A stretch of DNA of 64,000 nt from Eledone cirrhosa (Eukaryota), in assembly GCA_964016885.1 (NCBI GenBank), contig OZ024740.1, positions 412,982,001 to 413,046,000 of the forward strand, given 5' to 3'. A program made the translations under genes and the position numbers. The notes under the pieces were generated by a model that was given only the letters and a program-made list of their open reading frames with translations, was not told where the DNA came from and did not search any database. Each line of letters begins with the position of its first letter. Position 1 is the stretch's first letter. This document shows positions 1 through 64,000 of this stretch, in pieces.

Positions 1-558
1 CTGTGAAATGTCTGTGTGTTCAATTATGTAAGTCATTAGTTTCTGTTGTGTGTATTTATTGCCGTGCATTTGTTTTTCTGGGGGTGGGGTGTGGTTCTGC
101 TATTTTCTTGTCGTTGTTGCTGGGTGTGTGTGTTTTGTTGTTGTGTTTGCGATGTTGGTGCTTGTGGTGGTGGTGTTGAAGGTGTTATTGTTGGCGGTGG
201 GGTTGTCGCCGGTGGTGATGGTGGTGCTAGTGAGGGTGGTGATGGTGTTGGTGGTGTTGCTGCTGTGAGTCTCTTTGCAGTAGCCTTTTTTCATTTCTTT
301 CCTCCTTTTTCGAAGACGACGATGCGCTGCTTCTGCGTTTGTGCCTTCTTACGACATTTTGCCATCCCTCTCCCACCTCCAACTCCATATCTGATTTTGT
401 GAGGTCGGGGAGGGGTACCAACTACACTCTTTCACTTGTTGTTGTTGGTGATGTTTGCAGTGGAGTCTCTGTTGCAGCTGCAGATGTTATTACTGTTGTT
501 GTTGTTAATACTTCCACTGCTGCTGCTGTTCTTGATTTCCCTGGCGTTGGTATGGGTG

Positions 559-1910
559 CTACGAACCTATCGTTCCTTGTTGCCGCTTGTCCTGTTGCTG
601 GTAGCCGTGAAGCCGGTTTCGGAATGAGGGGGTTTTCTCCTTTCTCAGGGTCTTCTCGTTGTAGAAGGACCTGAGGTGAGTCTTCGATCCACAGCGAAAG
701 CATTTCGGGCGTTTGCCCTCAACACTTATGGGCAGTTGAATGCCGTTATCGAAGTCTATCACATCCGGGATAGCTTCGATGCACTCCTGGTTGGTTTGGA
801 TTAACATCTCAATGGAGGTGCCGACCCAATCTTCTCTTACTCTTTTCTGTACTTGCAGTACAGTTGTTTTGTCCTCGATTCCGACGAGGACAGATGCGGC
901 CATCCCGGGGGAGGGGGGGACGTGGGTCAGTTTGACCCTCACAATTTTTGCTCGCAGTAGGAGGGCACCAACACCATTTCCTCGCTCCTTAGGGTCACCA
1001 AGGATTGAGTTTTTGCCTCCTGGGGTGTGGCAAAAAGCACGTATACGGTGGCATATTTCTTGCCTCAGGTCATGTGCGTTTTCCGCTGCCACACAGACCC
1101 TAAGGCTTTTTGTATTTGAGCCTCTATGGCTCTTTCAAACCTACGGGATTTTGTACTCACTGTACGGTACGTGACCGTACAGTGCTGTTGGGTTTTGAAA
1201 AAGTTTTCGGCTGCCTTGCAGATTGCTCGGTGTCAGGTTTTCGTCGCCATCTTCTTCGCTTCATCTAATTCCTCATTTGTTATGAGGATGGTTTCCAGGT
1301 TATTTGCGATACCTGCAAACGAGATTGGTTTTTCTTTGCTTCTGTTCTTGTTGTTGTTGTCTTCAGAGCTGCTGTTACTTTTGTTGTTGCTGCAAGTACT
1401 ACGACTACTGCCGCCGCCGCTGTTGCTGTGATTGTTGTTGTTGTTGCTGCTGCTGCTCTTGTTGTTGCTGTTGCTGCTAATGCTGTTGTTGTTTATGCTG
1501 CTGCTGATGCTGTTGCGGCTGCTACTGTTGTTGTCCTTGTCACTGTTGCTGCTGTTGCTGTTATTACGGCTGCTACTGCTATTATTCCTGACGTCAGACG
1601 AATGAAATGGGTTTTTGTATTGCCCGCATACCTTTTTCGTCGTTGTCGTCGTCGTCGTGGAGAAATCTTGCACGCTTTGCACGTGATTTTTCTTTTCTGG
1701 CGTCGCTTGCGAAAGGGAAGGGAGGGAGAGAGACACATTTAGAGAAGGGAGGGAGAGAGACACATTTAGAGAAGGGAGGGAGAGAGACAATTTTTTCTCT
1801 GCTGTAGTGACGATTGAGGAAGAAGAAGACTGAATGAGTGGGAGTGACTTGTGAAAATTCTTTTTCGTAGCCATGTTTTTTTTTTGGTTTAAAATAAATA
1901 TTGGGCACAA
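559..1910 (-). pseudogene. Disrupted ORF1 (gag-like; N/S low-complexity N-terminus, degenerate zinc knuckle CFRCGSKTH)
   Basis: Two ORF-track fragments separated by stops/frameshift; CxxCxxxxH motif whose last Cys is missing. Confidence 0.65.
1714..1789. repeat. 27-bp tandem repeat x~2.8 inside ORF1 (encodes SLSLPSLNV on -)
   Basis: Unit agagaagggagggagagagacacattt seen directly. Confidence 0.9.
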
Positions 1911-2090
1911 AACCCCAATAAGCGGTTATTTAACCCCGAAGGGCCAAATAACGGGCAGAAAGACCCCTCTCACGAGGAGGAGGTTGCTTTTGTCAACAAT
2001 TTGGTTAAAGTTTTAAACAATTTACAATGGTTATAGCGGTCAAAATTTACAATACCTTACAGAGCCGAGCCTCCGTCCACCATAGCATTC

Positions 2091-2120
2091 AATAATAATA
2101 ATAATAATAATAATAATAAT
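2091..2120. repeat. (TAA)n microsatellite between Tx1-like and R4/Dong copies
   Basis: Direct sequence. Confidence 0.95.
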
Positions 2121-2142
2121 TAAAAAAAAAAAAAAGAAAAAC

Positions 2143-4532
2143 CTGCAAATGGAAATCCCCAGGAAAAGACAAAATACAAATGTTTTGGATAAATGCCTTC
2201 ACAGAGTCTCATGAGCTGTTAGCCTAACTTTACAATTAAATAATTAAGGTACCAGAAAAGATACCATCATGGCTACTTAACAGCATTACATTCTTGCTTC
2301 CGAAGAATGATGAGACAAACAATCCCAAAAATTACAGACCGATAACTTGCTTGACCACAATGTATAAAATTTTAACATCAGTCCTAACTGAATATACATA
2401 TGACCACCTGATAACAAATGACCTATTTCCCATTGAGCAGAAAGGGTGTAAACGAGGCTCATATGGCTTTAAGAATCAGCTTTTGGTTAACAAAATGATC
2501 TGGAAGATTGTCATAATAGACACAAAAATCTATCAATTGCTTGGATAGATTATAAAAAAGCATTCGATAGTTTGGCACACAGTTGGATTGAAAAATGTTT
2601 AAAGATTTTCAAAATACCTCCCGTTGTCAGGAGGTTTTTGTCGTTCAGTATGAAGACATGGAAAAGGACACTCCTTTTGAATAGTGAAACAAAATCACTG
2701 GAAGCTGGAGAAGTTAATATTAATTGTGGAATTTTTCAGGGTGACTCTTTATCACCGCTTTTATTCTGCATCGCACTTATACCATTAAGTAAAATGCTCA
2801 ATGAAACAAAACATGGATATAAAGTCTATGACAAAACCATTAATCACTTGTTCTACATGGATGCCCTGAAACTATTTGCAAAAAATGATGTACAATTGCA
2901 AGGGCTATTATCCACTGTGGGGCAGTTCAGTGATGACATTAAAATGGAGTTTGGACTAGATAAATGCGCCAAATCAACGTTCACCAGAGGAAAGCTGCTG
3001 AAAAGTTCAGACATTAATCTTGATCGGGGGAATGTGATAAGAGAACTTGATCAAGAGGAAACTTACAAATATCTAGGTGTTTGTGAAGGAGACGAAATCA
3101 AGCAATCCACAATGAGGGAAAGGATAAGGAAGGAATGTTAACGCAGAGTAAGCGCAATCTTAAGAACGGAATTGAATGCAAGGAATAGGATCGATGCCAT
3201 AAACACGCTTGCCATACCAGTAGTAACCTACAGTTACAATGTCATCAACTGGTCAAGCACAGAGATCCGTAGGCTCGATACAAAAATTCGAAAATACTTA
3301 ACCATGCACAGATGCATCACCCTAGAATATATCTCACTAGCAAAGAAGGAGGACGTAGGTTAATCCAGTTAGATATTGCGTTGAAAACTGCAACAATTGG
3401 ATTATCTACATATCTAAGGGAATCACAAGATTGGATGATCAAACTCGTTTTGAAACACGAAAGCATCAAAAGATCATACTCCATTACAAAAGATGCACAA
3501 AGATACAGTAATGGACTACAAATATCAGAAGTCCCATTTACTGCTGAAATGGTAAACACAGAAAAAGCAAAGCAGGAAAAAGTAACTGCAAAGAAAGAAC
3601 TGCTACAGAAACTGGCTAAGAAATGGCAAGAAAAGCCTCTGTATGGAAAATACCCAGAACGAGCTAACAATCCTGATGTTGACAAAACTTTAACCCATCA
3701 GTGGTTGGCATCCTCTGGACTGAAATCGGAGACTGAAGGACTGCTTATGTCAGCACAAGATCAGTGTCTGCCAACAAAAATTTACGAAGCCAACATAATA
3801 AAAAATGGATGCAGCCCATTATGCCGTGTAGGTAAAAAACAAGCAGAGACCATTGACCATATAATTTCAATGTGCAGTCCTATAGCTCCAACAGAATACC
3901 TAAACAGGCATGACTGATTTGCACAATACATACATTGGATAATGTGTAAGCATTTTGACCTGCCCCATCAAAAGAATTGGTGGGAGCATCAACCACCTCC
4001 CATACTTGAAAAAGATCACATCTCAATCTTGTGGAACTTTAGCATCCAAATAGACCGAAAAATAGATGCAAATAGACCTGATATAATATTGAAGGACTTT
4101 AAAAAGAGGGTATGCCTACTAATTGATATGTCCGTTCCAATAGACAAGAATGTATCTATAAAAACATTTGAAAAATTGAGCAAGTATAAGGACCTGGAGA
4201 TAGAAATTGAAAAAATGTGGAAATTGAAAACTAAAACAATACCAGTGGTTGTAGGCTCTCTAGGAATGATACCTAAGGGGTCTAATGATTACTTATCTCA
4301 AATCCCAGGAAACCGCGTATAGGAGAAATACAAAAGATAGTACTAATGGGAACTGCCCATATACTAAGGAAGATTCTGTCAATATGAGTACATCACAAGT
4401 CTAAAAACCTAAAGATTCATGTGTGAGTATGTATGTTCTTTCTTGAACATGGCGGACCTTGTTGTCTCTTGAGGTCACTGGTTGTGACTTGGTGATAACT
4501 CGTATGAACATAAAGCAAGATAAATGCAGTTG
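2143..4532 (+). mobile_element. R4/Dong-clade LINE family A, 5'-truncated and degraded (RT + CCHC + REL endonuclease)
   Basis: Fragments NYRPITCL, GIFQGDSLSPLLF, LFYMDAL, RHD, RPDIILKD..IDMSVP..KLSKYKDL; 3'UTR ends gcaagataaatgca followed by (TAA)n. Confidence 0.9.
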
Positions 4533-4699
4533 TAATAATTATAATAATAATATTTAAAACAATTGTGATAAAATAATTGTTATTACAAATGGAACATAAG
4601 ATACCAGTCATACTCTCAGGAAGTGACACGCATCACATTATGGCATAGGGCTCCAATATTTAATATTTAATTTTATATCAGAAATTTTGTAGTCAAAAA

Positions 4700-5440
4700 A
4701 GAAAGTAGTTACGAACAACAGCCAAATAATTTCACCACCAACACCACCACCGCCACCACCACCATGACCACTACCACAAAAAATCTAACCAGGCTACATC
4801 ACCACCGCCTACTATCCTACCACCACCACCTACTATCCTACCACCACCGCCACCACTGTATCATCGCTACCACCACTATTCCCCCACTGCCTCCTGTTAT
4901 AGGAGAGGGATGGTGGTAGTGCCACTACAGAGAATAAGCGAGTAAGGCATCAAAAGATATAAATAGACTGATTTAGTGAGCCTTGACAAACAGCTAACAA
5001 CAACAACAACACAAAAATAATTATTGTTGCTGTATCTCTAAACTCTAAACTCTCTCAAAATGTTTAGTTTAAACGATGTCAAATCTAAACTATAAAATAA
5101 TAATAATAATTGTTTCTACTTTTGGCACAAGGCCAGCAAAATATCCAGTATATTACTGGTACTTTATGTTATCGACCCCGTAAGGATGAAAGGCAAAGTT
5201 AACCACGGCGGGATTATAATATAATAATATAATAATAAGCAACAAGTCGAAAGATTATAGAACAGAACACAAGAAAATGGTTACGAAGAACAGCCAAATA
5301 ACTTCACCACCAACAACACAACCGCCGCCACCACCATCACCACTACAACAAAAACATCTAGCCAGGCTGCAGCAACACCATCAATATAGTACTACTATCC
5401 CACCGCCACCACTGCATCAGCGCTACCACCACTACACACA
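4700..5440 (+). repeat. Two diverged copies (~4700-5000 and ~5255-5440) of a (CAC)-rich unit, also related to ~7100-7400
   Basis: Shared gttacgaa.aacagccaaataa.ttcaccacc..ccaggct; gag.aaggcatcaaaa.atata.atagact at ~4940 and ~7370. Confidence 0.6.
5108..5215 (-). mobile_element. tRNA-derived SINE, 3' portion
   Basis: Matches the fuller copy at 44780-44965; its (ATT)n tail merges with a microsatellite. Confidence 0.8.
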
Positions 5441-5454
5441 TGAATGAATAAATA

Positions 5455-6636
5455 CATTCAGAGAGTAAGGAGCGTATTAAAATCACATCTGTCTATTATT
5501 AGGTACAGTGCGGTAAATCTGAGATGGAATGTTGCTGAACAAAAAGAACTGGATAGAAGACTAGGAAGCTATTGACTATCTACAACATGTTCCACAAGAG
5601 GAGTGATGTTGATAGACTCTACTTAAAGAGATCTGAAGGTGGAAGAGATCTTATCAGCATAGAGGACTGTGTTCAGATGGAGAAAAACAACCTACGTGAC
5701 AAATAGTAGGGAGCCAATGCTCAGAATTGTACTGAAGGAGAGGACAATAGACCAGGGGATGTCCAAGGAGGAAATAACAACAAGGAGAAAGAGCAACCTT
5801 CCTGAAAAATCCATTCATAGTACCTTCTTTGAGAAAACTGAATTTAGAGATCCACAGACATGGAACTGGTTGAAAAGAGGAGACCTTAAAAAGGCTACAG
5901 AAGGAATGCTAATGGCTGCGCAAGAGCGGACCCTCAAAACGAAGTGGGTGAAATACCATATTTACAAGGAGTAGGCTAGCCCACTGTGTAGGATCTGTAG
6001 AGAGAAGAGACTGTGGCTCACATTGTATCTGAGTGTAAACACCTAGCCCAGACTCACTATAAAGGATGGAGACATGATGTGATAGGCAGGGTGATCCACT
6101 GACACCTATGCAAAGTAAACAATTTACCACATTCTGAGAAGTAGTATGAGCATAAGCCAGAGTCAGTGATAGAAAACGATCAGGTGAAGGTGCTGTGGGA
6201 TTTTAGGATACAGAATTTTAGGATACAAGAAACTGGAACACAATAAACCTGACCTGGTGGTTTTGGACAAGGAGAAAAGATCGTGCATGATTGTGGATGT
6301 AGCCTGCCCATTCGACACAAGAGTGCAAGAGAAGGTGAGGGAGACAATTAACCGATACCAGGACTTAAAGTGGGAGGTAAAAAGGATTTGGAACTCCCAT
6401 GAAGTCAATGTGGTCCCGATTGTCATAGGCGCACTAGTAACTATTTCAAAGAGTTTCCAAGGATGGTTAAAGAAAGTTGGTCCCGCCCCGCTTTTTGGAA
6501 CAGTTCAAAAGGCATGCTTGCTGGGAACAGCAAGAACCCTCCGATACGTTTTGATATCTGAAGCTGCAGGGAGTGGCTTGATATTCATTTCAACAAACTT
6601 TGCAGTTAAATAACATCAATGACTGAGACTCAAAGA
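5455..6636 (+). mobile_element. R4/Dong family B, 3' fragment (degraded)
   Basis: Close match to 10065-11290 including the 3'UTR aacatcaatgactgaga.tcaa; followed by long (TAA)n. Confidence 0.92.
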
Positions 6637-6654
6637 ACAATAATAATAATAATG

Positions 6655-6693
<39 letters not shown>

Positions 6694-6715
6694 GTATAAT
6701 AATATAATAATAATA

Positions 6716-6750
<35 letters not shown>
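6637..6750. repeat. (TAA)n microsatellite
   Basis: Direct sequence. Confidence 0.95.
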
Positions 6751-7645
6751 GGGAAGAAGACGCACGAGGTGGTAGAAGGTCATGAAATCGCTCCCGTAAG
6801 TTTTGAATTTTTAACATATTTAAATCATTTGTGAAATAACAACTCTTAGTACAAATGCTACGTAAAGCACCCGGCTTGAGCCCCAAAAAATTCGGACCCA
6901 AAATATATTGTTATAAGGCTCAAATATTCAAATATTCAACTTTGTATTGTACACTGTATATCCCCCCCCCCCCAAAAAAAATGGCTATAAATGGAAGAAG
7001 AAGACCCCCCCCCCTCCTCTCCTCTGGCTACACTATATAGGACAGCTAAACTCACCAACACCAGAAGCTAGATACACCACCCACCCCATCATCTGTGTAC
7101 ACTAAACACAACAGCATTTTCACCTTCACCGCCACCGCTCACTACGGCCATCATTACCACCACTATCCCATCACCGCCGCCACCACCCCTTGACTCCTTC
7201 ACTGCTGCTGCCACCGCTACAGCACCATCACTACAGTAATACGGTCGCATATCGCCACCACTGCCTCGGTATCGACATCACCACCACCACCACTGTCTCA
7301 GTATCGCCAACGCCGCCAGTCTCTGCTGGCTGCCACTTCCACATTATAGAATTCCTACTACTAACAAAGAGGAAGGCATCAAAATATATAGATAGACTCA
7401 AAAGAAAAAAGAAAAAACAAACAACAAAACCAAAGCAGCACAGCAACAACAGCAAAAAACGAGAAAAACAAACAGAGAAAAACAAAAACAAAAAAAGAAA
7501 CCCCCAAAACGTAAAGAAAATAAGAATGAAGAGAGAAGCAGGCGGACGGACAGAGAAGAGGGGGGAAAAAGTAAAACTTAAAAAACAAAAACTAAGTCAG
7601 ACATTCGAATACTACATTACAATGAAACTTATGCTTATTCATTTT

Positions 7646-10600
7646 TGGGGCCCTTTCTGCCCGTGTGTTTGTTTGTTTATGTGTGTCCGTATACAGCGTG
7701 GTGATAATGCCACACAAGGGCCAAGTGGGATGGCGGATCCACAGATGGCTATGTAAACATACATTCGCCAATCCTCGATAAGAGTGTTTAAATATCGAAC
7801 ATAAACAGTTCGAATAACGGTGAAATGGAGACTAGAACGTCATGTGACAGACTCTCACCCAACAGGTGCCCCCTGGCTCAGCAGCAGGAACCTGACTGTC
7901 AACCAAATACTGCTGATGTTGGAGGAAGAAGAAGAAGGAAAGGGGCCAGAACCAACTGGACGAAAGAATTGAATAGAACTGTTATGCAATGCTACCTGAA
8001 AAGTAACCCCAAGGAGAGGGGCTACAGGAGACGGATGCATAACATCTGGAACGAGATTGGTTTATTTAAATTAGATGAACAAAAATTGGCCGGGCAGGCT
8101 CGGGTAATAAGAACTAATGGGTGGATAAGCGAGCTGGAACTGGAGGAACTGAGCAGAGAGAATGGCTTGGAGATGGCGGGTGTAGTATGCCAGACAAGCG
8201 AGCCGGCGGGAAATGAAGGTGAGGAGGTCCTGAGAACGGAGGAACCACCCGAAGCAGACAATGATCTGAATACTGAGATAAATAATACCTGGAACAGAGA
8301 TACGGCCACTGAGGAGATGAATGCTGACGGGCTAGGACAAGATTCGGTTGACATCCTAAATTTAGTGGTAGATGAGTTGAACAATGATAGTGGGAGACCT
8401 ATGAACCTAAGATTTGTAGACAGGAAAAAGTTAAAAGAAACAACAGCTAGGGTAAACAAAGTGATCCCATACCTTGAGGCGAGGAGTCTTCACCAGTGCA
8501 ACAATATCCTCAAAGCAACAGCAAATACGGTGAGGAAACTACTTGGTATAAAAGCGAGAGGAAACAACAGACAAGAAAGAGCAGAGCCGTGGTGGAAGAA
8601 GCGACTGAGTGGGCAAATCGGGGAAATGAGAAATGACATAGGAAAGCTTGAGTCACTACTGAATGGGACACTAAAAAACATAGGCACTAAAAATAGACTG
8701 GAAATAAAATACAAAACTAGGAGTAAAAAGCTAAATATTATCATAGAGGAATTGAAGCAACGCATTGTAGCAAAGAGTGCCAAAATCAGGCGATACGAGA
8801 ACAGAGTCAGTCAGTATAAACAGAACCGCATGTTCGACAACAACCAGAAGATGCTGTTTGGACAGCTTGAGGGGAAAGAAAGAGGCAACGACTTGATCCC
8901 TGGGGCGGAACAAGCTAAAACATTCTGGAGAGGAATATGGGAGCAGGATGTTAGACACAATGTCCAGGCAGGGTGGATTGAGACAGTACAGAGGGAGATC
9001 GGTGAGCAGGCACAACAACAGACTGATTTGAGTATCACAGTTGAAACTCTTAAGGGGCAAGCCAAAAAACTAACCAACTGGAAATCACCAGGCCCAGATG
9101 GTGTGCAGGGGTATTGGATTAAACATTTAACATCCCTCCACCCGAAGCTGACGGCCATGTTCAATGACTGCTTGGTGTCGGGTGAGGTGCCAGAGTGGTT
9201 GACAAAAGGTACCACAGTTCTGATAATGAAAGACCGAATCAAGGGTAATGATGTTACCAACTATAGACCTATCACATGTCTGCCCGTAATGTGGAAACTG
9301 TTGACGAGCATTGTGTCTGAGGAAAACTACCATCACCTCCACACAAACAACTTGTTACCGGACGAACAGAAAGGATGCCGAAAGAAGTCACGTGGTACAA
9401 AGGACCAGTTGCTTATTGATAAGATGGTAATGGGGAATTGCAGGAGGAGACACACTGATCTTGCCATGGGATGGATAGACTACAGAAAGGCATTTGACAT
9501 GGTGCCTCATTCCTGGATCACCAAAAGCCTGGAGATATTCAGGGTGGCAGATAACATCAGACAGTTGCTGGGCAGGAGTATGGGGTCCTGGGAGTCAGAG
9601 TTGACATCAACTGGAGTATCCTTGGGAAGCGTGAAGATCAAGAGAGGTATCTTCCAGGGAGATAGCCTGTCCCCTCTGTTGTTTGTCCTTGCCCTGATGC
9701 CCTTGACCATTATGCTGCGAAAAGTGAGAGCAGGATACAAGTTTGGAAGGGGAGAGCTTACCATCAATCACCTCCTCTTCATGGACGATCTTAAGCTCTT
9801 CGGGAAAAGTGAGAAGGAGTTGGATGTGCTTGTTGACACTGTCCGTATTTTCAGCAGTGATATATGTATGCAGTTTGGTATTGGTAAATGTGGAGTCATT
9901 GTGATGAGGAGGGGTAGGTTGAGCAGAAGTAACGGGATCCAGATACCAACAGGTGAGATGATAAAGGAAATTGACTCTGAGGAAGGATACAAGTATTTGG
10001 GCGTTCTGGAGGCTGATGGCATAAAGAACAAAAAAATGAAGGAATTGTTAAGAACTGAATACATTCGGAGAGTAAGGAGCGTATTGAAGTCACATCTGAA
10101 CAGCAGAAATGCCATAAGCGCAGTAAATTCCCGAGCTGTGTCTATTATTAGGTACAGTGCGGGAATTCTGAGATGGAATGTTGCTGAACAAAAAGAAATG
10201 GATAGGAAGACTAGGAAGCTATTGACTATCTACAACATGTTCCACAAGAGGAGTGATGTCGATAGACTCTACCTAAGGAGATCTGAGGGTGGAAGAGGTC
10301 TTATCAGCATAGAGGACTGTGTTCAGATGGAGAAAAACAACCTATACAAATACGTGACCTATAGTAAGGAGCCAATGCTCAGAGCTGTACTGAAGGAGGG
10401 GACAGTAGGCCAGGGGATACCCAAGGAGGAAATAACATCAAGGAGGAAGAGCAGCCTTAAGGGAAAATCCCTTCATAGTACCTTCTTTGAGAAAACTGAA
10501 TTTAGAGATCCACAGACATGGAACTGGTTGAGAAGAGGAGACCTCAAAAAGGCTACAGAAGGAATGCTAATGGCTGCGCAGGAGCAGGCCCTCAAAACGA

Positions 10601-11292
10601 AGTGGTTGAAGCACCATATCTACAAGGAGGAGGCTAGCCCACTGTGCAGGATCTGTGGAGAGAGAGAGGAGACTGTGGCTCACATTGTGTCCGAGTGTAA
10701 ACACCTAGCCCAGACCCACTATAAGGGCTGGAGACACGATGTGATGGGCAGGGTGATCCACTGGCACCTGTGCAAAGTAAACAATCTACCACATTCTGAG
10801 AAATGGTATGAGCATAGGCCAGAGGCGGTGATGGAGAACAGTCAGGTGAAGGTGCTGTGGGATTTTAGGATACAGACGGACAAAAAACTGGAACACAATA
10901 GACCTGACCTGGTGGTTGTGGACAAAGAAAAAAGATCGTGCCTGATTGTGGATGTGGCCTGCCCGTTCGACACGAGAGTGCAAGAGAAGGAGAGGGAGAA
11001 AATTAACCGATACCAGGACCTAAAGTGGGAGGTGAAAAGGATTTGGAACTGCCATGAAGTCAAAGTGATCCCGATTGTCATAGGCGCACTGGGGACTATC
11101 TCCAAAGGTTTCCAGGGATGGTTAAAGAAAATCGGCCCCTTCACGCTTTTTGGAACGCTTCAAAAGGCATGCTTGCTTGGAACGGCAAGAACCCTCCGAT
11201 ACGTCCTGAATATCTGAGGCTGCAGGTAGTGGCTTGATATTCAATCCAACGGACTTTTCAGTTAACCAACATCAATGACTGAGATTCAAGGA
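7646..11292 (+). mobile_element. R4/Dong family B, apparently full-length non-LTR retrotransposon
   Basis: Single intact ORF, structured 5' leader, short 3'UTR ending in (TAA)n. The 5' boundary is approximate. Confidence 0.88.
7825..11217 (+). CDS. Reverse transcriptase / CCHC zinc finger / restriction-like endonuclease polyprotein (R4/Dong clade), 1130 aa
   Basis: NWKSPGPDG, NYRPITCL, GIFQGDSLSPLLF, LLFMDDLK (RT); CRICGEREETVAHIVSEC; RHD; RPDLVVVD..VDVACP..EKINRYQDL (PD-D/ExK). No stops. Confidence 0.96.
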   Translation: METRTSCDRLSPNRCPLAQQQEPDCQPNTADVGGRRRRKGARTNWTKELNRTVMQCYLKSNPKERGYRRRMHNIWNEIGLFKLDEQKLAGQARVIRTNGWISELELEELSRENGLEMAGVVCQTSEPAGNEGEEVLRTEEPPEADNDLNTEINNTWNRDTATEEMNADGLGQDSVDILNLVVDELNNDSGRPMNLRFVDRKKLKETTARVNKVIPYLEARSLHQCNNILKATANTVRKLLGIKARGNNRQERAEPWWKKRLSGQIGEMRNDIGKLESLLNGTLKNIGTKNRLEIKYKTRSKKLNIIIEELKQRIVAKSAKIRRYENRVSQYKQNRMFDNNQKMLFGQLEGKERGNDLIPGAEQAKTFWRGIWEQDVRHNVQAGWIETVQREIGEQAQQQTDLSITVETLKGQAKKLTNWKSPGPDGVQGYWIKHLTSLHPKLTAMFNDCLVSGEVPEWLTKGTTVLIMKDRIKGNDVTNYRPITCLPVMWKLLTSIVSEENYHHLHTNNLLPDEQKGCRKKSRGTKDQLLIDKMVMGNCRRRHTDLAMGWIDYRKAFDMVPHSWITKSLEIFRVADNIRQLLGRSMGSWESELTSTGVSLGSVKIKRGIFQGDSLSPLLFVLALMPLTIMLRKVRAGYKFGRGELTINHLLFMDDLKLFGKSEKELDVLVDTVRIFSSDICMQFGIGKCGVIVMRRGRLSRSNGIQIPTGEMIKEIDSEEGYKYLGVLEADGIKNKKMKELLRTEYIRRVRSVLKSHLNSRNAISAVNSRAVSIIRYSAGILRWNVAEQKEMDRKTRKLLTIYNMFHKRSDVDRLYLRRSEGGRGLISIEDCVQMEKNNLYKYVTYSKEPMLRAVLKEGTVGQGIPKEEITSRRKSSLKGKSLHSTFFEKTEFRDPQTWNWLRRGDLKKATEGMLMAAQEQALKTKWLKHHIYKEEASPLCRICGEREETVAHIVSECKHLAQTHYKGWRHDVMGRVIHWHLCKVNNLPHSEKWYEHRPEAVMENSQVKVLWDFRIQTDKKLEHNRPDLVVVDKEKRSCLIVDVACPFDTRVQEKEREKINRYQDLKWEVKRIWNCHEVKVIPIVIGALGTISKGFQGWLKKIGPFTLFGTLQKACLLGTARTLRYVLNI

Positions 11293-11599
11293 ATAACAAT
11301 AAAAATAATAATAATAATAATAATAATGTTTTCTTTATTAACCACAAGGGTTTACATACAGTAAAACATTAAGGACAGTACAGGACAATACAGGACGGTA
11401 CAAATGGGCATTTCTGCGTGTAAAAAAACAGAGGATGTAATAAATAACAAAGAAAAATCCCCCACTAGGGGGGAGAATTCCGAGGGACATTTGTGGAGAA
11501 AGCCCATTAAAAGACCACAGTGACCCTGACCACCAGGGCAAGTGCCCTCTCCCAGTTTTCCACCTTTAATTTACAGACACATACTCAGAGAAGGCCCAT

Positions 11600-14543
11600 T
11601 CATTCGGGTCTATTTGCTTCTCTCACCCATCTTTCAACAAAATGCTGGGAAGAGAGCACTTCCCTCTCTACCCTGATTTTCCTTTTCAAATGAAATTTGA
11701 AAAAGTTAATCAGGGCATCACCGAAGAGGTAAGTGCTCGTATTCAGCCCTTTCAAACGTGTCCACCATACTATCTCTTTCGCCATGGCCACCAGACAGAT
11801 AAAAACTGCCTGCCCTTCCCGGCTAAAGGAAGAGGGCGGGGAAATCCTCACGATGGACTCAGCTGATAGCCGGATTCGTCCTACACGTGACAGCAGGTGT
11901 TCGACATAAACCCACAAGTCAGCAATGCTCGGACACTGGACGAGTGCGTGCAGGACGGTTTCGTCGCCCTGTGCGCATCTCGGACATGCCCGGCTGACGG
12001 CACCTCCATGCCTGTAGAGTTTATCCCGAACTGGCAAGGCTCCTCGGTAGCACTGCCAGGCCAGAGATTTCTGGAAGTTGTACATAGGCCCCGGCCCGAA
12101 AGTCCGTCCGAAGAGATTGGCTAGTTGATTTTCGTCGACGCCTAGAGTTTCCCCAAGTACGTCGTCGCTCTTCCCCTCCACTAATCCTCTATAGAACACC
12201 AAGGTGGAGTTTCCACCGATCACATTGCCCGATTGGTCGAGGGCTGTGAGCGCCTGAAGACATTCCAGTCTCCAAGCGCTCCCTTTCGGTCTTCGCTTGT
12301 CCCAGAACTGCAGCTCCGTCAAGGAGACGATCTGGGGAAAGACGTGTCTTGCAAACGGCGACCACACCTGATCACCATCGAGGAAGAAGTAAAGATGTCG
12401 TAGCTTGAGCGCATGTCTGCGCATCATCAGCCACGGCATGCCCAGCCCTCTACGTAGCGGGTGTTGATAGCAGATGGACCGCATGACCATCGGAGCGCTT
12501 CCGTTCCACAAAAAGCGAGAGAGAAAACGCTCCAGGGCTGTCAGGCGGGGCATAGGACAAGGTACGACGGTCAGTCGGTAGTAGATGACGGACGCGATGT
12601 ACGCGTTAGCCACCTCCGCTCGACCTTTCAGGGATAGCTTCCTCTCCGCCCATACTGGGTGAGAGAAGCCACCCTGCTCGTCACCTCGTCCCAGTTTTTG
12701 TCCGTCTGGAGGTCCGGACCGAACCAGACCCCTAGAAATTTAACCGCTCCGTCCGTCCAGTGCCCGACGAAGCTGTTGGACGGCATGGACCTGCCTCTCA
12801 GGTGCCGAATTGCAGGCCCAGTGACTTTTCCTAGTTGATCATTGCTCCTGTCACCGCTTCGTATTCTCTTAGTGTAGTGCCGATCGCCTCGATGTGTTTG
12901 GCGTTCGACACCACTACGGTGACATCGTCCGCATATGCTGACACAGATATTCCGCATCCTAGTTCGCGCGGGACGCCCCTCAACGTCTTCAGTTTGTGCA
13001 GTAATGGCTCGAGAGTCAATACGTACAAGAGGGACGAGAGGGGACATCCTTGGCGCACGGAGCGCATGATGTTCAACAGTTCCGAAAGGTGACCGGTCAC
13101 TCTGACCATAGAGCAGATGTCGCTGTGCAGGGCAGCGATCCAGCCTCTGAAGACGGGCCCAAAGCCAGCCGCCCTCAGGACTGCCGCTAGGTAACGATGG
13201 TCGACCCTATCGAAAGCTTTCGACTGATCTAAATTGATCAAGGACCCTTCCGTGCCATGTTCCCTAGCTAATCTCTCTACCGTGTATCGCATAAGGTGGA
13301 GGTTGTCGTGGATGGATCTGTCGGGAATGGCGCACGTCTGTGCCTCTCCCACCATACATTCAACGACAAGCGCCAACCTCTTTGCTCGCACCTTGGTCAA
13401 AATCTTGAACTCTGTGTTTAGCAGAGTTATGGGCCTGAAATTATCTATGTTATCCCCCTTGTTCCGATCCTTTCGCAGCCGCACCACTGCTCCTCGGCTC
13501 ATAGAGCTGGCAATCCTCCCGTTCTGTTGCCAGTTGCAGTAGACGTCCGCCAAGAGGCCTCCGAACAAGTCTGGCATGTGTACGTAAAATTGATAGGGCA
13601 GACCATCCAAACCAGGCGATTTACCCCTTTTGCTGCCAGTCATTGCCTCCCGTACTTCAGCGGCTGTTATCGGCTTTTCGCAAAACCCAGCCTCAGTGGC
13701 CGAGAGCTGCGGCAGTCCGTCGAAGTAGACACTAAAGTCCATCCCTCGATCCGACCCGCCGCTGCCCCCGAACAGCTGTGCGAAGTGTCGCTGAAAAGCT
13801 TCACACATTTTCCCGGGATCGAGTAGCATGCGCCCGTCGTGGTCCACCAAAGACCGTATCGTGGCTTTGTTGCCACGACGCGCCTCCGCCACTCGGGCCC
13901 ATTGAACGGCTTTCGTCCCCTCATGTCTGAGTGCACGCACCATAGCTCTGACAAAACAGCCTTCGTGCTTTGCATTGAAGAATTGGTCAAGGGACAATTT
14001 CGCCAATCGGTACCTGTCAGACAGTTCAAAACGCCTGAGCAGGCTGGTGAGACTCTTGCACCCTCCTCCCCTATCCGCTAATCCCACATAGTCCCATCAT
14101 GCATCTAAGATCCCGTTCCAGTCGCCCACTAACACTATAGAGTGGGACGTTCCAAGAAAGGTCTCCAGACGCCGGAAGAAATCAGGGCGCCCTGCTCCTG
14201 TCGGGGCATAGATGGTCACTAGCCTGAAAGCTTGCCCGACTCCACTGGTCACGTCCAGCACCACCAACTTACCTTCTGGGTCCAGGAAGATGGACCGTAT
14301 GGCGAGATCCAAACTTCTCCGAAAAAGCACAGCAACTCCTCCCCACGATCCAGGACGGCTGGGAGATGCGTACACATCGTAGCCGCCGAGGATCGGTGCG
14401 AAGGCCCGTGCTTCGGAGATTCTGGTCTCGCTGATGGCCACTACATCTATGTTTAGTGACCTGAGGTCGTTGAGCAGGTGGCCCTGCTTCCATGACGACC
14501 CCAAACCACGCGCATTTATGCTGCCTATTCTGAGTGAGGTCAT
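11600..14543 (-). pseudogene. ORF2: AP endonuclease + RT + C-terminal zinc-binding domain; stop, frameshifts and an internal deletion
   Basis: SINARGL, ISET, IYAP, GDWN (APE); KSPGLDG, FRPITLLN, DQSKAFDRV, VRQGCPLS, AYADD (RT); CPRC..HALVQC. The end of the APE domain (SDH region) is missing after DRYRL. Confidence 0.9.
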
Positions 14544-14897
14544 GTTGAAATGGAGTGGAAAAGATGGGAACGACCACTTACCTTACTTGTCGTAGAGGAA
14601 GAATGGTTTGTCCATCCTTCTCAATGCTTGTGGCCTCCTCCGGAAGGATGTCCTTATAAATCCTCCTGGAGAATGTTTGTCGGAAATCTCCGATGTCTTT
14701 GGGGAATTTTTGTTTTAGTGTCGTGGATGTTTTCAGTGTGATGCGAGTGATTTGTATGTGTGGAGGAGGTGTGAACTTTTGGGATGTTGTGTAGTCTTTT
14801 TCTGTGATGCTGGTGTTGTGTTGGATGTAGTGTAATAATTGGTTGTTGTTCAAATTTAATGCTGTGTAGTGTGTATCGTTTTGGTTGTTTTGTTTTT

Positions 14898-16526
14898 TTA
14901 TTGCGTTTGTTGTGTGTTTGTTTCTGTTTCGCTTTTTGGTGACTTTCCTGGTGTAGGTGATGGTGGTGTTGGGGTTAATGATGGTGATGGTGTTGGTGTT
15001 TGTGGTGATGGGGTTGGTGATGCTGCTGTGGATGGTGGCATATCTGTCCTAACTTTTTTGTTTGATTGTTTATTTGTTTCCCTCTGTATTTTGTTTTTGG
15101 AGGGGGAAGGAAGAGAATTTTTTCTTTTTTGGTTTCTTTTTTTCTTTATTCCTGATACAGTTTCCCACTCCTCGTCGTCACAATCTGTCTCCAGTTGTGA
15201 TAGGCCGGGGAGTGGAAAATCCTCCACAGGCGTTAGTTTTGGTTGTGGCGTGGTGGATGGTGTAGGCGCTGGTGCTAGTTCTAGCGCTTTGGGCGGTGGT
15301 GGTGTTGGTTTTGCTACTGTTGCTGGGGTTGTTGCTATTACAGTTGCTTCTGTTGTTGCTGCAACAGTTGTTGCTGCCATCTCTGCTGCTGGTGGTGTTG
15401 ATGGTTGAGTCACTGGGGTGGGTAAGAGAGGCGGCCTCAACCTTTAAGCCTGAGGGAAGAAAGCCCTTAGGTGGGTTCCTTCACCTCAAACGACACACCT
15501 AGGCCTTCTGCTCTCGACGATTACGGTGAGGTGGCTGCCGTCAGTGAGGTCTATTACCTCTGGGATCTCCTCAATGCTTTTTTGGTCCGCTTGGCTCATG
15601 AGCTCCATCCCTGATCCGGACCAGTACTCCTGCTTTTCTTTCGCTATTTCGATTATCTTGGTGTTGGGTTCGATGCCGGCGATGACGGCAGCAATTAGCC
15701 AGGGAATTTCGATCGCAGGTGGAACGTGGGTGACCCTGATCTTTACGAGTCTCTGGCCCCAATAGCTTGGGAATAGTGTGAAGTCGTCACTTCTTAATGG
15801 GGCCATGGAGTATTCTCTAGCCTCCTGTGGTGTTTCAAAGAACACGTCCACGGTTCCATATTTCTGTCCACGTCTGATGTGGGTTTTTTTTGCCCACACA
15901 TGTCCCAAAGCTTTTGGGATTTGGGACTCGGATGCCCGTTCCACTCGGTGCGATTTTATATTAATTGTTCGATAAGACACGGTGCATAGGTGTCGATGCT
16001 CCATTTAATTAGGTGTGTGGGGGGGGGGCTGACCCTGTACCCATCTTTCTTTACCATTTTTTGGCTTCTTCTAATTCCTCCTGAGTTACATGAAATGCTT
16101 CGCACTGTTTTGCTCCTCTGGCAAAACTCAGGGTGGTTTTCTTAATGTCATTGTTGCTGTTGTTGTCATCGTTATTTTTGTTATTATTAATTTTTGTTTC
16201 AGTTGTGGTTGTGGTGGCGTCAGTGGTTTTCGGTGTGGAAGAGTTCATTTTGGTTGAATTCATTTCGATATCACGAGTTTTTATTTTTTATTTTGTTTCT
16301 GTTGTCGCTGTGGTGGTGGGGTGGTGGTTGTCGCGGTGGTGGTGGTGGTGGCGGCTTTAACACCTGCAGTCATTGGTAATGGCGGGAAATGAATGTCTGC
16401 CTGAGACAAATTTAAAATAGTGCTACTGCTTATATTTTGAGTGTTGGCAAACGTAGTAATATTTACAATGGTGGTGTCGGTGTGAGGTGTTAGTTTGTGA
16501 GGAAGGTGTGACTTTGAGTCGTCCAT
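14898..16526 (-). pseudogene. ORF1 (gag-like), fragmented
   Basis: Fragments 16281-16526, 16051-16263, 15486-16004 and 14898-15440 lie upstream of ORF2 and are homologous to 559-1910; Pro/Thr-rich, WETVSGIKKKR. Confidence 0.7.
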
Positions 16527-16740
16527 GATTTTTCAAAGAAAAATCTCTGTGTGATAATTTTAAAAGTTTAAATTTTGGGCTCAAGACCCCAATCTTTTTT
16601 AGTGTCCTTTTCAGAAAACAATGTATGTGCACCTATATACAGTTAACGATAAAAATATTCCATAAAGGGTAATTTTAAACAACTGAAAATAACAAACCTT
16701 TGCGGAGCTCACGGTGATACGATTTACTACGTAGGTCGCC

Positions 16741-16756
16741 AATAATAATAATAATG

Positions 16757-16796
<40 letters not shown>

Positions 16797-16808
16797 TAAT
16801 AATAATAA
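16741..16808. repeat. (TAA)n microsatellite
   Basis: Direct sequence. Confidence 0.95.
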
Positions 16809-17544
16809 AGAGGAGAACTTAAAAAGGCTACAGAAGGAATGTTAATGGCTGCGCAGGAGCAGGCCCTCAAAACGAAGTGATTGAAACACCACATTTACAA
16901 GGAGGAGGCTAGCCCACTGTGCAGGATCTGTGGAGAGAGAGAGGAGACTGTGGCTCACATTGTATCCGAGTGTAAACACCTAGCCCAGACTCACTATAAG
17001 GGCTGGAGACATGATGTGATGGGCAGGGTGATCCACCCGCACCTATGCAAAGTAAACAATTTACCGCATTCTGAGAAGTGGTATGAGCATAAGCGAGAGT
17101 CGGTGATAGAAAACGGAGTTTAGGATCCAGACGGACAAGAAACTGGAACGCAATAGGCCTGACTTGGTGGTTTTGGACAAGGAAAAAAGATCATGCCTGA
17201 TTGTAGATGTAGCCTGCCCATTTGAGACGAGAGTGAAAGGGAAGGAGAGGGAGAAAATTGACCGATACCAGGACTCATGTGGGAGGTAAAAAGGATTTGG
17301 AACTACCATGAAGTCAGAGTCGTCCCGATTGTCATAGCTTCACTTGGTACTATCTCAAAGAGCTTCCAAGGATGGTTAAAGAAATTAGCCCAGCCCCGCT
17401 TTTTGGAACACTTCAAAAGGCATGCTTGCTGGGAAGAGCAAGAACACTCCGAAACGTCCTGAATATCTGAGGCTGCAGGTAGCGGTTTGATGTTCATTTG
17501 AACAAACTTTCCATTTAAATAACATCAATGACTGAGACTCAAAG
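16809..17544 (+). mobile_element. R4/Dong family B, short 3' fragment
   Basis: Matches 10535-11290; (TAA)n on both sides. Confidence 0.92.
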
Positions 17545-17556
17545 AATAATAATAAT

Positions 17557-19382
17557 CAAAAAATCACTGGAAGCTGGAGAGGGTAATATTAATTGCGGAA
17601 TATTTCAGGGTGACTCTTAATCACCGCTATTATTCTGCATCGCACTTATACAATTAAGTAAAATGCTCAATGAAACAAAACATGGATGTAAAGTCTATGA
17701 CAAAACCATTAATAACTTGTTCTACATGGATGACCTGAAACTATTTGCAAAAAATGATGAGCAAGTGCAAGGGCTATTATCCACTGTGAAGCAGTTCAAT
17801 GATGATATTAAAATAGAGTTTGGACTAGATAAATGCGCCAAAGCCCAGTTCACAAGGGGAAAGTTCCTGAGAAGTTCAGTCATTAATCTTGATCGGGGGA
17901 ATGTGATAAGAGAACTTGATCAAGAGGAAACTTACAAATATCTAGGTGTTTGTGAAGGAGACGGACTCAAGCACTCGACAATGAGGGAAAGGAAGTAATG
18001 TTTCCGCAGAGTAATGCAATCTTAAGAAAGGAATTGAATGCAAGGAATAGGATCGATGCCATAAACACGCTTGCAGTATCAGTAGTAACCTACAGTTTCA
18101 ATGGCATTAACTGGTCAAGCAGAGAGATACATAGACTTGATACAAACATTTGAAAATTCTTTACCAGGCACATAATGCATCACCCTAAGGTAGATACAGA
18201 TAGAATATATCTCCCTAGGAAAGCAGGAGGACGTGGATAAATCCAGTTAGATGTTGCTTGGAAAACTGCAACAATTGGATTATCTACATATCTAAGGGAA
18301 TCACATGATTAGATGACCAAACTCGTTTAGAAACATTAGAGCATCAAAAGATCATACTCTATTACAAAGGATGCACAAAAATACAGTAATGGACTACAAA
18401 TCTCAGAATTTCCATTTACTGCTGAAATGAAAAACACAGAAAACGCAAAGTAGGTAAAAGTAACTGCAAAGAAAGGACTGCTACAGTATCTGTCTAAGAA
18501 ATGACAAGAAAAGCCTCTGTATGGAAAATACCCAGAAAGAGCTTACAATCCTGATGTTGACAAACCTTTAACCCATCAGTGGTTGGCATCCTCTGGACTG
18601 AAATCGGAGACTGAAGGACTGATTATATCACCGAAGGATCAGTGTCTGCCAACAAAAAAGTATCAAGCCCACATAATAAAAAATGGATACAACTCATTAT
18701 GCCCTATAATAAAAAACAACCAGAGACCATTGATTATATAATTTCAATGTGCAGTCCTATAGCTCCAACCGAATACCTAACAGGCACCACAGAGCTGCAT
18801 AATACGTACATTGGATAATATGTAAGCATTTTGACATGCCCCATCAAAAGAATTGGTGGGAGCATCAACCACTTCTTGTACTTGAAAAAGATCACATCTC
18901 AATCTTGTGGAACTTTAGCATCCAAACAGACCGAAAAATAGATACAAATAGACGTGGATACTGAAGGACTTTAAAAGGTTGGTATGCCTGCTAATTGATA
19001 TGTCCGTTCCAATAGACAAGAATGTATCTATATAAACATTTGGAAAATTGATAGAAATTGGAAAAATGTGGAAGTTGAGAACTAAAACAATACAAGTGGT
19101 TGAAGGCGCTCTAGGAATGATACCCAAGGGGTCTAATGTTTACTTATCGCCAATTCCAGGAAACCCGCGTATAGAAGAAATTCAAAAGATAGTACTAATG
19201 GGAACTGCCCATATACTAAGGAAGATTCTATCAATATAAGTACATCACAAGTCTAAACACCTAAAGATGCATGTGTGTGTGTGTATGTTCTTTCTTGAAC
19301 ATGGCGTATCTTGTTGTCTCTTGAGGTCACTTGCTGTGACTTGGTGATAACTCGTATGAACATAAAGCAAGATAAATGCAAC
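17557..19382 (+). mobile_element. R4/Dong family A, 5'-truncated and degraded
   Basis: Colinear with 2690-4532 (LFYMDDLK; same 3'UTR); (TAA)n on both sides. Confidence 0.92.
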
Positions 19383-19563
19383 TATAATAATAATAATAAC
19401 TGATAACTAGTTATCGCTCTACATGGCTGAATACAATAAATGTTATTTGAGTGGCTCATTCAACTGGCATGGCTTATAAAAGAGCCTGTTTGCATAATTG
19501 CAAACGTATCGAATTGTATTATTAATATTGGAAAAACTCAGATTACATGTATATATATATATA

Positions 19564-20265
19564 TACTAGTATTAAAGCCCGGCGTTGCTCGGGGTCAGTA
19601 AGTTTCCAAAGTTAGGTTGCACCACCCATTTTATGGCAGCACTTTTTTGTCTGCCAGGCACTGGGTGAATAAATTGCAGACCAGGACTGCCGAAGCAGGC
19701 GCTGCGCCAGCAGTGACAATTGTAGTTTCGCCTATGGATATTTGCTCTGTGCAAAGAAGTGTTGAAATTTATTGTTTCACAGTACTTGCGCAACACGCAC
19801 GTGGACGATGCCAGCCGAACAACAGAGCTGCGGTGGTGGAGTTGTTCTGCATGGTTGTCTAATGTGTGTTTTCTAAATTTAAGACAGTAGGGAGGTGTGT
19901 GCTATGGGGGAGAGTTAGCTGCTGTTTCTAGCAGGTTTAGTGACCTCATAGAGGATATGTTTTCTAAATTTAAGACAGTAGGGTGTGGTGTGATATGGGG
20001 GAGAGTTAGCTGCTGTTTCTAGCAGGTTAATTACCTCATAGAGGATATTATTGTGTATAGTAAATGAACTGATACTTCTTTCTTCCACGTTCGTTGATAG
20101 ATGTTTTAAAAAAGATTTATCGCTATTTTTTTCTTGTTGTTGAATAAATTTATCTGTTGCTGCTTTTGAATTATTGTTGTTTCGTATGAAATGTAATAAG
20201 TTCTCTTTGTCATTGAAGTAAATAAATGATAAATGTTTGACCGTTCCACCCTCAAAAACAAACGC

Positions 20266-20356
<91 letters not shown>

Positions 20357-20593
20357 TAAAGTTTAAGGGGATAACTGATTGTATTAGAGGGGTAAAGCGT
20401 CATGTATTTATTTTATCGATTATTTCCGTAATTGTGGGTGACTGTGAAAGAAATAAATAGTGGGGGACCTCAGTTATAGCATTTACAATATTCTTACTGA
20501 CATTGACTCGAATCGGTTTGAAATTCTGAAAATGTATAAACATGGAACATGCACACACACACACACAACAACAGCAATCTGCCTTTTTTAGAT
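19564..20593. mobile_element. Possible Helentron-associated (HINE/DINE-1-like) non-autonomous element with internal insertions
   Basis: Begins actag..cccggcgttgctcggg (terminal hairpin) next to (TA)n; internal (CT)n and (CA)n; ends ..ctgccttttttagata. Assignment rests on general architecture only. Confidence 0.4.
19867..20048 (-). repeat. 91-bp tandem duplication containing the 3' half of an HDV-like ribozyme-type motif
   Basis: On -: tcctctatg..ggtcact..ctgct-agaaac-agcag-CTAA-ctctccc (L3-like, P4 hairpin, J4/2). The 5' P1/P2 strands are absent. Confidence 0.45.
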
Positions 20594-20710
20594 AATTGTT
20601 TCTACTTTGGGTACAAGGCCAGCAATCACCTAGTGTATTACTGGTACTTTATTTTATCGACACCGTAAGGATGAAAGGCAAAGTTAACCTCGGCGGGATT
20701 AAAACTCAGA
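20594..20710 (-). mobile_element. tRNA-derived SINE, 3' portion
   Basis: Matches 44780-44965. Confidence 0.8.
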
Positions 20711-20805
20711 TCATGCATTTTATAGATAATGATATATACATATATATATATGTAAAATAAACTAAAATAAATAAGTCAAATATTTAAAATTTGACTTCGT
20801 TTATT

Positions 20806-20860
20806 ACTGCTATATATATTTCGGTGACAGCCATCTTTGGCTGTGACCTCTTTAGGCAGT
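20806..20860 (-). ncRNA. Hammerhead ribozyme copy with mutated core (CTAAAGA)
   Basis: Reverse-complement partner of 22381-22435. Confidence 0.65.
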
Positions 20861-22380
20861 CCGAATTAGTGTGGTAGAGACGAGTACACATGTTGTTGAG
20901 GTGTTTCACTTTGTCAATACTCTGATATGCCCAGTTCCTGGTTGGGTTGTTATTTCACTGAGGAACTGGAATCATATGAATTTAAACAAACGAATTTCAG
21001 CATCAAAAGACATCTTCTCATCCCATTGGTCAGTTGTGAGAACATTCCTCAGTCAAAAGTCTATAGAAATTCGTTCGGAGGCGAGGCAATCTGTAGTGGT
21101 TGTTCCTGTTATTGTTAAGTACATCTGACCTCTACTCTTATGTTGGTAGTGGTGTTGGTGTTGTAGACAGCTCAAAAAAAGGATAAAGTGGTAGAAGGAA
21201 TAAGATGGTAAACGAATAAAATAAAATAACATAATCAAATAAAATTGTGCCATGCATAAGAAGAAATAGAAGGTAATAAAATGAAGAAAATAGAAAATAA
21301 ATGTAAAATAAAAATGAAGATTCAAATAAAATAAAATGTGTGTATGTTATAACCAATCTCAAAGTTAGAAAGATTTGTAAGGTCACTCCTCCCATTGGTC
21401 AGTTGTGAGAGCATTCCTCAGTTAAAAGTGTATAGAAATTCTTTCTGGGGTGAGGCTACCTGTAGTATTTGTTTTTGCTATTGTTAAGTACATCTGACCT
21501 CTACCCTTATTTTGGTAGTGGTGTTGGTGCTGCGGTCAGCCTATGTCTTGCTGCTGCTGACATTAAGAAGTATCTGTGTGTGTTTGTTATAACACACACA
21601 TTTTATTTTATTTGATACTTGATTTATATTTTTCATTTATTTTTTATTTTCTTCATTTTATTGCCTTCTATTTCTTTATATGCATGGCACAACCCCCACC
21701 CACTCCCACCACCACCACCACGAGAAATGGTGCCAGCTTAGATGAAAAAACACACACAGATACTTCTAAAAGTCAGCAGCAGCAAGACCTGGGCTGAACG
21801 CAGCACCAACACCACTACAAAAATAAGGATAGAGATCAGATGTACTTAACAATAGTAAAAACAAACACTACAGGAAGCCTCATCCCAGAAAGAATTTCTA
21901 TAGACTTTTGACTGAGGAATGCTCTCACAACTGACCAATGGGAGGAGTGACCTTACAAACCTTTCTAGCTTTGAGATTGGTTATAACACACACAAATTTT
22001 ATTTTATTATCTTATTTTATTTCATTCTTTTACCATCTTATTCCTTCTACCACCTTATCCTTTTTTTGAGCTGACTCCAACACCAACACCACTACCAGCA
22101 TAGGAGTAGATGTCAGATGTACTTAACAATAGCAAGAACAACCACTATAGATTGCCACGTCTCAGAACGAATTTCTATAGACTTTTGACTGAGGAATATT
22201 CTCACAACTGACCAATGGGATGAGAAGATGTCCTTTGACGCTGAAATTCGTTTGTTTAAATTCATATGATTCCAGTTCCTCCGTGAAATAACAACCCAAC
22301 CAGGAACTGGGCATATCAGAGTATTGACAAAGTGAAACACCTCAACAGCATGTCTACTCGTCTCTACCACAATAATTCGA

Positions 22381-22435
22381 ACTGCCTGAAGAGGTCACAT
22401 CCAAAGATGGTTGTCACCGAAATATATGTAGCAGT
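22381..22435 (+). ncRNA. Minimal type I hammerhead ribozyme
   Basis: actgc-CTGAAGA-ggtcaca..tgtcacc-GAAA-tatatgTA-gcagt: stem I actgc/gcagt, stem II, short near-palindromic stem III. Confidence 0.85.
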
Positions 22436-22581
22436 AATAAACGAAGCCAAATTTTAAATATTTGATTTATTAATTTTAGTTTATTTTACATTACTCCGGA
22501 GTAACCAAACCAACCTACGCACTTCATCGAGTGGTCCAATCTGCACACTGAAGTGTAGTATACAACCAACATAGTCTCAAA

Positions 22582-22638
<57 letters not shown>

Positions 22639-22849
22639 CACTCATATATATATATGTATACACCCCCCCCACACACACACACTCACGTATGGGCCTCCCA
22701 ATTTTTTACATTATATACATGTCTGTGTATATTTTGATTATTTGAAAATTATTTTAAAGTGGACATGATTTACCAAAAATATCTTTAAGCGAACTTGACC
22801 CAACGTATCACGGATAGTCTAGTATAGATATCTATGTATATATATATAT

Positions 22850-22990
22850 ATAACGAAGGAGTTGTGGTAAGGAACCAGATGGACCATAACGCACCAAAGG
22901 ACTCAATACGTAGTGTAGCAGAGTGCGTGATAGGGAAAAGTATGACCCCGACGGCAGAACTCAAGCCGTTTCGACGGCTACTTCTGAAAT
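22850..22990 (-). mobile_element. 3' end (tail + half hammerhead) of a Penelope-like family also found at 40433-40629
   Basis: Homologous to 40433-40570; on -: GAAAcggc-loop-gccGTC; begins at (TA)n. Confidence 0.65.
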
Positions 22991-23248
22991 ATGTGCATGT
23001 ATGTATATATATATATACATACTACTGTCCGTCTGTATACATATATGCATGTACGTATACATACTTATGTTTAAGTAACAGCCGTACTAAGAGTGAGAAA
23101 TGAAATTTCGTTTCATTTTTTCCGTTTATCGTTTTCGGTATGCCCGGCCGATTAACTCACTCGATATGCAAATTAGGCTGCTCAGCCGTTAATATGCATA
23201 AGGAAAGTATATACTTTCAGACTTTCAATCATCTGGCAGGAAGGTATA

Positions 23249-23289
23249 CGTTGCTGACGATAGCTAATAAGCTTGAAACTAGTACAGCG
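23249..23289 (+). ncRNA. Minimal type I hammerhead ribozyme
   Basis: cgttg-CTGACGA-tagctaataagctt-GAAA-ctagTA-cagcg; palindromic ACTAGT stem III typical of dimer-cleaving PLE hammerheads. Confidence 0.8.
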
Positions 23290-23508
23290 CTCCTTTGTCA
23301 GTATTGAACAAATGAGCAACGATGGTTGCTAGACACTGTACGGCCTAATTCGGGATGTTTGTTTAAAATAAATGTTCGGTGAATCCATACGTGCATATAT
23401 ATATGTGTGCATGTATGTATATATATATACATACTACTGTACGTCTGTATACATGTATGTATGTACGCATACATACTTATATATATATATATATAATCTC
23501 TCTCTATA

Positions 23509-23574
<66 letters not shown>

Positions 23575-23577
<3 letters not shown>

Positions 23578-24445
23578 ATTGGACATATCCACAAAGTACG
23601 ATCAAAATATCGATAGTCGGGTCTAGAAGAATTTTGGTAAAGTTTATATACATTTTTTCTTAATTTTGTAACATATTCATTTTTTCTACGACTAAGGAGA
23701 AGGAAATTTGGATACAGTTTATCTGTCTGTTCTTCGAACTTATAATTTTATATAGCTCTGATTGATAATTATTTGCTTAATTAATTTTTTTCATTGAGCC
23801 ACACCGTGGAAGGTTGCCACACTCATATATGTACCTGTGACTATGTCTATATATATACATATATATCCTTATGAATTTATTATATACTCCCTTTCGGTTG
23901 AGTAAACCTTAGGCGGTAAATAACTGCTCCTTCTCGCAGCAAACCTACCTGCCATCCGCCCTACCCTTCACACCCTTCTACTTTGACCGCTAGCCACGTG
24001 ATGATTCTTATCCATTTTGAATTCATTTCTGGCGGCGATCACTGTAGAAATCTTTGTCCTAACTGAGGGAGTCTTTTGATAAGCTCGAAACCTCTTGGAT
24101 TGGACATATCCAGAAAGTACGATAGAAACTATCGATAACCGGGACTAGAAGAACTTTGGGAAAGTTTATATACATTTTTTTCTTCAAACTTGCATTTTAG
24201 ACTTAGCTCCGTTTAATTGATTATTTGTCTAGTTAATTTCTACGGTCTAAGAGGAACGACTAGGTAAATTTTATGTGGCTGTTCCTCACAAGGGATAGTC
24301 TGTGACATTTATCCGTTATTTCTTCGAAGTTACATATTAAACTTAGCTCCGTTTTAATGAGTATTTATCTAGTTAATTTCTACAGACTAAGAAGAAAAAT
24401 TGGATGTATTTTGTCTGACTGTTCTTCAAACTTATAATTATATAT
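23575..24445 (+). mobile_element. Degraded Penelope-like terminal repeat region with direct repeats and a degenerate hammerhead (~24056-24105)
   Basis: ggattggacatatcc.. repeated at 23576 and 24097; gtcctaa-CTGAGG-gagtctt..aagctc-GAAA-cctcttgga-ttggac; (TA)n flanks. Confidence 0.5.
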
Positions 24446-25617
24446 TTATATATATATATATAAATATATATTTAATAATAGGTATGGGCGATGTGTGAAA
24501 TCTTCATTAAGTTTATACATGTGTGACATGGGTTTCGTGTTTCGAGATGGATGAGCTCACACTATATTTATATATATTTCTTTTAAATATTTGTTGTCTT
24601 GGATGTCAACGATAGGATTCACCTTTTAATATTTGAGGAATCTCTATGTATTGATGGCGAAGGATTGCTTTAGCTTTGACTGCAAAATAAGTAGATAGTT
24701 ATATTTAGCAATTCTTCTCCCAGGTGTGTATGTTTAAATTCGTTTTGTGCTAACAAGTTTCTTGTGTGGTTTGCGTACGCACATAACTGTGTAAGTACAA
24801 ACATATATATTTATTCCACACATATTTAGATATATCGTTATATGATAGATAGAGAAAATTTCAATAGATTAAAGTAGAATGAGAATAATGCTGGTAAATT
24901 TATATTAAAACTATGCACGCAAATATATTTTAGGAACTGCAATAAGATCATTACAATAAATATCAATGTATTCCACAGGAGATTCCATGGGAAATAAAGC
25001 AGAACATTGTTTCCATTAGTCTTTCTATTATTAATACTATATGCGACACTTTCCCAATTCTGCCAATCTACCGCCCCTTGATTGTTAATTTAATTAATAT
25101 TACGATAATGAAAGACAACATTGACTTCGAAAGAATTTGAAATCAGAGCACAGTGTGTATTTTCTCGAATACCCGTTACTACGTTTCAACAGAACTGACA
25201 TTGACAATAATACCCGCTTTAAAATATGCATAATTGAAAGTTAAGATAGATTGTATACACTAGCCAATGTCTAAATAAAACAAGTGACACCTTATTAACA
25301 TAATTACGGAGGAGAGAATCCAATCGCCCATCCTTCAAATGGACAACTTATCTGGTTCTTGGCACAAATGAGGAAAAGACAGCTTTAACAGGGGAAAATG
25401 TATCCATCGTAAAAATACAATGTTGGTGTCATAGATTAAGCAAAGTATATCTGCCTCTCTTCTGAACTCTTCTTTCTGATCCAGAAAAAAGAAGACACCG
25501 AAACAACATGGCCTGCACTAAGCAATGGAATAGATATTTGATATAGCAGTTCTTTATGCAATATTGCAGATCATAGTGATAATGATTTTACCTTAAACAA
25601 TCTGGAATATAAATATA

Positions 25618-25648
<31 letters not shown>

Positions 25649-25749
25649 TGGTTTATCCAAAACTATTGAGCCCTCTGCCACACATGTCGAAGATTGTTTA
25701 TCGTTAATTCGTGGGCCGAGATTCTGATTCTCGATTATTTACTTGTACT

Positions 25750-25781
<32 letters not shown>

Positions 25782-26121
25782 GGGGGGGGGGGGGGGGGGG
25801 TATAATGTCTGCCATGACAGAAATATATCAAATGTTAACTATATATTTGTAAATGTCAATTCGCGAACAATAACTCAAATTGAAAATGCGAGTCGAACAC
25901 CGCAGCCCTTATCTTAAGCGTAATTACTCACATGTTTACAACATTTTCATGTTCTAATATTTCTTTTTAAAACCATGCATATATTAATTATTTTTCACTG
26001 GAAAATTGCTTCCAAAACGGGCTCAAATGATTCTCTAAATTAAGTAGTTAGAAGTACTTGTTTAGTCTTTAGTTGATATTTACAAAAGAATAATGTATGC
26101 ATATATATATATATATATATA

Positions 26122-26202
<81 letters not shown>

Positions 26203-26406
26203 GATGTGAGAAAAAACACAGACCCTCCATCTCAACTATACTTTTGAAAAGCAGAAGAACTGCGGAACCGGTAAAGGAACCAAATACATATATATATTTT
26301 CTTAAAAATAGGACTCCAGTTTCATTTTCGATTTCATCTTTCTTTCTTTCTACTTTCACTCGTGTAGGATACCTCGTTTGTTTTTCATTTTGTAAAAAAA
26401 CCTCAC

Positions 26407-26491
<85 letters not shown>

Positions 26492-26494
<3 letters not shown>

Positions 26495-26999
26495 CGTTTC
26501 TGAATTTGTTTAGCAAGATTCTTTATCTGAAAACGCGTGTTGAAACCGATATTGTTATACTTCGGGAGGGTCATGTTGCCAATAAGAAACACACGCACCA
26601 TTTGCTTTCACTTCAATTTATTATAATAAATTTATAAATTTAGTAATTTATAAATATATTATAATAAATTTATAAATTTAGGAATTTATAAATTTCCGGT
26701 TGGTTGGTTGGTTCCACAACCAGAGGGTTGTTTATATACACACACAAAACAAGATGGCGTAGGACAGAACAAAGGAGAGGCACAAAAACAAAGAAAAGAA
26801 TCCCCAGTCACTGAAGAGGTCACAGAATGTGTGACGAAAGAACTTTGACAATATATAAACAACCATCTGGTTGTGGAACCAACCAACCAACCGGAAATTT
26901 ATAAATTCCTAAATTTATAAATTTATTATAATAAATTGAAGTGAAATCATTGGTGCGTGCGTTTCTTATTGGCAACATGACCCTCCCAAAGTATAACAA

Positions 27000-27002
<3 letters not shown>
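26492..27002. mobile_element. Penelope-like hairpin element: left tail (26492-26548), arms ~26549-26737 / ~26850-27002, central hammerhead
   Basis: Inverted arms (..gggagggtcatgttgccaataagaaac..); (TA)n on both sides. Confidence 0.8.
26807..26849 (+). ncRNA. Hammerhead ribozyme with one extra nucleotide after the core
   Basis: gtca-CTGAAGA-g-gtcaca gaatg tgtgac-GAAA-gaacTT-tgac. Confidence 0.75.
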
Positions 27003-27034
<32 letters not shown>

Positions 27035-27077
27035 TTATGCATACATATATATACATGTATATATATATATATAGGTG

Positions 27078-27126
<49 letters not shown>

Positions 27127-27888
27127 ATTTTGGCGCTGTGAGTGTGTACCAACATATATATGTATAAATATATATGCAGTTGCATGTCTGCCGTTTGTTT
27201 ACGTATGTTATGACATATAATTAAATACCTTGAAAGGAACATATTGCTATCTTACAAAACATTGCAGTCGTATCTAAATATATATTCAAACACGACGATT
27301 TGTTGTTATTCAGGAATATCGGTCTTCATTAGTAATTACCTAAACAGAAATATCATTTTTCTTGTGAACAGAATTACAAGTTGATGGAAATTATGGCACA
27401 TTTAGCTGTTCTTCAAAGCACTACGTCATTCCCTTTATCTCTATAGTAGCTATATTTACATTACTTTTCAACATTTCATGTATGAGCAATCAACTAAATA
27501 TTTTGTATAATAGACACAGATGTGTAGTATCAGAGATAGTATGAACTTCAGTAATTTACTGATATTTTTTTGTCAATTCTGGAATTACACCTCAAATTCG
27601 ACATTTTATGGAATCCTACGGAGAAATTAAATTATAAATTACAATTCGCGTAATGAAAAATGTTTATCTTCTACTAATCCATGGAATAGGTGATTAAAAT
27701 AATATTGGTTTCGATCTTAGCTACGACATCGGACAATTGGGTTAAGATATTTGTTAATAGTTCCGTCGATCCCAGCAGTTGGAACACAATTGTTATCTGG
27801 GAGATTACAGTTTTTTGTAGGTAAATGATAACAACTGAAACGTAATATTTTGTTTTAGTTCCCGCTGTGACATTTGTTTTTCGTTAAA

Positions 27889-28040
27889 ATAATTGTTTCT
27901 ACTTTTGGCGCAAGGCCAGCAATTATCCCAGTGTATTACTGGTGCTTTATTCTATCGACCCCGCAAGTATGAAAAGTGAGGTTTACTTTGCCTTTCATCC
28001 TTGCGGGGTCGATATAATAAAGTAATACAATGGGATAATG
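27889..28040. mobile_element. Two partial SINE copies in head-to-head inverted arrangement
   Basis: tcgaccccgcaag.atgaaa / tttcatccttgcggggtcga. Confidence 0.7.
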
Positions 28041-28499
28041 GCTATATGTCGGCTTTCCGCTCCCAAAACGGCAGAACTATAGCAACAGAAATGTCCATTG
28101 TTTAGTGACAATTAGAACAGAGGGAATCTAAGAGAGAAGAAGAGAGACTAGACAGGATAAAATATTTTAACAATAGACCTAAGGATTATTCTTTTATAAT
28201 CAATACATTACTACAATTTCTGATACATTACGACAAACACACACTTATTGTATAGGGTGGTTATAGAGTTTATAGCCTCCAGTACAGGAAAGGTACATTA
28301 TCCTACCATGCAAAACACTTTCGATGCAGCCATCTGTAACTTAGATAATACAAAGATTTTACGTTCAACAAAGTTACAGGCATAATGCATACATACATAC
28401 ATTCATACATACATACATGCATGCATATATCCATCCATCCAAACATACATACATAAATACATACATACAAACTCTGCAAACTCTGCAAAGAGTATTATA

Positions 28500-29003
28500 A
28501 ACGCTTGTCAGATTATAGATATCGGTGCACTTTTAGGCTACGGCCACCCCATGAACGTGTAACATATCCTGACCAAGCATTCCTGTGATTTGAAGGTTTT
28601 TTATGAGTGGGGAAAGCCTTGCGCTCAACCAATTCTACTCCCTGAGCATCGAAAACTCTATCCCAAAAGGAGTACTGGTCATCGGATGCTTCCGAAGCCG
28701 CAGGTATTTTATTCTTTCAGAGTTTCCCTCTCCTAGCAAGGTGTTGTGACAACAACTTGGTAAAAAGATAAATAAAGAATAAATAAATAAATAAATAAAT
28801 AAATAAAAAGTACTATAAAATGTACTGTGCCGAGTCCCTCCGCCCCTTGTCGAGTTTTGTATTTCATCCCACAGGGTGTCCAAATATCCCCCTCCTCACC
28901 AAGCAAGCTTGGTTGGTTTGCCGGTTTAGTCGCCGACGACCCGACCATGAAACAGGTTGTACTCGTATACATGTTAGCAGCAGCACTCGAAAGCGACCTG
29001 ACA
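28500..29003 (-). mobile_element. RTE-derived non-autonomous element (diverged copy)
   Basis: Shares the 5' block tacaacctg..catggtcgggtcg..cgactaaaccggca and ctaggagag.gaaactctga with the copies at 32.2-34.2 kb; (CATA)n flanks. Confidence 0.6.
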
Positions 29004-29039
29004 TTTATACATACATACAAGCAGCTGGAAAGAAAGGTG

Positions 29040-29395
29040 TTTGGGGATGTGCTGAACAACTAATTAAGAAAAGTGCGATATAGATTATGAGACAGAGAAA
29101 AGAAGACTTGCATAGTAGTGGAAGTTAGCTGTCCAATAGATGCCAATATAATATGAAGGATCAGCGAAAAGGAGAATATCTGTACAGTATTAATGGGGAA
29201 TCTGTAGATTCTTCATCTTAACTATTCCTTCAGATTCATGCCTATAATTATGAGGGTTAGTAACTGCCTCAGAAGAAATCTTAACAAACTGCGTTCACAG
29301 AAGCAGAAATAACACTATTAGGAAATTATAAGTACAATCCATTAATTAAACAGTAAAAATATGTAAAACATTCCAAAATTTCTGCATATACATAT
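29040..29395 (+). mobile_element. R4-like family C, 3' fragment
   Basis: Matches 31120-31480 (VVEVSCP.DAN). Confidence 0.75.
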
Positions 29396-29689
29396 GTACA
29401 AATACAAAGCATATGCACATGTACACATTAAATAACATCCATAACCGCACACACACGTGCGAACGTGCATACAAGTAAAAATATGTACCTCGTTGTTTTT
29501 TTCAAAATTACAATGAAAGAGTTTAGTGAATATGATAGAAATCGCCTCTCTCTCTATTGGTAAAAATGTATAAAATTATAAAATCAGAAGAACATACATT
29601 CATACATACGTGCCTGCATACATACATACATACATACATACATTCAAACATCCATACATTCATACATACATACACACATACATATATTA

Positions 29690-31500
29690 TTATCAGAGCC
29701 ATAGAGAAGCTGTCTTCTTCTTGGGCTACTATATTAAGGTTAAAGACAGAGAAGGAGGACTCTATTTTCCCTGATAAAATAATATCGCTGGGGTATATTT
29801 CAGGGAGACAGTCTCTCTGTCATATTATTCATCCTGTTATTAAACCCCTTGTCCTTTTTGCTCAAGAAATGTGAAGGATATATCATTGGCTCACAGGAGG
29901 AGAAAAATACGAACCTAACCCATAATTTCTTTGTGGATGATCTAAACCTCTATGCCAAAAACATAGATTGTATGAAGAAAAATCTTGACCTGGTTACAAC
30001 ATTCTCAAAGGATATAGGAATGGAGTTTGGCCAAGATAAATGCTTATATATGACTGTAAAGCGGTGAAAAACAACTACACAATCTAGCAACATTGTCATC
30101 AATGGCCTAACTGTTTCACTGATATCTGATGAGGACTGCTACAGATACCTGGGGATAGATGAGAACATATCCTATAAAGGTGTCTGTAATAAGGAACGTG
30201 TAACCAGGGAATACTACACCCGATTAAGAAAAATATGGTCATCGGAACACTCTGCGCACAACAAAACAGTGGCTCACAATGTGTTTGTTGTGCCTGTCCT
30301 AACACCAACGTTTGGAATACTCAATTGGACGATAGACGAAATCCGAGCATTTGATGTTAGAACTCGAAAAATACTAAAAAACACCGAAAACTTCCACACC
30401 AGGAGTGACATAGACCGCCTTTACTTGAAACGTAAGCAGTGAGGCAGAGGCATTTGAATGTCGCATCATATCCCTCCGACAACATGTACGAACCTCGAAG
30501 CGTAGGAGCCCGTCTCTTGAGCAAGTCTATCTGCATGAAACTGATAAGATCATGAGAGTTGGGAAGGAACTCCTCGAGAGATATTCCCTGTGTGATAATC
30601 AAAATCTCACACCCAGGAAGTCGCTCAGCAGTATCGCAGTGAATCCATAGATGAAAAACTGCATGCCTATCAGCAAAAAATCATGCATGGATATGTTTCT
30701 AGGAAGCTCCAGGGAGAGAGTAATATAGATAAGGAAAGTAGTCTATCTTGGACCAACAACCGCTATATTGGCTCCCACTTTGAAGGATACGCTTTTGCAA
30801 TCCATACACAGGAAATTAACACGAAATACCTGATTCACAAAAGAGATAGGGATGCAGGCAAAACACCTAGATGTGATAACAAGTGCAGACTCTGCAGAAT
30901 TAACATCAAAGATGTCACCCATGTCATAAGCAGCTGTCCAAAGATGTCATGGCGGTACTATATATCTATGAGGCATGATGTAGTGACCAAAACACTGTAC
31001 AATGCAATCCGTAAACACGATATCCACGATAATAAACACATTAAAAGCTACAGCAATGTGGAAGACATACATATACATAATATGAAAGAGTACTGGTGGA
31101 ATGTTCCAGTAAAAACCCCAATAAAAGTCAGGCATTACAAACCAGATATCATGATATGGGGTAGGGAAAAGAAAGTATGCATAGTAGTGGAAGTTAGCTG
31201 CCCAGCAGATGCCAATATCATTTTAAAGATTAGCGAAAAGGATAATATTTATGCAGAACTGATGAGAAATCTGCAGATTGTCCACCTTATTACACCTTCA
31301 GATTTATGCCTGTGATTATTCGGGCACTGGGGTATGTTAGTAACTGCCTCGATACAAATCGTGAGAAGCTATGCTTCACAGGAACAGAAAGAACACAACT
31401 AGTTTAGAAATTACAAGTGCAATCAATTAATGGATCAGTAAAATTATGGAAAACATTCCAAACATTGTGCATCTAATAACTGCATATCCACATGTACAGA
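29690..31500 (+). mobile_element. R4/Dong-like family C, 5'-truncated and degraded (RT + CCHC + REL)
   Basis: GIFQGDSL, THNFFVDDL, CRLC..HVISSC, RHD, KPDIMIW..VEVSCP; embedded in (CATA)n/(TACA)n-rich DNA. Confidence 0.85.
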
Positions 31501-32223
31501 TAAAACAAATGCACACATACAACTGAAAATATACACATCCACACATACAATAACATCCATATCTACACATGCATGCATGCAGACATGCATACATAATCTA
31601 CCTAGTTGATGTTGTGTAAATTCCAATGAGAGAGTCTTGTGTCTATGTTAGAAACCGACTCTCTTTCTATTGGTAAAAATGTGTGAAATTATAAACCAGA
31701 AGAACACATACATACATAGGTTGTATAAAAATATGTAAAACATTCCACAAATATGTTATGTGTATATGTATAGAAACAAATGTATATACACACAAAATAT
31801 GGGAAAGATTCCACAAATATATGATAATTATATGTATAGAAACAACCATTCAGATCGACACATGCAATGTGATGTATACATTCACACACACACACAAACC
31901 TATACAGAATATATACATAATTACATAGATAGTGTTTAAATATCTATAAAGGAGTCTTATCTCTCCGTTATAAAACTGGCTTTTTCTAATGGTGAGATAT
32001 TAATAAAAAGCAAAACAAAATAAAATACCTGCATACATACAAGCACGCAAACGTACCAACACATTCATACATACATACATACATGCAAACATACATGCAT
32101 ACACACATACCTGCATACATATATGTATACATACATACATATATGAATACATACAAGCATGCCAACATAATATCACAAATTCATGTATGTATGTATGTAT
32201 GCATACACACATACATACATATA

Positions 32224-32823
32224 TCCATGGTGGCTGCCAACTCGTTTTCGAGTACGGCCACTACTTCATATCCATGTAGGAGAACCCCCACCGATGCGCT
32301 GAACGAGTGTGACTTCTTAGTCCAGCCAGCAACTTGAAAACTCTGGTACAAACACTGCACTTGACACATAGTGCTGGGCCCATGGTAACATGTGACGACA
32401 AGTGCAGAGAGATCTCCAGATATAAAGCAATACCTGTGCCGTTAAGGTTTTATAGTGAGCAAAGGCACTGCACAAAGCCAGTCCCACTCTCTTAACCAAG
32501 ATGATATTTACCAAAAAAAAAGCAAGTCAACATCATTGGATACCATCAGAGTTGCAGGTGTTATATCAGAGTTTTCCTTCTCCTAGAATTCTGCCTTGAC
32601 AAAGGCTAAGGGGTCATCTCTCCCGGTGATGGTGGATGGCCATTGACTCTTAAGAGCTCCTTTGCCCTTTGACAGGTTTTGTTTTTATTCCTGCGGGATG
32701 TCCAAAGTCACCCTCCTCACCAAGAAACATTAGTGGGGTTGCCAGTTTAGTCGCCAACGACCCGACCATGAGTCAGGTTGTAATGGGATACATGTTACCA
32801 GTAACGCCAACTGGTGACCTGAC
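32224..32823 (-). mobile_element. Bipartite non-autonomous RTE-derived element (5'UTR fused to the ORF C-terminal C2H2 finger + 3'UTR)
   Basis: RTE-type 5'UTR motif ctaggagaaggaaaactctga; the 3' part translates KCSVCTRVFKLLAGLRSHTRSAH, then ctcgaaaacgag hairpin and (TATG)n. Confidence 0.7.
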
Positions 32824-32845
32824 ATACATGCATACATGCATACAT

Positions 32846-33458
32846 GATGGTGGCTGCCCCCTCGTTATCGAGTATAGCCATGCACGATATATCATTATTA
32901 ATAATTATTAATTAATTCAATCGGGCAATGCCTGTGCTTGAATATATTTTTTAAATTGAGGAAAGACTGTGCACTAAGCCAATCCCACTCTCTGAGCGAC
33001 AGTAGCTATAACCCGAAAAGAAGAAAAGATCAACATCATCGGAAACTCCTGAGCCGCAGGTTTTATATCGGAGTTATACCAGTTTCCTGAGTTGCTTTCT
33101 CCTAGAAGAATGCCCTGACAAATGCTAGGGGTCCTTCACTCCCAGTGGTTTAACCGCGCGATCGGGTGTCCAGCCCAACTATTCCTATGTCCCCGCGCAC
33201 TCATGTATATACACAAACACATATACATACATATGTACATGTCTATATGCATATTTACACACCTTTGGATGGCCGTTGAGTCTTATGAGTTATTCCGCCC
33301 TTTGTCAGGTTTTGTTTTTTGTCCTGCAGAGTGTCCAAAATCACCCTCCTCACCAAATAAACTTGGTGAGGTTGCCGGTTTAGTCACAGATGACCCGACC
33401 ATATGACAGGTTGTACTGGGCTACATGTTACCAGTAGCACTCAAAAGTGTCCCGACAT
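32846..33458 (-). mobile_element. RTE-derived non-autonomous element, diverged subfamily
   Basis: Same 5' block and 3' end (ctcgataacgagggcagccacca-like); different middle. Confidence 0.6.
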
Positions 33459-33600
33459 ACATGCATACATACATACATGAATAGATACATATATGCATAC
33501 ATACATGCATACATACATACATGTAGACATACATGTATACATACATACAGGAATACATACAAGCATGCCAACATACCATCACAGATTCATACATACATAC

Positions 33601-34213
33601 ATGGTGGTGGCTGCCAACTCGATTTCGAGTACGGCCACTACTTTATATTCATGTAGGAGAACCCCTACCGATGCGCTGAATGAGTGTGACTTTTTAGTCC
33701 AGCCAGCGACTTGAAAACTATGGTACAAACACTACACTTGTGACAATTACTGACACATAGTGCTGGGCCCATGGTACCATGTGATGACAAGTGCAGAGAG
33801 ATCTCCAGATATAAAGCAATGCCTGTGCCGTGAAGCTTTTATAGTGAGCAAAGGCACTGCACAAAGCCAGTCCCACTCTCTTAACCTAGATGACATTCAC
33901 CAAAAAGAAGAACAAGTCAACATCATTGGATACCATCAGAGTTGCAGGTGTTATATTAGAGTTTTCCTTCTCCTAGAATTCTGCCTTGACAAAGGCTAAG
34001 TGGTCATCTCTCCCGGTGATTTTGGATGGCCATTGACTCTTAAGAGCTCCTTTGCCCTGTGACAGGTCTTGTTTTTAGTCCTGCAGGATGTCCAAAGTCA
34101 CCATCCTCACCAAGAAACCTTGGTGGGGTTGCCAGTTCAGTCGCCAACGACCCGACCATGAGACAGTTTGTATTAGGATACATGTTACCAGTAGCACCAA
34201 CTGGTGACCTGAC
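33601..34213 (-). mobile_element. Bipartite non-autonomous RTE-derived element
   Basis: Near-identical to 32224-32823; KCSVCTIVFKSLAGLKSHTHSAHR*. Confidence 0.7.
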
Positions 34214-34584
34214 ATAAATATACATACATACATAAATACATACATATATATATTTCATACATACATGCATACATATATACATAAATACATACATACAAGC
34301 ATACATACATACATGTAGACATACATGCATACGTACATGCATACATATATGTAGACATACATGCATACATACATATATACATACATACGTACATAATTGT
34401 GTATGTACGTACCTTGCTATTTTTTCTTCTTTGTCTTAGAAGAAATATGTATTTAATTCGATACATCTTTCGTTTCACTTGTGTTACAGATCTTAATTTA
34501 TTTTACTGATTTTATCATCAGAGTGGAGTCAAATGGATAACATAGATACAACTTATTAATCACACATACACACACGTACACACC

Positions 34585-34618
<34 letters not shown>

Positions 34619-34627
34619 ATGTGTGTG

Positions 34628-34695
<68 letters not shown>

Positions 34696-34707
34696 GTATG
34701 TATAAAG

Positions 34708-34762
<55 letters not shown>

Positions 34763-34774
34763 GTATGTATAAAG

Positions 34775-34816
<42 letters not shown>

Positions 34817-34894
34817 AATACGTTATACATACATATATATATATATATATTTTAGTCTTCAAATTTATTATTATTACTATATATATATATATAT

Positions 34895-34927
<33 letters not shown>

Positions 34928-34952
34928 TTATACACACTCACACACACATACA

Positions 34953-34994
<42 letters not shown>

Positions 34995-34995
34995 A
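34585..34995. repeat. Compound (TA)n/(CA)n microsatellite with a ~30-nt PLE tail-end remnant at ~34850-34880
   Basis: ttttagtcttcaaatttattattattacta matches the tail terminus at 40038 and 45962. Confidence 0.8.
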
Positions 34996-36501
34996 ATTAA
35001 TAAACATACATATGTGAATTTATATATATATCTATATAAATTCATGTATGTATATTACTTTTGCGTGTGCGATGATTTTCCTCGGAATTATCGATTTTAT
35101 AACGTTTGGAAACTGAATAGAAAGAGGACATATGAGACAGACGGAAATATAAACCTATTTACCCTCAACACAATATTTTATTTTATATTTCATTACCTTT
35201 TCATCCAGTGAGGTATATAATATACATTTACTTAATAACATGAACAGATTGATTTTCATGTTATATTATATATCATCATACATTAGTTATTTTTCTCCGT
35301 GTTGTTTTTTTTAGTATAATGTGTTCCACACTCTTTGTCTAATTGGAGATGTAGAAAAAGTTGTATTTGTGCAATATATTACATCATCATTGGATTTATA
35401 TTTGTTATTTGTTTCATCATTCATAACATCATTCGCTAGTGCTATCAGAAGAAGCAGAATCATATTAACACAGGCGTTCTTTATTTATCCGTGTATTTAT
35501 TTCTATAATTATTTTCTTATTTGGTACTTACACATCATCAAGAAAAACGGTTTAGCAAAACAAGAATGATAAGAATACGCAGAAAACCAAATACATACAT
35601 AAGTAAGTTTTGTATTTAATATCGATATACTTTTACTAAATGTCGCTAATTAATAACGAATTTTATCAGCCAGAATACTTTTAATTACTGCAAATTTTAT
35701 ATTTTCTCATGAGATAATGAATATATCTTGATTATTTATTCCCTTATGTATAAGTGTGTTATCATGAACAAAATTATATAAATAGTCAGAATGATGGACA
35801 TTCGATCACATAGACTTCGACATATTATTGGCAATGGATGGAATCAAGTTACATCAACTTTACACCAATTGACGCTCACAAATATAACACTAAATAAGAC
35901 ATTATTGGATCAATGTTTTGAGAAAATCATCGACTATCTATAAATAAATGCGGTATGACAGCTAGTTTTAATTCAACAAAACATACGATACTTCTTTTCG
36001 GGGTTCATTTATAAAGTATGTGTCATGCTCATGATGGCCATAAACCTTCGAAAATCGATGTGGTTAATGTTTAGGGACAACCTTGGAAAGTCAATGCATG
36101 CACGGTGACTCAGAATAAGGCTGCCAGAAGACAATGATAAAGGGTCATTGGTTGTTTGATTCATGGTACATCATGGTGTTAAAACATCAGATAAATGAAT
36201 ACTGACGCATGGTGAGTCACGTGAAAACATGAACTGTCACATGGCTAAAAAGGCAATTCAGAGGGAAACAGCTGGCTGTATATAGGTGATTTTGTGTCAG
36301 ACTGTGTATCTAGTGTGGACGTCCTACATCTTGGGATTATGGGGAGCGGGCCTATGGTGGTTTGAACAGCAATGATATGTGAATAAGGGTTCTCAGTATT
36401 ATATAATGTATACAGATACTGTATTGGAGTTGGTCACATAAACTCAAATGCACGCAAAAGAACGCACAAAATATAACGTATATGTGTAAAATATGATATA
36501 C

Positions 36502-36533
<32 letters not shown>

Positions 36534-37119
36534 AGGAGTGTGTGTGAGTGTGTATGTGTGTGTATGCATCTTTATATATATATATTGTGAGCATCACCAA
36601 CATTGCATGGTTTACAGTAGGTGAATATATATTATAGCAAATACATTATGTTTACTTACTTATAATAAACATACAATTAATTGATTAATTAATTCTACGC
36701 TTTCACTTTTGCACTAAATGCAAATGATTTTCCCCAGTCGACTTTATATCCAGAATATTTCATTTAAAATGTGTTTTGTCTCAGTTCCGTTTGAATAGAT
36801 GTTAAACATTTCGGATTATAATCTAGAAAAGGTGTTTTGAGATAGCTGTCACATGATCACAGCTTAAAGCATTCACGCGGACACTTGCATGTTTGTCATA
36901 TATAGACAGATATTGCGTATAAATATACGCATACATATATATATGTTTACTTTAGAGAATACTATATAATGTCAAGAGTTCCAGGGTATAGCATATAAGG
37001 AAGAGTTACATAATCATGATATTAAAACATATATTAACCTATAATCTCGTTTATATACTACAAACTATCAAAGAAAAACTTTTTTCGTAACGAAAATAAA
37101 AGTATTTTTCTCCCCTTCC

Positions 37120-38100
37120 TTCTGTTGATATATCTGAGATTATCGAGCGTTCTGGCAAGACTGTTATCTGCTGAGATCGAGTATTTTATGACATATCTTT
37201 GTATGTTTAAACTTTATAGAAACCATTTAAACATTCGAGGTATATCATATCCTCGTTTGAGTTATTCAACAGCTTTTTTCAATACTCAGTCATAATGTTG
37301 AAACATCTGTGCGAGACAGCTTCTTTGCGCAAACATTGCTTGGCATGAGTTTGCATTTATTCCAAGTATAGAATCTGTCTCGGGACGTTGTTGTTATGCG
37401 AGGCCAGAGAGATATTGTCTTCATTTGTTGCATCTGATCTGCTTCCTGGTATATGGATAGTATACATAATGTCTTTATTTAATATTTCCGAGTGCTTACC
37501 ACTTGTGGGGAACATTAACATTTCTTTATACCAGTAGAAGAATTTTATTCCATTTCCTCTATGGTTGATATTAAACTTTCATTCATTATATCGATGTACT
37601 TCATGGTTACCAAAGAATTTATCTGGCTTATTTATTTTAATATACTCCCTTGTGAACGTATAAAATATTTATGTATTGTCACTTCACTATTTCACATATC
37701 CGTTGGGAATTTGTAGTCGAGATCTGTGTTGTTAGAGGAGTGGTCCTATCTTATGTCGTCCTGAAATTTAAGCGCTTCCATATTTTTTATAGGCCATGCT
37801 TCTCTTTGGACCTTCCTCACCTCATGGGTGTGTTTGAGCTCATTTTCAATATCTACTAATGTTCTATTTAAATGGGATATCTCGTTGTCTGTTTTTCTTT
37901 GTTTGCTTTTTTTTTAATTCTCAAATTGTTTTGTTAAGGTGGTTTCCAACTTTTTTCTTTTCATCTCAGAAGAACATTTCAGTTTCTGTGGATACTTTTG
38001 CGTTTGTTGACATTTATACTGAAACAAATTACAAACATAATACAACGCCGCGGTATATGGATCTTAAGCCCACCTCTGTGACGCTAGATTGAGATACAGG
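37120..38100 (-). pseudogene. Highly decayed L1/Tx1-like ORF2 remnant
   Basis: Scattered peptides, e.g. QITVLPERSIISDI (cf. QTCAIPDRSIHDN) and EMFF*DEKK. Weak. Confidence 0.3.
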
Positions 38101-38934
38101 AATATAAAAACAAAAGAAACAAGTAGTTTACTGAATTCACGTCAGACACAGAACTCACTCCAAATAACTTGCCAAGATGATTGCAAGAATTGAAACACAT
38201 GAAACTAAGTCTGTCCCACAAATTATGCGCAGAAAGAAAGCAAAGAAGAATATAATTGACGGTAAAGTGATTGGAAATGTAGATATTTCTCATTTCTTCT
38301 AAATACATAGGCATATATTATTTCACATGGAAATATACTTGTTTGCCCACAAACACACACATTCGCAACCATGTAAACCTCGCCTACATTCCCCATCCAT
38401 ATGACTTAATTAAGTTATCGTTTGCTTTTCGAGTAACAGCAGCGAACTCTCATTCAAATCTCTTTAGAAATAACTGACAAAATATATAATAGGATTCTAT
38501 ACATGCATATCTCAGAGGAGTAGTTCTGCCAATTAATTATAACCAGACAAATTCATACTATATGACAATGAGCATTCACAGCCGTTGTTTCCTAATTGTT
38601 ATATGTAAATGAACATCTACAAACATTCATCCCGCAAAATCTATATAGGCTCTAGTCTATTATCCTCTGAGTACCGGTTGTGTAACTTTCACTGATGAAT
38701 GGAAATTAGCAAGCTACATGTAACACGTAATATGCAAATAGACGTCTAAAAACATCTGACTGTTAAATGACAAATCAGTCAATCGTATCGGTGGCTTCCC
38801 CACAGCCCCGGCGGACAGAATGGAGAAGGCGTTTCGCCGGAAGACGATAAGGGAGACGCGCTGGAAAAGCCATTCCAGCTCGCGAGGCTCACACCTGCAG
38901 CTGGCCAGCTCAGGGAACAGAACTGCATTTCTAT

Positions 38935-39505
38935 TCGCATGCCAACATAAGAGCAAGAATGAAGTGTTCATTCTACTGACATGGCTATAAAATTGAGGCT
39001 TGTTTGCATAATTACAAACGAATCGAATGTTTTTATTAATATTCGAAAAACTCAGATTACATTTATTTTATTCAGCATGTAGAGCGAAAATTTCTCTTTT
39101 ATTTGAATTTGGCAAACCGGCATTTTATCGCTCGTATACAGGAAACTAACTGGCTAGTCTGCTGATATGCAAATCTGGCTGATCAGTGGATCTGCTAATA
39201 TGCAGATCTGACTGATCAGCCAGTCTGCTAATATGCAAATCAGGCCGATCAGTCACTGTGTATTTTTGAAAACAGCATATATTTTCACTAGCTCTGACAG
39301 TTTGGCAGGTGAACAGTGTGAGCTGTACTGATGAAGGCTGATACCCAGAAACATTAGTATCTGAAGTTCTGTCCGCATGCCAACATAAGAGCAAGAATGA
39401 AGTGTTCATTCTACTGACATGGCTATACAATTGAGGCTTGTTTGCATAATTGCAAACGAATCGAATGTTTTTATTAATATACGAAAAACTCAGATTACGT
39501 TATTG
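38935..39505. repeat. ~130-bp direct repeats (38935-39062, 39375-39500; partial third copy ~19463-19550) bracketing three ~30-bp ATGCAAAT-type repeats
   Basis: cgcatgccaacataagagcaagaatgaagtg..aaaaactcagattac occurs twice; ctgct(g/a)atatgca(a/g)atc x3. Confidence 0.75.
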
Positions 39506-39559
39506 TAGAGCGAAGTTTTCTTATATATTAACATAACAGATTGAAGTTTAAGCAAAGAA

Positions 39560-39969
39560 TGTTATACTTGGGGAGGGTCATATTATTGTAATAACATGGC
39601 CAGAAATGATGATAGAACACACTCACTGTTTAGAAATAAATAAATAAACAGATAAACTAAAAATGGCGTAGACATACAATACAACAGTAGGAACATAATA
39701 GTACCACTGATGATGTTGCACATGTGCAACGAAATAACTTTGTTAGACTATATATATGAGTTTATATCTGTATTTTTGACCGTTGGTCAGTCAATGATAA
39801 ACATTGAGAACCAAATGAATTAACTGTGGAGATATAACAGATACCGAAGCGAAAACCAACCAAACATATTTATGAGTGTGTTATGTCATCATGTCTGGCA
39901 ATATTATTACAACAATATGACCCTCCAACTATATTTGTTTCAACACACGTTTTCATATCAAAAGCCTCG

Positions 39970-39972
<3 letters not shown>
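39560..39972. mobile_element. Second, diverged member of the 26492-27002 hairpin family, with hammerhead at ~39703-39745 and tail on the right
   Basis: ggagggtcatatt / aatatgaccctcc inverted ends; CTGATGA-t-gttgcac at gtgcaac-GAAA; tail gtttcaacacacgttttca matches the reverse complement of 26525-26547. Confidence 0.7.
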
Positions 39973-40037
<65 letters not shown>

Positions 40038-40042
<5 letters not shown>

Positions 40043-40355
40043 ATAATAATAAATTTGAAGACTAAAATCCAAAGAGGGGTCGATAAGGATAAATATATAT
40101 CAAATATATAAGAACCGTTGAGCAAATATTTATTAAAATAGCAGATTAAAGTTTAAGCAAAAAATCGCTGCTTTCACCCTTATCGGGATCTTCTGAAACT
40201 AAAAAAGACAATCTGTGAACGCAGAAGTAAATATTTCAAATATTTCAAAGTTTTTTTAAATATTTACTTCTGTGTTCACAGATTGACCTTTCTAGTTTCA
40301 GAAGATCCCGTTATGGGTGAAAGCACCGATTTGTTGCTTAAACTTTAATCTGTTA

Positions 40356-40361
<6 letters not shown>
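40038..40361. mobile_element. Mini Penelope-like hairpin: tail 40038-40132, arms 40133-40237 / 40258-40361
   Basis: Same termini as the 3.2-kb element at 45962-49195; (TA)n flanks. Confidence 0.85.
40294..40344 (+). ncRNA. Hammerhead-like ribozyme, CAGAAGA core variant
   Basis: agttt-CAGAAGA-tccc gttat gggt-GAAA-gca..tgcTT-aaact. Confidence 0.65.
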
Positions 40362-40432
<71 letters not shown>

Positions 40433-40435
<3 letters not shown>

Positions 40436-40625
40436 ACGAAGGAAATGTGGTAAGGAACCAGGTGGACCATAACGCACCAAAGTACTCAATACTTAGGTTA
40501 GTAGAGTGGGTAATAGGAACGAGTAGGACCCCGACGGCTGAGCTCAACCCGTTTCGACGGCTAATTCTGAACTCAGAATTAGCCGTCGAAACGGCTTGAG
40601 CTCAGCCGTCGGGGTCCTACTCGTT

Positions 40626-40629
<4 letters not shown>
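40433..40629. mobile_element. Mini Penelope-like hairpin: tail 40433-40511, ~58-bp arms centred at ~40571
   Basis: aggaacgagtaggaccccgacggc..ttctga-ac-tcagaa..gccgtcggggtcctactcgttcct; (TA)n flanks. Confidence 0.8.
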
Positions 40630-40656
<27 letters not shown>

Positions 40657-40658
<2 letters not shown>

Positions 40659-41217
40659 AACGTATAAAAGCCGCCTTAATACATAGCTATCAAGTCTTGT
40701 AAGTGCTATATGTTCCATTGCAGTCAACTCTACGTTTATACCTATTAAATTTAATAAACTTTTCATATGCTCACACTTATCTAATAAAGGTTACCTTGCA
40801 CTTCCACTTCCTAACAATATTATTCTCGCCATAGATATGTAATAGTTACGAGTTTTGTACAATAAGTGTGTGTATGCGTGTGTCTACTATTAACATGACA
40901 CCAAGCAGAGCCTTAGCACGATAAGTTTATGATGTACCATCGATGCCTCCAATTTAAAATTGGTTTTATATTCTATTGGTCGTTTACAACTTCCGTCATG
41001 TAAAACTATTTGTACAAAACTTGTAACTATTACATAACGATGGCGAGAATAATATTGTTAGGAAGTGGAAGTGCGAGGTAACCTTTATTAGATAAGTGTG
41101 AGCATGTGAAAAGTTTATTAAATTTAATAGGTATACAACGTAGAGTTGACTGCAATGGAATATATAGCACTTACAAGTCTTGATAGCTATGTATTAAGGC
41201 GGCTTTTATACGTTCAA
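40657..41217. repeat. Inverted repeat, ~205-bp arms (40657-40863 / 41010-41217), starting at (TA)n
   Basis: Arms are near-perfect reverse complements; family unassigned (PLE hairpin or MITE). Confidence 0.85.
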
Positions 41218-42104
41218 AATATGTATGAGATTTAATCTAGTTGCAGCTGATAATCAAAAGCATACGGACAAACGTGGCGTATAAAACTGAAATATTACAA
41301 TGCATTTACCGCCTCAATATTGGTCACCGAATAAAAGTAAAGCAATTTATGTATTCGTGAGATTTCTAATATTTTCTGACCAGCTGTGGATTTCGAATGA
41401 TTTTGATGTCAAGTACCTATTTAAAATCGAGCTATTGCGCTGACATGAAAAATCTCACACATCAATCTATTACTTCGTGGTTGTTAATATACATCAACAT
41501 CATCATATTCTTTGTCGTCATTAATCACCAGATGAATAATCATCATCATCAGATTCATCATACTCATCGGAATCATCGGCATATTTCAATTCATGAAACA
41601 TCTCATCTAGTATAAATTCTTTGCAGATAAAAAGGCATTATAAAAAAATGAAGTCACGTTTTCGTGTGAGTTCATTGCTCATTAGCATAGTTTTGTGGAA
41701 TTTAATTTTATTTTAAGCGCAGCGTAAACGTCTTCCAATAGAAATAGATTCGCAAGAACGATAATAATCAACTTAGTATGCGTCATAGAATATGAAGTAT
41801 AATGTTATAATACACACATAGACACAAATAAATCTACTCAGGAATATATAATTAGAATTTACATTTCTTGCGTTAACCCTACAAAAGCTAAATAAAGACA
41901 AAATATTTTCCTTATCACATGATATATTAGCGAACTAAAATGTTTCCTCCACATAGAAACAACTCAATTGTAGCAATCAACACAGCAAAAGTAAATAAAT
42001 ATAACACAAACATCGCCCCCCCCCACCCCCCGCCGCAGAGAAATATATGGTTGCAAATACATCACGTATAAATTTGGTAAGTGGGAATAATAATAATAAT
42101 AATA

Positions 42105-42835
42105 ATTGGTTCTACATTTGGCACAAGGCTGGCAATTACCCAGTGCATTACTGGTAGTTTATTTTATCGATCCCGTAAGGATGAAAGGCATAGTTAACCT
42201 CGGCGGGATTTGAATTCAGAATCGAAAGGGCCGTAACTCTATCTCTCAAAGCATGGCGTCCGACCCTCTACCAATACTGCCAATCAAACCCATCTATACA
42301 ATAATAATTGTTTCTACAAGGCCAGCATGTTTTGGGGAGGGGAAAATCAATTAAATCAACCCCAGTGTATAACTGGTGCTTTATTGTATAGAGGCCGTAA
42401 TAATTGTTTCTACTTTTGGCACAAGGCCAGCAAATATCCAGTGTATTACTGGTACTTTATTTTATCGACCCCGTAAGGAATAAAAAGCAAAGTTAACCTT
42501 GGCGGGATTTCAACTCAGAATGGCAAGGGCCGTAACTCTATGCTTCAAAGCATGGTGTCCAACCCTCTACCGATACTGCCAATAATGAAAGACAAAGCTA
42601 ACCACGGCTACTTGAACACAAAACATAAATGGCCATAACTCTATGCTACAAAAAATGGTGTCTGATGCTCTACCGATACTGCAATTCCGCCACCCTTAAT
42701 CATGATTCCTACCATAGGCATAAGGCCAGCAATTTTGGTGAGGGGAAAGTCGATTGCATCGACCCCAGTGCATTACTGCTGCTCTATTTTAAAGACCTCG
42801 AAATGATGAAAGTTGAATTCGGCGAGATTTGAACG
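42105..42835 (-). mobile_element. Cluster of four to five tandem/nested SINE copies
   Basis: Repeated ttctac..cacaaggcc..tcgaccccgtaaggatgaaagg..gatttgaa.tcag..ccgatactgcca; preceded by (AAT)n. Confidence 0.85.
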
Positions 42836-43049
42836 TAGAAAATCCTAATTTAATACCGCAATATATGTTGTCCGGAGTGTAAAATGCTGAATTGGTAAGC
42901 GACGCAGTATAGCGGACTTCAATTTTAAGGTTTGAGGACCACTTGAAGTCGTTTACTTCACCCTCTAGAGATATTGTCTAAAAAAAAACAAAGAAAAAAA
43001 AAACAACTGTCGTGGTGGAACCTTAAAGCCACTAACCTCAATGAGTGAA

Positions 43050-43600
43050 ATGAATCAAAACAATTGTATACTCTAATACGTGAATGTTGTCGGAACTTCT
43101 AGTGAAAGTGCCTCGTCCGACAAGTACCCTGTGGTTGAGCAGCACAGGTCCGGTTGTCATCATGACACTACTAGAATGAAGTGGCGTAAGGAGGTAAACG
43201 AGACTGTTATGGAGTGTTATTCTTGAAACAAGCCATTCAATGAAAATGGTGTGTAAATTAGAGGACATAGATTAAGGGTGTTACGAGTATGGCATGAGAT
43301 GGGGTTCTTTGACTCAACTGAACAGAGGATTTGTGATCAGGCAAGGGCAATACTAAAGAAAATGAATGCATATCTAAAATGGAGATTGAAATGATAAAGA
43401 GAACGATAAGCCAGAAGGGCGTTCAGGATATAGACGTTCAGGGCGTTGCAGATTGAAATGGAGATGAGAGTATGTAAATAGATAGAATCACAGAGGATGC
43501 TGTGGGAGGGGACATTAACATCAATAAACTGAAGAACATATCGGAAAAAGGTGAAACGAATGATTATTGATATATCGGAAATCTCGGCAGGGATAGTGAA
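43050..43600 (+). pseudogene. 5' fragment of another R4/Dong ORF
   Basis: [41 protein letters not shown] aligns to WTKELNRTVMQCY..RGYRRRMHNIWNEIGLF..EQKLAGQARVI of the 1130-aa ORF. Confidence 0.75.
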
Positions 43601-43659
43601 GTCTGGTGAGAATAACACTGTCACAGTATTGACCAGACAGATACATCGCCGCTGAAAAG

Positions 43660-43825
43660 ACAGACAATTGCACTTTGGATGGCAAGAGGGAGTCATCGTT
43701 AAACTCCCGAAAGAGGGTCAAACAGATTGTGTCAGCTGGCGTGGCATCACACTACAGTTGGTCCCGGGTAAAGAGCTAAACATGATGTTGCTACAACAGC
43801 AATCACAAGATGTGGACTCTATGTG
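43660..43825 (+). pseudogene. RTE-clade RT fragment
   Basis: WQEGVIVKLPKEGQTDCVSWRGITLQLVPGK. Confidence 0.7.
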
Positions 43826-43944
43826 AAAATTGATCTACCAACTGCGTTTAGAAGTGGCGCAAGTCGTCCTCTGTCTGGTAGCTATGCCGAAATAAGTTGT
43901 ATGGTGGATATCTAAAATTCTGCAGACAGAAATCTCCCTCTTCT

Positions 43945-44670
43945 ACCGGGCCGTAATCAACTAATTCAAACAACACCCTAGAAAAAGGAAGAGGGTAGAA
44001 AGAGAGACGTTACATCCTAGTTTGTTACATAAAGATGGGTGACAATAGCAACCTTGAGGAGACTTACCCAGAAGATACTCTTCTCAGCAGAATGACAGAA
44101 ATCACGTCAGCAGAGGGCAGATTCAATGACTGTCAGTAGACAGTGTAATCCGGACATTTCAGTGGGTTTTCCTCAAGAGTAATCCCTTCTTATAGAGGTA
44201 AATTCCGAAGTTATATATGTTGTTTTGTAATAATATGATGACAATTTATTACGAGTTTTGTTATTATCATATGTTCTGTTTTCCATTTGTATTATATCTG
44301 TACCACCAGGCCGTAATCAACTACTTCAAATAACACCAGAGGAAAAGGAAGAGGGTAGAAAGAGAGATGTTATCTCCTAGTATGTGGCATAAAAGATGGG
44401 TGACAATAGCAACTTTGAGGAGACTGAACGGGCTTACCCAGAAGCTACTTTTCTAAGCAGAATGAAAGAAATCACGTCTGGATAGGGCAGATTTAATGAC
44501 TGCGAGTGGACAGTGTAATCCGGACATCTGAGTGGGTTTTCCTCGAGAATAGTCCCCTCATATATAGGAATATTCCTAGGTGATATATATTGTTTTGTAA
44601 TGATATCATAACAATGTATTACACGTTTTTGTTATTATCATATGTACTGTTTTCTATTTGTATTATATAT
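43945..44670. repeat. Tandem duplication of a ~360-bp unit
   Basis: ggccgtaatcaacta..tttgtattatat at ~43949-44297 and ~44309-44670. Confidence 0.85.
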
Positions 44671-44779
44671 ACTGTTTCCCTTTCCTTTATTCCCTATAAA
44701 GCTCACGGTGTATCTTTTCGTCACTGTATTGTCTGTAACGCAGTGGGCTTGTATTGACAATAAAATACTTGATTATTTT

Positions 44780-44965
44780 GGCAGTATCGGTAGAGAGTTG
44801 GACGCCATGCTTTCCAGCATAGTTACGTCCTTTTACGGTCTGAGTTCAAATCCCGCCGAGGTTCACTTTGCCTTTCATCCTTATGGGATCGATAAAATAA
44901 AGTACCAGTAATGTACTGGGTAATTGCTGGCCTTGTGCTAAAAGTAGAATCAATTATTATTATTA
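44780..44965 (+). mobile_element. tRNA-derived SINE, near full length
   Basis: A-box-like tggcagtatcgg, B-box gagttcaaatcc, central gcctttcatcct..tcgataaaataaagtaccag block, (ATT)n tail. Confidence 0.85.
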
Positions 44966-45111
44966 TTGTTTTTGCGGATTTCGTATAATCTCTTGCCTGT
45001 GACCTGAGGCCAGAGAAGATAAGAGACTGCTGGGTTTATTTCAAAACGTTTTATTTACAGTAAAAAGTATGTCTTGCACAAACTCACACATATTCACGAC
45101 CCACAAACACA

Positions 45112-45190
<79 letters not shown>

Positions 45191-45261
45191 GTACATAAAA
45201 ATACCAGAACGCACACATACACATAAACAAACATACTGCTCATAAATGAATAAATAAATAT

Positions 45262-45350
45262 ATATTTGCTCAAGCGTTCTTATATATTTGATATATATTT
45301 ATCCTTATCGAGCCCCCTTTAGATTTTAGTCTTCAAATGTTCTTGTTATT

Positions 45351-45358
<8 letters not shown>
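45262..45358 (+). mobile_element. Solo tail of the CAGAAGA-family PLE
   Basis: Reverse complement of 45962-46053; ends in ttattattat followed by (TA)n. Confidence 0.75.
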
Positions 45359-45381
<23 letters not shown>

Positions 45382-45384
45382 ATT

Positions 45385-45566
45385 ATTGTTTCTACTTTTG
45401 GCCAGCTATTACCCCAGTGCATTACTGGTACTTATTTTATCGACCCCGTAAGGATGAAAGGCAAAGTTTACCTCGGCGGGATTTCAACTCAGAATGGCAA
45501 GGGCCGTAACTCAATGCGTCAAAGCATGGCGTCCGACCCTCTACCGATACTGCCAATCCACCGCCC
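45385..45566 (-). mobile_element. tRNA-derived SINE
   Basis: Matches 44780-44965. Confidence 0.85.
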
Positions 45567-45672
45567 TTATATATATAATTATAATATATATATATATATA
45601 TACATACATATATATATATATATATATACATACATACATATGTATATATATATATATATATGCATATTTATA

Positions 45673-45734
<62 letters not shown>

Positions 45735-45925
45735 ATTATTAAATATAGAAATAGATAAATAAATGCCATTGTTAAATAATAAATAAATCAACTAATACCT
45801 TAACTCTTCACACAAAGTAAAACATTTCGTTTTAATCATTTTCTAACCCAGAAAAAAGAGAGAGAGAAACAAAAAAGGAAAAAAATATTTTTTTCTTCCT
45901 AATAATCGTCTCTTTCTCCCTGTTT

Positions 45926-45965
<40 letters not shown>

Positions 45966-47631
45966 ATAATAATAAATTTTAAGACTAAAATCCAAAGAGG
46001 GCTCGATAAGGATAAATATATATCAAATATATAAGAACCGTAGAGCAAATATTTATTAAAATAACAGATTAAAGTTTAAGCAAAGAATCGCTGCTTTCAC
46101 CCTTAACGGGAGCTTCTGAAACTAACAAAGTCAATCTGTAAACGCAGAACTGGATATTTCAAAAAACTTTGCAACCGGAGGAAGACAGGAAGACGATACT
46201 TTGGTTCGTGGAAACGTTCGCTGGCGAAGAACGGGAAAAGACGAATAATACGTCATTAATAGGAGCGGTGAAAAACAATTACGCGCAAAGACAGAACCAC
46301 GTTTATGGTATAAAAGAGGTCGTAGACTAATGTTCTCTTAGGTGGTGCATAGAGACGTTCTCTGGCAATGAACGAAAAAACGAAGATAATATGTCATATG
46401 TGGAGCGTGGAGAACAATAGCACGCAAAGACAAAACCATGTAAATGGTATAGCCCAAGTCGTAGACTAAAATTCTAACTAGGAGACCAAATGAATCTCCG
46501 CTACAGAGTTAAGAACAAAGTAAATAAATACAATACAGAAGTAATAAATAAATACATACACGCAAACAAAAACGTACATACACAAGCATACGCAAAACCT
46601 TACCATAGGTATACAAAACCACGCACATATAAATATGTGTGTGTGTATGCGTGTATACAAATAAATAAATAATTATATAAACGTATATAAATAAATAAAT
46701 ACGTATATAACAAGCGCACACACATACCTACATATAAATACACGAAGGTTCGGAGACGTAAGTCAACTAAAACAAGAAGTACACATATACACACCCCCAT
46801 CATACGTACGAACCTACATAATCACACAGACGCAAAAACTCCCGTATACACATAGCCAAACCCTATGTACCAGAATATATAAAATTATACGCCATAGCAA
46901 TCAAATATACGTACGAGAAGGTATACGTACCTTCACAAAACATACGGGTAGTATATACTTACCTATGCAAATAAGTAAAGGAATAAACAAAACATATACT
47001 TAGCTCCCACATCAAGACGTAAAATATCCACGTAGAGATCGTACTATCCGGTCTGCGGCGTAGAGATCGTACTATGTGGTCTGCGGCGTAGAGTATTTCC
47101 AGGGCCTCAGCGGCGCAGAGGTCACCTGGTCTTTTATTTCCGTTATACGATCTAGCCCTAGCTAGGATCTCCCAGTGTAACTTATATTGGGTGTGGTTGT
47201 CTTTTAGACTCCAGATATAAGCTGAAAGTGACGTCATATTCCTTCTTAGAGGGTAACGAAAAGAATGGGTATGCATGTAAAGACGCTGCTTGAAACTATT
47301 GGCGGTTAACCCTATGTAGGCCCTACGGGACGTGGGTGTTACAACCTTACATTTGTAGACAATGTTACTAGAGAGGCATTTCCCGGATAGAGGCAATCAG
47401 CCCGATTCCTACAATTACAGTTAGTACTAACTACAGGGTTGCACGTGTTCCTACGGCTAGGTAGTTTAGCTAAATTTGAAGCTGTGATGTTATGTGAAAG
47501 GTTAGGAGTTGTAGATTAAGAAATTTTAATAGTATTTCTATTAAAAATTTTACTATATTTATGTGTAGGGGGAAACTCCTTCGTAATAAGGGAAAGAAAG
47601 ATCTTAGCTTATGGTGTGGCCACCTCCATAT

Positions 47632-48204
47632 TGTATTTTTAATAGAAATACTATTAAAATTTCTTACTCTACGACTCCTAACCTTGCACATAACATCACA
47701 GCTTCAAATTTAGCTAAACTACCTAGCCGTAGTAACACGTGCAACCCTGTAGTTAGTACTAACTGTAATTGTAGGAATCGGGCTGATTGCCCCCTATCCG
47801 GGAAAGGCCTCTCTAGTAACATTGTCTACAAATGTAAGGTTGTAACACCCACGTCCCGTAGGGCCTACATAGGGTTAACCGCCAATAGTTTCAAGCAGCG
47901 TCTTTACATGCATACCCATTCTTTTCGTTACCCTCTAAGAAGGAATATGACGTCACTTTCAGCTTATATCTGGAGTCTAAAAGACAACCACACCCAATAT
48001 AAGTTACACTCGGAGATCCTAGCTAGGGCTAGATCGTATAACGGAAATAAAAGACCAGGTGACCTCTGCGCCGCTGAGGCCCTGGAAATACTCTACGCCG
48101 CAGACCACATCTTAAACAAAAAATCTGAGGCAATTTCGGCTTGTAAACATAATTTGCACAAAACTTTCCTGTATTACAGCCCCACATTATACCCTAACGG
48201 ATAG
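47632..48204 (+). pseudogene. GIY-YIG endonuclease domain of a Penelope-like element (5'-truncated); mirrored copy at 46959-47530 on -
   Basis: FNRNTIKISYS, CNCRNRADCPL (CxCx5C), NIVYKC..AYIGLT..FKQR..H, LC..EALEI, LNKKSE. Confidence 0.9.
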
Positions 48205-49126
48205 TACGATCTCTACGTGGATATTTTACGTCTTGATGTGGGAGCCGGAGTATATGTTTTGTTTATTCCTTTACTTATTTGCATAGGTAAGTATATACTA
48301 CCCGTATGTTTTGTGAAGGTACGTATACCTTCTCGTACGTATATTTGATTGCTATGGCGTATAATTTTATATATTCTGGTACATAGGGTTTGGCTATGTG
48401 TATACGGGAGTTTTGCGTCTGTGTGATTATGTAGGTTCGTACGTATGGTGGGTGTGTGTATATGTGTACTTCTTGTTTTAGTTGACTTACGTCTCCGAAC
48501 CTTCGTGTATTTATATGTAGGTATGTGTGTGCGCTTGTTATATACGTATTCATTTATTTATATACGTTCATATAATTATTTATTTATTTGTATACACGCA
48601 TACACACACACACATATTTATATGTGCGTGGTTTTGTATACCTATGGTAAGGTTTTGCGTATGCTTGTGTATGTACGTTTTTGTTTGCGTGTATGTATTT
48701 ATTTATTACTTCTGTATTGTATTTATTTACTTTGTTCTTAACTCTGTAGCGGATATTCATTTGGTCTCCTAGTTAGAATTTTAGTCTACGACTTGGGCTA
48801 TACCATTTACTTGGTTTTGTCTTTGCGTGCTATTGTTCTCCACGCTCCACATATGACGTATTATCTTCGTTTTTTCGTTCATTGCCAGAGAACGTCTCTA
48901 TGCACCACCTAAGAGAACATTAGTCTACGACCTCTTTTATACCATAAACGTGGTTCTTTCTTTGCGAGTAAATGTTTTTCACCGCTCCTATTAATGACGT
49001 ATTATTCGTTTTTTCCCGTTCTTCGCCAGAGAACGTTTCCACGAACCACAGTATCGTCTACCTGTCTTCCTCCGGTTGCAAAGTTTTTTGAAATATTCAG
49101 TTCTGCGTTTACAGATTGACTTTGTT

Positions 49127-49177
49127 AGTTTCAGAAGATCCTTTTAAGGGTGAAAGCAGCGATTCTATGCTTAAACT
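49127..49177 (+). ncRNA. Hammerhead-like ribozyme, CAGAAGA core variant
   Basis: agttt-CAGAAGA-tcctt tt aagggt-GAAA-gca..tgcTT-aaact. Confidence 0.65.
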
Positions 49178-49199
49178 TTAATCTGTTATTTTAATATAG

Positions 49200-49292
<93 letters not shown>

Positions 49293-49456
49293 CATATATA
49301 TATATATTAAAAACGGAAGTGAGGTTCTATACAAAACAGTGGGTATAGAGAAAAGATGAAGTTGGAAATAGCACGGGAAATATATTTAAGGGTCTTAAAT
49401 TGTTTTCTATCTTCAAGAAAACCAATAAATTTGAAACAAGCTATATTGACAGATAA

Positions 49457-51179
49457 CACCGGGTAACAAAAAGAATTATTTCCTCTGCCCTGGCTTGTAA
49501 TCACTTTTTTGTGTTGCTTATGTCCCAAATAGATAAAATAAAAAGTGCTATTAAACAGTTAAAAGTTGGGGTTTGTAAAAATTCTAAGCTATTCACTAGA
49601 ATTATTTGTATGCTGGATTTTACGTTGCATGTAAGTTTAATTTGCTTATGTTAAAGGCTTTTATATATGTTTTAGGTTAAATTAAAATTATAAAATAAAG
49701 AGTAATACCTAAAGAAAATTATAAAAGTGCAATAAAGTATAAAATTGTTAAAAAGTGGATTAAAGTGATTTATTGATACTGGATTTTCGCACCCTGAATA
49801 AATCATTCGTCTCCAGGATGAAGCAGTGGAACTTGGTCAAGGAGGAAATGTAGGTGACAAGTCAGAGAAGTCGACACGAATCTTTCTCAGATTTTTATAT
49901 TCGTTGGGATGGTCTCTGCTTCTGCCATGACGTGCCTGGACTGTTTGATATTATCGGGGTGCCGTTTGTGCCCAAGGAGTGGCGGCTATTTATAGACAGC
50001 TCCACCACAAGTTTGAAGGCTATCCTCCTCCACAATGGAAAGAAGTTCCCGACACTACCCCTAGCTCATTCAGTCTGCCTGAAGGAAGATTACTACAGTG
50101 TGAAAGTCCTCTTGGAAGCTCTGCAATACAACCAGTACAATTGGAAAATCATTGGAGACTTCAAGATGGTGGCTTTCCTGCTTGGACTCTCCAAGGAGGT
50201 TTTATCACATTCCAATTCTTCCTCTGCCTTTGGGACAGCAGAGCCACCTCTGACCACTACAAAAGAAAGAACTGGGAGCAGAAAACAGAATTTGTAGTTG
50301 GGACCCGGAACGTCATCTGAGAGCCACTGGTTGATCCCAGGATTGTGCTCATGCCGCCACTGCACATTAAGTTGGGGTTGATGAAGCAGTTTGTGAAGGC
50401 TCTCAACCAAGAATCAGCCACTTTTAAGTACCTTCTTGAGTTCTTCCCCAAGTTATCTGAGGCCAAAATCAAAAGGTGGAATTTTTGTTGGACCTCAGAT
50501 AAAGAAGGTGTTTGAGTGTACCGAGTTCCCCAATACGATCAATAGGATTGAGAGAACAGCATGGAACTGTTTCAAGGCAGTTGTTAAGGGCATCCTGAGC
50601 AACTATAGAGCTGAAAACTACCAGCAACTGGTACAGGATCTGATAAAGGCTTTTGGCGCCATGGGATGCAGGATGTCGCTTAAACTCCATTTGCTGGACG
50701 CTCAATTGGAAAAGTTCAAGGACAATATGGGCACCTACTCAGAAGAACAAGGCGAACGATTCCACCAAGATGTGAAAGAGATAGAGCGGAGGTACCAGGG
50801 CCACTACAATGAAAGAATGATGATGGACTATATCTGGTGGCTAGTGCGGGAATGCGACCTGGACTACAACCGCAAATCCAGGAAATCCAGTCATTTTTGA
50901 CGTGTATAAGTTGCTTTGTAAGTGTTATTTGTTTTTACTTGTTTGCTTTTGATAAGATTGTGTAATAAAATGAATATATACTCTGTTGATTTAATTGTAT
51001 GAACTGATAAATTTTTTTTAAATGTGTTTTTTCTTGAAAAATATGAACATTTCGAAATATCAAACTCCTGACCACAAACCCAAACTTCTGATTAAATAAT
51101 AGTGTTTTCATAATAATGGCATATAACATACCAGGAAATGACACTTAGAACCGGGGAACAAAAAATATGTTACACGGTG
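49457..51179 (+). mobile_element. Chapaev3-type (CMC) DNA transposon, internally deleted
   Basis: TIRs caccgggtaaca / tgttacacggtg; 3-bp TAA duplication at 49454-49456 and 51180-51182; transposase remnant inside. Confidence 0.88.
49810..50900 (+). pseudogene. Chapaev transposase, C-terminal catalytic part, frameshifted
   Basis: WRLFIDSS, GDFKMV, LQGGF..FLCLWDSRA, PPLHIKLGLMKQFVK, GIFVGPQI, MSLKLH, SEEQGERFHQD, ERRYQG. Confidence 0.88.
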
Positions 51180-52189
51180 TAATCATGAGGAAGTTGGAAG
51201 TGTAATTTAGTTGGGTTGCTGTATCATTAATCAGTTGTGTTTCGGTTTCTGGATCTATCAACATCTCATTAAACCTTTAAGCACGTACACTATGTGTCCC
51301 TGTTAAACATTCTAATCAGAAGTTTGGAATTTTGTCATATATCGATGCCTTCCAGTTGCTTACTATTTCAGTGTGATAAATACTTCTTCTGTTCTGATGT
51401 CATCTCATAGTTGTTCTGAGGTAGATTGATGTTCTTACTATTATTGTGAGTGGCGATACTACTACTGCTCACAAAACCGCCCTCCTCAATACGTCCACTT
51501 ACTTCGGGGGTTCATTTAAATCTGTTTTGTTTCTACACACTTCCTGCTAGAATCGTTCTGGTTTGGAACAAAATTTCTGTTTTTTCGTTAAAAAAAATAT
51601 TTTCACGTGTTTCATATCTGCGACATCGTTTTGCCTTTGCAAATATTTGTTGTTTTAAAGTATTCACCAGTGATTTCTCGTTCTGTTATATTAAATAGTT
51701 TGAATATTTTTATTTTCTTCTCTTTGTCTAGTTTTGATGTTTTTTCTCCTATTTTATTTAAGTTTGGTGGGAGGGTCTTTTATTTTCTCTTTTCATTTTT
51801 GATTTCTATGTCGTGTGTGTTTTTTATACTTGTTTTTTGCAAATATAAGGAAGTATTCCATTTCTTTTGTAACAACTGTGGCTGTTTTTGTCGTTATTAT
51901 TCAGGTGTTGTGTTTGTTTTTCAACTTTTTTACTTTTTGCGCGTGATTCGAATGTTAACAAAGACATTTGTATGGTTACGAGACATAAAAATATACTTTT
52001 GTTAAGTTGCGTTGGTTTTTGTCTAACATATTCTTCTTCGTTTTCTGACTACATTTACTATCGTTTCCTCGATGTTGCCCGTTTATTTCGAATCTTGTTC
52101 GTTTATTTCTTGAAAGGTATTACAGTCAATTCCCATGCGTTTAATAGTTTTCACCCATTTAGATTGATATTTATGTTGTAGATTTTCGG

Positions 52190-53200
52190 AAAAGAAGATG
52201 CAAGGCATTAGTCGTAGCCCTAAAAAAGAGAGACCCTATAATATTTGACCCATATATAAGAACTTTTAATTAAAATTTATGTCCACAATTTCTTTTGTAA
52301 AAATAGAGGTGACATCCCCTCATTCAACCGGAGCGGCAAAATCTGCCTAGAAAAAGCGTGCAACATTACAACAATTCACACACTGGACTCTGAAGATTAA
52401 TAGTAACAATGTCACCAAAACCACTACTGTTCTCAGTACCACAACTCTCACCAAAACCACTACTGTTCTCAGTACCACAACTCTCACCAAAACCACTACT
52501 GTTCTCAGTACCACAACTTTCACCAAAACCACTACTGTTCTCAGTACCACAACTCTCACCAAAACCACTACTGTTCTCAGTACCACAACTTTCACCAAAA
52601 CCACTACTGTTCTCAGTACCACAACTCTCACCAAAACCACTACAGACATCACCAAACAAACAAGTCTTGCTAGCAACAACAACAACAACATCAGCAACAA
52701 CGGCATCAGCAACGGAAGTAACAGCAATAACAGTAGCAGCAACAGTAGCTGTACGAACAACAAAAACAATCAAAACCAAAGATATTGTGCATCAGATGAA
52801 TCCGATTTTGCATCACTGCCAAATTCAACTAACTTGAACGCTGCAGCCTCCACCGTCACAACAGTGAAAACATCTCCTCTGCCAACTAACCACAAGCAGA
52901 GGCAGCAACAATACCACCACCACTACCACAACAACAACAACAACAACAACTACTACTAAAAAAACGGAAAACAACACTGATATTACCAAGATGAACAACA
53001 ACAACATCAACAAAACCTTTGCAGGAAGGCTGCTAAAGCCGCCCAAATATTCAGTGAGGAAAGACACCTGTTTGGCGCAAGCGGGCAAATTTGTCAAATT
53101 TAACAAACCTGGACTAACATGTACCTCCCACTCAAGGCGTTGGCAACTCCTGGCAAAAAAAACAACTTTCAAGTAAAAATACATTTCGGTACAAAGGAGT
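52190..53200 (+). mobile_element. Probable 5' end/ORF1 N-terminus of a decayed Tx1-like LINE
   Basis: Low-complexity T/N runs followed by NINKTFAGRL (cf. KPISFAGIA, TTLSFARGA in the other ORF1s). Confidence 0.4.
52412..52643. repeat. 36-bp minisatellite x6.4 (SPKPLLFSVPQL in frame)
   Basis: Unit tcaccaaaaccactactgttctcagtaccacaact(c/t). Confidence 0.95.
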
Positions 53201-53378
53201 CGGCCAAAGCACATTTAAAATGGGTGAATGTAGCATTTTAACACATCGGAGTATGTATTTAAATTTACATATTTGTTCTGTATATACGTAGAAAATATTT
53301 TGTTGTCTCTCAATTGATATATCCTGTTATACATCGTTTATATATTTATGTCAAAAGTATAAATTATATGTATATATA

Positions 53379-53492
<114 letters not shown>

Positions 53493-53826
53493 CATATATA
53501 TATATTTATATATATATATATATATATATGTACCTTTAATATAATTCAATATTTCAAACATCCGTACCAGATGTATGATTTGAGGATATATTCTTCCCTC
53601 TTTCCCCCTGACTTGGAGACACATAAATATTTCATGGTCACTTCTCTTCCATCCTTAAGTAAACTGTATCAGGAGATTAAATTTGTGCTGCTTTTAGCTG
53701 GAAGCCATCGTTTTTACGATGACCTCACTAATAACAGAATGTTCAGAAATATCTCTTCTATGAATTATAAAATCGAAATTGAAACTCAAAAGGAAAACAA
53801 AACACGAGTAAGTATATGAAGTATAA

Positions 53827-54012
53827 TAATTGATTCTACTTTTGGGACAAAGCCAGCAATTGTTCCAGTGCATTACTGGTACTTTATTTTATCGACCCCG
53901 TATGGATGAAAGGCACAGTTAGCATCGGCTGGATTTGAACTCAGCCCGTAAAGGGACACAACTCTGCTGCAAAGCAGGGCATCCGACCTTCTACCGATGT
54001 TTCCAATTCACC
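53827..54012 (-). mobile_element. tRNA-derived SINE
   Basis: Matches 44780-44965. Confidence 0.8.
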
Positions 54013-54460
54013 ATATGAAGTATTATAATGTGTTGCAAATTGATATGTTATACACACCGGTAGGTGCTATCTGCCAGGTGTGGTCAGTGGGAGAAGTAAA
54101 ACAAAAAAAAAGAAGGCTAATATAAATCTTATTTCACCCCTAGATCACGTGGAACTTAGTCTTTTATTTAACGTTACTAAAGCTTTAACAGTAATTTTAA
54201 CTTCTAACTATAGAACACACTCGTTTACCATTCTCTCTTAACCCCTAACATGCTACTTGTAAGAAGAGTCACTCTAATAAAACAGGTTTTCTCCTGGAAA
54301 TCATTACCATCCTGTTCATTTGTCGAAGATTTATCAAACATATCTTTACACTAAAGATAAGCACGATCATTAGACGAGACAAGGCCCACAACATTGCAAT
54401 AATAAATTAATATTCAATCTCTATTTCAGTTTTGAGTACTTTTCCTCGTGATACACACCC

Positions 54461-54507
<47 letters not shown>

Positions 54508-54517
54508 ATATTTTTAA

Positions 54518-54622
54518 ATTAAAATAACAGATTAAAGTTTAAGCAAATAATCGCTGCTTTCACCCATAACGGGATCTTTTGAAACTAACAAAGTCAATCT
54601 GTGAACGCAGAAGTAAATATTT
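54518..54622 (-). mobile_element. Solo untailed arm of the CAGAAGA-family PLE
   Basis: Matches 40133-40237. Confidence 0.8.
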
Positions 54623-55408
54623 ATATATATATAAATTACAGAATAATCAAAATTATGTTCAAAATATTTTATTGCTGACAATCGTTTATTCCAAACTTCC
54701 GTTTGTATTCATCGGAGCACTAGCAAAGTTTAGACATATAATTAACGGCCTATTCTACAGAACAATCATGTACATACATATTAATGTTGTCATAAACAAT
54801 GTCATATTTACAGGGTGGCGATGTTGAGGTCAGTATCAGTGGATGCGATAAAGATTACAAAGGAATAATATAACAATTCTATAGAAATTAAGGCAGAAAG
54901 TTACTCGCAAAACGAGGACATTAGCAGTACATATGCAAGCGTATAGAGAGTGCAAATGTGTTAGTTATGTCAGAATAGCTAGGTAGGAAACAAGCAATGG
55001 TACTAGTGTGGCAAAGGTATCACATAATACAATACAGGTTTTAAAGAATATTAAGCAGACAGAGATGTTTGTGTATTAACAGTAGTTTCTATTAAGTTAA
55101 TGGTGGATGTAATTTGATAATTGTTCCTGTAATATTCAAATGTGCATGTGTTGTGGGTATTAATATTAAGGTTTTCTTTTCCATTACATTGGTTAAATTT
55201 TATATTGGTACTATTACAATCTTATCCAGGCTTCGAATTGTTCTAGAGTGATCTTTCAAACGGTTTTGTTTTCAGGAAGTGAATTAGATATCTATATTAA
55301 GGGGAATTATGTTTATAATTATATATAGTGTATATATAATTATAAATAATATTATTATTATTATTAACTGCTCCATACTGTTGAGCTTGCATACATAAAA
55401 TTACGAGT

Positions 55409-57861
55409 ATGCTAATCAAAGATTATCTTCCTATGTCTACTAAGAACATACCAATACCATCTAGGGATACTTACGAAAAGTTATTGATTAATAGGGTCAA
55501 CTCTTTTATCAATAGAGTGAGATGGAGAACATTCAATTACGATAGAAACCGAACAGACAAAAACAGAGATGCAAACAATTCCGACTCATACGGCTTTAAC
55601 ACCTTTAAAATCCCAGCTCACAACACCTTATTAAACTCTTTCGAAAATGATTTAATAAAACTAGTTAAGAACATAAAGTACAGAAAACATCATAATAGAA
55701 ACAATACCTTCTTAAACAACCTTAACTCCACTATTAAAAGATTTAATATAAAAAAAAAATTCTAGTACATGCTGATAAAACTAATAATATATATAGCCTA
55801 GATTACGATACATATAGAAAATTTATATATAAAGAACTACATATGAGTTATAAGAAAACCACTATTAAAAACCTAGAAGATATAAATATAGAAGGCCATA
55901 GTATAGTATGTAAATTAGAACTCAGAGATATACACAGCCATACACGCCTAACCCCCCAAGATTCTCTCTGAAAGACCATAATGAAGACTTTAATAGTAAC
56001 CCTTCTATAAGACTAATTTGCCCTTCCAAATCTGACATTGGAATTATCAGCAAAAGAATATTAGATAGAATCATCCCCCAATTTATGCATAAAATATATC
56101 TTAACTTGTGGGGAAATACTGGTGAAGTTATTGAATGGTTCAATGATATTAAAGTGAATTAAAAAAAAATTATACAATTTGATATTAATTCATACTACAC
56201 CTCTATTTCTCCTATCCTATTAAATAAGGGATTACTTATGACTATGAACAATAGTGACCTTACTAGATCCAAAATTGATGTCATCCTTGCGGTCATTAAA
56301 ACCATAATTGTATTTGAAGATCAATAATGGAACCGCAAGGTTACACCTAACAACTTTGACATAAATATGGGATCTAGTGACTCGGCGCAGGTCACTGATT
56401 TGGTGGGTCTATATCTCTCACATGAAATTCATAGTAATCTACCCTACCTCAATGGTGGTTTATACTGCGATGATGCACTACTTCTTATTGACTATAAAAA
56501 CTTTAATATAGAAAGAACTAGGAAACAATTACATAAAAGTTTCAAAAACGTCAACTTAGGTATTACCTTAGATAAAAACACTAAATACGTTAACTTCCTT
56601 AATGCCACCCTTTGCCTGAACTCTAAAATGTATACACCCTTTCATAAACCAAACGAAAAACTAATTTATGTAGATACCAAATCTAACCAGCCTAAATCCA
56701 TATTAATCTCAATTACTAAAGGAATATCAAATAGAATTTCTACTCTATCATATAATGAAACCATATTTAACAGTAATTCCCAATACTATAATGAGGCCTT
56801 AGATAAATCAGGCCATACAAATGAAATTAAATGTTTACCTATAAAATCAGCTAGTTACAACATTATTTCTCACAATATGGCCACGAAGAAAAATAATAAA
56901 AGTACTAGCCACTATAACTCTAGTACGAAGGGTAATATTAAACTTAACTCGCACCAGAATAGACACTCCAATAATAATATAAACAGAAATATAAACAATA
57001 CCTCAAATAACATTACAAAAACAAAATAGAAGAACTAATACATTTTTCAATCCCACTTTCAATCTAAACATCTCTACCAACTTGCCTAAAGCTTTCTTCT
57101 CAATCTTAGAAAAAATCTTCCCAGTCGGCCACAAATACTATAACCTTATTAATAAAAATACCATTTAAATCTCTTACTCTACCACACCTAACATCGCGTA
57201 CCATAGAGCTAGTAGTAATAAAAGGAAGATTAATAATTATTTCCAACTAATTAAATCACAATAGGGGGTAAACTTACATAGCAACATAATACCAGGGAAT
57301 TCTAGTAGCAATAATAGTAATAGCACTAATGAAATTAATGACAATGAGAATGATAATCATCTTTACCCTAATACTACCACTAACAACCATGCATCTACAC
57401 ACCATATTAACCGGCAAGCAAACAACCAAAATAACTGCAACTGTAGAACAAATAGAACTTGCTCCTTAGGTAAAAATTGCTTAATCAAAGATATCATTTA
57501 CTCATTCACAGGCAATACAAACAACTCTTCAAAAAAGTATATTGGTTCTACTTCGACCTGCTTCAAGACGAGATATAACTCGCATCTCCACACTTTCAAA
57601 AATCGCAATCTAGCCAACTTCACTTCTTTATCTAACTACATACACTATCTGAAAACTAAAAATAGACCATACACATTTTAATGGAAAGTAATAGATGAGG
57701 CCGCCTCGTATAAACCACTGAATAAATTATGTAACCTCTGTCTTCTAGAGACCAGCACTATAATCTATTCTAAACTAAACCTCTTAAATAGAAAATCAGA
57801 AATGTTTTCCATGTGCCAACACTACCACCGACACTCTTTCCACAACTTTAAACCTATATGA
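55409..57861 (+). pseudogene. PLE reverse transcriptase + GIY-YIG endonuclease, multiple stops/frameshifts
   Basis: STKNIPIP, FINRVRWR, ADKTNNIY, LKDH, RLICP, QFDI..YY, MGSSDSAQVTDLVGLY, GLYCDD, VNFL, CNCRTNRTC, IIY..YIGST, CNLCLLE, LNRKSE. Confidence 0.9.
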
Positions 57862-58949
57862 TAGTATATAACAATGTCAGATTCCTCACCACCATTAACA
57901 CTTCACCTCTATGTTTTATCAGCATATAATTACCCTCACAGCATCACACTCTATGATCAGCTCATTCCTCTATTTACCTCATATTTATCTCAAATCTTAT
58001 ACTCTACAATAACTATTAAGAATAAACATAAAGTTACCACCATTTAATATAACTACTATAGCTTACTTATACTTTATTCAGTGATGGGTAGATAGTAATA
58101 TAATGAGACCGTTAATGTATTATAGGAAAATAGATTGTATTTAAAATTAAATATATAAATAAATAGCATTATATAAAAGGGATTGAATTATAACATAATA
58201 TATTGTATATTAGCACTAGGAATCTAACTAATTAGAGCTGTAAACAACTATACATTTTTTCTATTATATACAAATTAATCGCTAATTACCGCTCCTTTCA
58301 CATTAGCTCCCCTTAATATAGATCTCTAATTCACTTCCTGAAAATAATATCGTTAGAAAGAACACTCTAGAACAACTCGAACCATGGCTAAGATTGTAAT
58401 AGGACCAATATACAATCCATAGTTGTAACTACTTATAAACATTCACTAACATTTAACCAATGTAATGGAAAAGAAAACATTAATATTAATACCCACCACA
58501 CAAGTACATTTGAACATTACAGGAACAATTATCAAACTACATCCACCATAAACTTAATAGAAACTACTGTTAATACACAAACATCTCTGTCTGCTTAATA
58601 TGCTTTTAAACCTGTATTGTATTATGTGATACCTTTGCCATACTGTAATATATATGCCTAGTACCATTGCTTGTTTCCTACCTACCTTTTCCCTACTTGC
58701 CTAACACATTTGCACTCTCTATACGCTTGCATATGTACTGCTAATGTCCTCATTTTGGGAGTAACCCTCTGCTTTAATTTCTATATAATTGTTATATTAT
58801 TCTTTTGTAATCTTTGTCGCATCCACTGATACTGACCTCAACATCTCCACCCTGTAAATATGACACTGGTGATGACAATATTAATATCTATGTACCTTTA
58901 TGATTGTTCTGTAGAATAGGACTTTAATTATATGTCTAAACTTTGCTAG

Positions 58950-58996
58950 TGCTCCGATGAATCCAAACGACAGTTTGGAAGAAACGATTGTCAGCA
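58950..58996 (+). ncRNA. Hammerhead-like ribozyme, CCGATGA core variant (mirror copy ~54673-54719 on -)
   Basis: tgct-CCGATGA-a tccaaac gaca gtttgga a-GAAA-cgattGTC-agca. Confidence 0.7.
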
Positions 58997-59174
58997 TTAA
59001 AATGTTTTGAACATAGCTTTGATTATTCTGTAATTTATATTCCTGCTCTGTAAAACATCTGATGTATTTACATTGAGCTATTTTTCTTACTGGTAATAAG
59101 GTAGTAATGAATTACTGACCTTTCCTGTTTATAATTATATATAGTGTATATATACGTATAAATAATATTATTAT

Positions 59175-59229
<55 letters not shown>

Positions 59230-59886
59230 CATATACATTATATGTGAGTATGTATAGAGTGAGAGAGAGAGAAGGAAAGTCACATACGTGCTGCAGTTTC
59301 TTTAGTATTTCTTGTTATATTAAGAAAATGCAGTTTGTATCGATAGGATATGATTGTGAATCACCATGAATCATTTCCAATTTAACATTCTAGTTGATAT
59401 CACCTTTAAATGTAGGTCGACGTAATTACAGTTTTCATTCTCAACAGTCAATAATAAACAGTTTTCTCATTATTACACATGATGAACAAACATATTATAA
59501 CGGTTGCTTATTTCCCGGCAACCATTCCGGTTCCTCATCGCTTCTCGTTTTCGAAAGCAAATGCAAGTGCTGCATGACATCCTGATTTAACAGTGGCTCA
59601 ATTAAAACGAATCATTTATTTGAGATGGCGTGTCTGCCGACAGCTATTGTGTATGTAGATCAATTTATATTTCTATACTTAATGAATGTGTATAGATTAT
59701 GTAATATTTGTCTATTGGAGAAATACTTATAGCAGAATCATACTAATTCAAATTGGCTGCACATAACCCATATTTCCAACACTTTTCATTAATTTCGCTC
59801 TCTCTCCCTTTCATTCTTTTTCTATATGTGTGTCTGTCTGCTCATCTGTACCTGTATATCTCATTTTGGATTTTGTAAGAATATAA

Positions 59887-59975
<89 letters not shown>

Positions 59976-60012
59976 ATATAAGATCAAAAGATGGTTAAAG
60001 GAGTTCAATATA

Positions 60013-60079
60013 TTTTATTATGCGCATTTCAAAAACAAACATCATCAAACAATAATATTTGTGTTTTCATCAGATAAAA
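60013..60079 (-). ncRNA. Type I hammerhead ribozyme (mirror copy)
   Basis: Reverse complement of 60203-60269. Confidence 0.85.
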
Positions 60080-60202
60080 CAGGAGAACATGATATGAAGG
60101 CTAAAAAAACACTTGTTGATAGTGCAGTTTTAAATCAACATATCAACATATCAACTGCACTATCAACAAGTGTTTTTTTAGCCTTCATATCATGTTCTCC
60201 TG

Positions 60203-60269
60203 TTTTATCTGATGAAAACACAAATATTATTGTTTGATGATGTTTGTTTTTGAAATGCGCATAATAAAA
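60203..60269 (+). ncRNA. Type I hammerhead ribozyme, canonical core
   Basis: ttttat-CTGATGA-long stem II-GAAA-tgcgcaTA-ataaaa; palindromic ATGCGCAT stem III. Confidence 0.88.
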
Positions 60270-60392
60270 TATATTGAACTCCTTTAACCATCTTTTGATC
60301 TTATATTATGCATACTCCAGTCCCATAAACTGTAGAGTGCTTCTTATCCGATATCTGCATTGCTTTATTGTACTACAATAAAACTCACCTCC

Positions 60393-60448
<56 letters not shown>

Positions 60449-60464
60449 TAGATAGATAGATATA

Positions 60465-60560
<96 letters not shown>

Positions 60561-62339
60561 GGTATAAAGATAGTGCTCAAGCGCAAGAATAGAAGATATG
60601 GGGTTTCAATTCCTCTCAGCAGTTATTAGAGAAAACGAATCTCCAATCGCTGTACAATAGAATGGTAGCATTCGGCTCCAGTCTCCAAGTCCGAGAAATA
60701 GTGCGACAGTAACAATGGTAGTGCCTAAAGTCTTTCCGGACATTAAATACCAACAGGCGATTAGGCAGCAATATAGAATTAGCACGGTGGTTAGAATTAG
60801 AATTCAAGATGTTTGGTCCAACCACGAGCGTAAACCGAACCGGTCAATTTCACAACTTGCACGATCCATATACATATGTGTGCGTGTGGGTGTTTTGTGT
60901 GTGCGGGGGGGGGGGGGGGGGTATATGTATTTGTACATGTTTGTGTATACATTCATGCATACAAAACTTTAGTTACTCATGTAACCATCATTTTACGACG
61001 TTATACCTACTACTACGAGGCTAAGGTTTCGAATTTACTAAGCGGGAATGTAATTTACGTTTTCGATAAAATTTGACGAAATAACTACTGGATTCGTGTG
61101 ATTGACAAAGAAAAAGAAAATAGTGGAGCATTAGGATGGAGCTGAAATCAATAAAAATTAACGTAAAGAAAGACAGTTATTGTGATCCTATAATTGTTTC
61201 TATCTTCAAGACAACATCCAGTGATTTCTATACTTGCTCTGATAGGTTAATATCTAAAACAGAAATGAATAATGCAACTGTCAAAACCAGTAAACCTAGC
61301 ATAATTGAATCGTCCCTGCTAAGAGATATCTGAAGAAATGAAGATATTTAGTTCAACACCTTCGTGGGAGAAGAGTAATCGCAGAGAAGATATTTGTACA
61401 GACTTGCAATCAGAAGAGAACGAAATAACGTTTATGTAAGCTTGACATTTGAACTTGATAAGTTTAATACGATTGAAATGTTTCATTTCGTCTCTAAACA
61501 TTCAATATATACGAACGCATTTTTTTTTTAAATCGCAATTCTTATCAACGAATGTTAACCATAATATACTTTACTTACAAGGTGTTTCCAAATATACTTG
61601 AATTATAAGATTTTGTATTTCAGGAAAAAGCTTAGGGCTAAACGTTGGGCTATTTTGATGTAACAGTCATATATATTTATAGTAGCATTGACATGCAAAA
61701 GAATCACAATATCAAATATGTTGGTCAGGCAATCATATATTTATTTACTTCTACTCGATACAATCAGAAATATACCAACAAATCTGTATTCAGAACAAAC
61801 GACTATAACATGGAATGGGTCTGGAGAAGAGGAGTGAATTAAAAAGCACGTCACTTCATATATATTTGAAATGCTTACCTTCCTTCCTCACGCACACTAC
61901 TTCCTTTACTTTCTGTGATACACGTGATGAGTTTTAATACATTTCAACCGTAATAGTCGTTTGAGTTTGATCTTCTGTCAGTATTCTCGATTTAGAATGT
62001 TAAATGTAAAGCTCTTTCTGGCATATCAAATCCTTCTTGGATGTCAAAAGTAGTTAGCAAATGCCGGCTGTCAACATAGACATATCAACTCTTGTTGTAA
62101 TTCAATGATATTTATAAAGAAAGAGCAATGTTCTGAAAGATTGGTCACTAAGAATAGAACTAAACGGGAAACTTCGTGGTAATTAATTCAAGCCTAAAAT
62201 ATTAGGTAATCCAGAGAAGGTCTTGGGATATAAATGGTGAAATATTTATCATATAAATAAAAAGTGTATGTTCATACGTGTAAACAAATACTTATAAAAT
62301 TGCATACTTATATGTCTATGTATGCATATGTATATCAAT

Positions 62340-62400
62340 ATATATGAATATGAATATAGATATATATATGTGTGTGTGTGTGTAAGAGAGGGGGAGAGAG

Positions 62401-62445
<45 letters not shown>

Positions 62446-62453
62446 TATATCTT

Positions 62454-62551
<98 letters not shown>

Positions 62552-62579
62552 AGGGAGAGAGAGATATAATATATATATA

Positions 62580-62614
<35 letters not shown>

Positions 62615-62660
62615 AGAGAGAGAGAGAGAATGAGTGAGTGAAAAAGAGAGAGAGAGATTC
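62340..62660. repeat. Compound (TA)n/(TG)n/(GA)n microsatellite
   Basis: Direct sequence. Confidence 0.95.
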
Positions 62661-63234
62661 GGAGGTGCTTGTCTGTGACTGTAGGGACACACCACACATT
62701 AAACCACCTGTATTTATTAAGGTTGATATCCGTGGATCATGTTAAATCTTTTTCAATCTCCTTCTCTCTTTTGTTATATTTGTGTTTCTCTCTTTTCTAT
62801 TTCTATTGCAGTTTTGTCTTTTTCAATTAACTTGAATATCCCCTCTACGGAATAGAATGAAAGTCAGCTAGTAAAACTTCGAACGGCTGCTTCACTTGCT
62901 AGAAATAATAACCACGTTTCTTTCAAAATACATACCTACCATGTTTGAAATATGGACACATAATATAATCTAGTTTGATTTAAACTTCGAAAAGCATCGA
63001 CGTATGTGATGGCTGAAATGACTCAGAATGTATCTGCTGTCTCAAATGATAGTAGAAAGATTTCACATTTATCTTTAAACTGTTAACTCCGGTCATTCAC
63101 TGCGTGGATACCTGTCTAAAAAGCAATTCAGGGACAACAACAATCAATGCGCGCTGACTAACTACCCTATCCGCGATACAGATATTTGCCAGCGGACACA
63201 TGTAGTATACCGTATTGATTTAACATTCACGAAA

Positions 63235-63650
63235 GGTTGTAACTGTAGAAACAAAGCAAATTGCCCATTAAAAGGAAATTGCCTTATTAATAACATAGCA
63301 TATAAATGTAAAATTAGCACTAAGGACTCAACTTATTCATATATAGGAGCTACTTCTAACCAATTTAAAGTAAGATTTAATACCCACAAACACAGTTTTT
63401 AAAATGCCGCATTAGCTAATACAACATCCTTAGCTGAAATAATTAATAATTATAGAAAAAAGAATATCGACTTGGAGTGTCCTCAAAAGGGTCACCCCTT
63501 ATCAAAATAATAGATATGAATGTAGATTATGTTCCCAGGAACTTTTTGAAATAATGAAATCTAAGGATATCCTTTTAAGTAAGCGACACGAATTAATTAT
63601 ATCGTGCAATAATAGAATTAGAAAACTTTCAAATATTATAAACCTAATTA
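63235..63650 (+). pseudogene. GIY-YIG domain of another Penelope-like element (5'-truncated; 3'UTR runs off the window)
   Basis: CNCRNKANCPLKGNCLINNIAYKC..YIGATSNQFKVRFNTHKHSF*, CRLCSQE, SKRHELIISC. Confidence 0.85.
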
Positions 63651-64000
63651 ATATACACTTATATTTTACAAATTATTATAATTAATTTTTTTTAATTAGT
63701 TAACCTATAATTAATATTCTACTACTAAATACTACATAATTTGATTTCCCTAATATTTATACCAATAAGTATAAATATAAACTATTTTAATTTCCTGTTA
63801 TGAATCTAAATTCCTTGTAATCTATATAAGTTTGTTATTTCTCACTAATACATTTATCCCCCCCAAAAAAATTGTTTTCCTTCGTTTTTAACAACATTCT
63901 TTAATAACATCTAACTCTTATTTATCATATCTATATGAATTAATATAAATTTATCCCTATAAATATACCTATCAATTAAATTAATTTTATTTCTTTTTAT

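Follow-up and report, generated by a model that had tools for sequence, protein, structure and literature searches.

L1/Tx1-like and R4/Dong-like retrotransposons lie on opposite strands at shared TAA repeats of a cephalopod locus

The window, meaning the whole 64,000-nt stretch of Eledone cirrhosa DNA that was analyzed (contig OZ024740.1, without any N), begins with a cluster in which R4/Dong-like elements on the plus strand and L1/Tx1-like elements on the minus strand adjoin TAA-type repeats. The features are as follows.

1–2090, minus strand: Tx1-like family A, 5′ UTR and broken ORF1, the remainder beyond the window; ORF1 pieces 40–57% identical to family B ORF1, with a degenerate CCHC knuckle
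2091–2120, plus strand: (AAT)10, perfect; 5′ flank for both Tx1-like A and Dong A1
2121–4532, plus strand: R4/Dong-like A1, 5′-truncated and broken; RVT_1 match, ~45% aa identity to B2
4533–4552, plus strand: degenerate TAA tail belonging to A1
4553–5454, no strand assigned: non-LINE spacer of 902 bp, containing a tRNA-type SINE 3′ half (5092–5215, minus strand) and CAC-rich degenerate repeats
5455–6638, plus strand: R4/Dong-like B1, 5′-truncated and broken; 5′ end without TAA
6639–6750, plus strand: (AAT)38, imperfect
6751–7791, no strand assigned: spacer and/or B2 5′ UTR, up to 1041 bp, without a TAA run; the B2 5′ boundary lies somewhere here
7792–11291, plus strand: R4/Dong-like B2, intact single ORF and 3′ UTR; Myb-like N-terminus (lead), RT, CCHC, RHD, PD..D nuclease
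11292–11327, plus strand: (AAT)12, imperfect; the B2 tail, which also flanks Tx1-like B at its 3′ end
11328–16740, minus strand: full-length but inactive copy of Tx1-like family B; ORF1 (broken), APE N-half, RT, zf-RVT, 3′ UTR
16741–16808, plus strand: (AAT)22 including two G variants; flanks Tx1-like B and Dong B3 at their 5′ ends
16809–17544, plus strand: R4/Dong-like B3, 5′-truncated and broken
17545–17556, plus strand: (AAT)4 separating B3 from A2
17557–19383, plus strand: R4/Dong-like A2, 5′-truncated and broken
19384–19399, plus strand: (ATA)5 tail of A2, the end of the cluster
43830–44772, plus strand: third Tx1-like fragment, a 3′ end in which 353 bp are duplicated internally

The sequence-only reading had described a continuous array of ~19 kb, which overstates the arrangement. 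LINE coding sequence is absent from 4553–5454 and 6751–~7790, so that non-LINE spacer interrupts the array over ~1.9 kb together, and the 5′ ends of B1 and B2 are without TAA; no TAA run of even 2 units occurs in 6751–7830. The unbroken LINE-TAA chain covers 7792–19399 (~11.6 kb, 4 elements), with further blocks at 1–4552 and 5455–6750. AAT-strand runs total 321 bp in the window, of which 276 bp fall in 1–19400.

Five R4/Dong copies of two families, all on the plus strand and ending in (TAA)n, had been proposed; a TAA-phase repeat was found at the 3′ end in 5/5 copies, but A1 (20 nt, imperfect), B3 (12 nt) and A2 (16 nt) have only short or degenerate tails. A1 and A2 share 88.8% nucleotide identity and the B copies 86–88%, and families A and B are ~45% identical in amino acids, with no blastn match between them. 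The open frame of B2 spans 1141 codons, stop to stop, and the elements combine RT with a C-terminal CCHC, RHD and PD..D nuclease in a single ORF (B2) without an APE, the restriction-like Pfam matches in this ORF being weak and under the cut-off. The RT is nearer to R2 (E 2e-29) than to L1 (1e-12). Only one CCHC, at the C-terminus, is present in the B2 ORF, which appears to have no N-terminal zinc fingers; residues 40–135 had Myb_Rap1 as best atlas match (0.85), as a lead only. The R4/Dong clade call is made from domain content, the 120 listed homologues including no named B. mori Dong or Ascaris R4 reference. Judged by codon-aware stop counts (tblastn stop counts against the B2 protein are inflated by frameshifts), the Dong copies differ in decay, and B2 is both the youngest Dong and younger than Tx1-like B. 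Segmental duplication as the origin of the five copies was rejected because their truncation points, order and decay all differ. Searching 1–21000 against Rfam at E up to 1 yielded no ribozyme (HDV-like included) or RNA gene, the B2 5′ end being uncertain within 6751–7791. A more distant RLE element at 29790–31480 sits outside TAA.

The minus-strand elements belong to the L1 group (L1/Tx1), as judged by the order of APE, RT and cysteine-rich domain together with RT affinity. On the minus strand of Tx1-like B, Pfam placed Exo_endo_phos, RVT_1 and zf-RVT in that order, the best structural match of the APE was the human L1 endonuclease, and the RT of the closest relative (P0002) matched human L1 ORF2p at E 1e-50 vs 1e-24 for R2. 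Protein searches returned no named Tx1 member (Tx1L, Keno, Kibi, Koshi), and the 45 rows in the RT tree are either unnamed or labelled by host alone. Tx1-clade ORF1 carries an RRM-like domain and a CCHC knuckle, unlike mammalian L1-type ORF1. The ORF1 of the Tx1-like elements gave no Pfam match and RRM_1/zf-CCHC as atlas leads (0.87–0.89), and its CCHC knuckle is degenerate in both window copies and intact in a sister lineage. Tx1-like B has lost ~120 codons spanning the C-half of the APE, and its 3′ end lies 6 nt past AATAAA. Mapping of reads and contigs over 11290–16770, minus 11290–11340 and 16734–16770, revealed a multi-copy family, with depth in 30/30 bins in each of 4 sequencing runs, a set that excludes runs X4 (share 0.06) and X9–X11 (share 0.00).

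The sister lineage consists of Tx1-like loci (L001–L041) in animal-like DNA within two bacterial MAG records, 44% identical in amino acids to the window Tx1-like elements and joined to them in the RT tree with clade support of 99/99. It shares with them a homologous ORF1 bearing the CCHC knuckle and a tail-less end: in 56/56 distinct ends, the 3′ terminus directly follows AATAAA and carries neither ATT nor poly(A). It differs in forming head-to-tail arrays, mostly with a period of 6.4–6.8 kb and with junctions lacking ATT; a target duplication of 14 bp was seen in one dispersed copy. In the 530 kb formed by the 41 overlapping sister loci, no ATT/AAT run of 4 units was found. A protein-pattern scan confirmed 68/76 candidates in prokaryote genomes, all of the sister lineage and in the two MAG records, 0/140 in metagenome contigs and 0/48 in viral contigs, and exact DNA patterns from the Tx1-like 3′ end had no match in metagenome and viral contigs. 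Given that family B likewise ends just past AATAAA, the ATT beside it is more plausibly a target than a tail.

All three visible Tx1-like ends adjoin AAT runs (2091, 11327 and 16741), as the sequence-only reading had noted, and do so in one phase; in the sense of the element, both 5′ junctions read ATT|G and the sole visible 3′ junction reads C|ATT. The repeat directly at the 5′ end measures 30 nt in family A and 68 nt in family B, and in both the stretch touching the element is pure repeat for 15 nt or more. These two junctions constitute real evidence, since neither a self-made 3′ tail nor a later Dong insertion can create such a stretch there; the counter-reading raised beside the original claim, in which the repeat is only a tail or was brought by Dong, thus misfits both. 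The 11327 junction cannot be counted as independent, as the youngest Dong, B2, ends there. The chance expectation was gauged from the start positions of perfect 15-nt runs in AAT/ATT phase: 12 among 44,585 sites beyond the nest and 112 among 63,985 across the window, equivalent to a background probability of 0.03–0.2% per junction. The third fragment shows two ATT units 7 nt past AATAAA, in keeping with an ATT target, followed by a SINE, and its 5′ break adjoins an RTE-like piece without ATT. ATT stands at the 5′ junction of 2/2 full Tx1-like 5′ ends and 0/1 truncated 5′ ends in the window; a target-specific Tx1 family is defined in PMC4494074 by >20% of its copies sharing one type of flanking sequence. 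Furthermore, in run X1 a collapsed contig of 443 nt, with a depth of 160 vs 22–28 in four other listed pieces, extends 31 letters beyond 16733, ~24 of them past the 5′ end of Tx1-like B, and this overhang, whose letters are masked, hints at a flank common to copies of the family.

The tRNA-type SINE served as a tail control: in the window, ATT follows 7/8 of its visible 3′ ends, and at least 3 ATT units are touched by 0/6 of its visible 5′ ends. The SINE was accordingly rejected as a second ATT-targeting element.

The proposal of a (TTA)n-specific Tx1 lineage is supported locally, in that both elements probably entered AAT runs that were already there, sharing one orientation and phase, opposite to those of Dong, but they represent two families (ORF1 40–57% aa) rather than copies of one. 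We consider it probable that octopod Tx1-like families prefer (ATT)n; their endonuclease would nick the (AAT)n strand and that of Dong the (TTA)n strand. This reading is based on two insertions at a single locus chosen for this very pattern. Both cuts would be made at TpA within the repeat, and the resulting duplication in whole 3-nt units would leave repeat on both sides; the target would thus stay open for either clade, and elements would pile up at the TAA repeat over time. The copies in the cluster do differ in age. The low background outside the nest, together with two families in the same strand and phase, counts for an ATT preference. As sister-lineage copies target one another in head-to-tail fashion without ATT, the preference would have arisen in the octopod branch. 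The APE specificity loop bears target choice, and family B in the window has lost the endonuclease part carrying it, so that no specificity is readable from that copy. In its broadest form, to which we give about even weight, an undescribed octopod Tx1-like lineage switched its APE from self-targeting tandem insertion to (ATT)n, and APE and RLE elements compete for opposite strands, making TAA microsatellites self-renewing landing pads for mixed LINE clusters genome-wide.

A less likely but serious competitor is a loose, L1-like taste for TpA in AT-rich DNA, under which common, flexible TAA runs at a tolerant, repeat-rich locus collected two insertions by chance. The TpA phase would be the outcome of any L1-type nuclease and fits this account, which also gains from the third fragment without 5′ ATT and the sister lineage without ATT use, both of which count against family-wide ATT specificity. 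Moreover, Octopus vulgaris has a large L1-Tx1 complement (80 families, 56 Mb, in the supplement table of PMC13282606), so some insertions in TAA runs are expected. Against it, (AT)n, which is also TpA-rich, is far more plentiful than (AAT)n in the window, yet both 5′ ends lie in AAT on the same strand, and the per-junction background is low.

We regard it as improbable that the (ATT)n is a tail produced by the Tx1-like elements themselves and that short ATT seeds attract Dong and then expand, the repeat being product rather than target. An ATT-tailed SINE is present in the window, B2 is younger than Tx1-like B, and RTE-type elements offer a precedent of tail-primed insertion at sites beginning with the tail unit (PMC6007223); however, an element inserted by tail priming has its 5′ end separated from the seed by unique sequence, as the SINE copy at 53830–54006 shows, whereas both Tx1-like 5′ ends touch pure repeat, and their relatives are tail-less. 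Least probable of all is a chain that is partly an artefact of assembly or recombination, with separate loci joined via TAA runs. Every joint in 7792–19399 is simple repeat, and no read or contig among the matches listed spans 11290–16770, but the window contains no N, the runs are short (12–112 bp), and the Tx1-like ends would carry repeat anyway, leaving the target question unchanged.

If the preference for (ATT)n is family-wide, it would extend the known Tx1 targets to a microsatellite made of A and T only, provide a natural pair of APE and restriction-like nuclease acting on opposite strands of the same duplex, and contribute to explaining why LINEs cluster in the genomes of cephalopods. 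The sister lineage, with its different target, would then offer a handle on how APE specificity shifts, a process called poorly understood in one review (PMC3812793). The mechanism of target-primed reverse transcription stays as known.

Among known systems, Dong of the R4 clade, found in insects, molluscs, cnidarians and ostracods, has an N-terminal Myb-like domain without N-terminal zinc fingers, RT, a C-terminal restriction-like nuclease and a (TAA)n target (PMC7998251 and PMC3812793), and Dong-R4 is abundant in Octopus vulgaris, covering 93 Mb (PMC13282606). The copies here share the single ORF, RT, nuclease and target, with the Myb-like N-terminus as a lead, and add nothing new except that 2/5 are without TAA on the 5′ side. 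For the Tx1-like elements, the accessible literature yielded neither an ATT-, AAT- or TTA-targeting Tx1 nor target sharing between Tx1 and Dong, although Figure 3 and the supplement of PMC4494074, Kojima and Fujiwara 2004, or Repbase may already list such a family. Kibi at (TC)n, Koshi at (TTC)n and crocodilian Tx1 at (TTCC)n/(TTTC)n, described in PMC4494074, demonstrate that the Tx1 clade evolves microsatellite targets; they resemble the present elements as APE-type, two-ORF L1/Tx1-group elements in a microsatellite, and differ from them in that the unit here is ATT/AAT, the host is likely an octopod and the putative specificity is based on two copies. Keno (Tx1, APE) and Utopia (RLE) reach the same U2 snRNA gene target in parallel (PMC4640811), likewise uniting an APE and an RLE element on one target; theirs is a gene, entered at the same site and in the same direction with identical 3′ flanks, whereas the present target is a microsatellite used on opposite strands, with both elements at one locus. 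SART and TRAS build arrays in opposite orientation within one simple repeat, the silkworm telomeric repeat (PMC10088271), and thus share with this locus two families and opposite orientations in one repeat; both are R1-clade APE elements at telomeres, whereas the nucleases here are unrelated and the microsatellite interstitial. Given that microsatellite-targeting Tx1, sharing between APE and RLE elements and sharing in opposite orientation are all published, the novelty lies in the target, ATT, alone.

Judged by domain content, the five plus-strand elements, which encode an RT followed by CCHC, RHD and PD..D motifs, would behave as R4/Dong-like elements, and the minus-strand elements as Tx1-like. 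The feature in the window is real, and the orientation and phase of both kinds of insertion were read directly.

2121-4532 (A1) and 17557-19383 (A2), plus strand: R4/Dong-like family A, the pair 88.8% identical in nucleotides
5455-6638 (B1), 7792-11291 (B2) and 16809-17544 (B3), plus strand: R4/Dong-like family B, 86-88% nucleotide identity
1-2090, minus strand: Tx1-like element, only 5′ UTR and ORF1 visible
11328-16740, minus strand: Tx1-like element with ORF1, APE, RT and zf-RVT
43830-44772, plus strand: third Tx1-like 3′ fragment, with two ATT units between it and a SINE

Both Tx1-like 5′ junctions read, in element sense, (ATT)n directly followed by G, with repeats of 30 and 68 nt whose initial 15 nt are perfect; outside the nest, such a 15-nt run on either strand begins at 12 of 44,585 positions, a post hoc background from one locus. 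In target-primed reverse transcription, no tail arises upstream of an element's 5′ end, and a run upstream of a truncated Dong 5′ end is target DNA rather than a Dong product. As a control, ATT follows 7 of 8 visible 3′ ends of a tRNA-type SINE (11 matches in the window), whereas at least three ATT units touch none of its 6 visible 5′ ends. Because the 5′ repeats can thus be neither tail nor Dong product, both Tx1-like elements entered AAT runs already present, and a repeat that was self-made or brought by Dong does not fit these junctions. The sequence-only reading had all visible Tx1 ends abutting the repeat; this holds for all three, but the end at 11327 is not independent evidence, since 11292-11327 is partly the tail of B2, probably a late arrival. 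The SINE itself has an A/B-box-like head and an (ATT)n tail (44778-44967), with ten further matches at 5110, 20596, 27893, 27978, 42106, 42404, 42585, 42764, 45386 and 53830; the 53830-54006 copy is flanked by a ~13-bp target duplication beginning with a tail unit.

Dong would prime on the (TTA)n strand and the Tx1-like APE on the (AAT)n strand, where a 3′ end at AAT would correspond to a TpA cut; the second cut would likewise fall at TpA, between ATT and G. TpA reads alike on both strands, so the target duplication would comprise whole repeat units, leaving repeat on either side. The L1 endonuclease habitually cuts at TpA, so a loose preference of the Tx1-like families for such steps stays a real rival, to which we give the lower probability. 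Specificity for (ATT)n is likely on the junction sequences, and we favor, with some confidence, an endonuclease that prefers the AAT microsatellite and nicks the strand opposite to Dong's.

As had been proposed, the five Dong-like copies form two families on the plus strand, and a TAA-phase repeat terminates all five. The reading frame of B2 stays open for 1141 codons; its RT is closer to R2 than to L1, and its N-terminus gives a Myb-like match (at 0.85) that is a lead. An N-terminal Myb-like domain is described for R4/Dong elements (PMC7998251). Codon-position counts indicate copies of unequal age: the private changes of B2 are third-position in 22/32 cases, with no stop, unlike the decay in B1 (16/31) and B3 (16/33), which also carry stops and frameshifts, and between A1 and A2, whose differences are spread evenly across codon positions (8, 12 and 13). 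B2 is therefore likely the most recent insertion among the copies. Elsewhere on the plus strand lie a more distant RLE-type LINE (29790-31480; 28-37% amino acid identity to Dong B) amid (CATA)n-rich repeats, with TAA at neither end and possibly another microsatellite target, and an N-terminal piece of a Dong-like ORF (43080-43410, within 43020-43830).

The two minus-strand elements, of the L1/Tx1 type, were found as proposed, but their ORF1s are just 40-57% identical and they are therefore separate families. The 11328-16740 copy is dead though full-length, with a stop at 14097, a deletion of ~120 codons that spans the endonuclease's C-terminal half, and single-base losses near 11610, 12654 and 12798 that are absent from 1044/1271, 9798/10931 and 1569/1885 reads of public run X12, respectively.

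A single continuous ~19-kb array was not borne out: two spacers interrupt it, and the uninterrupted chain spans just 7792-19399. LINE coding sequence is absent from 4553-5454 and 6751-~7790, TAA is absent at the B1 5′ end, and 6751-7830 lacks even a two-unit TAA run. Three CAC-rich degenerate units in the spacers (4690-5010, 5271-5434 and 7060-7450) are likely an older host repeat that received the LINEs. MITE- or foldback-like long inverted repeats with (AT)n at their borders occur at 20750-22491, 40126-40368, 59973-60309 and 45923-49312. In the last, the arms 45923-47050 and 48198-49312 (93.6%) enclose a 1-kb palindrome (47074-48110), and a short TAA run lies at 45964.

The 43830-44772 fragment is old and rearranged, its 5′ break meeting an RTE-like piece (43600-43830, plus strand) without ATT, and is thus weak evidence for or against ATT targeting. 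Searched with 11290-16770, repeat-bearing ends excluded, four of four public runs contain the family with its 5′ end. In run X1, a collapsed contig (443 nt, depth 160) extends ~24 masked letters past that end, a hint of a flank common to copies; a longer 5′ end in that organism would give an equal overhang. Neither metagenome nor viral contigs yielded a copy of the Tx1-like families in pattern scans.

Among the named relatives of the minus-strand RT, an Argonauta hians protein ranks first (67% identity); these two and two other proteins make up one clade (support 100/99), which points to a probable octopod host. A prokaryote-genome scan returned 41 loci at 33-44% identity, animal-like DNA inside two MAG records. 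Their lineage is sister to this clade (99/99) in an RT tree of 45 rows, composed of the window RT, 38 of 120 listed homologues, 5 of the 41 loci and, on a very long branch, a Dong sequence as outgroup. Forty loci occupy 17 contigs resembling animal DNA in one bacterial MAG record (a GTDB bacterial genome); the 41 include several intact Tx1-like families (ORF1 667 aa with CCHC, ORF2 ~1158 aa) in tail-less arrays, apparently inserted close to their own 5′ ends. The arrays are head-to-tail, with a period mostly of 6.4-6.8 kb. Their 3′ ends, 56 different ones spread over 16 contigs, all terminate right after AATAAA, with ATT or poly(A) at none; L041, which is dispersed, shows a target duplication of 14 bp. 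This evidence points two ways: a tail-less lineage favors ATT as target rather than tail, and the lack of any four-unit ATT run in 530 kb of these loci indicates that ATT use is not common to the sister clade. The limpet Patella caerulea has a Tx1-like cluster of 27 members (proteins P0091 and P0163-P0176) with near-consecutive locus tags, which suggests a tandem array there also.

In Octopus vulgaris, Dong-R4 and L1-Tx1 are both plentiful, with recent activity (PMC13282606). In the excerpts consulted, the targets named for the Tx1 clade are U2, a DNA transposon and the repeats (TC)n, (TTC)n, (TTCC)n and (TTTC)n, to which a figure legend adds U5, 5S and satellites (PMC4494074), and a TAA target is given for Dong alone (PMC3812793, PMC7998251, PMC3774820). 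An ATT-targeting Tx1 is absent from the corresponding portions of PMC3747384, PMC6007223 and PMC8869645, nor, Repbase and Kojima and Fujiwara 2004 aside, was any report of one found in the literature searched. Keno and Utopia are APE and RLE elements that arrived at one site in parallel (PMC4640811), resembling the APE-type and RLE-type elements on a common target in the window, and SART and TRAS lie in opposite orientation within one repeat (PMC10088271), as do the two kinds of element here.
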